Origin: an uncultured bacterium
GTDB taxonomy: Bacteria; JAGOEH01
Assembly (NCBI GenBank): GCA_964632485.1
Contig: CAZWDO010000022.1
Span: 1 to 64,000, forward strand
Direction: 5' to 3'
Length of the DNA: 64,000 nucleotides
Under the pieces are notes generated by a model, which saw nothing but the letters and a program-made list of their open reading frames with translations, ran no database searches and was not told the DNA's origin. Positions 1 through 64,000 of this stretch are shown piece by piece; position 1 is the first letter of the stretch; the number at the start of each line of letters is the position of its first letter. The translations under genes were made by a program, and so were the position numbers.

Positions 1-436
1 TTCCGCCCGATCGAATTTCATCCCGGGATCAAGTCGCCGCCAGAAATCCAGCATCTCCTTCCATTTTTCCGGCTTCTCCGGCTGGTCCGCCAGGGTTTCT
101 CTATACCATCCAATCGCGCAAAGACCGGCGGCCGCATCTATTTCGATCTCGATGTTGTCGCCGAATTCCTGGTGAAAGCCAATGCGTCAACGTCGCCCGG
201 TTTACCGCCAAACCCGAATGGAGGCCATCAGGGACAATCCGAATAGATATGTGGAGCGTGTATGGGAGGAGTGGGCGCGATAATAACTTTTAAAGATGAT
301 TGACGCATTCATTTACATAGACGGAGTCTAAGTGAAATGAGTAAAACTGGCTATGGTGACTATTTGGTGACCAGCCTATGCTACGCAAACAGTAACAGCT
401 TGCAATACAACTTGTTCTGAGCCAATGTGATTATAA

Positions 437-844
437 CTACGGATCAGCAGCGAATATCTGGCAGGGGATGGAGGCGTGCAGTGATCGCAGGCCGTCAATG
501 AAGAGTTCGACATTTCCCTCGCTCAGGGAGTCCTCCAACTGAAAGATCAGTGAACCCGTCTCGCCCTGCACCTGATAGCTGTAGGCTTCCAGCAGATTAT
601 TCAGAAACGATACTCGCACCTCTTCGTTCGGATACGAGAGATAATAGCAATCCGCTTCCCAATTGATCCGTTTGATGGTCAGGTACCCGGTCTGGAACAG
701 CAGGGAGTAGATATCGAGCCGCCGCAGCGCGAATTTGTCGAAGAAAGACTCGCTAATCGCCAGATTCGAGAGCTTCCCCACCTCGCTATGCCGATGCCGA
801 GTTTCTTCATATAGGTAATATATGGAATTAGAGGGGAAATCCAA
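437..844 (-). pseudogene. Internal fragment of an AAA-ATPase-like / PD-(D/E)XK nuclease family protein
   Basis: SLLFQTGYLTIK...YYLSYPNEEVR motif is typical of this family. The ORF is only 135 aa, with no Walker A and no C-terminal nuclease domain. Confidence 0.65.
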
Positions 845-924
845 GTTATTTTAAAAACCTCAGATCTCCCTCTGAAGAGTGAGAAATAATTGGTTTGGAA
901 AGATGTTCACCAGCATAAAAAACC

Positions 925-3900
925 TCAGCTAATTTTAAACAAAATAGCGGTCATATCATCCTGCTGGGGTATTTGACCGGCAAAATGCTCAATTCGAGAA
1001 AATATCGTTTGGTTAATTCCAGACAAATTTAAATTTGTCTGGATACTTTTATGGATAATATCTTTCAATCCTTCTTCGCCCAGCATAACCTCGGCGGAAT
1101 TGATCCGTTCATTGAGTCCGTCACTAAAGCAAAAAATCATATCGTCCGGCGCCAACTTCATCTCAAGCTGCTGGTATCGCGTTTCGCTAATATACCCTAA
1201 GGGTATTCCCCCGCAGTCAAGAGGAACTGGATGAGTGCGAATCAAGTAAGGATAGGGTATCCCGGAATTAACTAATTTCAGGCTATATTCTTTTGTGTCG
1301 ATAATTCCCATTAAAAAGCATATCCCGTATCCCGGATGAAGTTGAAAATCAATCATTTTCGTGTTTAACAAGGAAAGCGCATCCGGCAGGGAAAGATTTT
1401 GCTCCAGACTGGGACCGATGGTATGAAAAAAGGTTTTAGCCACGCTGACGACCAGTCCGGATGCTATCCCGTGCCCGGAGACATCTCCGAGACAAAACAA
1501 CAGGCGATGATCATTGATTAGTCGGAAATCATAATAATCGCCCCCGACTTCATCAGCGGTGTGCATGAAGGCAGCGATCGATAGTTTTTCAATTGTCGGA
1601 AAATGTCTGGGAAGCATTGAAAGCTGGACATCCCGCGCCCTCATCAATTCCTCAATTTTTTTATTATGGGCAATTTCAATTTTATCTTTTTCCAGGGTTT
1701 CCAGTTTCAACTGGTAATGTTGCTCCCGATACTGGAACACAAAATAAATCATGCTTGAAACGATGAATAATCCAATTAAATACGCCCACCAGGTTCTCCA
1801 TGGGGGCGGCGCAATATGGATCGCCAGAGATGCGCTGTTTTCACTCCAGCATCCATCTCCGTTCGCGGCTTTGACCTGGAAAACATAATCCCCGGCGGGT
1901 AAGTTGGTATATGTCGCGAATTTTCGATTTCCCACATAACTCCAGTGGTCGTCAAATCCTTTCAGTTGGTAGGCATACTGGTTATACGGGGGGGAAACAT
2001 AGTCCAATGCCGTATATTGAAAACTGACAATGCGATGTTTATAGGTAAGCTCGATACTGTCAGTAACTTCGATAGGATGCTTGAGAATTGAGTTTCTGCC
2101 CGGAATAACCGCTTCGTTTGACAACTGAAATCCAGTGATCATCACGTCCGGCTGATGTCTGTTTTCTTTAATTTTATCGGGATAGAAAGCATATAGTCCT
2201 TTACTCCCGCCCAGAATGATTTCATCATCAGTCATGGAAAGTAAGGCATTTGGGTAGAAATCGTTATTGGCAAGTCCATCCTGAATATCGTAATTGGTAA
2301 ACCTTTTCATTTGCGGGTCAAACATGCTCAGGCCTTTATCCGTGGCTATCCATATCCTGCCCGACCTGTCGGCGGCTATCGAGCGGACGTTGTTGCGGAT
2401 CAGTCCGTGTTCTGTAGTATATGAGCGGCAGGAATTACTCATCAAGTCAATATGGATTAAGCCGCTTCCATCCGTGCCTATCCATAAATTTCCTTTATTA
2501 TCATCAAAAACAGTATTAATAGAAATACGGGTGATTATTTCGCATTCTTCAGTGAATGAGCGGTAAGGGCTAAGCTTTGAAGTCTCGGGATCAAATCGAT
2601 AAAGCTGATGGGTTTCATACACCCATAATCGGTTATCAGCCGCTCGGGATATAAGAAATTTAGGTATTCCTCTCCAGGTTGTGTCATTTTTGCTTACATT
2701 TTCGATTTTTTGAGTTGCGCAGTTATAATACAAAAGCCCGATATTTAGTGAAGATAACCATAAATTGCCCAGTCGATCAGGAATAATTGAGACGATTCTA
2801 CCGATCTGAGCAGATTCTCTGGGTATAATCAGATCAAAATTCATTTTTTCCAGGGGTTCGACGTTGTTTGTGAGGGATCTGCCGGAACGATAAAGTCCCA
2901 GCCCGGTTCCCAACCACAGGTAACCGGCGGAATTCTGATAGATTGCATAGGGAATAACATCAGGAATATTCGGATCGATTTGGTGGAAAACAATTTTACC
3001 CTTTTCCCGGTCCCAGTAGTTCAGTCCGGCGGCCGTTCCGATCCAGATTTTACTGACCTGCTTATGCGGCGCGTTTGTGAAAGGAGAAACAAAGATGGAT
3101 ACGATAATATTATTGCCGGCCTCATTGATTTCAGGCATGGCGTAATAGGGAAATTTCATGGCAGAGGGATGGTAGTAGTTGACGCCGCCCGTTTCGGTAC
3201 CGATCCATAATCCGCCCATAGAGTCGTTGAATAAACAAGTGACGTCGTTAGCGCTGAGACTGAGAGGATCGTCGGCTTGGTAACGATAGTGATAAAAACG
3301 TTGGTCTTTCGGGTCAAAGAGATCGAGTCCGCCGGCAAGCGTTTGGAACCACATTCGGTTATTGCTGTCCTTATGGATAAGCTTGACCGCCTGGTGACTG
3401 ATACGGAAACATTCCGGAGTTTCTTCAGGGGGATTCATCCAATGTCGGGTGATTTCTCCGGTGACGGGGTTAAAGCAAACCAGACGTAAATAAGCCAGGG
3501 TCCGATTCGGTTTAGTTTGAGATGATACCACCCAAAATTTACCGTCCGGGCCGCAAACCATGATCAATACAGAATTTCCCGATAACGCATGAAGCGATAC
3601 GCCTCGATCGGAATACATTTCATCCGAACCCTCCCAGGCAAAAAGATGGAAACGGCCCGTATCCCGGTCCAATCGGCTCAATCCCCCGTAGCGTGTACCC
3701 ACCCAAATCCTTCCCAGAGTGTCCTCTGCTAAAGCGGTAACCTCGCCGGAACCCAACGCATAAGGATCGTCCGGCCTGCAGACGGAATCACTGCCGTTAT
3801 CCTCATGCGATTTGAAAATCCCTTCCGGCAGAGGACGGTAGGGATAGCGCTCAAATCCATCGATATCGGGACGATACCTGTTTAATCCCGCGCTTGAAGT

Positions 3901-4623
3901 TCCAATCCATATTTCTCCGCGGCTATCCTGGAAAAGCGTTCTAATGGAATTGCAACTTAAACTGTTGGAGTTATCAGGAAGATGGCGATAATAAGCGATC
4001 GAATCGCCCATAGCATCATATTTCGCCAAACCATACCTAAAAGTGGGAATCCATATATTATTATCCCGATCGCAAAGGATATTCAACGCCAATAAATTCC
4101 ATATTTCTACGGATTTCGATTGGATTGGATAGGCAAAAAATTTGTCATTTATCGGATCGTAGCGATGTAATGTCATGTCTGATGTTAAAACCCAAAGACG
4201 CTTTTTTGAATCCATAAGGAGTCGGATAATTGTGTTGTCGCTGAGACTCGAAGAATCACTTTCAATATGGTTATATACCTTGATGTTGCATCCATCGTAG
4301 CGGTTTAAGCCATCATGTGTGCCAAACCAGATAAATCCCCGCTGATCCTGAATAATAGTGTTGATTCTATTATGGGAAAGTCCTCCCTCCACGGTAATAT
4401 GCCTGAACCGTATATAAAAATTACCGGCGCAAGGGTGGTTATCGCTATCACAAAGAGATAGATGTAAAGGAAACAGTGTAACCAAAAAAAACAGAATGCC
4501 CAGTTTTTTATAAGCTCCTGATTCCGGAAAAATTAACTTGTTAATGGCGCTCTCATTTTTTATATTATAATTGCTGCATTTTTGCATGATTATTTTATCA
4601 AACCTTCTGATAAGCGGATTCAC
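925..4623 (-). CDS. Two-component-regulator beta-propeller + YYY domain + TM + SpoIIE/PP2C phosphatase (start uncertain, possibly 4587)
   Basis: Repeated D..G.IW.GT..GL propeller units, ATYTNLPAGDYVFQVKA (YYY), PPWRTWWAY TM entry, and PP2C motifs VGGDYYDF, GDVSGHG, FSDGL, DDMT. Confidence 0.9.
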   Translation of the reverse strand: MNPLIRRFDKIIMQKCSNYNIKNESAINKLIFPESGAYKKLGILFFLVTLFPLHLSLCDSDNHPCAGNFYIRFRHITVEGGLSHNRINTIIQDQRGFIWFGTHDGLNRYDGCNIKVYNHIESDSSSLSDNTIIRLLMDSKKRLWVLTSDMTLHRYDPINDKFFAYPIQSKSVEIWNLLALNILCDRDNNIWIPTFRYGLAKYDAMGDSIAYYRHLPDNSNSLSCNSIRTLFQDSRGEIWIGTSSAGLNRYRPDIDGFERYPYRPLPEGIFKSHEDNGSDSVCRPDDPYALGSGEVTALAEDTLGRIWVGTRYGGLSRLDRDTGRFHLFAWEGSDEMYSDRGVSLHALSGNSVLIMVCGPDGKFWVVSSQTKPNRTLAYLRLVCFNPVTGEITRHWMNPPEETPECFRISHQAVKLIHKDSNNRMWFQTLAGGLDLFDPKDQRFYHYRYQADDPLSLSANDVTCLFNDSMGGLWIGTETGGVNYYHPSAMKFPYYAMPEINEAGNNIIVSIFVSPFTNAPHKQVSKIWIGTAAGLNYWDREKGKIVFHQIDPNIPDVIPYAIYQNSAGYLWLGTGLGLYRSGRSLTNNVEPLEKMNFDLIIPRESAQIGRIVSIIPDRLGNLWLSSLNIGLLYYNCATQKIENVSKNDTTWRGIPKFLISRAADNRLWVYETHQLYRFDPETSKLSPYRSFTEECEIITRISINTVFDDNKGNLWIGTDGSGLIHIDLMSNSCRSYTTEHGLIRNNVRSIAADRSGRIWIATDKGLSMFDPQMKRFTNYDIQDGLANNDFYPNALLSMTDDEIILGGSKGLYAFYPDKIKENRHQPDVMITGFQLSNEAVIPGRNSILKHPIEVTDSIELTYKHRIVSFQYTALDYVSPPYNQYAYQLKGFDDHWSYVGNRKFATYTNLPAGDYVFQVKAANGDGCWSENSASLAIHIAPPPWRTWWAYLIGLFIVSSMIYFVFQYREQHYQLKLETLEKDKIEIAHNKKIEELMRARDVQLSMLPRHFPTIEKLSIAAFMHTADEVGGDYYDFRLINDHRLLFCLGDVSGHGIASGLVVSVAKTFFHTIGPSLEQNLSLPDALSLLNTKMIDFQLHPGYGICFLMGIIDTKEYSLKLVNSGIPYPYLIRTHPVPLDCGGIPLGYISETRYQQLEMKLAPDDMIFCFSDGLNERINSAEVMLGEEGLKDIIHKSIQTNLNLSGINQTIFSRIEHFAGQIPQQDDMTAILFKIS

Positions 4624-4650
4624 CCGGCTAACCGATCTGACTCAACAACC

Positions 4651-4695
4651 AACGGGACCTCTAAAAACGGGACCTCTAAAAACGGGACCTTTAAA
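4651..4695. repeat. Tandem repeat, 3 x 15 bp (AACGGGACCTCTAAA)
   Basis: Copies at 4651, 4666 and 4681; the last has one mismatch. Confidence 0.95.
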
Positions 4696-4753
4696 ATAGA
4701 TACGAGTTTTTTCCATCGTATCCCCGTTGCTGCTATAGTTGTTACTATATTCT

Positions 4754-4781
4754 AATATAACTTCAAACTTATGGATGTCAA
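4754..4781 (-). promoter_or_regulatory. Putative sigma70-type promoter for the propeller-PP2C gene
   Basis: Minus strand reads TTGACA-N16-TATATT. Confidence 0.5.
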
Positions 4782-5166
4782 GAATTTAAATTTTGGAAAA
4801 TTTATCCGGTATCAGGCGTATCAACACATGCAATTGAACTTTTCAGGTGGCTATGTTGCTCTGAAAATGAGGGGAAACTATTACTCCATGAGGCGATTCA
4901 GGCTGGTTCGCAGGTCCGGTTGGAAATTATGGTTGATTAGCCAACATTCATTTGGATATGATGATGATCAGGCAATATTTCGGCAACAGAAGTCATGGCA
5001 TATACTAAAAGGAGGTTTAAAGGGTGGAATTTTTTACAGTGTTTCCCAGGAGTATGGATGCTGCAAAGCGTTTCCGGTTCCGGTGGAAAGAGAACCGGCG
5101 CGGTGAGGGTTAGCTTCAGCGAGATGGCAGGTTAACCCTCTTACTGCGGAAATGGGTTTGCAATAA

Positions 5167-6306
5167 TCACGACTGAATAGATAAGTCATGGAACATCTTT
5201 CCGCGGGCAATCACGTGTCGGATACTCATATCTTTATCAATCAGCAGGATGTCGGCATCGGCCCCAATGCTGATCCGCCCTTTGTTCGGGAGTTTTAGAG
5301 TTTTGGCCGGATTAGTAGTGACTGGCAATAAAGCGGTTTCCAAAGGTTGGTTTTCCTGAAGCGTGAGTTCGCGCACTTCCCGCCATATCGATTCCACCCC
5401 GGCGGTTTCTAATCTCAACAGATCGCCGTTTTCGTTGAAATGCGGCAGGGAACCGCCCGCGTCACTGGAAAAGGTGATGTTTTCGGCGGGAACCCCGGCC
5501 TTGATCAATCTGGCAAATGCTGTCGAGGGTTTAATTTCCAATTCCGGATAGAGTGGCCAGGAACTGGTAGTCAAATCGATCGGTCCATTTTTTCCGTATT
5601 CGCAGGCATCTTCAAATATATAATGGTTGCGATTGCAATGGGTTGGCAGGTATTGACGGAATTTGAATTCGCTTTGATTGACGGCGTCGCGGATCAATCG
5701 GAAAGGGTCGCGGGCATCGCCCATGTGGAGGTTGATGATCCCGGCTTTAGCGCCGAGCATTCCGCCAATTCTTGCCTGTGCGGTTAGACGCAGAAATTCT
5801 GCCAGTGTCGGGCAGGAAGATCGATGATCGGCAATGGCAATTTCCCCTAATCCGATAACTTCATCAATCATGGCGATATCACGGGCAATGTCGCCGGTAA
5901 TTGTTGGCGGGGGAACTTGATAGGCGCCGGTATATATCCATGCGGAGATTCCTTTGGCGCGTAACGCTTTGGCTTTCATCAACACGCCTTCCACGCTGCG
6001 GGTGACTCCGTCGGTTCCCAGGCATCCCACCACGGATGTTACACCGTTTTGAAGAAGCTGTTCGGCGCTTAGCCCTTCGGTCCTGCTGCCCGGTCCGGCT
6101 TCCCCGCCCGCCCCGGCAATATGGGCGTGCCCGTCAATTATCCCGGGAACAGCAATCAGATTGGAACCGTCAATGATTTCCAGCGGTTTGAGCTCGGTAT
6201 GGGCAAGCTGGGGAGCAATAGCTAAAATTTTGTCTCCCCCGATCAAGATATCGCTTTTTCCTCGGGGTTTGGGTGTATATATGTCAATATCACGAATCAG
6301 TAGCAT
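5167..6306 (-). CDS. iadA: Isoaspartyl dipeptidase (beta-aspartyl peptidase, amidohydrolase fold)
   Basis: DGHAHIAGAGGEAG (HxH), GVTSVVGCLGTDG, GEIAIADHRSS, PTHCNR, SSDAGGSLP; 379 aa. Confidence 0.93.
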   Translation of the reverse strand: MLLIRDIDIYTPKPRGKSDILIGGDKILAIAPQLAHTELKPLEIIDGSNLIAVPGIIDGHAHIAGAGGEAGPGSRTEGLSAEQLLQNGVTSVVGCLGTDGVTRSVEGVLMKAKALRAKGISAWIYTGAYQVPPPTITGDIARDIAMIDEVIGLGEIAIADHRSSCPTLAEFLRLTAQARIGGMLGAKAGIINLHMGDARDPFRLIRDAVNQSEFKFRQYLPTHCNRNHYIFEDACEYGKNGPIDLTTSSWPLYPELEIKPSTAFARLIKAGVPAENITFSSDAGGSLPHFNENGDLLRLETAGVESIWREVRELTLQENQPLETALLPVTTNPAKTLKLPNKGRISIGADADILLIDKDMSIRHVIARGKMFHDLSIQS

Positions 6307-6407
6307 CTTTCCTCCTGGTCGGGTTACTGATCGATAATTCCAATCGATTCTTTATTCATCGGTTGTTAAAAATCTGACGTCATGTATGCAAACCATGGTA
6401 ATCAAGA

Positions 6408-6624
6408 TGGATGCCGGATCGGAGTCCGGCATGATGCTGCATACTCTGTCATTCCGGGCTTGATCCGGAATCCATCCGCTGCCGTCATTCTCGCGCAGGC
6501 GGGAATCCATACTTCAATTGTCATTCCGGGCTTGACCCGGAATCCAGCTTTTACCCATGGATGCCGGATCGGAGTCCGGCATGACGCTGCATACTCTGTC
6601 ATTCCGGGCTTGACCCAGAATCCA
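6408..6624. repeat. REP-like palindrome cluster A (six GTCA-type units in both orientations)
   Basis: GTCATTCCGGGCTTGA(T/C)CC(G/A)GAATCCA at 6448, 6520 and 6598; GTCATTCTCGCGCAGGCGGGAATCCA at 6484; inverted TGGATGCCGGATCGGAGTCCGGCATGA at 6408 and 6558. A block of about 68 bp repeats with a 150-bp period. Confidence 0.9.
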
Positions 6625-7567
6625 GTCTATTACCCTCGGGGAACACTCCTGAAGTGGAGGTTACTGATATCTGTTCATAGGAACCGTCCGGCATGATTTT
6701 TATCAATCCCCCTCCGAGAGTAGCGCACCAGATATTCCCCTGCGCATCGGCTTCAATATCGTTGACAGTGAATACCAGCGCCGGGATTTCGGAGGAACCG
6801 TATTTAACGATCGAACCATCGGGGGCTATGTCCCATACTTCCATGTCGGTTTGATTGGCCATCCAGATGTGGTCCCGGTTATCGATGGTCATTGCATAAC
6901 TGTATTTGCCCTCGGTTTCGCTGAGGAGCTGCCAGCTTCCATCGGCCTTACGGCAGGTAATGCCGAAATAGGTGCAAAACCAGGTGTTGCCCTGGGAATC
7001 TTTATAGATATCGTAAAATTCGGGACGGGCCGCATTCATATCCAGTGTGAAACCAATGTCAGAGAGTTGCCATTCGGACCAATTGGCGCCGAAATCTTCG
7101 GAAACATAGATGCGGGATAAGGTGCGGTCGCTTGAATTGCGAATGGAGATATAGACCTTGCCATCGGGATCGGTGAGTACGGAACGGTCATATTGGCCGG
7201 AGGTGAAGGCGATCTGTTCCTTGTCGCCGTTGGCGCGCATCACGGTAATCCCATAATGGGTGCAGAACCAGAGTCCGTTTTGAGTATCTTCAGAAATAAA
7301 AAAAACTCGGCCGTCGGTTCCAAAAAGATTCAGGTCGTCTTTGTTGAAAACCGTCCAGGTTGTCATATCGGCGGCCAGGCGCGAGGTGTAGGCAAACCCG
7401 TCGCCACTTTTTTGTCCGCCGAACCAGATATCCCCGGCATGATCGATGGTGATGGAATAGACTTTGTTGAACGGCAAACCGCTGTTGTCGGAATTGTAAA
7501 CGGTAAAATCAAGCGCCGACAGATTCAGAACGAGAGCCAGGATCAAAAGACTCACCATTTGTTTCAT
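6599..7567 (-). CDS. Secreted beta-propeller protein (two-component regulator propeller repeats), apparently 3'-truncated
   Basis: Signal peptide, NSGLPFNKVYSITID..GDIWFG and D.QGN.W repeats. The stop codon lies inside a REP unit. Confidence 0.75.
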   Translation of the reverse strand: MKQMVSLLILALVLNLSALDFTVYNSDNSGLPFNKVYSITIDHAGDIWFGGQKSGDGFAYTSRLAADMTTWTVFNKDDLNLFGTDGRVFFISEDTQNGLWFCTHYGITVMRANGDKEQIAFTSGQYDRSVLTDPDGKVYISIRNSSDRTLSRIYVSEDFGANWSEWQLSDIGFTLDMNAARPEFYDIYKDSQGNTWFCTYFGITCRKADGSWQLLSETEGKYSYAMTIDNRDHIWMANQTDMEVWDIAPDGSIVKYGSSEIPALVFTVNDIEADAQGNIWCATLGGGLIKIMPDGSYEQISVTSTSGVFPEGNRLDSGSSPE

Positions 7568-7590
7568 GGTTTGTACTCCTTGTGTTAAAA

Positions 7591-9009
7591 TTAGCTTCCA
7601 ATCAGGGTTTCGTCATCCCGCAGACGAGGCGCGAGCGCGAATCCCGTGAAACCGTAAATAAGAGCAAATATAAACCCGCTGTAGCACATCACGGCCCAGG
7701 GGGCATACTCCAGTGTCGGCACGCCCAGCGTACCGGACATGAAAATTCCGGCCATACTCCAGGGAATGAGTGGCACGACGACTGCGCCGCTGTCTTCGGT
7801 TGTCCGTGATAAATTTTTTGCCGCCAAATTGAATTTTTTAAAAGCGCCGGCATAGAGTTCAGCCGGCAGTAAAATTGCCAGAAATGAACTGCCGGTGATC
7901 AATGCCACGGAAATCGAGGAGAGTACAGTCGCGGCCACTAATTTGCCGGTAGTATTGGCGATGCGCAGGATATGCCGCAATATCGTATCCAGCATCCCCG
8001 TTTTTTGCATGATTCCGCCAAATGCAAAGGCCGCGAACGCGATGAGCGTCACATCCATCATACTCATCATTCCCCCGCGGGAAAGCAGCATGTTCACCGC
8101 TTCATCGCCGGTTTGCGCCTTATAACCCTCCACGAAGGCCTTGATACCGTCGCTTAAGCCATACCCCTGGAAAATGGCGGCGAGGAGCAGGGCGGCGGCC
8201 GACGAAAGCAACATGTAGGGAATGACCGATTTTTTACGCAGCGCCGCTGTCAGCGTGATCAGCGGGGGCAGTAAAAGCAGCCAGTGAAATCGATAATGGC
8301 TGGACAACGTCGCGAGTATCTGATCCATTTTGACCATGGAGATCGCCTGTTGCTGGGTGGACGTGAACCCTAAGATCAGGTAGATCAGCAGTCCCAGGGA
8401 CCAGGCCGGTACTGTTGTCCACATGGTATGGCGGATATGGTCGAAAAGATTGCTTTGCGAGGCGGCCGGAGCCAGATTGGTCGTGTCGGAAAAAGGAGAA
8501 AGCTTGTCGCCGAAATAAGCGCCGGCAACAATAGCGCCAGCGGCTTGGCCCAACGGAACTCCCAATCCCTGGGCAATACCGATGAAAGCGATTCCCACCG
8601 TGCCCGCCGATCCATAGGAAGTTCCGGTTACCACCGATACCAGACTACAAACCAGGCAGGCTGTTAATAAATAAAAACGGGGGGAAATCAGTTTCAGACC
8701 GTAATAAACCAGCATAGGAATGGTTCCCGCAGCGATCCAGGATGCGATCAAACCTCCGACGCTAATAACAATCAGCATGGCCGGCATGGCTTTTCCCATG
8801 CTCTCCACAATCCCTTGCTCCATTTCCTTGTAACTGTATCCCAACGTTAGAGCGGAAAACCCGGCAATTACACTTGCTCCGAGCAACACGGCCGCCGCGG
8901 GCAGGTGAAAATATCCCAGGCCAATGCCAATTAATAGCAAAACGCAGAACAAAGGGATGAGCGATGCGGCCAGGCCGGGAAGCGGATGAGTTGATTTCTT
9001 TTCAGTCAT
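7591..9009 (-). CDS. nhaC: NhaC-family Na+/H+ antiporter-like transporter (possibly an amino-acid or dipeptide carrier)
   Basis: Many TM helices, GAYFGDKLSPFSDTTNL and LSRTTED motifs. ATG at 9009 follows an AAGGA RBS just after the upstream gene's stop. Confidence 0.88.
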   Translation of the reverse strand: MTEKKSTHPLPGLAASLIPLFCVLLLIGIGLGYFHLPAAAVLLGASVIAGFSALTLGYSYKEMEQGIVESMGKAMPAMLIVISVGGLIASWIAAGTIPMLVYYGLKLISPRFYLLTACLVCSLVSVVTGTSYGSAGTVGIAFIGIAQGLGVPLGQAAGAIVAGAYFGDKLSPFSDTTNLAPAASQSNLFDHIRHTMWTTVPAWSLGLLIYLILGFTSTQQQAISMVKMDQILATLSSHYRFHWLLLLPPLITLTAALRKKSVIPYMLLSSAAALLLAAIFQGYGLSDGIKAFVEGYKAQTGDEAVNMLLSRGGMMSMMDVTLIAFAAFAFGGIMQKTGMLDTILRHILRIANTTGKLVAATVLSSISVALITGSSFLAILLPAELYAGAFKKFNLAAKNLSRTTEDSGAVVVPLIPWSMAGIFMSGTLGVPTLEYAPWAVMCYSGFIFALIYGFTGFALAPRLRDDETLIGS

Positions 9010-9020
9010 TTTTGTTTCCT

Positions 9021-10676
9021 TTAATGAATAATGGCGCGCGGAATTGTGATAATCGGGCGTTCGTTGCGTAATAATGAAAAAAAGTAGGTTCCCGAGGGGA
9101 TTGACCCACACGGCTGAAAAAAGTGAATCCGGCCGGATTCGTCCGGTTGAGCGATGATTTGCATGATCTCCCGGGCCAACAGATCCCTCAGAGTTATTCG
9201 TACCGGCTGTTGAGTGGCGATTCGGCAATGGATGGTAGCCCCGTCGCTGATGGGATTGGGCCATACTTCAAAGTGAGGCATGGGCTCATCCAGGGTCCCG
9301 CGCGGCTGTTCATCGGTCTCAGTTGAGGTTGGGAATTGATGGTTTTTCAGGTCATAGCTTTCGCCATGTCCCAGCCAATGCAACATTCCGTCGATGATGG
9401 CGGGCTGTTTTTTTGCATCGATACCCAGATAGCGGGCGGAATTGTTTTCCAGTATCCATACCAGTCCACCGGCTGTCAATATACCTTCTTCATTGACGGT
9501 AATGGAGCTGTTGTCATCGAGATAAATGGTTGAAAACCAGGAATGAGTGGCCAATCCATACTGGCCGCCCATGATGCGGTTGGCGATATAATCGCTGTGG
9601 TTGAATAATTTTGGAATGATAATAGCGCGGGGAATCTGCCCGCTGCCATCGGCTTGCGTCAGGCGCCCGTAATACCAGTCCAGTTTGTTTGCCGTTAAAT
9701 TTGGAATTGTAATTGTACCGGCAGTAGCTGTATTCTCGTCGTTTCCGTTCAGCGTGACCGATTGATAGGATACCGGTTCGGGAACGGGGCCCGGTTCGTT
9801 GACATAAGCGGGTTTTTGCAAGAGCGTTCGGTTGGCCAGATCATAAACGCAACCGGCAATCATTTGGGTAAAATGGATATCGGTAAAGGTTAGCGGCTGA
9901 TTGGCCTGACATTCAATCAGCGACGCGGCGGTCGGGTAGAGGATGGTGACGGTGGTGTTGCCATAGACCGTGCCGATAAGATTGCTATCGACGCAGAAAG
10001 CGGTATAGGCATCGACCCCGATCCCCATGATGTTGTCCTCATTAAAATCCACAATTCGGCGGGCGAGCATAGGGACTAAGCGGCCGAGCCGTCCTCGTTC
10101 CTGGAAATGCGAATCGGTGATGACGTTAGTGAGCAGTGGGAGAAATGTGTCATTGAAGGTGAGGCGATAATGGTAGGGATTCCAGGCCGCGTCTTTGGGA
10201 CCCAGACTGCCGCTGCGGGCGTCAAAATCAACCGATCCCAGTACGGCAAGTCCGGCGCTGGTGCCGCCGATGGCTCCTCCGCGAGCGAATATTTCCATGA
10301 TGGCCTGTTCGACCAGGGTTCCCTGCCAGTTAGTAAAATAAACATATTGATCGCCGCCCTCGATAAAAATGCCGTTGGCGGTTAACAACTCCTGATAGAC
10401 GGCCGAATCGTTAGCCTGGCTCCGCGCGCTGATTTGCAGTTCATGGCTGTTGCTATCAGCGCCCAGCCATTTGAAATATGCCGGATACCAATCGCTGGCC
10501 TCACTGACGTCGATATTGATAATAATACCGCTATCGGCCTGGCGGACAAACCAGCCATAGGGTTGATCCGACCATTTATTATAGTTTTCAGAGCCGCCGC
10601 CGACCAACAACAGTGAACCGCGCCCATAACAGATTGCCGGTATTAGAAGTATGAGAAACCAGATATAACGGTGCAT
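9021..10676 (-). CDS. Secreted cyanophycinase-like serine peptidase (family S51) with a C-terminal T9SS-type sorting domain
   Basis: Signal peptide, LLLVGGG, GGDQ, GGTSAG nucleophile, DSHFQERGRLGRL; C-terminal VWPNP...SGTYFF. Confidence 0.85.
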   Translation of the reverse strand: MHRYIWFLILLIPAICYGRGSLLLVGGGSENYNKWSDQPYGWFVRQADSGIIINIDVSEASDWYPAYFKWLGADSNSHELQISARSQANDSAVYQELLTANGIFIEGGDQYVYFTNWQGTLVEQAIMEIFARGGAIGGTSAGLAVLGSVDFDARSGSLGPKDAAWNPYHYRLTFNDTFLPLLTNVITDSHFQERGRLGRLVPMLARRIVDFNEDNIMGIGVDAYTAFCVDSNLIGTVYGNTTVTILYPTAASLIECQANQPLTFTDIHFTQMIAGCVYDLANRTLLQKPAYVNEPGPVPEPVSYQSVTLNGNDENTATAGTITIPNLTANKLDWYYGRLTQADGSGQIPRAIIIPKLFNHSDYIANRIMGGQYGLATHSWFSTIYLDDNSSITVNEEGILTAGGLVWILENNSARYLGIDAKKQPAIIDGMLHWLGHGESYDLKNHQFPTSTETDEQPRGTLDEPMPHFEVWPNPISDGATIHCRIATQQPVRITLRDLLAREIMQIIAQPDESGRIHFFQPCGSIPSGTYFFSLLRNERPIITIPRAIIH

Positions 10677-10741
10677 GGCTGACTACTTTCGTTGTGCGTT
10701 AAACATTTCGCCATTCCAACGCCCTTTTTTCCCTCGCCCCT

Positions 10742-10915
10742 GTCATTCTCGCCTGCCTGTCGGCAGACAGTCGCAAGCAGGAAACCACGGGACAGATGGA
10801 TGCCGCGTCCAGAGCGGAGTGACGGCGGTAGCGGTTACCCATGGACTCCGGGTCGAAGCGCGGAGTGACGGAGGTAGCGGTTACCCATGGACTCCGGGTC
10901 GAAGCCCGGAGTGAC
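10742..10915. repeat. REP-like palindrome cluster B, including a 46-bp tandem unit
   Basis: Forward GTCATTCTCGC... unit at 10742. Inverted units ending GGAGTGAC at 10797, 10842 and 10888; CGGAGTGACG recurs at 10815, 10861 and 10907. Confidence 0.88.
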
Positions 10916-10937
10916 GGCGGAGGACAAATCACACAGA

Positions 10938-11942
10938 TCAAAAAATGAACGTAAAAGAGAGAGTATGCGCCGAACCGAGATCGCCAAATTGAGAAAACGC
11001 ATAATCGAGACGGCTGGTGGTACTCATTACTTTCAAAATTGCGCCGGCGCCGAGAGTGAAACTGTCTTCATCATAATTGATTTTATAGCCGCCACGCAAC
11101 ATATAGGATTCCATAAAAGCATACTCAGCGCCTAAACCGATGCGGGATCGGTTATCATTCGGATCATCGGCGCTGATCGATGTCGTGAATCGATGTGTTT
11201 CATCTCGCCAGGGATCGAAGGCAATGCCGACACGGAAAATCTGCGGCAATGAGTATTCTTCCGACAGACGTTCTTTTCGGGGATTATTGGCCTGGGAGGT
11301 ATCGGCCAGTTCAGTCGCCAGTTTTTCATCGATTTCATCGCCGCCCATCTTCAGATTTCCGCCGAAATTGGCGATGATCATACCGATGCGCAGGTTGTGG
11401 AAATCGGTGCGGTAAAGGGAGGCAAAATCAAAAGCCATGGAAGAGGTGTTGAGTTCCCAGATATACTCATACACATATTTGGCGGTTATACCGAAACTGA
11501 AACGATCGGTCAGGGCGCGCGAATAGGAAAGATTGATCGCCAGATCACCGGCGCCGAATTGCTCGCCGGTACCGGTGGGTTGGTATTCGGTGGTGATATC
11601 CATTTTATCCATTTGAAAAGAGGTCACGGCCAGTCCAAAGGCGCCGATTTTCGATACCGGATGCGCCACGCCGAAATAAAGCAGACGCGTATCGGCCAGC
11701 CAGTTCGCATGGCTGAAAATCAGTTCGGTGTTTTCGATCAGACTGAGCGCGGCCTGGTTCCAATAAAGTCCCTCTACGCCGCGGGCCATGGCGACATAGG
11801 AATTGCCCAGGGCCGCGCCCCGCGCTTCAACCGGGATTTGCAGAAAATTAGCGCCCGCGCTGCCGGTGTTGCGAAAGGAACCTGCATCCAGCGTACTCAG
11901 TCCCCACAATATCAGAAAGATAATCGAGGTTATTCTATTCAT
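10938..11942 (-). CDS. PorV/PorQ-family outer-membrane beta-barrel
   Basis: GANFLQIPVEARGAALG...YWNQAAL N-terminal signature, alternating barrel strands and a terminal Phe. Confidence 0.85.
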   Translation of the reverse strand: MNRITSIIFLILWGLSTLDAGSFRNTGSAGANFLQIPVEARGAALGNSYVAMARGVEGLYWNQAALSLIENTELIFSHANWLADTRLLYFGVAHPVSKIGAFGLAVTSFQMDKMDITTEYQPTGTGEQFGAGDLAINLSYSRALTDRFSFGITAKYVYEYIWELNTSSMAFDFASLYRTDFHNLRIGMIIANFGGNLKMGGDEIDEKLATELADTSQANNPRKERLSEEYSLPQIFRVGIAFDPWRDETHRFTTSISADDPNDNRSRIGLGAEYAFMESYMLRGGYKINYDEDSFTLGAGAILKVMSTTSRLDYAFSQFGDLGSAHTLSFTFIF

Positions 11943-11963
11943 AATTGTTACTCCTTGCCTGCC

Positions 11964-13841
11964 TTAGCGGATAATGGCGAACTTGCCGACTTTATCGCCC
12001 TGAGAGGATGAAACGTGGTAAAAGTAGATGCCGGTGCTCACCATCTGATTATATTCCGAACGGATATCCCAATACTCGATGCCGGTTCCGTTATTGTGAT
12101 GAATGGTTCGCACCAGATCGCCATCGACGGTGTAGATTTTAATGGCGCATACGGAGGGCAGGTTGCGAAATGAAAGCTCGCGGATTGGTTCGCCGTCGCT
12201 AATGCCCCCCAGGCGGGCCCGTTCCCATTTGGCCGAGATCAGATAGGGATTGGGAACGACTTGAATCTGAGAAAGATCGGTCATGGCATCACTGGCCGGC
12301 CGCAACTCCACGGTGTTGAGACTATCTTTCAACAGGGATTTGCCGGATTCATCGCCCAGGCTGTCATAGGCGGTCACGGAATAGGAATAGTAAAAACTGT
12401 TGAGGACGCTATGATCGGTCCAGGTATAGGCATTCTCCTGATAAGCATCGGCTTCGCTATACTGGCGGGCCACCGAGTCGATTTTGGTCCACAGAACGCG
12501 ATTGGGATCTTCGGTACGATAGACGTAATAGCCTTGCAGGGTATTGCGGTTGGAAAGCACATCCAGATATTCGCGGTCCAACTGGTTGCTCCAATTTAAT
12601 AGGCACTGATTATTGGTGACGCTGCCGACAATCGTGGGTACTGGTACCGATTTCACGCGCCAGTTACCTCTATAAACTTCCCAGATGCGATCGACGTTTT
12701 CGCTGATTTCATTATAGTCCTGGCCGGCCACCAAAGCGACAATAAAGACCAGGCTGTCGCCGGGCGCCAGGGTGTAGGGCCCGGAAGAGGTGAAGGAGAC
12801 CAGTATGGCGCCGGTATCGGGAATCAGCGAAGGATCATCGTAATGCAGGTCCTCTCCGTGGAACAACAGGGGCCATTTGGCGCTGTCGGCCCGCAGGACG
12901 GGGCTGCTGCTGATATAGTTGTATTGCGCGGTGTCATAGGAGATGACACTCGGTTCACTGTAATTGTCCGTATAATGGAAGTCGGTGATACCTTTGCGCG
13001 CGCCGTCGATTTCCGGGGTTTCCAGCATCACGATGCCCACATGAAAGGGCAATCCGCTCCACTGGTCGGAATAGTTGTCGGAATCGTAGAAATAGACGAA
13101 CTGACGCTCGCGGTCGAAGCCCAGTTTGTCGTCGGCGTATTCATTGCCCGATTCAAAACCGCCGGCGTCGAAGTCGGTGTACATCGAGTAATAGAGACTG
13201 TCCAGAGTTTTGTCGCCCATATTGACCAGTTTATGGCGAAAGACAATATAATCTTCATCCAGGGCGGTGTTCCAGGCATAGCTGGTCTGATGCACCTGAA
13301 TATTCAGGTAATCATTGGGATTGCGCAGGCCTTTATAGTTGGTGGCATCGCGAAACACCGCGTAGGAATCCTGCTGGGAAATGATGAGATGATTGCCATC
13401 GCTGTCCTGTACCGGCCAGTAGGCGTTGCCCTGACCGTCCAGCGGCCAGGTTTCCGGCTTGTTGCTGATGGGCAGCGCCCCGGCGTTCGGATTGTGATAG
13501 CCGGCGACCGGGTCCCATTCCTTGGTGCCCGAGGTGCGGGTCTGCACCACGTTGCCGGGAACGCCGATATAGATATTCATGCGGTACATCTGTTCGTGTT
13601 TGGAACCCAGCGGCCATTCGGCGGTGGGGGATACCTCGTTCCAGGAAGAATAGAACTGGCCTATGTTAGAAACGTACTGGCCCAGTTTATTGATATCCAG
13701 AGTCGTATAGGCGCGATTTTTCAGGTCCATGGCGCCCAACTCGTTGCGATTGTCCGTTTCCGGCCGCGGCCGCGCCTGGCTCAGGCTCAGGCTCAGAATC
13801 AGCAGAATCATGAGCCGGTGAATGCTTTTTTTATCGATCAT
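11964..13841 (-). CDS. Secreted hypothetical protein with an FN3-like region and a C-terminal FlgD-Ig/T9SS-like domain
   Basis: Signal peptide; C-terminal IQVVPNPY...IKIYTVDGDLVRTI...WDIRSEYNQMVSTGIYFYHV. Confidence 0.8.
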   Translation of the reverse strand: MIDKKSIHRLMILLILSLSLSQARPRPETDNRNELGAMDLKNRAYTTLDINKLGQYVSNIGQFYSSWNEVSPTAEWPLGSKHEQMYRMNIYIGVPGNVVQTRTSGTKEWDPVAGYHNPNAGALPISNKPETWPLDGQGNAYWPVQDSDGNHLIISQQDSYAVFRDATNYKGLRNPNDYLNIQVHQTSYAWNTALDEDYIVFRHKLVNMGDKTLDSLYYSMYTDFDAGGFESGNEYADDKLGFDRERQFVYFYDSDNYSDQWSGLPFHVGIVMLETPEIDGARKGITDFHYTDNYSEPSVISYDTAQYNYISSSPVLRADSAKWPLLFHGEDLHYDDPSLIPDTGAILVSFTSSGPYTLAPGDSLVFIVALVAGQDYNEISENVDRIWEVYRGNWRVKSVPVPTIVGSVTNNQCLLNWSNQLDREYLDVLSNRNTLQGYYVYRTEDPNRVLWTKIDSVARQYSEADAYQENAYTWTDHSVLNSFYYSYSVTAYDSLGDESGKSLLKDSLNTVELRPASDAMTDLSQIQVVPNPYLISAKWERARLGGISDGEPIRELSFRNLPSVCAIKIYTVDGDLVRTIHHNNGTGIEYWDIRSEYNQMVSTGIYFYHVSSSQGDKVGKFAIIR

Positions 13842-13856
13842 AGTGTTCTCCTAAAT

Positions 13857-16436
13857 TTAGAAACTCACGTTCATGCCCAGATAGATAGTACGCGGCGAAC
13901 TCCACTTGGTGGGATCGTTGATGTATTCCGGGATCAGCGGATCGGCATTGGGACCGGGATCATCCGGTTTGCCGGTGGCCGTGTAAACGAATAGCACGTT
14001 TTTACGGTTGGTCAGATTATAGATCTGAAAGTTGACGCCTATGCGCCAGCGGCCGATCTTGAAGCGTTTTTCAGCTTCCAGGTCCACCGACCAGGTCGAT
14101 GGCCGTCGCGCGTTGTTCAGATTGGGTTCATAGCGTTTGCGCGTGGGGTTGTAAGTGTAGGGCAATCCGCTGCCGTAGCGGAAGATAAATGTGTAGAATG
14201 AATTTTGGAACACTGACGGCGCCAGGTTGAAGGGGCCTTCGCCCTGGTTGAAGCTCATGCCCAGATTGGCGTTGATACTATGGCGCTGGTCAAATTCCAA
14301 TGGATAGAATTGCATAGACTGGCGGCCCTTGACGTCGTAGGCGCCTTCAAATTTTTCCTCCTGGGAGGAACTGCTGCCCTCAGCGATGGAAAAGGTATAA
14401 TTGGCTCCCAGGCTGATGAATTTCCAGTTGAAATCGCCTGAAATCTCAAATCCTTTGACGTAAGCGAAATCTTCGTTGGTGAAATAGGCGTACTGATAGG
14501 GTTCGTCGGCTTCGCGAAAATGCCAGCCCACCCCGATCAGTCCCGAGATTTTTTTACTGAATACCGTTGTTTGCAGGGTCACATTTTCATTTAAATAGGT
14601 ATGTAAACCCAGTTCATAGCTGACCGTCTTTTCCGGATCCATATCGGGATCGCCGAATAGCGGTTTGTTGACGTTCAGATTGCGACTCAGGTCTTCATAG
14701 AGAATGCGGTAATCCGGCCGCTGGAAAAAATGGCCATAAGCGAAATGGAAAACTGTCTTGTCGCTGATCGGATAGGCGATTCCGAGACGCGGGCTGATTT
14801 GCGTCTTGGCGGAGGCGTCTTTCGTAGCGCCGCTGGCAACATTATCTATATAGTTAATGTTGGGATGGTAATAATCGAAGCGCAGGCCGGCGTTAAGGAT
14901 GATCGATTCAAATTCGATCTTATCCTGGATATAGGCCGCAGCTTCGTACGGCTTTTCCTCATAATCGTTCAGATAGCGATTGGCGCCGCGCCACCAGTCG
15001 TAACTCCAGTAATACTCCAGATCATGCTGGTTGAATTCAAAACCAGCCTTGAGCAGATTGAAGCGGTCCATCTGCCAGGTCAGATCGAATTTTTCGGTGA
15101 AGGTCTGCACGGTTTCGTCGTCGTATTCCGAATTGGCGGCTTGCAGATTAAAAGGGGCTTCGGTAAGCCAGATTTTTCCGCTGGGGGTGTAAAGTGTATC
15201 GATCAAGTCGTTGTAATTGCGTTTATAATGGTATTTATAATACGACAAGCGAAATTCATAAAACAGATTGACGCTGAGAGTGTGGGTAAAACTGAGTCCC
15301 GCGAACTGACTGGCGCTTTGGCGCACGTATGAGCTGTCCGGGATATATTTGTTGGCGTGGACATAGTTCATCCATTCCTGGTCGTCCATCTTATAGGAGA
15401 GGCTGATTTTACCGGCGGAGAAAGGTTTAAAAAACAGTTTGCCAAAAAAAGAATTGAGATCGTTATAACCGAAAGCGTTTCCGGAGAATTTCCCGCTGGG
15501 GGTTCCATAGGGGTCCGTGGGGTCGCCGCGGTCGAGAACCCCGCTTTCATAGTAGTTATCGCGAGTGGAAATTTTGCCGGAAATTAAAAATCCGATGGAA
15601 CTTTTAGGGTAGAGCGGGCCGTTCACAAAGCCCTCGATGATTTGTTGATTGTAATTATCGCTGGCATCTTCCAAACCCAGATTGGTGCGGCGGTAGAGCA
15701 GGCGGCCGCCATAACTGGAAACATTTTCCTTGGTGACGATATTGACTACTCCGGACATGGCATTGCCGTATTCGGCGTTGAAGGTGCCGGAGATCATTTC
15801 CATCTGCTGGATCGCTTCGTTGTTGATTTCGAGGGTGTTGGAACCGAAGAGCGGGTCCTCAAGACGATGGCCGTCGATCAAATAGGCCACTTCTCCCGTG
15901 CGTCCCCCGCGAACGTGGACTCCGCCGCTGTTGACTACGCCGGCCTGGAGATTAATAATTTCGTTCAGGGAATTGACCGGCATATTATCGATTTTGTCGG
16001 CGGAAACATTGCGTTTTGTGGACGTTACGTCTTTTTCGACTTTGGGCTGTTCCGCTTCAATGACAATCACATCGGCAATCTGCAGCGTGGTCTCGGAAAG
16101 TTTGAAATTTAACGGGGTGGTCTGATCCACCCGGACAAAAACATTGGTCTGCTTCAACGCCGAATAACCCATGGAAGTTGCCCGGAGCGTGTAGGTTCCC
16201 GGAGAAATGTTGATGATTTGATAGTAGCCATCCATATCACTGGTACTACCTTGTTTTTCGGACATATCGACTTCAATATCATCGAACCAGATCGATTCGA
16301 TATAGACATTGACACCCGGCAGGGGTTCACCCGTTGCTTGATCGGTGACTCGGCCGGCAATCTTGCCGGTCGTTCCTGCCCACAGTGTGAAAGACAAGCA
16401 AACGAGCGAGAGTAGAGCGGATAAAATTACTCTCAT
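13857..16436 (-). CDS. TonB-dependent receptor with an N-terminal carboxypeptidase-regulatory-like domain
   Basis: GTTGKIAGRVTD..TGEPLPG, plug HVRGGR, GTFNAEYGNAMSGVVNIVTK, SPRLG, terminal ...GMNVSF. Confidence 0.92.
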   Translation of the reverse strand: MRVILSALLSLVCLSFTLWAGTTGKIAGRVTDQATGEPLPGVNVYIESIWFDDIEVDMSEKQGSTSDMDGYYQIINISPGTYTLRATSMGYSALKQTNVFVRVDQTTPLNFKLSETTLQIADVIVIEAEQPKVEKDVTSTKRNVSADKIDNMPVNSLNEIINLQAGVVNSGGVHVRGGRTGEVAYLIDGHRLEDPLFGSNTLEINNEAIQQMEMISGTFNAEYGNAMSGVVNIVTKENVSSYGGRLLYRRTNLGLEDASDNYNQQIIEGFVNGPLYPKSSIGFLISGKISTRDNYYESGVLDRGDPTDPYGTPSGKFSGNAFGYNDLNSFFGKLFFKPFSAGKISLSYKMDDQEWMNYVHANKYIPDSSYVRQSASQFAGLSFTHTLSVNLFYEFRLSYYKYHYKRNYNDLIDTLYTPSGKIWLTEAPFNLQAANSEYDDETVQTFTEKFDLTWQMDRFNLLKAGFEFNQHDLEYYWSYDWWRGANRYLNDYEEKPYEAAAYIQDKIEFESIILNAGLRFDYYHPNINYIDNVASGATKDASAKTQISPRLGIAYPISDKTVFHFAYGHFFQRPDYRILYEDLSRNLNVNKPLFGDPDMDPEKTVSYELGLHTYLNENVTLQTTVFSKKISGLIGVGWHFREADEPYQYAYFTNEDFAYVKGFEISGDFNWKFISLGANYTFSIAEGSSSSQEEKFEGAYDVKGRQSMQFYPLEFDQRHSINANLGMSFNQGEGPFNLAPSVFQNSFYTFIFRYGSGLPYTYNPTRKRYEPNLNNARRPSTWSVDLEAEKRFKIGRWRIGVNFQIYNLTNRKNVLFVYTATGKPDDPGPNADPLIPEYINDPTKWSSPRTIYLGMNVSF

Positions 16437-17311
16437 AGTGCCTCCTGTGGCGTTTGATTAGGGTTGTTGGGTATGATCGACGGTTGACCCGACAATTCGC
16501 GGATCTTTTGCATAATCGTTAGACTTTTGCTTTCGTTGCGACGCGCGCATTCAGTTGTTAATGAATTGATAATAACGGAAATGGCGGCCATGGAATTCGT
16601 GTATAACATGTTGGCGCTTTCAATAAATAATGACTCCAGCGCAAAACTGCATATCGGGGCGATTTTATGGTCCGTTATCGCTATTACCTTGATGGATTGA
16701 CGGGAGGCCTCTTCGGCTAATATCAGGGTCTCCGGCGAGTAAGGCGGAAAAGAAAAGCAGATTAAACAATCTTTGGGTTGTGTATATAATAATTGCTCCA
16801 GGAAGGTTGTGGTTCCCTGCCGAAAATACTGCGCCGCAATGCCGATTTGATGGAGCTGATAGGATAATAGCTGCGATAATAAGTATGAAAGTCCCAATCC
16901 GGCGGTATTCACTCGTTGGCTGGTCAGAATAATCTCGACAATCATTGAAAACTTAGCTCGACTATTCATCTGAATGGTCTGGTTAATGTTTTGGATCTCC
17001 TGATTGGCGATGGCCGTCATGACATCATCCTGGATATTATTGTTCAATGGAAAACTATAGGGTTTGGCGATTTCACTTTGCAATGAGGCTGTTATTTCTG
17101 CCCGGAATCCACTGAACCCGTCATATCCCAGCAGCTTTGCGAAACGCACAATCGATGCCAGGCTTGTATTCGTCTGCGCGGCGATATCTTCGATTGTCAT
17201 CAGCGCGACATTGTGGGTGTTGTTAATCATAAAATCGGCAATGCGACGCTGGGTCAAGCTGAAATGATTGTAGGCGCGGTAAATTTTTTCTTTGACTTGA
17301 TGGGGTTTCAT
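16433..17311 (-). CDS. MurR/RpiR-family transcriptional regulator (HTH + SIS)
   Basis: TSLASIVRFAKLLGYDGF HTH; SIS motifs SFPPYS and AITD...PI. Its stop overlaps the receptor start (ATGA). ATG at 17311 has an AAAGGA RBS. Confidence 0.9.
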   Translation of the reverse strand: MKPHQVKEKIYRAYNHFSLTQRRIADFMINNTHNVALMTIEDIAAQTNTSLASIVRFAKLLGYDGFSGFRAEITASLQSEIAKPYSFPLNNNIQDDVMTAIANQEIQNINQTIQMNSRAKFSMIVEIILTSQRVNTAGLGLSYLLSQLLSYQLHQIGIAAQYFRQGTTTFLEQLLYTQPKDCLICFSFPPYSPETLILAEEASRQSIKVIAITDHKIAPICSFALESLFIESANMLYTNSMAAISVIINSLTTECARRNESKSLTIMQKIRELSGQPSIIPNNPNQTPQEAL

Positions 17312-17363
17312 CTGGCGTCCTTTGTCAAAATACATGGAAAAAAATAATCAATAAAAATAATTT

Positions 17364-17415
17364 ATGAAAATTATTTTTCATTTTGCATAATAGGTTATTT
17401 TAATCTGCTTGTCAA
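17364..17415 (-). promoter_or_regulatory. Promoter plus palindromic operator for the rpiR-TBDR locus
   Basis: TTGACA(17410-15)-N17-TATTAT(17387-92), then near-palindrome ATGAAAAATAATTTTCAT (17364-81) over the expected transcription start. Confidence 0.7.
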
Positions 17416-17505
17416 GTGAAAAATTTAAAAAAAATATCTTTAATGAATTTTTATTTATGCTTTAGATACTTTACGTGATGGATAGGTTGTGATTATTAAT
17501 ATAAT

Positions 17506-17530
17506 TGAAAAACTCAGCGCGCGCTGAGTT
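17506..17530 (-). terminator. Intrinsic terminator after the GGDEF gene
   Basis: Perfect 20-bp palindrome AACTCAGCGCGCGCTGAGTT (17511-30) running into a T-tract on the minus strand. Confidence 0.65.
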
Positions 17531-17611
17531 GAAATGATACAGAGGGAAGGCGCGCTTCAAGGGTATGGTATCTATCAGTAGCTTTGGATTTCAGACAGGG
17601 AATGCTGATGG

Positions 17612-18349
17612 CTATCGGGATTCCTGGTACAAGCGATATGTGTTCCGGCCTTCACCCTTTGCCCAGTACATGGCAACGTCGGCATTCTTCATTAATGTTA
17701 AAGCCTGGTTAGCATCTTTTGGGAAAAAACTGATTCCGATAGAAGCGCCAATGTGCGCTTGTCCCATGGAGAGGGAGAATGGCGTATTCATTTCAGCCAC
17801 GATTTTTTCTGCAATCTGAGTTACCGTTTTTTGATCGGCCGGTTGACAAAGAGACATGGTGAATTCATCTCCGCCAAGACGGGCAAGAATATCACCCTGG
17901 CGACAACGGGAACTCAGGCGCTGCGAAACCTGGATCAGCAGTTCATCCCCCGCGTCGTGCCCCATGGTGTCGTTAACTTGTTTGAACTTGTCCAGATCGA
18001 TAAACAACAGGGCCAGAGTTTGCCCCATTTGTTTGGCATCGGCGCATGTCTGCTGCAATAATTCGTGAAACAGGCCACGATTGGGCAATCCGGTCAGAGG
18101 ATCGTGTCTGGCATTAATCAAATCGATTTGAGCGCCAAGCAAGTCCTCAATCATAAGTTCCAGACGAAATTCGCGCGCTTCATTCTGAATGGAAAGATTA
18201 TTGATCTGTTCGGCCAGTTCTACGACTAAAGGCGGAATTTCAACGCTTCCCGTCATCGCATCCAGATCGTGAATCGCTGCCGGATCGCCACGTATGACGC
18301 CGCGAACGATTTCCAGTAACAAGGCTAAGGGTTTTGATAAATCGTTCAT
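17612..18349 (-). CDS. Diguanylate cyclase (GGDEF)
   Basis: HDPLTGLPNR, DLDKFKQVND, RQGD I-site and RLGGDEF. Confidence 0.93.
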   Translation of the reverse strand: MNDLSKPLALLLEIVRGVIRGDPAAIHDLDAMTGSVEIPPLVVELAEQINNLSIQNEAREFRLELMIEDLLGAQIDLINARHDPLTGLPNRGLFHELLQQTCADAKQMGQTLALLFIDLDKFKQVNDTMGHDAGDELLIQVSQRLSSRCRQGDILARLGGDEFTMSLCQPADQKTVTQIAEKIVAEMNTPFSLSMGQAHIGASIGISFFPKDANQALTLMKNADVAMYWAKGEGRNTYRLYQESR

Positions 18350-18405
18350 CGCATGCCTCCGGTCAAATTCGATTGATAGGAATTGTTAATAGCTACACTT
18401 TATAT

Positions 18406-18434
18406 ATAGTAAGATGATTTGGGATATTTGTCAA
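18406..18434 (-). promoter_or_regulatory. Putative sigma70-type promoter of the GGDEF gene
   Basis: TTGACA-N17-TACTAT. Confidence 0.55.
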
Positions 18435-18599
18435 GTAAAATTTTAAAAAAAATATTTCCAATTATATAGTAATCCTTACCTGAAACCTTTTAATATTTTG
18501 AACCTTTGACGTTTCCATTTTTTTGCATTGGTGACTTGAGGACAAATCTGTTTGACTTGTTTAAAATTCATGGTTAATCGCGCTGGATTTGTTGAGAGA

Positions 18600-21104
18600 C
18601 TAATTATCCCTGTCGTTTGTTTCGATTGATTTCTCTTGTTTTACCTTTGAGTCAATCAATGCGTGTTCGGTATGCTTACGTTCTGTTATATCCATGAATA
18701 TTCCATAAGTGGCAATAAAATTATGATTATTATCATAATGGGGGGTAGCTGTAACGAAAATGTAGCGAATATTACTTTTTTGAGTGATAATTTTTAATTC
18801 ATAACTACTTTGAATTCCTCGGAGCCGCAATTCGGTTTGATGCCTTATTTCCTGATATTCTTTATCATCCAGATAATTGGCCAATGATTTTCCGACAAGG
18901 CCTCCGGGGGGTGTTTCAAATATTTTTTCAGCGGCCGGATTGGCAAATTCAAAAATTTCACTTGAATTGACAATACAAATGCCTTCCCCTTGCATTTGAA
19001 CTAAAAAACGATATTTTTCTTCGTTTTTTTCCAACTGTTGCTGGAACCGTTTATGAATAATTACTTCCCAGACATTTTTCGCAATCAGAGTGAGAGCATC
19101 ACAATGAACCGGGCTATAGTTATTGGTGGAATTGCAGATTCCCATCAAAGCCCTGATTTTGCCATTATCGATCACGGGAACGGAAATGAAGCGTTGGAGA
19201 GTTTCAGAATATTTGTTGACAATGAGCGGCTGTTGCTGTCGAATAGCATTCGCGCAAATTCCCCCCGGATCAAACGGATCAAAAAGAGCGTGGGGAATGG
19301 TATCTCCGGGAGTACGTTTCGGTGAGTATGCGCTATGGGCGATTGTTCCGCCATTTTCACTGAAAAGATGGAAAAACCCGATTTGACTTTGAGTAAGTTT
19401 AATCGTTTCCTTAAGGCAGTAATCAATAATTTCTGTATCCTCTTTTTTCTGAAATTCATTCGTAAGACGCAATGCGATTTGCAGTGATTTTTCAAACAGT
19501 TTCTGCTCGGATATATCGCGGATATTCGCAATAATACCCCGGATAATCGGATTTTTCAGATGATTGGTAGCAACCGCTTCAAGATAGATCCAACTTCCAT
19601 TTTTATGCCTGTGGCGATATTGAATACGTCCCTGCGACCGCTCATTAAATATTGCATCTTGAAACGCTTGTAGTATGGCGGGCTGGTCCTCTGGATGAAT
19701 CATTTCCGTCAGTACCGGAATATTCGTCAATTCAGCAGGGTCATAACCCAGAACTTTGGCGGCAGAATCGCTGACAAACCGTTGAATTCCTTTATCATCC
19801 AGAATAATAATTACATCATACGAATTTTCAATCAGTTGCCTGAAACGCTCTTCTTTCTCCAGGAGTTCTTTTTCATGTGTTTTTATAGCCGTAATATCAT
19901 TGCATATTACCAGGATGTTTTCCGCGGGGCCGTTAGTTCTTCTTTCCGGCATTATATGAGTGAAATGATAACGGGATCCCTTTATACCCGGGAATTCATA
20001 TTCAATATTGATCATACTATTTCCGTTGAAAGCCAGGGGTAATTTTTCGTACCATAAATCCAATATTGATAAAGGAAGTTTAAGATTTTCAAGTGTTTTT
20101 CCAAAATAGAAATCAGCGCTTTTCCCTGTTAGCTCCACAATGACATCATTGATATAGAGGCAACGCAATTCTTTATTGAAACGAATGATTATCTCCGGCA
20201 GGTTTTTAGTTAATGTACGAAATTTATAATCATTTTCTGCTAATAATGATGCCTGTTCCTGAAGTTTCTGGTTTTGGTCCGTCAGTTCCCGGGTCTGTTG
20301 CTTCACTTGTTTTTTCAACTGATTCTGGTAGTCGATCAAGTGAGTTTCATAGGTGTTAATGGCGTTCATCAGATAATTGATTTGCTCGGCAATAAATCCC
20401 ACTTCGTCCTGATATACTACGGGTATCTGTATGGCTTTATTGCCAGCCGCGTATTGACTGACTCCGGTATGGATCATTGTTGCCGGTTTAAGGATATATT
20501 TACGTAACATAATATAGCTGGAAAAGGTCAATAGAATAATGACAGCCAGCGCAATTAAAATTGACAATATAATAGTATTGATTAGAAAATAATTGTAGGA
20601 TGTAAGATCAATACATAAGTGAAGTATGCATTGACGATTAATCGAAATTTCCGAAAAAGCTGGATTGAAGCGTGTAAAATATTCGATCGATTTTTTACCG
20701 AATATTTTTATCTCATTTTTTCCCTTGGTGTTCGTAAATCGTTGGACTATTTCCTGATAGGGATAATCTGTAAGGTCCAGTTTCTGATTCAGCCATTCAA
20801 TGCGACTTGATGCCAAAAAAATATAGGGTGTATCGGTAATAACAAAGATCGATTGAATATTAAGATTTGCGTTGAACGAGAGAATAATCCTTTGTAGGTC
20901 GTCCGGTTGGGAACTGTTTTCAATGTAAGAAAGGATGGCATCTCTGGCCAGTTCAATCTGATTTTTCAGTTGTCGTGAAAGAATTGCATGCACGCTTATG
21001 AAAATCAAGGTCGAAGTAACTAACGCCACGCAAACCAGTAGAATCACTAATGGTATGAGGATGCGTTTCTTGAGGGATTTGGTAACCATTCGGTTAGTCG
21101 TCAT
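18600..21104 (-). CDS. Membrane sensor (TM-periplasmic-TM-HAMP-PAS-PAS-GAF-PAS) with no output domain
   Basis: Two TM segments, DEVG HAMP motif, three PAS/PAC units ending DIT/DIS and a GAF region. The protein ends about 25 aa after the last PAC. Start is 21104 or 21089. Confidence 0.8.
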   Translation of the reverse strand: MTTNRMVTKSLKKRILIPLVILLVCVALVTSTLIFISVHAILSRQLKNQIELARDAILSYIENSSQPDDLQRIILSFNANLNIQSIFVITDTPYIFLASSRIEWLNQKLDLTDYPYQEIVQRFTNTKGKNEIKIFGKKSIEYFTRFNPAFSEISINRQCILHLCIDLTSYNYFLINTIILSILIALAVIILLTFSSYIMLRKYILKPATMIHTGVSQYAAGNKAIQIPVVYQDEVGFIAEQINYLMNAINTYETHLIDYQNQLKKQVKQQTRELTDQNQKLQEQASLLAENDYKFRTLTKNLPEIIIRFNKELRCLYINDVIVELTGKSADFYFGKTLENLKLPLSILDLWYEKLPLAFNGNSMINIEYEFPGIKGSRYHFTHIMPERRTNGPAENILVICNDITAIKTHEKELLEKEERFRQLIENSYDVIIILDDKGIQRFVSDSAAKVLGYDPAELTNIPVLTEMIHPEDQPAILQAFQDAIFNERSQGRIQYRHRHKNGSWIYLEAVATNHLKNPIIRGIIANIRDISEQKLFEKSLQIALRLTNEFQKKEDTEIIDYCLKETIKLTQSQIGFFHLFSENGGTIAHSAYSPKRTPGDTIPHALFDPFDPGGICANAIRQQQPLIVNKYSETLQRFISVPVIDNGKIRALMGICNSTNNYSPVHCDALTLIAKNVWEVIIHKRFQQQLEKNEEKYRFLVQMQGEGICIVNSSEIFEFANPAAEKIFETPPGGLVGKSLANYLDDKEYQEIRHQTELRLRGIQSSYELKIITQKSNIRYIFVTATPHYDNNHNFIATYGIFMDITERKHTEHALIDSKVKQEKSIETNDRDN

Positions 21105-22080
21105 AAGTGTTTCGCAGGTCTTTAACGATCGTTGGTTCGATAAACGAATCGCTGTTAAACTTATTTTTTGAAAATGGTTGATTTTTTTTATATTCGACAC
21201 CATTGAAAGCCTTTCGGAGGGTCGAATGGGGGGCAAAAAGCTCTTTTTGATCATATTGGCTCAGAATCCGAATGTTTTCAAGGGAAAATCGCAGTAATGG
21301 ATAGGGTATCTGAGTTCGGCGGCTGATAATCTGCAATCCTTCTTCTGGATGGGATTTCAGAAAAAGCGCCGCCTGACTGAGGGCTCTGACTATTTTTTTC
21401 AGATCCTGTGAGTGGCACCTGATATAGTGTTGATTTGCCGCCAGCACATCGCATACGCTATCGGAAACAATTTCACCGCTAAAAATTTCTTCGTATCCAT
21501 AGGTGAGTTTGATAAACTCCGAAAAGGGCGGGTTACTGCATACCGCATCAATTTTTTCCTGTTCTATTAATTGAATCATTAAATTCTGATTGGCTTTAAC
21601 CCACTGGATATCCTTCATTTCAATGTAGTTTTTTCTTAATGCCTCCGTTAGTATTTGACAATCGGAAGCGTGATATTCCGAAGCGATCCGCTTCCCTCGT
21701 AATTCTGTAAAACATTGTATTCCTTTTTTTGCTAAAATTACATCTGCTCTAACGGATAAATCAATGACGTAAAAGGCCCGGATCGGTTCTTGAGTTACCT
21801 GAAACAGATCGATGATTGCTTCGATATTACAGCACAAAATGTCTAATTTACCGTTTTTAAAAATTTTCTTACTATCCGAAAGCGACATAAATTCCTTAAG
21901 TTTGACCTTCACATTTTGGTCGTCGAAAAAACCTTTTTCTTCAGCGATAAATAATACCCCGTACCCGGGCCAGGTGCTCAATCCGATCATAATGGGATTT
22001 TTTTCTTTCATACATCCGGAAAATGTCAAAAACAATGAGATCAATAGGAAGTTAAACTTCTTTATTAATGCGCCATACAC
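21094..22080 (-). CDS. NitT/TauT (NMT1-like) substrate-binding lipoprotein
   Basis: FSGC lipobox, WPGY..LFIAEEKGFF, LRGKRIA. GTG start follows a GGAGA RBS. Confidence 0.8.
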   Translation of the reverse strand: MYGALIKKFNFLLISLFLTFSGCMKEKNPIMIGLSTWPGYGVLFIAEEKGFFDDQNVKVKLKEFMSLSDSKKIFKNGKLDILCCNIEAIIDLFQVTQEPIRAFYVIDLSVRADVILAKKGIQCFTELRGKRIASEYHASDCQILTEALRKNYIEMKDIQWVKANQNLMIQLIEQEKIDAVCSNPPFSEFIKLTYGYEEIFSGEIVSDSVCDVLAANQHYIRCHSQDLKKIVRALSQAALFLKSHPEEGLQIISRRTQIPYPLLRFSLENIRILSQYDQKELFAPHSTLRKAFNGVEYKKNQPFSKNKFNSDSFIEPTIVKDLRNTYDD

Positions 22081-22225
22081 TAATTCTCCATTAAACCGAA
22101 TAATCAGCAGAAAAGATTTGCTTTTAATCATAAAACAGGCCTTTTCTTGTCAGGAAAATTTTGCATAGGCTAACCTTGAAATTATTGATCTATCGAGCCA
22201 AAATACGAGAGTCTATCTTACTACA

Positions 22226-22253
22226 ATTATAACAAAAAATAGTGGGATGTCAA
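22226..22253 (-). promoter_or_regulatory. Sigma70-type promoter of the binding protein-sensor pair
   Basis: TTGACA-N16-TATAAT. Confidence 0.65.
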
Positions 22254-22319
22254 GTTTTTTTTGCTAATATTTTTTTAGTTTTGAAACGAACGGCAAATGG
22301 GAAAAGGAGAATTGTCGCG

Positions 22320-23192
22320 CTACAATTTAATACGATCAAAGCCTTTACCGTAAACGCCCATGACGGTAGCGACCGAGATAAAGGCTTCGGGATCTTCATC
22401 CCGTACCAGACGAAGAATCAGGGGGAGTTCGCTTTTACGACCCACTACCAGCAGAATTTCCTGGTTTTGGCCGCTATACCAGCCCCGACCGTTGATAAAG
22501 GTAACTCCTCGTTTGATCTCGGCGCCGATCCTGTCGGCAATTCGCCGGTTTTGATTAGAGAAGATAAAAAACTGGACCGATTGTTTGGCGCCTTCCAGCA
22601 CCATATCAACGGTGTAAGCGCTCACCGCCATCGTAACGTAACCATAGACGATTTTTTCCAGAGAACCGAAGATAAACCAGGACGAAGCAATAATGACCAG
22701 ATCAAAAGTGATAAAGATTCTCCCGGGGGAAATGTTACGATAATGATTGATCAACATGGCAATTATATCGGTTCCACCCGTGCTGCCACCCTGAGTGAAA
22801 ACCAGGCCGACACCGGCGCCACCCAGCGCTCCGCCGATAATCGCTGCCATGAAATCATCATTGATGATCGGTTGTTTGATCAATGACTGCAATAAGAAAA
22901 TAAATCCCGAAAGCGCCAGAATGCCATACACCGTCTTCACCCCAAACTGCGCTCCCAATATGCGAATTGCGGCCAAAATCAGGATAATATTAATAATCAG
23001 ATAGGTGATTCCTATTGGGAATCCGCTCGCAAAGAAGACCAGGCTGCTGATGCCACTGACGCCGCCCCCTATAATTTTTGCCGGTATTAAAAAAAGATTC
23101 AATCCTACGGCGCTAATAAGCAATCCTAACGTAATAATAATATAATTGCGAATAGAAAGCTGAATACTCATTTTTTCTTCCAGTTTAAACAT
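22320..23192 (-). CDS. YitT-family membrane protein
   Basis: GGVSG, GGSTGGTDI, C-terminal RGVT...GWYSG...DPEAFI. Confidence 0.9.
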   Translation of the reverse strand: MFKLEEKMSIQLSIRNYIIITLGLLISAVGLNLFLIPAKIIGGGVSGISSLVFFASGFPIGITYLIINIILILAAIRILGAQFGVKTVYGILALSGFIFLLQSLIKQPIINDDFMAAIIGGALGGAGVGLVFTQGGSTGGTDIIAMLINHYRNISPGRIFITFDLVIIASSWFIFGSLEKIVYGYVTMAVSAYTVDMVLEGAKQSVQFFIFSNQNRRIADRIGAEIKRGVTFINGRGWYSGQNQEILLVVGRKSELPLILRLVRDEDPEAFISVATVMGVYGKGFDRIKL

Positions 23193-23337
23193 TGTTTCGC
23201 CATTCCTGTGGCTTTTAAACATATAAATTATATAACAATTTTCTAATAAAATCAAGTTGTAAAATAAAGTTTGAAACATTTATAAATTAATTTCGTATAT
23301 AAAAACCAGTTAAATCTAGTCAAAGGAAGGGTAAATC

Positions 23338-24057
23338 GTGGAAGTCATGATTGTGGAAGATGAAAAATCAATTGCCCGTTATATTGAAATTTTGTGTAGC
23401 CGTTTTCTTTCCGGACAACTCCAGCATACGTATGTTTTTCACAGTGTTCGACATGCCAGGGATTTCATAGAGAATCATGGTGTAGATTTATGCCTTTTAG
23501 ATCTGGATGTCAATGGTGAAAACGGGTATGATTTATTAAATTTTAATGGACGCCACACCTTTCCCACGATTATTGTTTCCGCTCATATTCAGAAAGCCAT
23601 TGATGCATTTGAATACGGAGTAGTGGATTTTGTGCCTAAGCCCTTTGATGATAACCGTTTTGAAAAAGCAGTCGATCGATTTCTTTCCAGTTGTGTGAAT
23701 CCACAGGCTCATAAGCGGTTTCTGGTTTCAAAACAGGGCGCCCAAAATAGTTTGATTGATACGCAGAATATCTCACATTTTAAAGCAGCGGATATTTATG
23801 TAGAGGCTCATCTTTTAGATGGCAAAATTGAATTGTTATCCGAGACGATGAACTGCCTGGAAGAAAAATTGCCGGCTAATTTTTTTCGCTCGCACCGTTC
23901 CTATATTATTGATTTAAATCGAGTGGAGAATTATGGGTATCATGGTAGCGGCAATTATGGAGTTCATCTTAAAGGAATAGAGCAGGTTCTGCCATTGAGC
24001 CGTTCCAGGCATAAGGCGCTTGACGCCGCTTTATCGGTTTTACACGGTAGTTGCTAA
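23338..24057 (+). CDS. LytTR-family response regulator
   Basis: REC motifs VEDE, LLD and KPF; LytTR motif FFRSHRSYII. Confidence 0.9.
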   Translation: MEVMIVEDEKSIARYIEILCSRFLSGQLQHTYVFHSVRHARDFIENHGVDLCLLDLDVNGENGYDLLNFNGRHTFPTIIVSAHIQKAIDAFEYGVVDFVPKPFDDNRFEKAVDRFLSSCVNPQAHKRFLVSKQGAQNSLIDTQNISHFKAADIYVEAHLLDGKIELLSETMNCLEEKLPANFFRSHRSYIIDLNRVENYGYHGSGNYGVHLKGIEQVLPLSRSRHKALDAALSVLHGSC

Positions 24058-24082
24058 TCAATATCTCTCTCATTGGCCTTAA

Positions 24083-24850
24083 ATGATCTCTTTTTTGTTG
24101 TTCGGGTTTTATCAGTTATGGAATGATCCCTTAAAAACCGTTTTGGGGTTTGCGCTTTATAATGGAGCGCTTTTGAGTTTTGCGTTTTTTATTTTATATT
24201 TTTTACAGCAGAAAAAAAAAGAGCTGGTAGGAAAAAAATACCTTTTATTGCTGGAACAGGAAAATGAACGATTGAAATTGGAATTAAATAAACGTTATTT
24301 GATGCCGCATACCGTGTTAAACAGCATGATGTCGATCGTTTCCTGGGTTTCTCAGGATACAACCGCGGCAATCTCTCTGATTAACAACCTGGCTGATGAG
24401 TTCCGCGAGATTAACATCCTCAAGGATCAGTCATTGATCCCGTTTGAAAAGGAAATCGCGATTTGCCGCAAACATTTGAACATTATGGCCTGTCGTAAAG
24501 AGATCTGTTATACGTTGATGGTGGAAGGGGAATATTTCAATCTTCAAACTCCTCCTCTCATTATTTACAGTTTGGTGGAAAATGCCTTAAAACATGCCTG
24601 GGGTCCCCACGAATGTGGAACATTTCGGCTTCAAATTAACTGTAACAGGAACTATATCAACCTGCGACTGACGAACAATGTAGGCCATAGTTTCGATTCT
24701 GCATCCAGTGAAGAAACCGGATTCAGCTATAAATATGTGCGTTCCCGGTTGAAACATGCCTTTGGTGATAATTGGAGTCTTGTCCATGCTTTCGAGGATC
24801 CCTTATATATCGTCGCTATTCAATTTCCTTGCAATAGCGAGCTTTCATAA
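24083..24850 (+). CDS. LytS-type histidine kinase, short and with a degenerate ATPase domain
   Basis: MPHTVLNSM H-box and LVENALKHA N-box; G boxes altered. Confidence 0.75.
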   Translation: MISFLLFGFYQLWNDPLKTVLGFALYNGALLSFAFFILYFLQQKKKELVGKKYLLLLEQENERLKLELNKRYLMPHTVLNSMMSIVSWVSQDTTAAISLINNLADEFREINILKDQSLIPFEKEIAICRKHLNIMACRKEICYTLMVEGEYFNLQTPPLIIYSLVENALKHAWGPHECGTFRLQINCNRNYINLRLTNNVGHSFDSASSEETGFSYKYVRSRLKHAFGDNWSLVHAFEDPLYIVAIQFPCNSELS

Positions 24851-24892
24851 TGAGATTGACATTCTCCGGCTTCGAACCCGACAATTCAATGC

Positions 24893-27319
24893 TCAATCCT
24901 TAGGTTTGGCGTCCCGTCCGTCATCCATATCTTTCTGGTATTTTTGCCGGAAATCGTTGATAGTCCAGGAGATGGAAAGCGAAACGGAGCGGCTGCCATT
25001 GTATTTCCGATATGAAGTCGAGATATAATTGGAACCGTAACTTTCATCTTCATAGATGTTTTTTTTGAAAATATCATTCAGATTCAAATTGATTCTCAAC
25101 CGGCGGTCGAAAAACTGACGGGAAAGGGCGATTCCGGTCCAAATCGTTTCCTTTCGTTTTTCAATATGGGTTTTATATCCGGGAGAGTAGTTGCCCCAGA
25201 AACTGAGCGACATATCCCACCAGATGGTAGTGTTGATGGAAAGGTTCAGACTCCAGAAAAATCCATCATAATCGAATGTTTCCGTCAGATAGCTCCCTTT
25301 GTAAATCAGATAATAAAGATTGAAATAAGGAGATATCTGCAGCCATTTTGTTATCGGGAAATACCCGCTCAGATCGACTCCCCAGGTGCGGGCGCTGGCA
25401 AGATTGACAGACTTTCGGAGACTGATCGTGTCGTCCACAATGGTGGTTACCGAGCGATAGTTGTCTTGCGACGAGGTCATGTAGGCTTTTGAATTGAGGG
25501 ATTTCCAGTTGGCGCTGAGTTCCATGACGTGAACATAGATCGGTTTGAGTTGCGGATTGCCCTGATACCAATCGGTGGGTGATATTTTGTTGAGGAATGG
25601 ATTGATATAATAGAGTGATGGGCGGCGGATGCGCCGGGAATAATTGAAACGCAGGCTTTGCTGCGGATTGAAGTTGTAGCCCACAAAGGCGCTGGGGAAG
25701 ATACCGGCATAGCTGTCCCGATTGATTTCTTCGGTATTATAAAGCTTCGATCGAGTGGAAGTGGCCTCAACCCGCAGCCCGAGTTTGAAATCCAGGGATT
25801 TCAGTTTGCGGGTATAGCTGGAATAGGTGGCCCATATTTGTTCCTGATAGCCGAAATCGTTGCTGAGGTTCGTATCGAGTTGCCATTGGGCAAGTGAATC
25901 TGCGGTTTTGGCCGAATACTCCTGCCTACGATCACGAAATGTAAAATGGAATCCCGCTTCGACTTTACCCAATGTTTTAGACGGGTTGACGTAATCCGTG
26001 CGCCAGGTCAGGTAATGGTTGTTCGTATGAGTTTTGCGGACAGAAAAGTTTTGCCGATCGGATGGGTAATAGTAAAACGCGTTATCGGTTAAGTCATTGC
26101 TGGTGTAGTTGTTGTTGTATAGATCAGAGGTGAGTTCATGCCCTTCTTTTCCCGGTTTCCATTTATAGAACAGGCCTTCGCAAATCTGAGTCTGCTTGTA
26201 GGTGGCGCTGTTGCGATTATCGTACTCCAATTGAGCCGAGCTGTCGCTTTCACCCTGGAATTCGCCGGTGAAGCCGTTATTGTTTGAGCGGTTGTAATTG
26301 CCCTCGATGGATGCAGTCAATGAATGCCGCGGGTTCAAATCGCAATCAACTCCCAGCTTGGCGTTTTGTCCCGTGTAACTTCCATCCGATTTCCCTTGGG
26401 AACGTCGGAAATCAGTTCCTGCGTCCCCCCAGGTCAGTCGCGTCGAATTCGAAGTGGATTCAAATACCGAACGGTAAAGTGAATAATCAGCGAAAAAATT
26501 CCAATTGTTTTTTTTGTAGTTGAAGATATAGCCGCCGTGGAGGCCATCATTCGTATTGCCGCCGAGATTGACCCGGCCGTTGTAGCTGGGCAGCTCGCTT
26601 TTTTTTTGAATGATGTTGATGATGCCGGCGTCGCCTTCGGGGTCATAGCGCGCGGAAGGGGTGGTGATGACTTCGATTTTGTCAATCATGGCCGCCGGCA
26701 TCTGTTCCAGCAGCCGGCTGTCGCCTAGCATCGGCTTACCGTCCATGAGGATAGTCACTCCCGAACGTCCCTGGATGCTGATGGCGTTGTTTAAATCAAC
26801 CGTTATCGACGGCGTCATTTTCAGGACGTCGATGACAGTTCCGCCGGCCGCTACCGGCATCTTGTCCACATTGACTACGCGTTTGTCGATCAGGTTTTCG
26901 ATGGTTGGTTTGGCTGATTCCACCTCCACGGCTTGTATGTCGAAGGCCTTGGCCGTTAGCGAAATTTGTCCCAAATTGAGAAATCCGATATTCATCTGTT
27001 GAGCTTTCAATTCGATGCTGTCTTTTTGCCAGGGTTCATAACCCATAAAGGTGATGCGCAGCCGGTACTGGCCAAACGGTACGTCATTGAGCGAAAAATT
27101 GCCCAGAGTGTCGCTGGCGGCGCCAGTGATAATCGAATCGCCGGCCAACGGATAGATCAGGACGTTAGCGTAGGGAATTGGGATTCGCGCGGCAGAATCG
27201 ACCACGCCGCCCATGATCATCCCCGTGCCGGGTTTGGGTATATCCGGCGGCTGCGCGAATATGCCATGGATGACGAATAAATAGGCTGCAAAGATAACCG
27301 CCGCGGACAGTTTTCTCAT
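24893..27319 (-). CDS. TonB-dependent receptor / outer-membrane beta-barrel family protein
   Basis: IEVITTPSARYDPEGDAGIINI plug, YSRRIRRP, GNPQLKP. Confidence 0.9.
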   Translation of the reverse strand: MRKLSAAVIFAAYLFVIHGIFAQPPDIPKPGTGMIMGGVVDSAARIPIPYANVLIYPLAGDSIITGAASDTLGNFSLNDVPFGQYRLRITFMGYEPWQKDSIELKAQQMNIGFLNLGQISLTAKAFDIQAVEVESAKPTIENLIDKRVVNVDKMPVAAGGTVIDVLKMTPSITVDLNNAISIQGRSGVTILMDGKPMLGDSRLLEQMPAAMIDKIEVITTPSARYDPEGDAGIINIIQKKSELPSYNGRVNLGGNTNDGLHGGYIFNYKKNNWNFFADYSLYRSVFESTSNSTRLTWGDAGTDFRRSQGKSDGSYTGQNAKLGVDCDLNPRHSLTASIEGNYNRSNNNGFTGEFQGESDSSAQLEYDNRNSATYKQTQICEGLFYKWKPGKEGHELTSDLYNNNYTSNDLTDNAFYYYPSDRQNFSVRKTHTNNHYLTWRTDYVNPSKTLGKVEAGFHFTFRDRRQEYSAKTADSLAQWQLDTNLSNDFGYQEQIWATYSSYTRKLKSLDFKLGLRVEATSTRSKLYNTEEINRDSYAGIFPSAFVGYNFNPQQSLRFNYSRRIRRPSLYYINPFLNKISPTDWYQGNPQLKPIYVHVMELSANWKSLNSKAYMTSSQDNYRSVTTIVDDTISLRKSVNLASARTWGVDLSGYFPITKWLQISPYFNLYYLIYKGSYLTETFDYDGFFWSLNLSINTTIWWDMSLSFWGNYSPGYKTHIEKRKETIWTGIALSRQFFDRRLRINLNLNDIFKKNIYEDESYGSNYISTSYRKYNGSRSVSLSISWTINDFRQKYQKDMDDGRDAKPKD

Positions 27320-28581
27320 TTACGTATCCTTTCAGATCGACTGGCTACGATTTTTCCGTCGCCGTCGATCAGGTAGAGAGTAGGCCAGCCGAAAACCTTG
27401 TAGAGCGAGTGCAGTTCCTTGATGGTGGCGTCCAGCACTACGTTCCAGGCCATTTCATGTTCAGTCGCAAACTGTTTGACCTCCTCGCTGTTTTTATTGG
27501 CGGTGAAGGCGTCGGCGCTGATGCTGATGATCTCCAGTCCCTGGTCGTGGTATTTTTGATAGGCCTCTTTCAGCTTGGGAATGAAGGCTTTGCAAGGGCC
27601 GCACCAGGTCGCCCAGAATTCCAGCAGCACCACCTTGCCCTTGAGCGCCGAGAGCTGGATGGCGCGTCCATCCAGGTCCGTGGCGGAAAAATCGGGCGCT
27701 GGCTTTCCCAGAATTTCCATGGCGAATTTTACGGATGCTTCTTGTTCCTTTTGGGCAGCCAGTTTTTCCTGGTAGTATTTATTGAGGGTCGCGTCCCGCT
27801 TTTCTTCACAGGTGAGGGCCATGGTCGCCATGAAAATCGAGTCGGACTGGTTGAGAACTGGATAGATTTTATTGGATATCGATTGAGCCAGGCTGCGGTA
27901 AAATGCCAAATGGACGCCGGCCTGGTAGTTGAGGGCCGCTTCGCGCTCCATGCCCGCGCGTTGGAACTCGTCGCCGCGACTCAGGGCCTCATCGCGAAAA
28001 ATCATCAGCGAATCGAAGGCCAAAGCGTTATGGAGCGAAAGGCGCAGTATCCAACAGGGGATCAGCGCCATAAAATTGTCGGGATAATCAGCCAGTTCCT
28101 CCCGGATAAGGGCGTAGCGTTCCGCTTCTCCCATGCCGGCCATGAACATGAAGTCGAGTTTGCGGTAGCGGGCGTTGCGCACCGGTTTGCCATCCTCGCC
28201 GTTTATATATTCCAGAAAGGTCAGTTTTTGGTTATAATCGCTGGTTTTGCCATCTGTAATATAGTATGAGAGCAGCGCGGCATCCTGGGGTATCTCGATA
28301 GCGGCTGTCCATACTTTGCCTTCTTTTTTCATCGCCATGCGTTGCGCGCGGCCGGAGTCCGGCTCCAACACATTCAGAAACATATTGTCCGATCCCTGCG
28401 ATTGATAGCGCTTGGTTCCCCAATAGTCGAACACCCACACCACCTCGAGCTTCGCCGGCTTTTTGAATACTTTGTACTGCTCGGCATCATAGCGGATGGT
28501 GAAGGGTTTTCCGGCTTGCGGCAGGGTTTGCGCTCCCAGGGTTGCGATCAGCAACGCCCAAATGCTTAAAAATCGTCGCAT
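27316..28581 (-). CDS. TlpA-family thiol-disulfide oxidoreductase with a long N-terminal extension
   Basis: APDFS...LKGKVVLLEFWATWCGPC, GWPT, signal peptide from MRRFLS. ATGA overlap with the receptor gene. Confidence 0.88.
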   Translation of the reverse strand: MRRFLSIWALLIATLGAQTLPQAGKPFTIRYDAEQYKVFKKPAKLEVVWVFDYWGTKRYQSQGSDNMFLNVLEPDSGRAQRMAMKKEGKVWTAAIEIPQDAALLSYYITDGKTSDYNQKLTFLEYINGEDGKPVRNARYRKLDFMFMAGMGEAERYALIREELADYPDNFMALIPCWILRLSLHNALAFDSLMIFRDEALSRGDEFQRAGMEREAALNYQAGVHLAFYRSLAQSISNKIYPVLNQSDSIFMATMALTCEEKRDATLNKYYQEKLAAQKEQEASVKFAMEILGKPAPDFSATDLDGRAIQLSALKGKVVLLEFWATWCGPCKAFIPKLKEAYQKYHDQGLEIISISADAFTANKNSEEVKQFATEHEMAWNVVLDATIKELHSLYKVFGWPTLYLIDGDGKIVASRSERIRK

Positions 28582-28643
28582 GAGAGTTCCTTTCTCATGA
28601 AGGGTTGAAAAGAGTGGGTTGAAAACAATTTTGCCTGGCCACA

Positions 28644-28689
28644 ATGAAATTCAATTTCATATTGTACTAAATAATTAATTGCTTGTCAA
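28644..28689 (-). promoter_or_regulatory. Promoter plus palindrome for the tlpA-TBDR operon
   Basis: TTGACA(28684-89)-N17-TACAAT(28661-66), immediately followed by ATGAAATTGAATTTCAT (28644-60). Confidence 0.65.
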
Positions 28690-28938
28690 GTTTATTTTAT
28701 ATTGAACGATGAACTTTAAATTATCTGCTAGTTCCTGCCGCTCCAGTTCCTGTTTGTCGGGTGGCAGAAAATAGTAAAATTCGATCAGAGCACCGGCGTT
28801 GTACAGGCTTAGGCTGAACGCGGCGGCCACACAACCGGATTCCCCGATTGTATTTTTAACAACGATAATTTGATCAGCGATGACTTTTCCATCAGTTCCT
28901 ATGGGTACACGCAGCCATATATCACCCTCGATCCCCAA
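28675..28938 (-). pseudogene. Probable remnant of a TonB C-terminal domain
   Basis: GIEGDIWLRVPIGTDGKV...GCVAAA resembles TonB_C. An in-frame stop lies directly upstream, there is no TM anchor, and the 3' end overlaps the next promoter. Confidence 0.4.
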
Positions 28939-28971
28939 TCAAGTATTCATCGATCACTTGGAGTATGATTA

Positions 28972-29952
28972 TCAGTCGATACCGACCAACGCCTGGATAT
29001 ACTGGATACGCTCATACGCATCGGGATGCTGGCTGCAAAGCTGGTTCAATTTTCCCTGAAACTCGCAAATTTGCTGGTAATTCTTTTTCTTCATCCACTC
29101 ATCTAATTGCGCGAGAATTCGACCGATTTGATCGGGTCCGTTAATGAAAAGAGTGGAGCAGAGTTGCGCCGTTTTTGCGCCTGCCAGCAAAACCTTGATA
29201 ACATCCGCGCCACTATGGATTCCTGTCGTAGCGGCTAAATCGCAGTTCACTTTATGGCTCATCAGCGCGATCCAGCGTAAAGCCAGATGGAGTTCCGCGG
29301 AGGTACTAAGCAGATATCCCGGTTTCAGTTTTTCCAGTTCGACATCAATATCAAATTGGTAAAACCGGTTAAAAAGGACAACGGCATCTACTCCCAATTG
29401 ATCTAATTTTTTTAAGAAATTGGGTAGGGATGAGAAATAGAAACCCAGTTTAACCGCGATGGGAATTGAGATGGTTTTTTTTACTTTTTCAATTGTTTTT
29501 AAGTATTGGGCCTCAATAGATGGCCCGTCAATATCAGGATCGAAAGGGATAAACGCGATATTGAGTTCCAGTCCATCAGCGCCGGCGGCGGCAATTTTGG
29601 CGGCATAATCAGACCATTGTTTGGGATTAATACAGTTTATACTGGCGATAATTGGAATGCTAATTTCCTTTTTAGCTCGGGAGATGAGTTCCAAGTATTC
29701 CCGCGGCCCGAATTCACTGCTGATATGTTCAATATAGTCATAAGCTTCCGTATGAAAACCGGAAAAGGAATCGGTTCGGTACGATTCGACCTCGGCCTCC
29801 AACTGTTCTTCAAAGAGTGATTTTAGAACAATCGCGGCAGCCCCGGCGGCGACGAGGCTTTTAATCCCGGTAATATCTTTAGCTAAACTGCTGCTGGATA
29901 CAATTAATGGATTTTTCAGGGTCAATCCCATATACTGAGTTGTTAAATCCAT
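28972..29952 (-). CDS. Dihydroorotate dehydrogenase-like flavoprotein
   Basis: MDLTTQYMGLTLKNP, KSLFEEQ, LFNRFYQ.DID, LRWIA. Confidence 0.9.
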   Translation of the reverse strand: MDLTTQYMGLTLKNPLIVSSSSLAKDITGIKSLVAAGAAAIVLKSLFEEQLEAEVESYRTDSFSGFHTEAYDYIEHISSEFGPREYLELISRAKKEISIPIIASINCINPKQWSDYAAKIAAAGADGLELNIAFIPFDPDIDGPSIEAQYLKTIEKVKKTISIPIAVKLGFYFSSLPNFLKKLDQLGVDAVVLFNRFYQFDIDVELEKLKPGYLLSTSAELHLALRWIALMSHKVNCDLAATTGIHSGADVIKVLLAGAKTAQLCSTLFINGPDQIGRILAQLDEWMKKKNYQQICEFQGKLNQLCSQHPDAYERIQYIQALVGID

Positions 29953-30081
29953 ATCATACTCCTTTCATGAAAAATTGGATATTTCACATTCATTTCAGAA
30001 AGCGATCATTTTAGTTAAGCCGACGGCCTCATCATCGAAGGTTGAAGGTTCTGGCGGGTTTTCGCGCTGAACTTCAGCGCG

Positions 30082-30360
30082 TTAAAATCGAATTTCAAAT
30101 GCGGGCAAATCTCCGAGGTATTCGTCATATTGAACGGCGGTTTGCTCAACATGGGCAAAGGAAGGGCCTCGTTTGATCTTTTCGATAAATAGATCCAGAT
30201 TGCGGGAATCACCTTCCGCTTCGATCAGGACGCTTCCATCTATTTGATTTTTGGCATACCCATTCAGCCCGAGTGAATTACCCAGTTTTTCCGCATAGTA
30301 GCGGAATCCAACTCCCTGTACGCGTCCGAATACTGTGACCATGGCTCTTTGTCTTATCAT
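30082..30360 (-). CDS. acyP: Acylphosphatase
   Basis: GRVQGVGFR and G.AKN..DGSV motifs. Confidence 0.95.
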   Translation of the reverse strand: MIRQRAMVTVFGRVQGVGFRYYAEKLGNSLGLNGYAKNQIDGSVLIEAEGDSRNLDLFIEKIKRGPSFAHVEQTAVQYDEYLGDLPAFEIRF

Positions 30361-30381
30361 GATTGACCTCCCGGTTAGATA

Positions 30382-31617
30382 TCAGGGATATAGCAGGTAT
30401 TTCTTACGGGTTTCCTTGAATTGATCCAGTTGCGCTTGATAGCTTTGGATGATCTGATCCACTCCTTTTTGTTCGATAATCCAGGTATGAATCTGATCGG
30501 ATCCGATTACTTTAATAAAGAGGGATTTTTTTAAGGCGTCTTTAGGAATTTCCAGAAAATTCTGATTGGGATAAAGTTTTTGGATCGCGTCGAATATATG
30601 AAGTTGGATCTGGAAGGGATAGAATTTTGTTTTATCGGTTATAATCAGTTGGACACCTTGGCAATCCTGGTCCTTAAATTTTCCGTAAAAGGGTCGGAAT
30701 CCGGCGGGTCGCCAGTAAACGCCTGGAATATGTCGCTGGGTGAGCTCCCGGGCGAGTTCGCCGCTATTTATCCAGGGGGCTCCAACGTATTCAAAGGGTT
30801 GAGTGTAACCCACTCCCTCGCAAACGGTTTTCAATTCGCCCAAAATACCGGTAGCGCCGCAATAATAGGCGCTTTCATAACGAGGAATATGTGGTGACGG
30901 GGGAATCCAGACCCGTCCGGTATTGCCGAAATCCATCTCATGATTGTATCCTTCCATGGGGATCACCGTCAGTTTGCAATGGATTCCAAATTCCTGATTA
31001 AACAATTGGGCCAACTCCCCGGGGGTCATGCCATAGATATAGGGTATCGGGAACATGCCCACAAACGAACTGAATTTTGTATCCAGGATGTTTCCATCCA
31101 CCATATTGCCGTATAGAGCGATCGGGCGATCCAGTACGACAAATTCGAGCTGGTTCTCTGACGCGGCTTGCATAGCTTGAGCCATGGTGTAGATATAGGT
31201 GTAGCCGCGATTGCCGATATCCTGAATGTCATAGACCAGCATATCTAGCCCTTCCAACATTTTATCGGTCGGTTTGTGGGTTTTTCCATAGAGACTGAAT
31301 ACTGGCAACCCTGTTTGTTCATCAGTTTGGTCTTCCACCTTCTGGCCCGCATGGGCGTCTCCCCGTAAACCGTGTTCAGGGCCGAATAGTTTACTTAATT
31401 TAACTGCTTTAAGTTTGAATAGAGCATCGACAGTAGATTCAAGTTCGCTTGTAATTCCGGTGGCATTGGTGATCAGACCGATCCGTTTTCCGAGAAAATT
31501 CTTGTAATCACTTTCGATAAATCTGTCAACTCCATAGCGAAAGCTATTCTGTGCCCAGCTCATTTGGCATAAACTTAAAATAATCATGCTAATGGTTCCA
31601 ATGATAAACAGGCGCAT
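30382..31617 (-). CDS. namZ: Exo-beta-N-acetylmuramidase (DUF1343 family)
   Basis: LFGPEHG, SLYG, YDIQDIG.R.YTY, LDRP, GMTPGELA, PPSP. Confidence 0.9.
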   Translation of the reverse strand: MRLFIIGTISMIILSLCQMSWAQNSFRYGVDRFIESDYKNFLGKRIGLITNATGITSELESTVDALFKLKAVKLSKLFGPEHGLRGDAHAGQKVEDQTDEQTGLPVFSLYGKTHKPTDKMLEGLDMLVYDIQDIGNRGYTYIYTMAQAMQAASENQLEFVVLDRPIALYGNMVDGNILDTKFSSFVGMFPIPYIYGMTPGELAQLFNQEFGIHCKLTVIPMEGYNHEMDFGNTGRVWIPPSPHIPRYESAYYCGATGILGELKTVCEGVGYTQPFEYVGAPWINSGELARELTQRHIPGVYWRPAGFRPFYGKFKDQDCQGVQLIITDKTKFYPFQIQLHIFDAIQKLYPNQNFLEIPKDALKKSLFIKVIGSDQIHTWIIEQKGVDQIIQSYQAQLDQFKETRKKYLLYP

Positions 31618-31641
31618 ATCCGGCTCCTTTGTCGGTTAGTA

Positions 31642-32568
31642 TTATACCTTAAAATAGTCGCGGTACCACAANNNNNNNNNNTTAAACCCCAGCAAGTTGC
31701 GGCTATGATCAATATCCGCCATACTTTCAGGAACATCCCCCGGTTGCATGGGTAACAGTTCTTTGACGGCTGTCTTCCCGAGCGCTTTTTCAATGAGTTC
31801 TATAAAATAGGTAAGTGAGATTGACTGATGATTTCCCAGATTGAAGATTTCGTAGGGAAATTTTTTGGGAATAGCGGCTTTGATACCCTGGATGATATCG
31901 TCAATAAACGTAAAATCGCGGCGCATATTGCCGAAATTGTAAACTTTAATCGGATGATTTTTTAAAATTGCTTCAGTGAAAAGAAATAAGGCCATATCCG
32001 GACGGCCCCAGGGGCCGTAAACTGTAAAAAAACGGAAACCCGTTGTAGGTAATCCATATAAATGGCTATAAGTGTGGGCGATCAGTTCATTTGATTTTTT
32101 AGTGGCCGCATAGAGTGAAATGGGATGGTCCACGGTGTCTTCCACTGCAAATGGAATTTTTGTGTTATTGCCGTAAACCGAAGATGATGAGGCATACAGA
32201 AAATTTTCACATTGATGTTGTTTGGCCAGCTCGATTAAATTGAAGAAACCGATCAAATTGCTTTGGATATAGTCTTCAGGATGAGTTAGGGAGTGACGCA
32301 CGCCGGCCTGAGCCGCGAGATGGCAAATCACATGAGGTTTTTCACGATGAAAAATTTCAGATAATTTATCAAAGTTCACGATGTCCTGCTTGTGAAACTG
32401 GAACTTTGGATATTGGCGCAGAATTTCCAGACGACGATGTTTTATTTGGGGATCATAATAAGAGTTGATATTGTCGATACCAATTACCTGGCAGCCGTCC
32501 TTTAAAAGGCTTTGGGCCAGGTGGAAACCAATAAAACCGGCGGCGCCGGTTACGATAATACGCTGCAT
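31642..32568 (-). CDS. NAD-dependent epimerase (UDP-glucuronate 4-epimerase-like); assembly gap near the C-terminus
   Basis: TGAAGFIG, HLAAQAGVR, YAATKK, RFFTVYGPWGRPDMA. Confidence 0.9.
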   Translation of the reverse strand: MQRIIVTGAAGFIGFHLAQSLLKDGCQVIGIDNINSYYDPQIKHRRLEILRQYPKFQFHKQDIVNFDKLSEIFHREKPHVICHLAAQAGVRHSLTHPEDYIQSNLIGFFNLIELAKQHQCENFLYASSSSVYGNNTKIPFAVEDTVDHPISLYAATKKSNELIAHTYSHLYGLPTTGFRFFTVYGPWGRPDMALFLFTEAILKNHPIKVYNFGNMRRDFTFIDDIIQGIKAAIPKKFPYEIFNLGNHQSISLTYFIELIEKALGKTAVKELLPMQPGDVPESMADIDHSRNLLGFXXXXLWYRDYFKV

Positions 32569-33242
32569 TAGTTCTCCTTTTTCAAAATTGAATCCGGGTT
32601 CTGTATCAGTAATTCCTTCAGGGGATTGGCGTTTTCAAGCAAGCTTCGAACAGCGTCGATTATGGTCTGTTGATGTTGGATATCACCGACGATATCGATA
32701 TGTTCTGTATCGATGCTATAAACCGGGACCTGTGTGTAATATTTGAAAAAATGATTATAGGCGATATTCAGCTTCAACAGATAATCCTCACGGATTGCGT
32801 TTTCAAAAGGGCGGTTGCGTTTTTTTATCCGCTCCATTAGTGTTTGGCTCGACGCTTTTAAATAAATTATCAGATCAGGTTTTAAAATTTCATGTTCTAA
32901 AGTCGCATAAATTTTTTCATAGATTTTCAGTTGCGGGTCATTTAAGGTTAAATAGGCAAAAATTTTATCCTTTTGAAATATATAATCGGAGGCTAAGTAG
33001 GAATGGAACAGCGAAAATTCCTGAATAGAGCTGATTTGCTGCTGGTAGCGGTTGAGCAGGAAGAAAATCTGGGTATGAAAGGCGTATTGAGCCATATCGG
33101 CATAAAACTTTTCAAGGAAAGGGTTATCAGAAAAATTCTCCATAATGATTTTGGCGTTCAGTTGGTCCGCTAATAATTGGGCCAGGGTTGTTTTCCCTAC
33201 TCCGATCGGACCTTCGACGGCAAAATATTTATAGGGGCGCAT
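32568..33242 (-). CDS. Deoxynucleoside kinase
   Basis: EGPIGVGKTT P-loop, NPFL..FY, RIKKRNR. Confidence 0.92.
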   Translation of the reverse strand: MRPYKYFAVEGPIGVGKTTLAQLLADQLNAKIIMENFSDNPFLEKFYADMAQYAFHTQIFFLLNRYQQQISSIQEFSLFHSYLASDYIFQKDKIFAYLTLNDPQLKIYEKIYATLEHEILKPDLIIYLKASSQTLMERIKKRNRPFENAIREDYLLKLNIAYNHFFKYYTQVPVYSIDTEHIDIVGDIQHQQTIIDAVRSLLENANPLKELLIQNPDSILKKEN

Positions 33243-33741
33243 ACCAGAAAGCCCCTTCAATCAGGATAAGATTGCCCCGGCAATCCTCCGATGCCTGCAA
33301 CGCGCTTACGGGTTGGTGATTGAGTGGATGCGCCAGGTAGGGAGCAATTTCGAGGAGAGGAGTTAGAACGAATTGCCGGTAAGCTAACCGCGGGTGGGGT
33401 AATTGTAACCGGGAAGTCCGGACCGCCAGTTTATCGCTAATCAGCAGGTCAATATCGAGAGTACGGGGACCTTTATCGATTAAGCGAACCCGTCCAGATT
33501 GGGTTTCGATTTCCTGACAAAATTCCAACAGTTTCATGAGTGTCAGTTGATGGGAAATTTGGATGGCGCAATTAAAAAAAGTGGGCTGATCGATCATCTC
33601 GATCGGTTCGCTTTCATAAAGAGAAGAGACTTTTTGGAGAGTGATTTGTGGATGGCGGACAAGTTGGTTAATTCCTTCGCAAAGCAAAGCTCGGCGATCG
33701 CCCAGATTGGAACCGAGTGAAAGAAACGTGGTATGAATCAT
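33229..33741 (-). CDS. folK: 2-amino-4-hydroxy-6-hydroxymethyldihydropteridine diphosphokinase
   Basis: LGSNLGDR, GPRTLDIDLL, PHPR...R.FVL.PL. Confidence 0.95.
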   Translation of the reverse strand: MIHTTFLSLGSNLGDRRALLCEGINQLVRHPQITLQKVSSLYESEPIEMIDQPTFFNCAIQISHQLTLMKLLEFCQEIETQSGRVRLIDKGPRTLDIDLLISDKLAVRTSRLQLPHPRLAYRQFVLTPLLEIAPYLAHPLNHQPVSALQASEDCRGNLILIEGAFWYAPL

Positions 33742-34005
33742 GAGAGATTGGCGTTGAAATTTAGCGTAAAGCGGACATATTCCAAATTGGCGTTTACAGG
33801 GATTTTGGCTTTTGTGATGCTGACGCTAAGGTCAATGATGGGAAAATGGCTCATCAGTTCCTGANNNNNNNNNNTCTACAGCCCGATTGATGGTATAGGT
33901 CAGCGAGAGATCGATAATGAATTCCTGGCCCAAATCTCGTTCAGCCGGATGGGTTCCGTGGTAGCCATAGCACACAATCCGCTGGATTTCCATTTTCCCG
34001 GTCAT
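33738..34005 (-). CDS. folB: Dihydroneopterin aldolase, interrupted by an assembly gap and missing from the ORF track
   Basis: Manual translation MTGKMEIQRIVCYGYHGTHPAERDLGQEFIIDL...[gap]...SITKAKIPV...NLS*. ATGA overlaps with both neighbours. Confidence 0.88.
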
Positions 34006-35183
34006 AAAGGCCTCTTGGGGGGCACTTTTTTTAATTTCATGGGCAGCCAGTTTTTTTCAATGCGATTTAAACTCTCATCGAATTGGGCCGGGTCTTTGAG
34101 TAGATTCAAAATGAATGAGTTTTCCCCGTATTCGCCGAAATCAGTTCCTGGAATAATCCGTAGGTTGGCGATACGAAAGAGAGAAAGCGCCAGTCCATCG
34201 GCTGAATATCCCGGCGGAGTTTTGCAGTAAAGATAATAACCGCCAGCCGGTCGATGATAATACCATTGCCAGCGGGCGAAATAGGTCTGGGCGGTTAAGC
34301 AGTTTGCCTCTATTCGATTTTGGAGATGCTCTAATAATTGCGCATATTGGCGCAGCCAATGGTTTGAGACCGCCAATTGCCAGGGGGGTGGGGGGAGCGA
34401 GGTTTTACCTACAAAATGCCGGAACGGGCGCATGATATCGGGTGTTGCGAGTAAGAAACTGGGAGCGAATCCGCTACCCGGTAAGCCGAAGCGATAGATT
34501 TCGATAAAATGTGAGAATTTGGTGCCTCCGGTAAAAAAAGAAACCGGCGTTTGGGTGGGCGCCTGGTAATCGATCAGCCCGGCATCGTTTAAAATTAATA
34601 TATTATGCGCTTGGGCAAATTTTTTTAACTCTTGAATGTAAAATGAATCCAGTACTGCGCCAGTCGGTATATGCGGATAATTTAATAGTAAAATCTGGCT
34701 GTTGGCATAAAGATTCTTTTCCAGTTCTTTAAGATTGGGCAGGTAGTCGCCTCGCGGCGTCAGAGGGAGGCGAATGCTTTTGCAATGGGTGAGAAGCGCC
34801 GCATTATGAAAAAAGGGGTGGCCGGGGTCACAAATAAAAGCGGTATCTTCCTGGTCCAAAAAAGCCATTAAAAATGTTGACAACAATTGAAAGTAATCCG
34901 GCGAATAAAACAATTCAACATTTTTCGGCAAATCAATCTGGAAAGTGCGTTGATAGTAGTTCCTGAACCAATCGCACAATTTAATTTCATATTGATCCAT
35001 ACCGAGGGGGACCGTCTGCTCCAAACTGTCAAAAAAAGAAAATTCCTCGGGAGCAATTCGTGTATGGTCGATAAAAGGTGTCAGTTTTGGTTTGATCCGC
35101 AGTTTCAGTGGCAACGACTTGCGTTCCGGCAAAGGACGAAGCTTGTAAGCCAGATCAGCTAAATCCATGATAATTTTTTTCAT
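34002..35183 (-). CDS. Class I/II aminotransferase-fold protein (DapL-like) lacking the PLP lysine motif
   Basis: DPGHP, NYPHIPTG and PGTDFGEYGE are retained; the SxSK...GWR segment reads YRFGLPGSGFAP. Confidence 0.75.
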   Translation of the reverse strand: MKKIIMDLADLAYKLRPLPERKSLPLKLRIKPKLTPFIDHTRIAPEEFSFFDSLEQTVPLGMDQYEIKLCDWFRNYYQRTFQIDLPKNVELFYSPDYFQLLSTFLMAFLDQEDTAFICDPGHPFFHNAALLTHCKSIRLPLTPRGDYLPNLKELEKNLYANSQILLLNYPHIPTGAVLDSFYIQELKKFAQAHNILILNDAGLIDYQAPTQTPVSFFTGGTKFSHFIEIYRFGLPGSGFAPSFLLATPDIMRPFRHFVGKTSLPPPPWQLAVSNHWLRQYAQLLEHLQNRIEANCLTAQTYFARWQWYYHRPAGGYYLYCKTPPGYSADGLALSLFRIANLRIIPGTDFGEYGENSFILNLLKDPAQFDESLNRIEKNWLPMKLKKVPPKRPL

Positions 35184-35217
35184 GTTTCCATCCGCTTTCA
35201 ATGGGTATTAATTAATT

Positions 35218-35246
35218 AGTATAACTTAATTCGTGAAAAATGTCAA
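35218..35246 (-). promoter_or_regulatory. Sigma70-type promoter of the aminotransferase-folB-folK operon
   Basis: TTGACA-N17-TATACT. Confidence 0.65.
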
Positions 35247-35436
35247 TATTTTTTTTCCAAATTAATCGGGAAGTGCCTGATTTAGGTACATTCGATGAAA
35301 TTTAACCTCGCATTTCTCTAATTATTGTAAAAAAACACTTGCGAAAAATGATTTTTTTTTATACATTAATGTTCCTTGTTTTATTATCGCAAGTAGTTTA
35401 ACACACAATTCTCATTTAAAAGGAGGATATACATCC

Positions 35437-37242
35437 ATGCTTGAGCAAATGCGGAAGCAATCCAAGATATTTATTATCATTGTCGCAGTGGCCTTTATTT
35501 TAACGATTCTTTTCTCCTGGGGAATGGATATCACGGGTTTAGGCGGTAAATCGGCTCGCAGTACGTTTGTTGGGTCAGTTGACGGCCAGGAAATCAGTTA
35601 TTATGATTACAATAATATGATTCAGCAGACCTATGGCGAATACAAACAACAATACCCGGATCGTGAAATAGCGGAACGGGATATGCAGCAGATACGGGAA
35701 AATGCGTGGCAGAAAATTATCAATCAGATAATGGTCAACAAATTACTGAAAAAATACGACATTACTGTATCTGACAATGAAGTGGTGGAATTGATCAAGC
35801 TGGCGCCGCCGCGTGAAGTTCAGCAGATTACCCAGTTCCATACCGATGGCAAGTTTGATTATAATAAGTATCGTAGCTTTCTGAGCAATCCTCAGAGTGG
35901 ATATCTTGTGCAGCAGATGGAGTATATTTTCCGTACTTCATTTCCAAATGATAAGCTCTATTATCGGTTTTTTTCAACAATCAATGTGACCGATATGGAG
36001 TTAAAAGACTATTATTTTCAGAAAAACGAGAAAATCAAGATCGCGTATATCAGCTATGGCGCGGAACGAATTCCGGATGACGCGGTAGTTATCGATTCCG
36101 CGGCGGTTAAAGCGTATTATGAAGAGCATAAAGAAGATTATAAGACTCCCGAGAAGTTACAGTTGGAGATGGTGCAATTTGATAAAACACCTCAGGGATC
36201 GGATTTGACTCATGCCGCGCAAAAAGCCCAGGCCATTTATCAGGAATTAAAAAAGGGCGCGGAATTTGGCGCTCTGGTCGTTAAGTATTCCGATGATCTT
36301 TCCACGCGCGATAAAGGTGGTAATCTGGGCTTAGTTAAACGCGGTTCAATGAAACCCGAATTCGAAAACGTGCTTTTTATGCTTGATTCCGCCGAGTATT
36401 CTGAACCCTTCCATACTCCCTATGGCTGGCATATCGTCATCTGTGACGGTAAAGAAACCGGCGAGGGGGATGTCCAGAGTGTCCTTTGCCGTCAGATATT
36501 GATCAAGGAAACAGCTTCGCCTGAGCGTATGGATTCATTATTGCGAGTTGCGGATATGTTTAATGATAAAATCAGAGAGAAGAATTTCGATGAAGCCCTG
36601 AAAACCTGGAATATTACTCCGCAAATCATCGATTCAACCAGCCGTACGAGTTTCTTCCTGCCACAAGTAGGTTACCTGGAGGGTTTTGATTTCTTTTTGC
36701 AAACGGCTCAAGAAGAGCGCGTTTCGAATATGTTTACCACGGATAAAGGTATCTTCATTTTTCGCGTAAAAAAAGTATATCCGCCGGAGATTAAACCCTA
36801 TGCGGAAGTGGCGCGACAGATTGTCAATCAATTGAAGATTGAGAAAAAAGTTGAAGCGTTGAAACCCCAGATCGAAGAGATTGAAAAACGGATTGGGAGT
36901 GTTCAAAATCTGGGAGAAATCGATTCGGCTTTAAAGCCGGATACCAGCACTCTTTTTTCACGAATGGACAATGTACCAAAAATTGGTAGTGGCAATGAAT
37001 TGATCGGTTTAGGTTTTAAACTATCGCTCAATCAAATCGGCGGCGCTATCCTGCATAACAATCGCTACTTTTTTATTCAGCTTATTGATCGGATGGTTCC
37101 TTCGGATGAAGAATTCATTGCCAATCGAGATGCGATTATGCAGGAATATGACGGAAAAGTCCGCAATATTCGCGCTCAGGAATGGTTGATGCGAATGCGC
37201 GAAAATATTAAAGTTGAAGACAAACGCTCAGAATATTTCTAA
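35437..37242 (+). CDS. PpiD/SurA-N-domain peptidyl-prolyl isomerase (parvulin type)
   Basis: MLEQMRK + TM, SurA_N region, YSDD...GGNLG, PFHTPYGWHIV; strong AAGGAGG RBS. Confidence 0.88.
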   Translation: MLEQMRKQSKIFIIIVAVAFILTILFSWGMDITGLGGKSARSTFVGSVDGQEISYYDYNNMIQQTYGEYKQQYPDREIAERDMQQIRENAWQKIINQIMVNKLLKKYDITVSDNEVVELIKLAPPREVQQITQFHTDGKFDYNKYRSFLSNPQSGYLVQQMEYIFRTSFPNDKLYYRFFSTINVTDMELKDYYFQKNEKIKIAYISYGAERIPDDAVVIDSAAVKAYYEEHKEDYKTPEKLQLEMVQFDKTPQGSDLTHAAQKAQAIYQELKKGAEFGALVVKYSDDLSTRDKGGNLGLVKRGSMKPEFENVLFMLDSAEYSEPFHTPYGWHIVICDGKETGEGDVQSVLCRQILIKETASPERMDSLLRVADMFNDKIREKNFDEALKTWNITPQIIDSTSRTSFFLPQVGYLEGFDFFLQTAQEERVSNMFTTDKGIFIFRVKKVYPPEIKPYAEVARQIVNQLKIEKKVEALKPQIEEIEKRIGSVQNLGEIDSALKPDTSTLFSRMDNVPKIGSGNELIGLGFKLSLNQIGGAILHNNRYFFIQLIDRMVPSDEEFIANRDAIMQEYDGKVRNIRAQEWLMRMRENIKVEDKRSEYF

Positions 37243-37266
37243 TGTTCCGATAATGAAAGGATTTGC

Positions 37267-39816
37267 ATGAAAAGCATTCGTTCGTTTCATATCGTTCCCC
37301 ATATTCCCCAACGGCTGGAAGGTCTCAAACGTTTGGCGGAGAATGTCTGGTATAGCTGGCATCCGGATTGCGTTGCGCTTTTCCACCGTCTCGACCGGGA
37401 TTTATGGGAGAAAGTCAATCATAATCCTATTAAACTTTTAGGAATGATCGATCAGTCCAAACTAACCGAACGATTGGAAGATGAAGGGTTTTTAACTCAT
37501 TTGGAACGGGTGTTGAGTGAATTTGATAAATATATGGAAAACAAGAAACCGTATCAGTTTCATCTGGAAAAGCCGATTGATTTCAAAATTGCTTATTTTT
37601 CGGCGGAATACGGTTTAACGGAAGCCCTGCCGATTTATTCCGGCGGTCTTGGAGTTCTGTCGGGTGATCATTTAAAATCCGCCAGTGATTTGAACGTTCC
37701 CTTAGTGGGAGTCGGATTATTGTACCAGAAAGGTTATTTTCAGCAATATCTGAATGAAGATGGCTGGCAACAGGAAGTTTACACTGAGAACGATTTTTCC
37801 AATATGGCCGTTAAACCCGTTCGGGACAAATCCGGCCATCAATTGGTTTTCGATGTCTGGTTAAATAACCATTTTGTCAAGGTCCGCGTCTGGTTGATTC
37901 AGGTGGGACGTGTTCCCTTGTATATGCTGGATACAAATTTTAAGGATAATAGTTTTGAAGATCAACAGATAACGGCTCAATTGTACGGGGGTGATCGCGA
38001 GCATCGCTTGAAGCAGGAGATCATTTTGGGAATTGGCGGTACGATCGCTTTGAAAAAAATGGAAGTGGAGCCTGTCGTTTATCATATGAATGAAGGCCAT
38101 TCGGCCTTTGCTGCGTTGGAACGGATACGGAATTTAATCGAAAAATATCAACTGACCTTCGAAGAGGCCAAACAAGTCGTTATTGCCAGCACTGTTTTTA
38201 CGACTCATACTCCTGTTCCTGCTGGAAATGATGTGTTCAGTAATTCACTGATTGGAAGCTATTTTCAGCGCTATACTGAGCAGGTTGGAATTCCGATGAA
38301 TAAGTTGATGGAATTAGGGAAGGAAGAAGCCCATTCAGAGTTTTGCATGACCGTGTTGGCCATTCGGTTATCTGGATTTACCAACGGTGTCAGCCAACTT
38401 CATAAGCATGTCAGCCGCAAAATGTGGCGCAAATTGTGGCAATATTTACCGGAAGACGATTTGCCGATTCACGGTATAACGAACGGGATACATATTCCTT
38501 CCTGGATTTCGGCGGATATGGCTGCTTTGTATGATCGCTATTTGGGAAGGCGGTGGGCTGAAGACCCGGATAATGAAAAAATCTGGTTACGGGTGGAATC
38601 GATTCCTGATTCAGAATTGTGGCGCACTCATGAGCGTCGCCGGGAACGTCTCGTGGCATTTACTCGACGGCGGCTCAAAGAGCAATTCATTCGAAAAGGC
38701 GCTACACTGTCTCAAATGGACGGTGTTATGGATGTTCTCAACCCCGAAGCCATAACTATTGGTTTTGCCCGTCGCTTTGCGACTTACAAACGGGCGACTC
38801 TTTTGTTTTCTGATCTGGAGCGTTTGAAAAATATTCTGAATAACACGGAGAGACCCGTCCAGATTATCATCGCCGGTAAAGCTCATCCCCAGGATAATGC
38901 AGGGAAAGACTTCATTAAGCGCATTGTCCGGTTTTCCCAGATGCCGGAATTTAAAAATAAGATTGCCTTTATTGAAAATTATGATATAAATGTCGCTCGC
39001 TATATGGTCGAAGGAGTCGATATTTGGCTCAATACTCCACGCCGTCCACTCGAAGCGTGTGGCACCAGCGGGATGAAAGCGGTGGCCAATGGGGCGATCC
39101 ATCTTAGCATTCTTGATGGATGGTGGGATGAGGCTTATAACGGCCAGAATGGATGGGCTATTGGGTTTGGCGAGCAGTACCGCGAACAGGATTACCAGGA
39201 CCGTGTTGAAAGCAACGCTCTCTACCAGCTTTTGGAGAATGAGATCATTCCGCTTTATTACGAGCGTTCGCCGAATACCAACCTTCCCAAGGGCTGGATA
39301 AAATTGATGAAATCTTCCATGCAGTCGCTTTGCGCGTTTTTTAATACGCACAGAATGGTCGAAGAATACCTCGAACGCGCCTATTATGAAGCGGCCGTCA
39401 GTTGGGATTCACTGGCTGAGAAAGATATGGAAGGAGTGCGCGACTTACAGAGATGGATTAATCTGCTTGACGCCAACTGGCATAAAATTGCGATACAGGA
39501 AGTGATCTATCCTTCCTATGAAGTTTTTGAAGTCAGCATGGATATTCAGGTGAAAGTCCGAATATTTTTAGGGGAAATTCCTCCCGAGACTGTTCAAGTC
39601 GATATATATTGTGGTCCTCTCTATAGTGATTCTTCCTTTGTAAATCGTGAGATTGTAAAAATGTCTTTCAAACCAATGGCTGAACCTCAGGTATATGAGT
39701 TTGAAGGGATCGTACGACCTTCCGCTTCCGGGAAGTTGGGCATGACGATACGAATTTTGCCCCGGCATAAAAATCTTTTAAATCAGTATCAATTAAATAA
39801 GGTTATTTGGGCCTAA
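37267..39816 (+). CDS. glgP: Alpha-glucan (glycogen) phosphorylase
   Basis: YSGGLGVLSGD, HMNEGH, ARRFATYKR, EACGTSGMK (PLP lysine). Confidence 0.96.
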   Translation: MKSIRSFHIVPHIPQRLEGLKRLAENVWYSWHPDCVALFHRLDRDLWEKVNHNPIKLLGMIDQSKLTERLEDEGFLTHLERVLSEFDKYMENKKPYQFHLEKPIDFKIAYFSAEYGLTEALPIYSGGLGVLSGDHLKSASDLNVPLVGVGLLYQKGYFQQYLNEDGWQQEVYTENDFSNMAVKPVRDKSGHQLVFDVWLNNHFVKVRVWLIQVGRVPLYMLDTNFKDNSFEDQQITAQLYGGDREHRLKQEIILGIGGTIALKKMEVEPVVYHMNEGHSAFAALERIRNLIEKYQLTFEEAKQVVIASTVFTTHTPVPAGNDVFSNSLIGSYFQRYTEQVGIPMNKLMELGKEEAHSEFCMTVLAIRLSGFTNGVSQLHKHVSRKMWRKLWQYLPEDDLPIHGITNGIHIPSWISADMAALYDRYLGRRWAEDPDNEKIWLRVESIPDSELWRTHERRRERLVAFTRRRLKEQFIRKGATLSQMDGVMDVLNPEAITIGFARRFATYKRATLLFSDLERLKNILNNTERPVQIIIAGKAHPQDNAGKDFIKRIVRFSQMPEFKNKIAFIENYDINVARYMVEGVDIWLNTPRRPLEACGTSGMKAVANGAIHLSILDGWWDEAYNGQNGWAIGFGEQYREQDYQDRVESNALYQLLENEIIPLYYERSPNTNLPKGWIKLMKSSMQSLCAFFNTHRMVEEYLERAYYEAAVSWDSLAEKDMEGVRDLQRWINLLDANWHKIAIQEVIYPSYEVFEVSMDIQVKVRIFLGEIPPETVQVDIYCGPLYSDSSFVNREIVKMSFKPMAEPQVYEFEGIVRPSASGKLGMTIRILPRHKNLLNQYQLNKVIWA

Positions 39817-39827
39817 ATCAGTTCATC

Positions 39828-41570
39828 ATGACAGACTATTTTAATTATCGGAATTCGGAACGGTGTGTCAGTTTTTTTCAAAACCCGGACCAATGTTTTC
39901 CATTGAAAATCAGTTTATTGCTGAATACTACCCAGGATATGGATACACTGCTCAGCCGGGTGATGCACATTGCCAGTTCTATTCTGGATGTGGAAGCATC
40001 CTCCTTGATTCTTTTTGATGATAAACGAAATATTTTGACTTTCCGTATCTCCTTGGGGCCCAAGGGCGAACAATTGTTTAATATCGAACTGCCCACGAAC
40101 AAGGGAATTGTTGGTCAAGTGGTTCAGACAAATAAGCCGCTGATTGTCAATGATGTGGAAAAATCACCCTACTTTAATCCGGAGATCGATCACAAAACAG
40201 GTTTTAAAACCCAGTCGATATTGTGTGTACCGATTCTTTATCAAAACCAGATACGCGGCGCCATTGAAGTCATTAACAAACATGACGGGCATGGGTTTAG
40301 TGATCCTGATGTCGTTATATTGGAATCAATTGCCGCTCAAGTTGCCGTTGCTCTTGAAAATGTCCAGCTTTTTTCGCGACTGGTACACGAAGCGCAGCAG
40401 AAAAACCGCTTATATCTCTTAGGGAAACAAATATCCAGCACGCTTGACCAACAGGAAATTGTAACTATTAGCTTTCAGACAATGCGTGAGTTAATTGGGT
40501 ATGATTATGCGTTACTGTCAACAATTACTCCTTCCGGATCAATCTGCGAAATGGTGTTAGAAGTGGGTATCCCACTCGCTAATAGAAGCGAAATGAACCA
40601 AACTATTGAGTCTGTTATACAGGATGGGGTTTTTATTGATACGGGTTTATTGATTTCCTATCCTGAGAGTAGCCAGATCATGGTTCCCCTGATTCAAAAC
40701 AATCTGCTGGGAGGGTTTATTCTTTTGCAGAAGAAAAGCGTTCCCGGTTATAATGATGAAGATTTATCATTGGTTTTTAATATAGCCAGTCAATTATCGA
40801 CTGTGATGGATCGGGCCATATACCATCAAAAAATGCTCGAGCAAGAACGAGTCAACAAGACTATCCAGATAGGCCGACAGGTGCAGGCCAGCTTATTGCC
40901 ATTCGAGTACCCCAATGATGACCGGTTTGAAATTTTTGCCAGTTACGACCCCTGTCTTCAAATTAGCGGCGACTACTATGATTATTTTCCATTGCAAGGG
41001 AATCGTTATTTTATATTGATTGCCGATGCCGCTGGAAAGGGCGCTTCCGCAGCGATGATGATGAGCGCGGTTCGGTCGGCAATACATATTATGAAGGACA
41101 GTTTTGACGATTTCGTCAAAATGATTGCTCGTGTCAACCACCTTATCGTACAAGATAACCGGGAAGGGTTTTTCATTACCGGTTTTTTTGCTATTGTCGA
41201 TTTTAATACACGTGAAATTGAATATCTGAATTGCGGACATAATTATCCTTTCTTAATCAGGGAAGATGATTTTTTCATTTTCAAAGATTCTTTTTTTCCT
41301 TTGGGAATCAGCGATTTGGTTGAATACAAATCCAAAAAAATTCCGTTTTTCTCTGGTGATTGGCTGTTTTGTTACACCGATGGCGTGATTGAAGCGGCCA
41401 ATGAACAAAGGGAATTGTTTGGCGAATCGCGGCTGCAAGCATTTTTAAAATCAAAAAAAACGGTTCCTTTGGATCAATTACATCAGGAATTAATGGATGA
41501 TATCCGTGATTTTTCAGGAAATGCTCAACAATCCGATGATATCACATTTTTATCAGTGAGAATTTTATGA
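39828..41570 (+). CDS. GAF-GAF-SpoIIE (RsbU-like PP2C) phosphatase
   Basis: GAF with EVINK...F...D; ISGDYYD, ADAAGKG, YTDG, DDIT. Confidence 0.9.
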   Translation: MTDYFNYRNSERCVSFFQNPDQCFPLKISLLLNTTQDMDTLLSRVMHIASSILDVEASSLILFDDKRNILTFRISLGPKGEQLFNIELPTNKGIVGQVVQTNKPLIVNDVEKSPYFNPEIDHKTGFKTQSILCVPILYQNQIRGAIEVINKHDGHGFSDPDVVILESIAAQVAVALENVQLFSRLVHEAQQKNRLYLLGKQISSTLDQQEIVTISFQTMRELIGYDYALLSTITPSGSICEMVLEVGIPLANRSEMNQTIESVIQDGVFIDTGLLISYPESSQIMVPLIQNNLLGGFILLQKKSVPGYNDEDLSLVFNIASQLSTVMDRAIYHQKMLEQERVNKTIQIGRQVQASLLPFEYPNDDRFEIFASYDPCLQISGDYYDYFPLQGNRYFILIADAAGKGASAAMMMSAVRSAIHIMKDSFDDFVKMIARVNHLIVQDNREGFFITGFFAIVDFNTREIEYLNCGHNYPFLIREDDFFIFKDSFFPLGISDLVEYKSKKIPFFSGDWLFCYTDGVIEAANEQRELFGESRLQAFLKSKKTVPLDQLHQELMDDIRDFSGNAQQSDDITFLSVRIL

Positions 41571-42058
41571 GAAAAAATGGAATGGCTCTGAAAAATAGAG
41601 ACGTAGCGATTGAGGATCGTAAATTTTTTTTGAAACGAGCCTATGAGAGTTTGACAATCATTACGCAATCCTATACAATTTGGCTGGGGCAGGCAGATTT
41701 TTTGGAAGTTTTAGAACGAAATGTCAAACAAATGGTTGAGTTTCTTTATAATTCCCGCCATTTTACATACATATCGGTCGGAGGAGATCTTGAAAATATG
41801 TCAAATGAACTACCCTTGACCGAGCGATTGTTTTTAGATCATATCGATACGATTTATTTAAAAGCGCAGTTTATACTCCGCTTTATCAGCCATCAAAAAG
41901 TTTTACGGCATTTTAAAACACTGGTTGATTCCGGCGATATGAAACTCCAACGTTATTTGGATCAGATAATTGAGACTGATAACAATACGATTTTACGGGA
42001 TTTAAATTTAATTCAAATGAGGATTGATGCATTTAGGCGGTTTATTGAATTATTTTAG
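41567..42058 (+). CDS. Hypothetical protein
   Basis: 163-aa ORF with ATGA overlap to the upstream gene; no recognised motif. Confidence 0.6.
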   Translation: MRKNGMALKNRDVAIEDRKFFLKRAYESLTIITQSYTIWLGQADFLEVLERNVKQMVEFLYNSRHFTYISVGGDLENMSNELPLTERLFLDHIDTIYLKAQFILRFISHQKVLRHFKTLVDSGDMKLQRYLDQIIETDNNTILRDLNLIQMRIDAFRRFIELF

Positions 42059-42167
42059 GAACTCAAGCAAAAAAATGTAGTTAAATTATTTCTGACATTG
42101 ATTCGTTAGATGATTTATCTTGGAAGTGGAAGATATTTTTTAATTTTTAAAAGTATGTCGAAGGAGT

Positions 42168-43031
42168 ATGCCCTTGGCAAGTTACGGTAAACGAATCTAT
42201 CGTGGCGAGGATCATTCTCTGGATCTTTACTTGAAAGAAATCGGTGAAGAGCAGTTATTAGATCCCGAAGAAGAAGTTAACTTGGCAAGACGTATCCGTG
42301 AGGGTGATCAGGATGCGCTTGAAAAGTTGACTCGCGCTAATTTAAGGTTTGTTGTGGCGGTGGCAAAGCAATATCAAAACCAGGGATTATCTCTGGCGGA
42401 TTTGATTAATGAAGGTAATCTGGGCTTAATCAAGGCCGCGAAACGATTTGATGAAACCCGCGGGTTTAAATTTATTTCCTATGCGGTATGGTGGATACGA
42501 CAAGCTATTCTGCAAGCATTGGCCGAACAATCACGTATTGTGCGCCTGCCTCTGAATAAAGTGGGGGTGCTGCATAAGATTGGTAAAATGACCAATAATC
42601 TGCAACAGGAATTCGGACGCGAACCTGATGCGACTGAAATAGCCAAGGAATTGGATATTAATACTGGCGAAGTGAATGATGCGCTGCGAATTGCCGGTCG
42701 TCATCTTTCACTGGAAGCTCCCTTTACTCCCGGCGAAGAGAATCGCCTGCTTGATGTGATTCAGGACTCAAAGCTTCCGTTGCCAGATGAAGATTTGATG
42801 GACGATTCCCTAAAAGAGGAAATCGAGAAAGTACTCTGCGAACTTGATGAACGCGAACGCGACGTCATCAGTCTTTATTACGGTATTAATCGTGAGCGCT
42901 CATATACCCTGGAAGAAATTGGTGAAAACTACGGTCTGACCCGTGAACGAGTCAGGCAGATTAAGGAAAAGGCTATCAAACGGCTCCGGCATACCAAACG
43001 CAGTAAAAAATTACGCCCCTATCTGACGTGA
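42168..43031 (+). CDS. rpoD: RNA polymerase sigma70 factor, RpoD/SigA family (short, no region 1.1)
   Basis: [44 protein letters not shown]. Confidence 0.9.
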
Positions 43032-43038
43032 TCTATTT

Positions 43039-43998
43039 ATGAAACGCTTTTTAACGCAACCCTTTTTCTTTCAGATTCTTGCTTTAGCATTTGGCTTTTT
43101 TTTATGGCTGGTGGTCCGTTTGGATCGGCCCTATCGATTCCGCCTCGATATTCCGTTGATCGTCGATGAACTCCCGGAAAATCATGTGATTGTTTCTTCC
43201 CTTCCAGAAAAAATAAAGCTTGAAATCCAGGGGAAGGGCAAAGATTTATTTATATTACAGCTTTTTAATCGTATTAGTTACCGAATTGACCTTAAGAATT
43301 TTAAAGTGAATCAAACTTATCATATTGATACGGATTTAGATCATATTGATGGGCTTGAGACCGAGAATCTCCAGGATATTTCAATACTCGAACCCAATCA
43401 GTTGGATATTCTGATCGGAATTCTCGCTCAAAAAGTTGTAGGTGTCAAAGCGCAACTTATGATCGATTCTTCTTTAGTAAATACCTATGTGCAAAACTTT
43501 AAAGTCACTCCCGACCAGATAAAGATTACCGGACCTGAAATGATTTTATTAAAAACCTGGGCCATTAAGACTGAAACTGTTAGGATTGATCAGAAAAATG
43601 GAAATTTTGAAACCGAAGTCAGCCTGGTAAAACCGGATGAACTATCGGTAATTTTGCTTGAACCGGCTAAAGTTTTACTGCAGGTCCAACTTGAGGAAGA
43701 AAAAAAGAAACTCTATACGGATATCCCGATTATGTTGCAGGTCGGAAGAAATGCCACGGCTAAAAAAGGTGAAACTCTAATCCCCGAAGTATCCAGTTGT
43801 TCCGTTTGGGTCGATGGGCCCGAGTATATTCAGGACCGCTTACAAATGGAACATATCCGCGCCGTATTATTAATTAATCAGCCTTTTCAGCAAGAATCCC
43901 GCTTTTCTCTTCAGGTGAAACTGACACCGGCAAATGACAGTCTGAAAATCATTGATTGGGCTCCACGCATGATTAATGTCCGCAAAGTGTATCCATAA
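43039..43998 (+). CDS. CdaR/YbbR-like domain protein
   Basis: N-terminal TM ending LW..V, followed by repeated P..I.I.G beta domains. Confidence 0.65.
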   Translation: MKRFLTQPFFFQILALAFGFFLWLVVRLDRPYRFRLDIPLIVDELPENHVIVSSLPEKIKLEIQGKGKDLFILQLFNRISYRIDLKNFKVNQTYHIDTDLDHIDGLETENLQDISILEPNQLDILIGILAQKVVGVKAQLMIDSSLVNTYVQNFKVTPDQIKITGPEMILLKTWAIKTETVRIDQKNGNFETEVSLVKPDELSVILLEPAKVLLQVQLEEEKKKLYTDIPIMLQVGRNATAKKGETLIPEVSSCSVWVDGPEYIQDRLQMEHIRAVLLINQPFQQESRFSLQVKLTPANDSLKIIDWAPRMINVRKVYP

Positions 43999-44014
43999 AT
44001 GAAAGGAATGATCT

Positions 44015-45229
44015 ATGTTGCCTCCTAAAGAGCAGTTGGAGATCCTCAAACGAGGTGCAGTCGATATTGTTTCGGAAGAAGAATTATTGAAAAAATTGGA
44101 ACGTTCTATTGCCACGCAAAAACCGCTAATCATTAAACAGGGATTTGATCCGACTGCCCCGGACCTTCATCTGGGTCACACGGTTTCTATTCGGAAACTG
44201 AAACAGTTTCAGCAATTGGGACATCAGGTCGTTTTTCTAATCGGTGATTTTACCGGAATGATCGGGGATCCAACGGGACGCAATAAAACCCGTAAAAGAT
44301 TGACGGGTGATGATGTCCGCAAGAATGCCGAAACCTATAAGACTCAAATTTTTAAAATTCTGGATCCTCAGAAAACCATCATTGATTTCAATAGTCGATG
44401 GTGCAAGCCGATGACATTTGAAGATGTGCTGGTACTGGCCAGTCGCTATACCGTCGCCCGCATGCTGGAACGCGACGATTTTTCCAAGCGTTATAAGAAC
44501 AACGAATCCATCAGTATCATAGAATTCCTCTATCCACTGGTCCAGGGTTTTGATTCTGTTGCCCTTAAATCCGATGTTGAACTTGGAGGAACCGATCAAA
44601 CGTTTAATCTGTTGATCGGACGGGATATACAGCGGGAATACGGGATTGAGCCTCAGGTCATCATTACCGTCCCTATTCTCGAGGGCACCGACGGTAAGGA
44701 GAAGATGAGTAAAAGTCTGAATAATTATATTGGAATCAATGAAGCACCCGAAGAAATTTTTGGAAAAATTATGTCGATTCCCGATGAAATGATCTGCCGT
44801 TATTTTGAATTGGCGACCGAGGAATCAATGATCCGTGTCAAAGAGATTGAAAAATCGATTATCGATGGCGCCAATCCTTCCTTATTCAAACGTCAATTGG
44901 CCAAGGCCGTGATCGGTTTATATCATTCTGAACAATTGGCAGTTGAGGCTGAAAATCATTTCGATCTGGTTTTCCGCCAAAAAGAGATTCCCGAAGATAT
45001 TCCCGTCGTTCATTTCTGCCATGATCATTTTCCATTAAAATTGGCGCAAATTATGAAAGACCATCAACTGGTCACCTCCAACAGTGAAGCCAAGCGTCTG
45101 ATCGAACAGAATGCTGTGGAAGTTAACCGGGAAAAAATCAGCGATATTAATTATCTCTTGAGTGGCCATGAATCTGATTATATTGTCAAAGCCGGCAAAC
45201 GAAAATTTTTGAAAATCGTGGTGGAATAG
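44015..45229 (+). CDS. tyrS: Tyrosyl-tRNA synthetase
   Basis: [24 protein letters not shown]-terminal S4 domain. Confidence 0.97.
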
Positions 45230-45239
45230 CATTTTTTTA

Positions 45240-45268
45240 TTGACTTTCCTCAAAAAATTATTTATAAT
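45240..45268 (+). promoter_or_regulatory. tRNA promoter
   Basis: TTGACT-N17-TATAAT ending 14 bp before the tRNA. Confidence 0.75.
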
Positions 45269-45281
45269 AGTGCAACCTTAC

Positions 45282-45352
45282 TGGGGAATCGTCCAACGGC
45301 AGGACATGCGGCTCTGGACCGTAGTATCGGGGTTCGAATCCCTGTTCCCCAG
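45282..45352 (+). tRNA. tRNA-Gln (anticodon CTG); CCA not encoded
   Basis: Acceptor stem TGGGGAA/TTCCCCA, D stem GTCC/GGAC, anticodon arm TGCGG-CTCTGGA-CCGTA, T arm CGGGG-TTCGAAT-CCCTG. Confidence 0.96.
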
Positions 45353-45502
45353 CTTAATTTCCATAACCCATACTAAATTTCTAACTGGTTTTAAACAGGA
45401 GCTCCGTTAAAATTGTTTTTTTTATTGGAAATTGATAAGTCAACTGGTAGATTCAACTTTTAATGACGAACTTCTTTTATTACGAAACTTCTGTTAAATA
45501 TC

Positions 45503-45531
45503 TTGACAAGCGATATTAAAAGTATTATAAT
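45503..45531 (+). promoter_or_regulatory. Consensus sigma70 promoter upstream of the two-component genes
   Basis: Exact TTGACA-N17-TATAAT. Confidence 0.8.
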
Positions 45532-45754
45532 ATCAGTAAGGCAATATATCCAGCGGCTTTGATTCCTGAGGGCCATGAAGGCACTGTGATTAAAAAACTT
45601 GAAATTGAATGAATTTTTGAGTTGAATCGCTCTAAACCGTCGTTAGAATTGATAAGATTTTTATTATCGGAATGCGACCCTGGAGTGGTTGCATCAATAG
45701 TATCGCTCCATTATATACATGATGATGTTAATGATTATTATGAAATGAGGAAAT

Positions 45755-47647
45755 ATGAGTAGTTTACTCATGAAAAAAATTTTACTGGTTGACGATGAGG
45801 CGTTGATTGCCATGAGCGAAGCAATTGCCTTGCGAAAGCATGGATATACTGTTGAAATTGCCTCTTCCGGGGAACAGGTTCTTCGTATGGTCCGAACGGA
45901 TGAAAATATTGCGATTATCCTGATGGATATCGATTTAGGCAGTGGACCCGACGGAACTGAGATTGCGGAATCGATTTTAGCTGAAAAGGATTTGCCAATT
46001 ATATTTTTATCCTCTCATAGTGAGAGTGAAATTGTTCAAAAAACTGAATCAATTTCCTCATACGGCTATGTCATCAAGAATTCGGGCATTCATATATTGA
46101 TTGCTTCAATCAAAATGGCCTGGCGATTGTTTGAAGCGAACCTTAAAATTAAACGACAAAATCATGAAATCGATACGTTCAATGAAGAATTACAGATAAC
46201 CGTCGAAGAGTTAGAAGTCAGCAATGAAGAATTACGCGAAGCCAATGTTCAGCGTCACCTCAGCGAAGAGCGGTGGTTGGATCTTTTTTTGCAGAGCCAG
46301 AATGCGATTGCCGTTTACCAGGCAGTGGAACACGGAAATGATTTTGTTTTTATCGATTTTAATCCTGCGGCAGAAAAAATTGAAAATGTTAAACGCAACG
46401 CAATTATTGGGCATAAAGTGACGGAAATTTTTCCTTCAGTGATTGATTTCGGATTGATGGATGTGCTCAGGGACGTATGGATAACGGGACAAAGTAAACA
46501 TCATGACATCACATTTTATAAAGATGACCGTATTGAGGGATGGCGGGAAAATCAGGTTTTTAAGCTCAAAACCGGTGAAATCGTTGCCTTATATTGGGAT
46601 ATAACCGATCAAAAAAAAGCTGAGCAAGCGCTTAAGGAAAACGAGGAGAAATTCCGGAGTCTGGTTGAGAATAGCAGGGATTCCATCATGCTCTATGACT
46701 GCGGATATCGCTATCTTTATATGAATCCGTCGGCTGAATTCCGGATATCAGGGTTCCGCAATGAAGACATGATTGGTAAAAGCGATCGTGAATTAGGGTT
46801 TGATCCTCAGCTTTGCGAGCTTTGGGAGAAGGTGATTCAAGAGGTGTTTAAGACGGGTAACGCCAAGTCTGAGATTTTTAGCTGGGAATCCGTGAAAGGC
46901 AATGTTTATAACGAATTATGTCTGTCGCCGGTTTACGATGTGGCTGGAGGAATTCGTAGCGTTTTGGGTGTATCGCGGGATATCACGCCGATGATTTTGG
47001 CCCAACAACAACTCCGCGAAGCTATGGATGAGAAAATCGCTTTGTATGCTGAATTGGAACACCGGGTAAAAAATAGTTTGGCGATGATTCAATCACTATT
47101 AGTATTGGAAGAAAACCAGCACGGTGATGATTCGATTAAAAATGTGATCAAGAAGATCCGTACCCGGCTTCAAACGATTATCGAGCTATATACGTTGCTT
47201 CGCGGGAAAGAATTGGATATGAAAATCCCCCTGAAGGATTATCTCGAATCGATTTGCCATGCGGTGGAACTTTCTTATAAAAAACCGGATCAGATCATTG
47301 AATTGCATACAACAATTGAACCAATTACTGTGGAAGCCAAGATGGCTACTAATATCGGATTAATCGTGAATGAACTATTGACAAACGCGTTTAAACATGC
47401 ATTTAATACTGTTGACAGCAGGGGAGTAATACAAGTTGGGGCTAGATTAAATGACGCGATGCTGGAATTGACCATAGAGGATAATGGAGTTGGCTTTCCT
47501 GAGCATTATGAATATTTTAGCTCAAAGGGGCTGGGAGCCAAGCTTACCAATCACTTAGTTGAACAAATGAACGGTGTATTTTCCTTTGCAAATTTGAGCA
47601 AGGGAGTGCGCATTAATATTAAATTCCCTTGGTCGAATGATCTCTGA
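45755..47647 (+). CDS. REC-PAS-PAS histidine kinase (HisKA_2 type)
   Basis: LLVDDE, LMDID, ELEHRVKNSL, NELLTNAFKHAF, DNGVG, GLG. Confidence 0.9.
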   Translation: MSSLLMKKILLVDDEALIAMSEAIALRKHGYTVEIASSGEQVLRMVRTDENIAIILMDIDLGSGPDGTEIAESILAEKDLPIIFLSSHSESEIVQKTESISSYGYVIKNSGIHILIASIKMAWRLFEANLKIKRQNHEIDTFNEELQITVEELEVSNEELREANVQRHLSEERWLDLFLQSQNAIAVYQAVEHGNDFVFIDFNPAAEKIENVKRNAIIGHKVTEIFPSVIDFGLMDVLRDVWITGQSKHHDITFYKDDRIEGWRENQVFKLKTGEIVALYWDITDQKKAEQALKENEEKFRSLVENSRDSIMLYDCGYRYLYMNPSAEFRISGFRNEDMIGKSDRELGFDPQLCELWEKVIQEVFKTGNAKSEIFSWESVKGNVYNELCLSPVYDVAGGIRSVLGVSRDITPMILAQQQLREAMDEKIALYAELEHRVKNSLAMIQSLLVLEENQHGDDSIKNVIKKIRTRLQTIIELYTLLRGKELDMKIPLKDYLESICHAVELSYKKPDQIIELHTTIEPITVEAKMATNIGLIVNELLTNAFKHAFNTVDSRGVIQVGARLNDAMLELTIEDNGVGFPEHYEYFSSKGLGAKLTNHLVEQMNGVFSFANLSKGVRINIKFPWSNDL

Positions 47648-47649
47648 GG

Positions 47650-48936
47650 ATGATTCCTGTGGCTATATTAAATCTAAAAGATGTCAATTTTTATCTGCAA
47701 ACTCTGGATGAGTTAGAACAACTGATCTGTCGCTACCAGGCGGATACAACCATTATATTTGCCAATCAAGCTTTTTGCCATTATTTCAAACGATATCGGG
47801 ACGACTTGATCGGCCAGCCTTTAACGTTACTGTTTGCGGAATCCGAGCAACGTATTTTTAAAGCTTACTTATCCACCTTTAGTCGGCAATGTCCCATTCA
47901 ATATATACAGCATTCAGGATTTCATATTGACGGCATCTCCTCATATCATGAATGGGTTGATAAGGCTTTCTTTGATACAGCGGGTGAGGTTGTGGAATTT
48001 CTATCCGTGGGTACGGATAAGAAGTCATTTAAACACTATGAACATACATTCAGACTTTCTGAGAAAAACAATCAGAATCTGGGACAAAGTGTTCAAAAGG
48101 AGATTGCCAGACACAAGATTCATAAGGAAAGCCTGGATCAGTCAAAAACCCTGATTACTCTGGGTACTCTTGTTTCCGGTGTGGCGCATGAGATCAACAA
48201 TCCGAATAATTTCATACTTCTTAATGGCAAAATACTACAGAATGTTTTATCCGATATTTTCCCCATATTGGAAACTTATTATGCCGATCAGGGAGAATTT
48301 TCGGTGGCCGGATTACCCTGGTCGGAGGCTAAGCATGAATTGAAAGAAGTGGCCCTGGCAGTGGTCAATGGTTCATATCGGATCGCTAAAATTGTCCAAT
48401 CGCTTAAGCAATATGTTTCCAGCGCCAGCCCGGATTTATTGCAAACCGTTGATTTGAATCAGATCATTCAGTCAGCCCTGAATATTCTTCAATCTAAAAT
48501 CGAAGCCTGGAAGGTGAAAATTGAGATGGAAATGGACCCGGCGTTACCCACCATTCAAGGAAATTTCCAACAACTGGAGCAGGTTTTCATTAATTTGATT
48601 GAAAATAGTTGCCAGGCAATGGAGAAGAGCGGAGGCTCAATTATAATTATCAGTGATTACTTAGTGGAAGCGAACACGGCGCGAATTATGATCAGGGATA
48701 CGGGAATCGGCATAAAGGAAGAATTAATTAACTATATTACTGATCCCTTTTTTACCACAAAACGCGCAAGCGGGGGTACCGGGCTGGGGCTTTCCCTATC
48801 ATTAAAAATTATTAATCAACACAGTGGAAAACTTACTTTCCAATCTATACCAGGAATAGGCACCACCGCTTATATTCATTTTCCGGTGTTAGTTGATCCA
48901 TGGGAGAACAATGGAACAGACATTCAATCCTCCTGA
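47650..48936 (+). CDS. PAS sensor histidine kinase (NtrB-like)
   Basis: VAHEINNP, NLIENS, DTGIG, PFFTTK, GTGLGL. Confidence 0.9.
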   Translation: MIPVAILNLKDVNFYLQTLDELEQLICRYQADTTIIFANQAFCHYFKRYRDDLIGQPLTLLFAESEQRIFKAYLSTFSRQCPIQYIQHSGFHIDGISSYHEWVDKAFFDTAGEVVEFLSVGTDKKSFKHYEHTFRLSEKNNQNLGQSVQKEIARHKIHKESLDQSKTLITLGTLVSGVAHEINNPNNFILLNGKILQNVLSDIFPILETYYADQGEFSVAGLPWSEAKHELKEVALAVVNGSYRIAKIVQSLKQYVSSASPDLLQTVDLNQIIQSALNILQSKIEAWKVKIEMEMDPALPTIQGNFQQLEQVFINLIENSCQAMEKSGGSIIIISDYLVEANTARIMIRDTGIGIKEELINYITDPFFTTKRASGGTGLGLSLSLKIINQHSGKLTFQSIPGIGTTAYIHFPVLVDPWENNGTDIQSS

Positions 48937-50347
48937 TCCGATCGTTTTAATTGATGATGAGCCTTTGTTTTTAAACAGTGTGGCATTGATACTCCGCTCA
49001 GCGGGTTACAATCACATCATTAAATGCATCAATGATGTTGAACTGTTTGCCGCGCTCAAAGAGTATTCGCCTTCCTGTGTTCTCCTTGATTTGATAATGC
49101 CGAACAAGTCAGGCCTGGAACTGCTGCCTGAAATTCTCACCTGCTATCCTCATGTTCCCGTAATCATGGCCACGGCGATCCATGAGACTGATAAAATTGT
49201 GGAATTTATCAAATTGGGGGCGTTTAACTATTTGGTTAAGCCGATAGATGATATTATGCTGTTAAAATCTATTCGATTGGCGCTTGAATTTTACGATTTG
49301 AAAAACGAAAATGTGCTTCTTAAAAAGCACTTGCTGGCTGAAAACCTGGTGAATCCCGCGATTTTTTCTGCGATTATTACTCAGGATCGCATGATGAAAT
49401 CCCTGTTTAAATATATCGAAACCATTGCTCGTAACTCATTTCCTGTTTTGATCACCGGAGAAACCGGAGTCGGTAAGGAATTGATTGCCCAGAGTATTCA
49501 TCAGGCCAGCCAAAGATCTGGTAAATTTGTTCCTATCAACACCGCCGGCATTGACGATACGCTTTTTTCCGATCTTCTTTTCGGCCATCATAAGGGTTCG
49601 TTCACCAGCGCTGATAAACCTCGCAAGGGCATTTTGGAAGAAGCGGCTCACGGTACTCTTTTCCTGGATGAGATCGGCGACCTCAGTTATATCTCGCAAA
49701 GCAAACTATTACGTTTATTACAGGATGGCACCTATTACCCGCTTGGGTCGGATACTCAAAAATACAGCGCGACCCGTATTATTGCCGCGACGCATGTCAA
49801 CCTGATGGAGGCGATGAACCAGGGAAAATTCCGCCAGGATTTGTTCTTTCGTTTACAGGTCCATCATATTGATATTCCGCCCTTGCGCGCCCGGCGTGAT
49901 GATATTCCCCTCTTAATCGATTTTTTTACCATAAAGGCCGCTCAGGAGTTGAAACTAAAGAAACTGCGCTATTCGGATCAATTGGTTTCTCTTTTAATGA
50001 ATTATTCGTTTCCGGGAAATATACGGGAACTGCAATCTTTTATTTTTGATGCCGCCAGTCAGCAGCAAAATGGAGTTTTATCCCTTGCCGCCATTAAAGT
50101 CCGAATAAAGCAAACTCAATACGACTACTCCGCCGGGGAAGTCCAGGAAAATTTTTTTCCAACGCACTCTGCCGACAACCCGGCGGTGATTTTCAGAGAG
50201 AAGCTGCCTTCCCTGAAAGAACTGGAGAATCAGTTGATTGAAGAGGCTTTGGCGCGTTGCAATGGCAACCAGACACTCGCCGCCAAACTCATCGGAATGA
50301 AACGAACCGCGCTTAATAATCGTCTTAATCGGCGTCTTTTACGCTGA
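48911..50347 (+). CDS. NtrC-family sigma54-type response regulator (REC-AAA-Fis HTH)
   Basis: GETGVGKE, LFLDEIGD, FPGNIREL, GNQTLAAKLIG; the GAFTGA loop reads GSFTSA. Confidence 0.92.
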   Translation: MEQTFNPPDPIVLIDDEPLFLNSVALILRSAGYNHIIKCINDVELFAALKEYSPSCVLLDLIMPNKSGLELLPEILTCYPHVPVIMATAIHETDKIVEFIKLGAFNYLVKPIDDIMLLKSIRLALEFYDLKNENVLLKKHLLAENLVNPAIFSAIITQDRMMKSLFKYIETIARNSFPVLITGETGVGKELIAQSIHQASQRSGKFVPINTAGIDDTLFSDLLFGHHKGSFTSADKPRKGILEEAAHGTLFLDEIGDLSYISQSKLLRLLQDGTYYPLGSDTQKYSATRIIAATHVNLMEAMNQGKFRQDLFFRLQVHHIDIPPLRARRDDIPLLIDFFTIKAAQELKLKKLRYSDQLVSLLMNYSFPGNIRELQSFIFDAASQQQNGVLSLAAIKVRIKQTQYDYSAGEVQENFFPTHSADNPAVIFREKLPSLKELENQLIEEALARCNGNQTLAAKLIGMKRTALNNRLNRRLLR

Positions 50348-50483
50348 GTTTATGGGATATACTGCGAAAGAGCGCGAAATTAAGCGTTTCGTTCTCTTCC
50401 GCCCTTTCCTTCATCTTTTTTTTGAAGTAGTTGAAGATATCAGAGCAATCGCCTTCAGGCCGGGAAGTAGAGAAGTAGCAGGG

Positions 50484-51749
50484 TTAGAAAAAAGTAACAT
50501 CATCCGCCTCTTCAACCGAAGCTGTCGGGAATGAAGTGGAATCAGCTTCCAAATCCCCGGAAGGCGTTGTAGTTTTCAGAGTTAATGCGGCGATTTCCCG
50601 TTCCTGCTTCATGGTTGCCAGGTTGTCGTAATGACTGAGAATTTTAGTTTTCAATTCTTCATTGATTTCTTTTTCATCGAGAAACTTATTGATTTTGAGT
50701 TCGCAAAGCGCATTATTGACATCGCGCAAGGTCTGGGCAATATGAGTGGAAATTTGTCGGGTAATATCCTCGAATTGTAAATTAATAACAATGTTTTGGA
50801 TTTCTGCGCGGGAAGTCGATGTATTTCCAAGAGTTCCGTCCATGACCGAGGATAACTGGATCAACGAATCAATGATAGAAAGAAAAAAATCTTTTAATAA
50901 AAAAATGGTTGAATTTATGAAATTTTTTTCGGCATCAGCGGTTTCCTTAATGGATAAAACTGCCTGATCGATAAATATAGCGGTATGATCGAGTGTATCC
51001 TGTATTTTTTCGGCGGAATGGGTGGAATTGACGGCCAGTCGTTTAACTTCCTGCGCAACTACGCCGAAGGCTTTGCCATATCGACCGGCCCTGGCAGATT
51101 CAATCGAAGCATTCAGCGATAAAATTTTTGTAGTCATAGCAAAATTAGAAATATCGCTCGAAAAGATTGAAATATCTTGCACTCGTTCCCGGATTTTATC
51201 CAATTTGGTTATATCTTCATTTTTAATATCGATGATGATCAGTAATTCGTTCAGTATTCCCTGAATTACCGTTTCATATTGTTGGCGAATTAATTGCATA
51301 TTGTTTTGGGGCGCTGCTTCAGATTCCTGTTTTACAATATTTAAGGATAAACGTTTTTTAATGCTGCCGACAATGTCAGTCGTCTCGCCGACTGTGCGAT
51401 CAATCTGGCTCAATAACCGGCCGAATCGTTCGACTGTATCGACTGTAGCTTCCTCAATTTTACCGGACGTGTATTTCAGTTGATTATGTGTAACAGCAAT
51501 CAGCTCCCTAATGCGACGCAATGAAAAAAATGCTTCAATCGTTTTATCTACTACTTCTTCCAGATGGCTGACCGTTGCGTTTTTTTTCTTTAATTCCTCT
51601 TCGAGAAATGCGATCTTCAGATTTTTTTGTTCAATTTCGTAGCGTAAAACGTTCAGTTCCTGCTGATCGGTTCCCTCACACAGCGGAACCGCATTTTCAG
51701 CAGGCAGTGTTTTCTGTTCCACGTTAAAGAAAGATGACTTGTCATACAT
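50484..51749 (-). CDS. Cytoplasmic methyl-accepting chemotaxis protein with a C-terminal pentapeptide
   Basis: LSLNASIESARAG..GKAFGVVAQEV, LQFEDITRQ, no TM, ends DVTFF. Confidence 0.85.
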   Translation of the reverse strand: MYDKSSFFNVEQKTLPAENAVPLCEGTDQQELNVLRYEIEQKNLKIAFLEEELKKKNATVSHLEEVVDKTIEAFFSLRRIRELIAVTHNQLKYTSGKIEEATVDTVERFGRLLSQIDRTVGETTDIVGSIKKRLSLNIVKQESEAAPQNNMQLIRQQYETVIQGILNELLIIIDIKNEDITKLDKIRERVQDISIFSSDISNFAMTTKILSLNASIESARAGRYGKAFGVVAQEVKRLAVNSTHSAEKIQDTLDHTAIFIDQAVLSIKETADAEKNFINSTIFLLKDFFLSIIDSLIQLSSVMDGTLGNTSTSRAEIQNIVINLQFEDITRQISTHIAQTLRDVNNALCELKINKFLDEKEINEELKTKILSHYDNLATMKQEREIAALTLKTTTPSGDLEADSTSFPTASVEEADDVTFF

Positions 51750-51801
51750 GGATAATCCTTTTTTTCGAGCGGTACCATAAACGGCGAAACGATTGAAATT
51801 T

Positions 51802-52263
51802 CTATAATTCAGCAGAAATCGGTTGAATGACCGGGGTACTTTGCTGTAACCATTTGGTGAATTCAACTTTAGTTCCTTTGCCGATTACGGAATGAATATG
51901 AAACTCATCCGAGAGGCGTTTAACACCTGGCAACCCTAAACATAGCGCATTCCGGGAGTTGTCCCGTTCACGCAGAATTTCTTCAACATTGCGGATTCCA
52001 GCGCCCCGGTCTTCGAACACCAATAGAAAACCTTTGTCGTCACAGCCTTCCTTCTCAATTATATAGGCGCTCATTTGGCCTTGTTTCGCATGAATTACAA
52101 TATTTCTGGCCAGTTCCGAAGTAGCGGTCACAATCCGCATTTGATCCAATAATGAAAATCCGTTTTCCACGGCTAACTGCTGAGATTTTTGCCGCGCCAG
52201 GGCAACATCTTCATAGCCGGCGATTAAGACCTCAATCAGTTTTACCGGGTTAATTTTTTTCAT
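51802..52263 (-). CDS. RsbT-like anti-sigma regulatory Ser/Thr kinase
   Basis: TATSELARNI, EDRGAGI, GLPGVKRLSDEF...GKGTKV. Confidence 0.85.
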   Translation of the reverse strand: MKKINPVKLIEVLIAGYEDVALARQKSQQLAVENGFSLLDQMRIVTATSELARNIVIHAKQGQMSAYIIEKEGCDDKGFLLVFEDRGAGIRNVEEILRERDNSRNALCLGLPGVKRLSDEFHIHSVIGKGTKVEFTKWLQQSTPVIQPISAEL

Positions 52264-52411
52264 GAACTTCCTTTCGTTATCCCCTGTCGAGAGCGTTTTA
52301 CGACAGTGGCAACAGGTGTAGATTAACTGTAAGTAGTTATATTCTATTGCCGCTTTTACGAGTCAATTTTGCTGCGCTACTCCTTTTTTTAAAATATACA
52401 TTTTTTGGGCG

Positions 52412-55321
52412 TCAGACTAATTCCTCAGGATTGAGAACCAAAACGACCTGTCCATTGCCTAATAGACAAACACCATTTAAAGCGCGAATGCCTACCATTT
52501 GCTCAGGCAGGGGTTTGATTGCAATTTCCGCTCTATTTTCCAGTTTATCCACCCGCACACCGAATTTTCCTGTCTGCGTCTTCAAAATCACGATTGGGAT
52601 TTCATCACCCTCATGACGGGAAGAAGGATCATCAGCGGTTTGCAGCAGCGTTTCCAGACGCTCTATTGGGATTACCTGTTCCCGGTAATGGATAAATGAA
52701 CGTTCCCGCCAGTGATGGATTTGCGCGGCTTTGATTTTAATCATTTCAAGGACATAATCAAAGGGAATGGCATATATGTTTTTTCCCGCTTTGACCATTA
52801 AGGCTGAGCTGATACCCATGGCCATGGGTATTTTAAGGGCAATATTAGTTCCCTGGCCGGCTTGAGAGTGTACTCTGATTTCGCCGCCGAGCGCCTTGAT
52901 CGATGTTTGTACCACATCCATGCCAACTCCACGTCCGGATATATCGGTAATCTGTTGTTTGGTGGAAAACCCCGCCATAAAAATGATATTAAAAATACTA
53001 TCGTCTTCCTCGGATTTAATGGGAATATTCATGGCTCTTGCTTTTTCCAGGATACGTTGGCGGTCCAATCCCCGGCCGTCGTCAATAATCGATATAATCA
53101 GATTGCGGCCCTCTTGTTCTGCTTTTAATATAATAGTTCCTTTTTCGTCTTTATGGGCTGCAATCCGTTCTTCAGGACTTTCAATACCATGATCACAGGC
53201 ATTGCGGATAATATGGATCAAGGGGTCTGATAATGTATCCGCAACTTTTTTGTCAATTTCAGTTTCATTGCCGTATGTAAGAAATTCAATCTGCTTTTTC
53301 TGTTTGCGCGCAATATCCCGTACTACTCGTTGAAATTTTTGAAAAATTCCTTTGATGGGTGTCATGCGCATCGCCATCATTCCAGTCTGGATATTGTTCG
53401 AAATTCGTGAAATCAAATGCAGATTATCCTTAAATGAGCGAATGAGCGCAGTAGCGTCCGGGTTGGATTGAGTTAACTCATGGATGATATATTCGTAGGT
53501 ATTTCGCGCCACGACCAGCTCGCCAATCAGGTTGGAAAAAACATCGATCTTCCTCTCATCGACCCGCATGGTACGAATCTCGGATTCTTCTTTTAAGACC
53601 TCCGATTTTAACGATTTGCCAAGTTCCATCAATTCCTGTTTGTGTAAGCTCCGTTGCAAGTCCTCTTCACTGACCAAGCCGTTTTCAATGAGGATTTCGC
53701 CCAGTCGTTTTTGTCTGCCAAGCGCCGATTGCAAGATTGATTCAGTGATCAATCCTTCTTCAATCAGGATTTCACCCAGCTTTCGTGGTTCCGATGTTAG
53801 TCCCAGCAAAAAAAGAATCACTTCATCCAGGATTTCTACATAATCCTCGCCGGAAGGATCTTCCAACGCGATTAACGCTTTATCCACTAAAGCCGGCAAG
53901 GTTTTGATATTCATATACTCCGATGCGCTTTTCAAGCTTTTTAAGGCTCGTAAGGTAATACGCTTCGATTCGGGAATAGTTGACGCCGGTTTGCCATGGG
54001 TTCGAATAATTTCGCGGTACTGCTGGGATTGTTCCAGAAAAGTTGTCCTGACATCCTCAGATATAAACGAAACTGCGGATTTCTTGTCTCTGTTATCATC
54101 TGAGGGGTGAGAAAAAATCCGCAAATAATAGCCGACTGCGTGTTCAATTTGACCGATGCGGAGTTTGCCGCCACCATGGTTCATTACATTCAGCATTATT
54201 TTTAGCGTATCCACTGACTGAAGGGCTATATCAGTTATTTTTGGAGTAATAATCACTTCTCCCCGGCGTAATAAATCAAACAACGATTCCAGATTATGCA
54301 GAAATTGAGCCATTTCAGACAGATTAATATAACTGCAATCTCCCTTGAGCGTGTGCAGGGCGCGAAATATTTTCTGAATGGATTCCTGGCTGCCTTTTTT
54401 TTCGAGCTCTACTATGCTGGTTTCTAATATACTCAATAATTCCTGTGAACTGACGATGAATTCTTTCAGATTGGCGCTATTAATGCTATTAACCGATATC
54501 TCAATTTCTTTCTCGTCCGGATCAAACTGAATTTGTTCGGCTATATCCACGATATCGGCCAATGAGGGATCAAACAACAAATCCTTAATCGCTGCCTCAT
54601 CAATTTTACAAACCAGAAAAATAGTGGCCTGGAAGGAAAGATGGAAGGGATTGAACTCGTCCAGGTCAGCAATTTTTTCGTCCGGGATAATCGCTTCATA
54701 ATAAAGAGCCGTAGCCATCAGTTGACTCAGGAATACAGCCGGGTCATATCCATTGGCAAAGAACTCGTCGGAATAATTGAGTCGTATTTTAAAAAAGTGG
54801 TTTTGGTTGCCATATAAAGCTCGCATGCGCAAAATCGTGGAGTTTGGGACTTCATCATTTTCTGATAGCGAATAAGGCGTCGGGGTAATGGGCGCTGGCT
54901 CCAACTTGCCGTCTGTGGATGGATTATTGATGCCCAGAGTTAATGCAGTCAATTTATCCACTAACTGGTTATCGATTGCGATCGGTAGTTTTTTTTCAAT
55001 CCCGAGGATCATGGCATTAAGAGTGTCCACACTGTTTAGCACTACATCAATCAGTTCGGGGTTGATTGTGAGTTTCCTATCTCTGACCAGCGATAACACA
55101 TTCTCTATATGATGCGCAAATTGGGAGATTTCCAGCAAATCAAAACTGCCGGCGCTTCCCTTGATCGTATGAATTCCCCGGAAGATAGAATCTATGCGAT
55201 CCCTGTTGTCCGGATCGGCTTCCGTTTTGAGAATATCATCGCTGATGCCATCCAGAATATCCTTAGCCTCTGTGATAAACTGACGACGATAAAAATCAAG
55301 GTCCATTTCAATATTCGGCAT
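52412..55321 (-). CDS. cheA: Chemotaxis histidine kinase CheA with multiple Hpt domains and an MshEN-like motif
   Basis: FRGIHTIKG and FRALHTLKG Hpt motifs, HIIRNACDHG, DDGRG, SGRGVGMDVV, C-terminal CheW-like domain. Confidence 0.95.
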   Translation of the reverse strand: MPNIEMDLDFYRRQFITEAKDILDGISDDILKTEADPDNRDRIDSIFRGIHTIKGSAGSFDLLEISQFAHHIENVLSLVRDRKLTINPELIDVVLNSVDTLNAMILGIEKKLPIAIDNQLVDKLTALTLGINNPSTDGKLEPAPITPTPYSLSENDEVPNSTILRMRALYGNQNHFFKIRLNYSDEFFANGYDPAVFLSQLMATALYYEAIIPDEKIADLDEFNPFHLSFQATIFLVCKIDEAAIKDLLFDPSLADIVDIAEQIQFDPDEKEIEISVNSINSANLKEFIVSSQELLSILETSIVELEKKGSQESIQKIFRALHTLKGDCSYINLSEMAQFLHNLESLFDLLRRGEVIITPKITDIALQSVDTLKIMLNVMNHGGGKLRIGQIEHAVGYYLRIFSHPSDDNRDKKSAVSFISEDVRTTFLEQSQQYREIIRTHGKPASTIPESKRITLRALKSLKSASEYMNIKTLPALVDKALIALEDPSGEDYVEILDEVILFLLGLTSEPRKLGEILIEEGLITESILQSALGRQKRLGEILIENGLVSEEDLQRSLHKQELMELGKSLKSEVLKEESEIRTMRVDERKIDVFSNLIGELVVARNTYEYIIHELTQSNPDATALIRSFKDNLHLISRISNNIQTGMMAMRMTPIKGIFQKFQRVVRDIARKQKKQIEFLTYGNETEIDKKVADTLSDPLIHIIRNACDHGIESPEERIAAHKDEKGTIILKAEQEGRNLIISIIDDGRGLDRQRILEKARAMNIPIKSEEDDSIFNIIFMAGFSTKQQITDISGRGVGMDVVQTSIKALGGEIRVHSQAGQGTNIALKIPMAMGISSALMVKAGKNIYAIPFDYVLEMIKIKAAQIHHWRERSFIHYREQVIPIERLETLLQTADDPSSRHEGDEIPIVILKTQTGKFGVRVDKLENRAEIAIKPLPEQMVGIRALNGVCLLGNGQVVLVLNPEELV

Positions 55322-55329
55322 ATTAATTC

Positions 55330-55695
55330 CTATCCGATGATCTTCTTTACAACATTTAGCAGGGTATCGGGTTTAAAAGGCTTAACAATCCAGGCTTTAG
55401 CCCCGGCCTGCTGTCCCTGTTGTTTCTTTGATTCTTCGCTTTCTGTTGTCAACATGACAATCGGAATGAAGCGGTATTGCGCTTGCGCCTTTATTTGACG
55501 GATCATTTCGATACCATTCATATTCGGCATATTTAAATCGGTAAGTATCATATCAAATTTGTTTTGCGTCAGCTTGTCCAATCCATCCAACCCATCGCAG
55601 GCTTCCACAGCTTCATAACCGTTGGAACGCAGAGTCATTGCAATTAATCCCCGCATGGAACCCGCATCATCGACTACTAAGATAGATTTTGGCAT
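55330..55695 (-). CDS. cheY: CheY-like response regulator
   Basis: VVDD, TDLNMP, LTTE, VKPF. Confidence 0.92.
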   Translation of the reverse strand: MPKSILVVDDAGSMRGLIAMTLRSNGYEAVEACDGLDGLDKLTQNKFDMILTDLNMPNMNGIEMIRQIKAQAQYRFIPIVMLTTESEESKKQQGQQAGAKAWIVKPFKPDTLLNVVKKIIG

Positions 55696-55720
55696 AAAAT
55701 TTCCTTCTGCTGTATTTTAG

Positions 55721-56011
55721 TTATATACTGTCAATCTGATACAAACGAGCCATTTGATCCAAAGCCGGAGAGGAATTTTTTTTAAGCAGGGCAATTCCTT
55801 TTCGGCGAAACGAATAAATAACTGTGCAAATCAATTGAAAATAATAGGTATCAATTTCTTCAATCTCACTGACATCTAAAGTAACCTGTTCCAAATTTTT
55901 ATGATTGGCCATTGTTTCTTTCAAGAAATTAAGGTCCTCTTCAACCCGATGAATGGTCGCTTGATTGGGGAAGCGGATTTCCAGTGTATGATCATTTTTT
56001 TCGATAATCAT
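55721..56011 (-). CDS. STAS domain protein
   Basis: VTLDVSEIEEIDT...QLI pattern; 96 aa; located within the che cluster. Confidence 0.75.
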   Translation of the reverse strand: MIIEKNDHTLEIRFPNQATIHRVEEDLNFLKETMANHKNLEQVTLDVSEIEEIDTYYFQLICTVIYSFRRKGIALLKKNSSPALDQMARLYQIDSI

Positions 56012-56388
56012 GGTAGTTCCTCGCTACCCATTGTCCCGATCAGCATCTGGACATGAGTGATCAGAAACTGAGGTTGAACCGGTTTGGTGATGTAGAGATT
56101 GGCGCCGGATTTATATCCCATAAGTTTATTCTCGACCTCTTCCTGAGTGGTGATGATTATTATGGGAGTTTCTTTTTCCAATTCGCGGTATTTGCGGATG
56201 AAGGTGAGGCCATCCATATTTGGCATATTGATATCGCATAAAATCAGATGATAGGTGTTAGCAAGAGCTTTTTCCAAAGCTTCGATACCATCCCCTGCGC
56301 CAGCCACATTGAATCCGACGGATTTCAGAATGTTCATGTGATAATTACGGACAACCGGTGAATCATCAACTACAAGGATATAATACAT
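56008..56388 (-). CDS. Single-domain response regulator (second CheY-like)
   Basis: VVDDS, CDINMP, ITT, TKP. Confidence 0.9.
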   Translation of the reverse strand: MYYILVVDDSPVVRNYHMNILKSVGFNVAGAGDGIEALEKALANTYHLILCDINMPNMDGLTFIRKYRELEKETPIIIITTQEEVENKLMGYKSGANLYITKPVQPQFLITHVQMLIGTMGSEELP

Positions 56389-56391
56389 GGT

Positions 56392-57240
56392 TCACTCCTT
56401 ACAATACACTAAAAATTTACCTGATCGTTGAAGTTTGAAGGCAGTTGTAATCCGGCCCAGTGATTCGCTTGAACCCAAAAAAATATACCCACTGGTCTTC
56501 AAGCTGGTGTAAAAATGATCGACTACCTGGCGGCGAGATATATCATCGAAATAGATCAGCACGTTACGGCAAAAAATAAAATCACAGTTGATGATGACTC
56601 TCATTTCATCCCGATTCTGAAGATTCAATTTTATGAATTTCACCATGGATTTCACCATGGATTTCACTTCAAAGCGTTGTTTGGGGAGAATATTGAAATA
56701 GGTTTTCAAATAGGTTTCCGGGGTATCCATAATACTGCGTTTTTCGTAAACTCCAGCTTGGGCTTTGATCAACACTTTTTCATCGATATCGGAGGCGATA
56801 ATCTCTATCTTCCAATCGGATACATCCTCAAGTATCTCATGAAGAATGATCGCTATCGAATAGGGTTCTTCTCCGGTGGAACAGCCGGCTGACCAGATGC
56901 GCAATGAATTATCGTTCAAAGTGATCTTTTGTTTAACGACTTCTGGCAGGCAAATATCGGCAAACGATTCCAATTGGGGAAAATCCCGGAAAAAATAGGT
57001 CTCATTAATAGTGATCTGATTCACCAGATTCTGGAATTCGTGGCCCTGAAGATCGGAAAACTTGAGATAACGGATATATTCGGCCGCAGAATTGAAGCCC
57101 ATGACTTGCATCCGTTGAAATATGCGGTGATTAATAAAATAAATCTTTTTTGGTTCGAAACGGATACCGATCCGGCGGTAAATCATATCTGCCAGCCGAT
57201 CGAATTCATCGATCGTTAACTGGAAATCAATTTCATTCAT
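56392..57240 (-). CDS. cheR: Chemotaxis methyltransferase
   Basis: TINETYFFR, IWSAGCSTGEEPYS, CRNVLIYF. Confidence 0.95.
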   Translation of the reverse strand: MNEIDFQLTIDEFDRLADMIYRRIGIRFEPKKIYFINHRIFQRMQVMGFNSAAEYIRYLKFSDLQGHEFQNLVNQITINETYFFRDFPQLESFADICLPEVVKQKITLNDNSLRIWSAGCSTGEEPYSIAIILHEILEDVSDWKIEIIASDIDEKVLIKAQAGVYEKRSIMDTPETYLKTYFNILPKQRFEVKSMVKSMVKFIKLNLQNRDEMRVIINCDFIFCRNVLIYFDDISRRQVVDHFYTSLKTSGYIFLGSSESLGRITTAFKLQRSGKFLVYCKE

Positions 57241-58231
57241 TGTCTTCTCCCGGGTTTGTACCCAGACTGGTTTGGCAAAATTCTCTAATATCCGGAAAGG
57301 GAGCCTTGTCGGCAATTGCCTGCAAGTACGTATTTCGCAGGGCCGATTCAGACTGGTCGATGAGCTCAATTCCATAGAATTGATATTCGATGCGTAAATC
57401 GGGAGAAAGCACAATGTCATGCAGAAGCCTGACAGTTTGTTCCGGGAGAGGATGTTGACGTACCAGATTTTGTATTGAATATAAGCTCTTGATAATATCT
57501 TCGCCATAAAGTATCGGATCTGTCAATGAATCAATAATATGAAAAATAGTATCCACAAATCCGCCCCGGGTTGCCAATTTCAATAATGATGGAATATAAA
57601 TTGCCTGCGAATCCGGCGCCTTATCGGCTGAAACCGATAATTGAAGTAGCAGTGATTCTATATCCTCGGCGTTAGCCAATTCACTTAACGTTTCCAGAAT
57701 AGAGTCTTTCAACATCGGTTCCCGGGTATGGCTGAAAAGATCTATCATTTCAGGAATACTGGCTCTATCATTCAAACGGCCCAAATATTCCACCGCGGTA
57801 ATGACGACATTAATGGCGGGATCATATAAAGCTGCCCGCAGGGCAAAAATAGCATCCTCGGTACCCAATTCAACCAGGGTATCCAATATCAGTTTTCGTA
57901 CTTCTTTGTTGGCATGATCCAGTTTTGATCCTAAAAAAACAATGGTATCCAAGCCGTATGCTGAGAGAATAGCTACCGCTGAATTGCGCAGATAAGCGTC
58001 CGCTGAGCTGTATAATTCAAAAATCGTTTCATAGATCAGCGGATTATTCGATTTTTTCAGGGCAAACACCAGCGCATCACGGACGACGGGAGATGATTCC
58101 TTTTTAAGCCGGTCCATTAACGCCTGCGCCCAATTCGATGATTTCAGCGACATGATATCATCAACCGCATAGAGTCTCACCGTTTCATCGGGATCATTGA
58201 TTTGGCGCGCTAATGTATCCTGGGATTCCAT
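57233..58231 (-). CDS. HEAT-repeat protein
   Basis: Repeated D...VR..A helical units; sits between cheB and cheR. Confidence 0.85.
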   Translation of the reverse strand: MESQDTLARQINDPDETVRLYAVDDIMSLKSSNWAQALMDRLKKESSPVVRDALVFALKKSNNPLIYETIFELYSSADAYLRNSAVAILSAYGLDTIVFLGSKLDHANKEVRKLILDTLVELGTEDAIFALRAALYDPAINVVITAVEYLGRLNDRASIPEMIDLFSHTREPMLKDSILETLSELANAEDIESLLLQLSVSADKAPDSQAIYIPSLLKLATRGGFVDTIFHIIDSLTDPILYGEDIIKSLYSIQNLVRQHPLPEQTVRLLHDIVLSPDLRIEYQFYGIELIDQSESALRNTYLQAIADKAPFPDIREFCQTSLGTNPGEDNE

Positions 58232-58413
58232 TTTTTCTCCTGTTCAGGGTGTTGCTTGATAGTGGTGGTTCCGGCTATGCGCGAATTAAGGTTATTCCAC
58301 AATTACCGGCCCAATATCCGGGGTAGATTGAATCTTTATGTTGCTTCAACGACCTGTCCGAAACAGATCGATGGGTACAACCCCGGGTTCAGGACCCGTG
58401 AAGCGCGATTGAT

Positions 58414-59502
58414 TCAGCCATGCCGGTTAAGTTTTTCTACATTCCGGACAATTTCGCCAGCGATTTTATAATTGGGCGCGACGATATCGACACCTCCGCG
58501 GTCAATGGCCTCCTTGGGCATGCCGAAGACCACGGCAGTTTCTTCACTTTCAGCGATTGTAATTCCACCGGCTTGTTTGATTTTCACCATGGCATCGGCG
58601 CCATCATCCCCCATCCCGGTCATCAGCACTCCCACTGTCCGATGGCCATATTGCTGCAACACTGATTCCATCATGACCCCTACCGAAGGAATAAATAAGT
58701 GGGTTGGAAGTGTGGATAACCGAATCTGTTTTTCCCCGCTGTTTTTTTCACGCAGTAATAGATGAAATCCCCCTTTGGCCAAATAACCGCAACTATTTTG
58801 GACAGGATCGCAACTCTCGGCTTCCTTGATGGAAAACTTGACGTACTGGTTGAGGCGTTTGGCAAAAGAACTGGTGAAATTGGGCGGCATGTGCTGAACA
58901 ATAAATATTGCGGCATCTAAGTCGGCCGGTAATTCGATCAATATATCCATAAGAGTTTTGGGTCCGCCCGTGGAAACGCCGATGGCGATAGCGGTTTTTA
59001 CCGCATCTGTTCTCCCTCCCCATTCGCGTTTTTTAGTTTTGGATACTTGATAACGCTCGGAAGGCGAGCGTTTTTGCCGGTTTCTGATTCGCTGTAAAGA
59101 ACCGCCGCGAGTGGCGGCTTTCACTTTCTCGATGATCTCCGCTTCCACCCGATGGATGTTCATGGAAACGGTCCCTCCCGGTTTAGCAATAAAATCGAAA
59201 GCTCCCAGCTCCAAAGCCTCAAAGGTAATCAGTGCGCCTTCCTGGGTCAATGAACTAACCATAATTACCGGGCAAATATTTTCGCTGACAATTACCTGCA
59301 GAGCCGTTATTCCATCAATTCCCGGCAGATTGATATCCATGGTAACCACATCCGGTCGTAATTCCCTGGCTTTTCTAATGCCGTCCTCGCCATCCCGCGC
59401 CAATCCAATCACTTCAATTTCAGCGTCCGCTTCCAATATATTTTTTAATGCCTTTCGCATAAAAGCTGAATCCTCAACAATCAAGACACGAATTTTTTTC
59501 AC
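58414..59502 (-). CDS. cheB: Chemotaxis methylesterase (REC + CheB)
   Basis: GVSTGGP, VQHMP, TGMGDDG, FGMP. Confidence 0.95.
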   Translation of the reverse strand: MKKIRVLIVEDSAFMRKALKNILEADAEIEVIGLARDGEDGIRKARELRPDVVTMDINLPGIDGITALQVIVSENICPVIMVSSLTQEGALITFEALELGAFDFIAKPGGTVSMNIHRVEAEIIEKVKAATRGGSLQRIRNRQKRSPSERYQVSKTKKREWGGRTDAVKTAIAIGVSTGGPKTLMDILIELPADLDAAIFIVQHMPPNFTSSFAKRLNQYVKFSIKEAESCDPVQNSCGYLAKGGFHLLLREKNSGEKQIRLSTLPTHLFIPSVGVMMESVLQQYGHRTVGVLMTGMGDDGADAMVKIKQAGGITIAESEETAVVFGMPKEAIDRGGVDIVAPNYKIAGEIVRNVEKLNRHG

Positions 59503-59595
59503 GGGGCGCTTTTTCCTCTCGTAATTTCAAACCGTTACAGAATCCAACCGGCGCGAATTTGAGCTATCAACCGCTACCGGCTGGTTTCATTGTTA

Positions 59596-61584
59596 TTATC
59601 GAACTTTTTTCAGCTTGTGGGGAACCGGGGGAATGGAATTCTCGGGTGAAAAATCCTCTTTCTCAGGAGTTACCTTAGAAGAATTCTCCGCCAGTGCTGG
59701 TTTTGTTTCAAGCTGTTCCTCGGTGTTTTTAATCGTTTTTCGCGCGTTTCCGCCTGTTTCGGAATTCAGCGCCTGCTGCTCATCGGTTGAAAGTATCCTG
59801 GAAACCTCAATCAATATAATCATACGCTCATTTTGGTCCATTTTACCGATTCCCTTGATGAACTCGGTTTGAAAATCCGCGCTGAGAATATCCGGCGGCG
59901 CTTCAATCGCTTGTTTGGACATTCTAAGCACTTCCGAAACTGAATCCACAATAAGACCCGTCAGTTTATTATTAATATTTACAATGATAACCCGTGTGGC
60001 TTCGTCATGCTCTCTCAATTCCATCCCAAAGCGCTTCCGCAGATCGATAGCCGGGATCACATTGCCGCGCAAATTAATAACCCCTTCGACAAATTCCGGC
60101 ACCCGGGGGACGCTGGTAATGTTTTCCAGTCGGTTAATTTCCTGCACCTCCTCAATTTGCAAACCAAATTCCTCTTGACCCAGCCGGAAGGTCACCAATT
60201 GAATCTCTTCATCCTTCAACAGGTTTTCCTCCCGCTTGACTTCGACGTCGTCCGCTTTTTTATTAACCGTCATATCATCCAGTTCCTTCATTTTAATATC
60301 GCTGAGCAGATGATTTTCATCCAACAGCAAAATAAGCCGTTTACCTTCATTCAGCTTGACAATGCCGTTAAGATTTTCTGTTTGATCGCAGCTTCCCAGT
60401 ATTGTAGGCGGGGGATCGATATTACTTTCCAGAATACGGATCACTTGTTGCATTCGGTCAACCAGGATGCCAACGGGCATTTTATTGATTTCAACCACCA
60501 GAACCCGTTGATCTTCACGGATTTCCTTTTTGATTGCTTCTTTAAGCTCACTAAATTTTAACAGAATCTGATTAGAAATAGTCACGATTTCTTTTTCATA
60601 GACAGCCATGGTTTCAGCGCGGGAATTCAAATGATAATTGGCGATTATCTCCCGCGCTTTAAGCATCTGTTTTTGATTGATAAAACGAATGTCCTGGATC
60701 ACCTTGGCAATCAATTCACTGGAGGTGCGAAAACTTTCAATCCATCTCCCAGTTTCGTTTTTATCCGCATTGAGGATACCGCCGAAACTGGTTTGGGATT
60801 CAACGGCATGGCGATACGAATCGAGCCAATAGTTATGTTCTTTTTCTAAGGAGACGATTTCGTCTTGAATATCGTCAATGTAAGAAGAGATGTCGAATAG
60901 TTTACGGATATCGATGACCGGCAGCAGAGTATTGCGAATACAGAAGATGCCCATGACATAATCGGGGGCTTCGGGGACCTCTGTAATACGTTCCACGCGA
61001 AGGACTTCGCGGACGGATTCTATGGGAAATCCATATTCCTCCCCGGCGGTGAGAAATGTTACCAATTGAATTTCTTTTGCGGCGGTTTTCACAGTTTGAT
61101 TATAATCGCTCGTTTTAGCCGATGACAAGGAAGCGCTTGTGTCAACCGTAATAGCGCACAGGGCATCCACGTCCAATTCGAGAATCATCTTCTCACCGTT
61201 AGCCGTTTTAATGACAGACTGAACATATTTAACATCCACACCCGAGGAGAGTATTGGCGGTGGGGCTTCCACGTTGGTATTTTCCATGCTGATAACACCC
61301 TTTACCGAATCGACAATCACCCCGGCGGTTGAAATTCCGGTATCGAGGATCAGTACGCGGGTGCTATCAGTAATGTCCGCTTTCTCAAGTCCCAGTCGGC
61401 TGCGGGCATCAATGACGGGTAGCACATTGCCGCGCAGATTGGCTAATCCGTTGAGATAATAGGGAGCTCGTGGCACATGGGTAATTCTGGGGTAGCGGAC
61501 AATCTCCTTGATTTTATTGATGCCGATCCCAAACAACTCTTCGCCAATGCGAAAAGTTGCAGTCTGAGAGTTAGTATTGGCCAT
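59596..61584 (-). CDS. cheW: Multi-domain CheW (three CheW domains, the second with a CZB-like insertion)
   Basis: Three copies of the F....E.FG/YG..I..V.E...IT.VP..P....G...R....P.ID pattern. Confidence 0.9.
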   Translation of the reverse strand: MANTNSQTATFRIGEELFGIGINKIKEIVRYPRITHVPRAPYYLNGLANLRGNVLPVIDARSRLGLEKADITDSTRVLILDTGISTAGVIVDSVKGVISMENTNVEAPPPILSSGVDVKYVQSVIKTANGEKMILELDVDALCAITVDTSASLSSAKTSDYNQTVKTAAKEIQLVTFLTAGEEYGFPIESVREVLRVERITEVPEAPDYVMGIFCIRNTLLPVIDIRKLFDISSYIDDIQDEIVSLEKEHNYWLDSYRHAVESQTSFGGILNADKNETGRWIESFRTSSELIAKVIQDIRFINQKQMLKAREIIANYHLNSRAETMAVYEKEIVTISNQILLKFSELKEAIKKEIREDQRVLVVEINKMPVGILVDRMQQVIRILESNIDPPPTILGSCDQTENLNGIVKLNEGKRLILLLDENHLLSDIKMKELDDMTVNKKADDVEVKREENLLKDEEIQLVTFRLGQEEFGLQIEEVQEINRLENITSVPRVPEFVEGVINLRGNVIPAIDLRKRFGMELREHDEATRVIIVNINNKLTGLIVDSVSEVLRMSKQAIEAPPDILSADFQTEFIKGIGKMDQNERMIILIEVSRILSTDEQQALNSETGGNARKTIKNTEEQLETKPALAENSSKVTPEKEDFSPENSIPPVPHKLKKVR

Positions 61585-61598
61585 AATTTCTCCCTGGT

Positions 61599-63563
61599 TT
61601 AATTGCTCTGTAGTTCATCAGCCAGGGAAGAAATCTCTTCGATAGCTTGAGATAATTCCTGTAATCCTTTGGCTTGTTCTTCCGCGGCGGAAGCGGCTTG
61701 ACTGACAGATTTGGCTGCTTCTTCGGCGGCCGCGCCGATTTGATCCACGCCTTTTTTCGATTGTTCAATGGCGGATAATGATTCACGGGCATTCTGCAGG
61801 ATCTCGTCCATCGATTTACCGACAACCAACATATCGTTTTCAATTTTTATGAGATTGGAAGAAGAGATTTTTGCCCGTTCCGTTTCCGACAAAGCCGTAC
61901 GCGCCGCCAGTTCAACGTCCTGGGTATTTTTAGAGACCTGGAACTGGAGTGAGCGGACGAGGTCCTTGATTTTATCAGCATTTTCCGCTGACTCAGTGGC
62001 CAGGTTACGAATATCGCCGGCAACCACTGAAAAACCGCGGCCGTGTTCCCCTGCTCGCGCCGCCTCAATGGAACCGCTGACTGCCAACATATTGGTTTGA
62101 ATTGTGACATTCATAATCGCTTCTACAATCTTGTCAATCTTCTGGGTTTTTTCATCCAACTGTCGGATATTTTCGGCAGCTTTCAAATTTTCGTTCCCGG
62201 CGCGGGTTATATTGATGATAAACTGATCCACTCCAGTTTTATTTTCACCCAATATCACTTTTATGCTTTCACTCTGTTTGAGCATATCAGTGGAATTGCC
62301 CTCAACCTGCCGGGCAACGGTAGCGATCGAATCCGACATTTGCATACCGTTGCTGGCCTCTTTGGATTGTATGCCTGTCGCAGTACTGATCTGCTCGATG
62401 GCTTTAGCCAATTCCTGTGAAGCCGATGTGGCTTCCTCGACGTTGGCCGATAATTGTTCGGACATTGAGGCCAGTTCCTCGGCTGATTTCTGAACATCTG
62501 TGGAATTCTTCAATTCCTCGGCGGTTTGCGCCAAATCCTGGGCTGCTGTCGTCATCTCCGAAAAAGCCTTGATTTGCTGTTCGGTGCCTTTTCGAGATTC
62601 CTCAGCGCTGGAGGTTAATTCCTCGGAAGCGGTAGCTACTGCTTCGGCCATTTTCAAAAAATCTTTTGATTCGCCCAGTATTTTTTGAACGCCACCCTCC
62701 ATTTCACGGGATATTTTCTGAAATTTGTCCATACTGGCGCCAATAGTTGCCAGGTCAACACTAATCTTCTTGCCTTTTTCCGATTCGTCCTTAGCATTTT
62801 TACCGATATTGTTAATTTCAGCTACTACATTACGGACGGAGGACTGAATTTCTGCGACCACATCCTTGATTTCGCGGGCGCTGCGTTCTGAGATTTCGGC
62901 AAGATTGCGCACTTCATCGGCAACCACGGCAAAACCGCGGCCATGTTCTCCGGCCCGCGCGGCTTCAATAGCTGCATTCAAGGCCAGTAAATTGGTTTGA
63001 TCCGCAATTCGTACCACAGCCTGTACAATATTTCCGATCTCCTCGGATTGCCGTTCCAACTGAACCATGAGTCTGGCGGTATCAAGCGCTGCATCAGCGG
63101 ATGTGTTGACACCGGCAATGACGGAATCAACTCCTGTAATTGTTTCCCCGACCAAAGCTTTCAATTGATTTACTTTACTCAGTATATCCGCTGAAAGAGT
63201 GGCATTCACTTGGGCATTTTTTTCGATTTGGACAATTGCAGCCCTGGATTCCTCAGATGCGCTGCTTGCCTCTTCCGCGCCGGAGGCAATCTGTTCCATC
63301 GAGCGATTCAGTTCCTCCGCCGCGCCGCTGCTTTCCTCGATTCCGCTGGATAACTGCTCCGTCGCTGTTGCGATTCTTTCAGCGATCTGCTGCTGTTTCG
63401 CCAAGGTCTTAGCTCGTGTTTTTTCCTGGGCAATGCGCTTGGCTTCTTCACGTTTTAGCGTGAATTCATCCATTTTCAGGTCATCATTTTCCACCGTGGC
63501 TCTGTATCCTGAGCCAGATTTCGCTAACCCCTTTCCGGATAATCCTTTTTTCCTAATTTCCAT
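61599..63563 (-). CDS. Cytoplasmic MCP with two tandem signalling domains (DosM-like)
   Basis: Two hairpin tips, [23 protein letters not shown] and [23 protein letters not shown]; no TM. Confidence 0.92.
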
Positions 63564-63588
63564 AATTTCCCTCCTTGAGGGTTAAATG

Positions 63589-64000
63589 TTAATTCAGCGC
63601 GTCCAGGTTCTCTTTCAGGGTTGTGTCATCCGGAAACGCTTTTCTTCCATATCGGAGTATCATCTTCGCATCAGAAATGCGATTCGATTCCGCGTATAAA
63701 ATCGCCAGATTATTGATAGCTTTGGAATTGTTGTGGATGCTGTTCGATAAACGATAACAATATACCGCCTCCTCGCGGTATGAAGCATCCTCCAGCTTTA
63801 ATCCGATGGTGAAAAAGAGTTCGGATAAATCTTCATGATGATAAAAAATGTCACTAATAAAACTCTCCATATAATTAACGATTTGCTCGTTTTCCATTTT
63901 TTCCAAATCCTGATAACATTGATTCATACGTTCTGTGAATAGATTTTTTAAAAGATCGATATTATCTTCAATCAAGAGATTTTGACGAATAAAATCCTGT
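63589..64000 (-). CDS. TPR-containing protein, 5'-partial (runs off the window)
   Basis: AINNLAILYAE TPR-like helix; the frame stays open to the window end. Confidence 0.65.
   Translation of the reverse strand, partial: QDFIRQNLLIEDNIDLLKNLFTERMNQCYQDLEKMENEQIVNYMESFISDIFYHHEDLSELFFTIGLKLEDASYREEAVYCYRLSNSIHNNSKAINNLAILYAESNRISDAKMILRYGRKAFPDDTTLKENLDALN

Follow-up and report, generated by a model that had tools for sequence, protein, structure and literature searches.

Background

The term 'cyanophycin utilization locus' (CUL) has been in print since 2017 (Ben Hania 2017, cited in PMC10206079), and the statement in an earlier note on the DNA studied here, that no locus of such an architecture was known, therefore did not hold. 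As PMC10206079 and PMC6243061 summarise it, the CUL of Salinivirga cyanobacteriivorans L21-Spi-D4 (Ben Hania et al. 2017, Environ Microbiol 19:1134) serves scavenging in an organism whose genome lacks cphA, and it combines cyanophycinase-type S51 genes, one of them with a Por/T9SS domain, with iadA, an inner-membrane transporter and a TonB-dependent outer-membrane importer. PMC6243061 refers to a cyanophycinase that carries a Por-secretion domain, and a TBDT next to a cyanophycinase was noted in 2012, according to PMC3400609.

The locus presented here resembles the Salinivirga CUL, as those papers portray it, in these parts, with an S51 gene whose product is cyanophycinase-like. It differs in having NhaC rather than DcuC, in having its canonical cyanophycinase elsewhere in the genome, and at the outer membrane, where there is no SusD-like gene, the TonB-dependent receptor (TBDR) is not SusC-type by HMM, and a 625-residue protein (P625) and a PorV-like barrel are found instead. 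Judged from the predicted proteins, what sets it apart is a putative uptake module made of T9SS parts in place of the usual SusC/SusD pair.

Three further systems offer a comparison. CphB of Synechocystis (3EN0, 7UQW) has the S51 fold, Ser-His pair and Arg-rich pocket that are also seen in the S51 protein of our locus, and CphE of Pseudomonas anguilliseptica is extracellular, as our protein is predicted to be. SusC/SusD systems (RagA/RagB) likewise have a TonB-dependent importer followed by the gene of a large surface protein, within a locus that is specific to a substrate and also encodes surface enzymes and a regulator; here, however, the partner is an all-beta, FN3-containing T9SS cargo and not a SusD-fold lipoprotein, and a third gene, for a PorV-family barrel, always follows the partner gene in the module. 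The aot operon of Pseudomonas aeruginosa with CphZ (AotO; PMC9974463) also serves uptake and cleavage of beta-Asp-Arg in a non-producer of cyanophycin, but it has an ABC importer and an M14-type dipeptidase, where our locus has IadA, and neither a depolymerase nor an outer-membrane module.

Results

The window, i.e., the whole stretch of 64,000 nucleotides that was analysed, contains a locus of eight genes for an RpiR regulator, a TBDR, P625, a PorV-family barrel, a T9SS-tailed S51 protein, NhaC, a propeller protein and IadA (Table 1). Gene calls and domain searches agree with the earlier note that all eight are co-oriented, on the minus strand. Its "one promoter-operator" fared less well: an 11/12 site and an inverted repeat are present, but the region holds 18 promoter-like sites against 16.8 ± 3.9 in shuffles, which is not above chance, so the feature is a consensus match only. 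A single operon for all eight genes is likewise only a candidate, and may be broken by two intergenic gaps filled with REP-like hairpin repeats, one of 261 nt (10677-10937) and one of 292 nt (6307-6598). The REP cluster described earlier is real, its units occurring in about 25-30 copies on at least 15 contigs of the organism's own genome.

Table 1. Features of the locus, with positions counted along the window
Feature	Position	Strand	Remarks
Promoter-like site TTGACA-17-TATTAT	17387-17415	minus	11/12 sigma-70-like consensus match only; upstream of rpiR
7-nt inverted repeat ATGAAAA/TTTTCAT	~17362-17379		after the promoter-like site
RpiR/MurR-family regulator	16433-17335	minus	HTH_6 and SIS domains
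TonB-dependent receptor (TBDR)	13857-16436	minus	CarboxypepD_reg, Plug, 22-strand-type barrel
P625, 625 aa	11964-13841	minus	signal peptide, N-terminal region without assignment, beta-sandwich and FN3-like domains, weak T9SS C-terminal domain
PorV/PorQ-family outer-membrane barrel	10938-11942	minus	NF033709 208 bits, cut-off 90
REP-like element and two tandem 46-nt repeats	10735-10902	none	PorV-S51 gap
S51 protein, 551 aa	9021-10676	minus	signal peptide; Pfam S51 28.8 bits, cut-off 23.9
NhaC-family inner-membrane carrier	7591-9009	minus	TIGR00931 471 bits, cut-off 370
Reg_prop beta-propeller protein, 322 aa	6599-7567	minus	C-terminus truncated, without T9SS tail
REP-like hairpin repeat cluster	6407-6625	none	between propeller gene and iadA
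IadA isoaspartyl (beta-aspartyl) dipeptidase, metal-dependent	5167-6306	minus	TIGR01975 438 bits, cut-off 331

The earlier finding that the window has no cphA was confirmed and extends to the whole genome (97.95% complete), where the best match to TIGR02068 reached 28.7 bits against a cut-off of 850, which argues for scavenging rather than storage. The T9SS is encoded in the same genome (PorU 638 bits, SprA 593 bits). A search of RNA runs gave none that contains the stretch.

The S51 protein consists of a cyanophycinase-fold domain (~20-290), a middle domain (~300-450) and a divergent T9SS C-terminal domain (~470-551), and has the catalytic domain alone in common with the long forms of Bacteroidota. 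In Foldseek searches, the S51 domain aligned with cyanophycinases at target-normalised TM-scores of 0.81-0.85 (E 1e-15 to 2e-19), compared with ~0.6 for peptidase E. On the TIGR02069 cyanophycinase model the protein scored 87.6 bits (88.5 in the genome scan), under the cut-off of 126.6. Its nearest solved relative, by sequence and by fold, is 7UQV (65 bits, vs 35.6 for true CphB), and the title of that entry, 'Pseudobacteroides cellulosolvens pseudo-CphB', suggests that its depositors did not count the protein as a cyanophycinase.

Residue roles in CphB, numbered after checking against 7uqw, are reportedly those of Law et al. 2009; we take the catalytic triad to be Ser132-His174-Glu201 and the pocket to be Gln101, Asp172, Gln173, Arg178, Arg180 and Arg183. 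The equivalents of Q101, S132, D172, H174, R180 and R183 are invariant across 120 members of the family, and that of R178 is kept in 119 of them, so that five of the six pocket residues are conserved; the exception is Gln173, whose column holds Ser or Thr in every one of the 120. At Glu201 the window protein has Ala, and 61/120 relatives have Tyr. Beside that Ala, the window protein has Asp in the D200 column, and an acidic residue stands at either the D200 or the E201 position in 119/120. Compared with CphB and CphE, the protein thus departs in its sub-threshold score, its Glu201 and Gln173 columns, its extra middle domain and T9SS tail, and its proximity to 7UQV. A reading as cyanophycinase is favoured by fold and Arg-rich pocket and not by model score or Glu201, and from its sequence the protein is best called cyanophycinase-like, not a certified cyanophycinase.

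No SusC/RagA model is among the NCBIfam matches of the TBDR at E<=0.01, and the SusD Pfam family is absent from the nine proteins scanned from the window; it is present in the Bacteroidota version of the locus (L057). P625, which shows no Pfam family beyond its weak T9SS tail and ends in ...GKFAIIR, is a candidate surface partner of the TBDR; paralogues of it ending in ...GKFAIIK/R/N come after six other TBDRs in the same genome. Assignment of the barrel as the PorV equivalog was rejected, as it scored 79 bits on NF033710 (cut-off 250) and passed only the broad PorV/PorQ model; it is a paralogue, and at least six paralogues of its own adjoin other TBDRs in the genome. TBDR, P625-type protein and PorV-like barrel form a generic three-gene module with six further copies in this genome, and the barrel and "secreted protein" of the earlier note cannot be retained as pathway-specific parts. 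No description of this trio was found in the literature searched.

A complex of the barrel with residues 395-625 of P625 was predicted with an ipSAE of 0.91 (best control 0.00), with at least 75% of contacts common to runs and a partner pLDDT of at least 81; the mark used was attained by 58/80 solved complexes and by 2/110 mismatched pairs. The barrel is therefore a candidate docking site for the C-terminal domain of P625, although the predicted complex may pass through likeness to solved T9SS complexes.

The RpiR protein is probably the regulator of the locus, and in nine related loci the TBDR is preceded by a homologue with 37-44% identity; two of them (L017, L059) are fragments, truncated by the end of a contig. 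Its best models are MurR/RpiR, with scores far under every equivalog cut-off. Sugar phosphates are the usual signal of RpiR regulators.

The NhaC-family carrier scored 330 bits on the NhaC-type ArcD model, below the cut-off of 650. It has orthologues (52-63% identity) in 12/80 related loci and a paralogue with only 40% identity in its own genome, and is a candidate importer for beta-Asp-Arg or products thereof. The propeller gene is present and co-oriented, as had been reported, but is truncated at the REP cluster, into which its last codons extend: the alignment covers only residues 29-308 of a 442-aa counterpart (L010), and the proteins of relatives have a T9SS tail.

IadA is a cytoplasmic protein without a signal peptide, with its own strong Shine-Dalgarno sequence, and its gene and the S51 gene share a strand, 2.7 kb apart. 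It matched IadA entries of the PDB at 266-307 bits (7cdh 307 and E. coli 1onw 294 bits, over residues 3-372), and its best matches, 56-61% identical, are named Bacteroidales, Salinivirgaceae and Cloacimonetes. In five Bacteroidales loci iadA stands beside S51 genes and SusC/SusD, and the window protein is 54-56% identical to those copies. IadA enzymes are described in PMC10206079 as promiscuous for beta-aspartyl dipeptides.

Among the 80 related loci fetched, 20 (16 complete, four cut by contig ends) have the TBDR-P625-PorV trio next to a T9SS-tailed S51 gene, with TBDR homologues across the related loci at 36-45% identity. These triad-type loci come from several phyla of the FCB group, with the labels Calditrichota, KSB1, Neomarinimicrobiota/Fidelibacterota, Ignavibacteriota and Bacteroidota/Cytophagia. 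CUL-type loci were also found in Bacteroidales/Cytophagales (L045, L053, L056, L057, L058, L066, L072, L076-L079, L081). The proposed gene order thus recurs for the core and, in the nine loci above, for RpiR, but not for iadA, which is missing from all 20 triad-type loci and from the 5/5 of their genomes examined, so its linkage here could be accidental. IadA had been put forward as part of the locus; it lies beyond a rearranged junction, with a truncated gene and a REP cluster before it, and is an addition specific to the lineage, not a core member.

In all five triad-type genomes tested, the contig with the T9SS-S51 gene also carries a canonical cyanophycinase (169-199 bits), at a distance of 12-13 kb. 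In a further locus (L025) a short S51 protein with 170 bits on TIGR02069 is encoded beside M20 and DcuC genes, upstream of the trio. The organism's own canonical cyanophycinase, on another contig (C2:308713-309570, 179 bits), has a signal peptide and adjoins a DcuC-type carrier. M14 genes occur in 13/80 related loci and match classical carboxypeptidases, not CphZ entries; one T9SS-M14 protein matches MpaA weakly (25.5 bits, cut-off 157). The M14 gene is absent from the window locus. M20 genes occur in 7/80, upstream in relatives, and the window has iadA where relatives have no dipeptidase.

GC3 in the locus is 0.53-0.68, compared with a genome mean of 0.464 ± 0.076; iadA has a GC of 0.519 and a GC3 of 0.542, and the flank beyond it falls to 0.43-0.44. 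Searches for the S51 gene in the sole genome from the same family (92% complete) and the sole one from the same order (98% complete) gave no match. Both the raised GC3 and this absence were counted for horizontal acquisition, which is part of the best explanation.

Discussion

We consider it reasonably probable that we are dealing with a CUL variant without SusD, acquired horizontally, with cyanophycin as the inferred substrate and a six-step scavenging mechanism. Among CUL features, the window has a clustered IadA (438 bits), the transporters NhaC and TBDR, and a genome without cphA. The host would be an uncultured aquatic bacterium, for which the cluster most likely serves to harvest the cyanophycin of other bacteria.

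The T9SS would export the S51 protein, which would attack extracellular cyanophycin or a close beta-aspartyl polyamide at the cell surface (step 1). Fragments would be imported by the TBDR with the T9SS-tailed P625, which the PorV-like barrel of the locus itself would hold at the surface, the trio taking the role that SusC/SusD has in Bacteroidota (step 2). In the periplasm, the canonical cyanophycinase of contig C2, which has a signal peptide, would finish the breakdown to beta-Asp-Arg (step 3), and NhaC and/or the DcuC-type carrier of C2 would move the dipeptide through the inner membrane (step 4). Cytoplasmic IadA would then release Asp and Arg (step 5), with expression probably under RpiR control (step 6). 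In this explanation the locus has been rearranged in this genome: the propeller lost its tail, the M14 gene seen in relatives is missing, and iadA occupies a site at which relatives have no dipeptidase. The sequence claimed earlier, from depolymerisation at the surface through TonB-dependent uptake and import across the inner membrane to cleavage of the beta-aspartyl dipeptide, is supported, in that such a scheme fits the comparative evidence and the lack of cphA; the pathway is not complete within the locus, as the canonical cyanophycinase and DcuC-type carrier are on C2. Against cyanophycin we counted the S51 score, the Glu201 and Gln173 columns, the pseudo-CphB neighbour, the usual sugar-phosphate sensing of RpiR, the M14 and M20 peptidases of relatives, the promiscuity of IadA and its absence from triad-type loci.

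Some of these points would also suit an unlikely, though the strongest, alternative: general peptide or protein utilisation, in which the T9SS-S51 protein, with the T9SS-M14 carboxypeptidase of relatives, trims ordinary or Asp-rich peptides at the cell surface, the TBDR imports oligopeptides like RagAB, and IadA only clears isoaspartyl by-products. The sub-threshold S51 score, unconserved Glu201 position, pseudo-CphB title and IadA promiscuity (as given in PMC10206079) agree with it, and the M14 and M20 peptidases of relatives would suit it too. It sits poorly with the invariant Arg-rich pocket in 120 relatives, the fold closer to cyanophycinase than to peptidase E, the canonical cyanophycinase that accompanies the module in 5/5 genomes and L025, and a window locus without a general endopeptidase.

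Less probable again is that iadA is functionally outside the locus, adjacent through a REP-mediated rearrangement or an assembly join, and that the remnant locus, with its truncated propeller and no M14 gene, may be decaying. The truncation at the REP cluster, the REP-filled gap before iadA, the absence of iadA from triad-type loci and their genomes, and the fact that no listed contig bridges 6434 to 6862 speak for it. Yet iadA has a raised GC like the rest of the locus and unlike the flank, is co-oriented and intact with a strong Shine-Dalgarno sequence, and is part of the locus as it occurs in Bacteroidales, and the other seven locus genes were counted as intact. Uptake of peptidoglycan-derived or other modified peptides (D-isoAsp bridges, muropeptide stems), prompted by the MurR/RpiR-type regulator and compatible with the MpaA match and with IadA working on beta-aspartyl dipeptides generally, deserves hardly any weight, as the locus has no amidase, lytic transglycosylase, MurNAc or sugar gene, the regulator is far under every equivalog cut-off and the canonical cyanophycinase link would be left unexplained.

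Beyond the CUL reading, it is possible, if somewhat short of likely, that a TBDR, a T9SS-tailed all-beta partner and a dedicated PorV-like barrel together act as a general machine for nutrient capture, standing in for SusD in FCB-group lineages beyond Bacteroidota and in part within that phylum. After secretion by the T9SS, the partner would stay bound through its C-terminal domain to a barrel of its own instead of being cleaved and lipid-anchored; here the machine would be aimed at the polypeptide cyanophycin and would, as a cassette, have spread horizontally to a deep-branching lineage and undergone recombination with iadA. Such an outer-membrane module departs from the SusC/SusD paradigm, and cyanophycin would be a chemically defined, simple substrate with which to study a T9SS-linked module. 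IadA and M20 appear to be interchangeable as the final dipeptidase. Nitrogen and carbon are widely stored as cyanophycin, whose consumers after cell lysis are poorly known outside Bacteroidota and Proteobacteria, and our findings suggest a dedicated scavenging system in Calditrichota, KSB1, Marinimicrobia/Fidelibacterota and Ignavibacteriota, as well as in an isolated deep lineage.

Gene content and layout

Gene calling with Pfam and NCBIfam searches confirmed the eight co-oriented genes of an earlier note, all on the minus strand at 5167-17335 (see the table). Packing is tight from the RpiR gene to that of the PorV-like barrel, with a 4-nt overlap followed by gaps of 15 and 21 nt, and the S51-NhaC and NhaC-propeller gaps are 11 and 23 nt. 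The two long gaps, PorV-S51 (261 nt) and propeller-iadA (292 nt), are both filled by REP-like hairpin repeats, and such units at 6407-6625 and 10735-10902 bracket the S51-NhaC-propeller block. An Rfam scan of 4000-18500 (E<=0.1) gave zero matches. Signalling genes stand on both sides of the locus (925-4623 and 17612-21254), a 1232-aa Reg_prop/Y_Y_Y/SpoIIE phosphatase on one flank and a GGDEF protein and an 884-aa PAS/GAF protein on the other. At 24893-28644, a patch of raised GC (0.52), a second TonB-dependent receptor (TBDR; OMP_b-brl_3 type, 808 aa) adjoins a 442-aa thioredoxin/AhpC-like protein.

The genes had also been placed under one promoter-operator. A promoter-like site at 17415-17387 (TTGACA-17-TATTAT) matches the consensus at 11 of 12 positions, and lies between the upstream GGDEF gene's terminator and a 7-nt inverted repeat. 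However, promoter-like sites across the whole region are not commoner than in shuffled sequence, and therefore a single promoter-operator, predicted from the consensus match, can only be called plausible.

Genes of the locus and further TBDR-partner-barrel trios in the same genome
Feature	Position	Strand	Evidence
RpiR	16433-17335	-	HTH_6 and SIS domains (Pfam/NCBIfam)
TBDR	13857-16436	-	CarboxypepD_reg, Plug and barrel domains (Pfam/NCBIfam)
P625	11964-13841	-	625 aa, signal peptide, weak T9SS tail, otherwise without family match (Pfam/NCBIfam)
PorV/PorQ-family barrel	10938-11942	-	NF033709, 208 bits (cut-off 90)
S51 protein	9021-10676	-	551 aa
NhaC	7591-9009	-	TIGR00931, 471 bits (cut-off 370)
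Reg_prop propeller protein	6599-7567	-	Pfam/NCBIfam
IadA	5167-6306	-	TIGR01975, 438 bits (cut-off 331)
Further trio	C5:166001-172686
Further trio	C6:219720-225618
Further trio	C8:48177-55194
Further trio	C9:55315-62483
Further trio	C11:43838-50896
Further trio	C21:48953-56698

The S51 protein

The S51 family has more than 1000 matches. Lengths of 537-580 aa predominate among the best 120, which nearly all carry a type IX secretion (T9SS) tail and whose named members come from Calditrichota and Eisenbacteria. Residues ~20-290 of the predicted structure (pLDDT 85.3) align in Foldseek to cyanophycinases with target-normalised TM-scores of 0.81-0.85 (E 1e-15 to 2e-19), and the score to peptidase E is ~0.6. 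Counting CphB residues on the alignment to the solved CphB structure 7uqw, the equivalents of Q101, S132, D172, H174, R180 and R183 are invariant in the 120 relatives and that of R178 is retained in 119. The Q173 column is Ser or Thr throughout the family; the E201 column, Ala in our protein, is acidic in only 49 of the 120, and D200 or E201 holds an acidic residue in 119. Law et al. (2009) reportedly assigned functional roles to these CphB positions.

Two results count against a plain cyanophycinase label: the protein scores 87.6 bits on the cyanophycinase model TIGR02069, under the cut-off of 126.6, and its nearest solved relative by both sequence and fold is 7UQV, 'Pseudobacteroides cellulosolvens pseudo-CphB'. 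When the middle domain of the S51 protein was compared with its S51 domain as a possible dead copy, hhalign gave a probability of 26% (E 7e-4, 97 columns).

Related loci

We fetched loci around the best 80 of 552 confirmed S51 relatives, with flanks of up to 10 kb each side. Twenty have a triad of TBDR, P625 and PorV-like barrel genes beside a T9SS-tailed S51 gene (16 complete, four cut by contig ends), and are labelled Calditrichota, KSB1, Neomarinimicrobiota/Fidelibacterota, Ignavibacteriota and some Bacteroidota/Cytophagia. Their usual order is [M20][short S51][DcuC] RpiR TBDR P625 PorV [propeller][NhaC][M14 with T9SS tail] S51. The earlier note had proposed a search for co-occurrence; the TBDR-P625-PorV-S51 core recurs in these loci, and iadA is present in 0/20 triad-type loci. 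TIGR01975 was above cut-off in 0/5 triad-type genomes.

The short S51 protein of one triad-type locus (L025) scores 170 bits on TIGR02069. In all five further triad-type genomes tested, those with loci L010, L014, L015, L017 and L022, the T9SS-tailed S51 gene shares its contig with a canonical cyanophycinase gene (169-199 bits) at a distance of 12-13 kb, just beyond the 10-kb flank. By this gene neighbourhood the triad module is strongly linked to genuine cyanophycinase.

A further 12 of the 80 loci (Bacteroidales, Cytophagales) are of a SusC/SusD type, in which the gene after a ~970-1190-aa TBDR belongs to a single cluster; the one member tested, from L057 (Marivirga sericea), falls in the SusD family. 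They also hold several S51 genes and DcuC, with a divergent iadA in five Bacteroidales loci, and agree with the 'cyanophycin utilization locus' that PMC10206079 cites from Ben Hania et al. (2017). The locus type, of which the earlier note knew no described example, has been in print since 2017 by that citation.

On one Cytophagia-labelled contig (L022:1-20008) two TBDR-P625-PorV trios stand in tandem, one either side of the T9SS-tailed S51 gene. A T9SS-tailed M14 carboxypeptidase gene adjoins the latter in 13/80 loci (including L014, L015, L017, L008, L028 and L036) and is missing from the window locus. As an idea, these carboxypeptidases might take Arg off cyanophycin. Their identification as CphZ, the beta-Asp-Arg dipeptidase described in PMC9974463, was dropped after a PDB sequence search gave classical carboxypeptidases and zero CphZ entries.

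The genome and its trios

The genome (4.45 Mb, 97.95% complete, GC 0.438) has one same-family and one same-order relative in the genome set, the rest being listed as 'same domain', so we regard the organism as a sparsely sampled deep lineage, yet with a full T9SS (PorU 638 bits, SprA 593 bits, ~49 further T9SS-tail matches). No cphA was found in it, which extends the proposal of scavenging without a synthetase from the window to the whole genome. On another contig, C2, a canonical cyanophycinase (C2:308713-309570, 179 bits), whose N-terminus is hydrophobic, directly adjoins a DcuC/YfcC-type carrier. Together they span C2:307304-309570, and the same pair is found upstream of the trio in L025 and L047. 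The pathway is therefore divided between two genome places, and the claim that the locus holds it complete has to be given up.

Mean pLDDT of the P625 model is 66.9, with residues 20-166 poor, and Foldseek matched generic FN3 arrays only (query-normalised TM-score <=0.16), which yields no functional reading. The barrel scores 79 bits on the PorV equivalog model, which requires 250. In a predicted complex, P625 sits on the barrel by its C-terminal domain (residues 527-532 and 557-625), with an ipSAE of 0.91 (best control 0.00), a mark attained by 58/80 solved complexes and 2/110 mismatched pairs; runs have at least 75% of contacts in common and partner pLDDT is at least 81. This supports a putative docking of the tail. 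Solved PorV-cargo complexes exist, and likeness to these may lie behind the prediction.

The six further trios each hold a TBDR, a large T9SS-tailed partner ending in GKFAIIK/R/N and a PorV-like barrel; some adjoin LacI-type or other regulators and more T9SS cargo genes. P625 and the barrel are therefore generic uptake parts, not specific to cyanophycin. General peptide uptake, which an S51 protein below the cyanophycinase cut-off would suit, we consider rather unlikely given the cyanophycinases that accompany triad-type loci. A literature search, judged on titles and abstract openings, found no description of the TBDR-P625-PorV trio.

IadA, the repeat junction and origin

IadA, the genome's single copy, matches solved IadA structures over its full length (266-307 bits), and its best relatives are 56-61% identical, the named ones being from Bacteroidales, Salinivirgaceae and Cloacimonetes. 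The propeller protein aligns solely to residues 29-308 of its 442-aa counterpart in L010. Its gene retains a signal peptide and ends exactly at the start of the REP cluster, the ~130-aa FlgD_ig/T9SS tail of relatives being gone; it may be a non-functional remnant.

Misassembly at this cluster had been suspected, and we checked the junction on Logan contigs. Runs X2 and X3 (one independent sample) cover all of 4000-18500, at ~4-5x either side of the REP cluster; no RNA run is among those listed as containing the stretch. No bridge over 6434-6862 was present among the listed contigs; in X1, record 2 extends to 6586 from the iadA side and record 3 begins at 6862. Joints 6476>10835 and 6537>10751 have sides of just 20-21 nt and connect REP copies. 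The units are native to this genome, where at least 15 contigs carry ~25-30 copies. In two marine-metagenome runs the summed depth of contigs that match 6420-6903 is 721 and 913, compared with ~4-5 elsewhere, so the repeat is also shared far outside this genome.

GC of the locus genes is 0.45-0.54 and GC3 0.53-0.68 (genome mean GC3 0.464 +/- 0.076); iadA has the same bias, and the flank past it falls to GC 0.43-0.44. An accidental adjacency of iadA, which its lack in triad-type loci would suit and this shared bias would not, seems improbable and would be compatible with cyanophycin scavenging. The S51 gene, as window query, was not found in the same-family (92% complete) or same-order (98% complete) genome, and NhaC is 52-63% identical to that of related loci and 40% to the genome's own paralogue. 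Because of this composition, distribution and similarity we read the cassette as probably acquired horizontally. Compared with related loci, the S51, NhaC and propeller genes stand in a permuted order, M14 is lacking, the propeller is truncated and iadA is added, and we read REP invasion and rearrangement as the likely later events.

Discussion

The gene cluster itself is real, and a cyanophycin-scavenging system is a sensible reading of it. Gene content, conservation and fold are the observed parts of the proposed chain, in which cyanophycin would be the substrate, the S51 protein and P625 would lie at the surface with P625 docked on the barrel, and a second step would be periplasmic; the carrier would take beta-Asp-Arg across the inner membrane, and RpiR would act as the regulator. 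Uptake of peptidoglycan-derived peptides we consider very improbable.

PMC3400609 already pointed in 2012 to a TBDT beside a cyanophycinase, PMC6243061 mentioned a Por-domain S51 protein in 2018, and Sharon 2023 counts clusters for scavenging in which a cyanophycinase is joined by a dipeptidase and an amino-acid transporter. Our literature search found no paper linking cyanophycinase with type IX secretion. The kind of locus is already known; what is new is that a deep lineage combines NhaC and, across a candidate junction, IadA with a T9SS module that lacks SusD, for a putative cyanophycin substrate.
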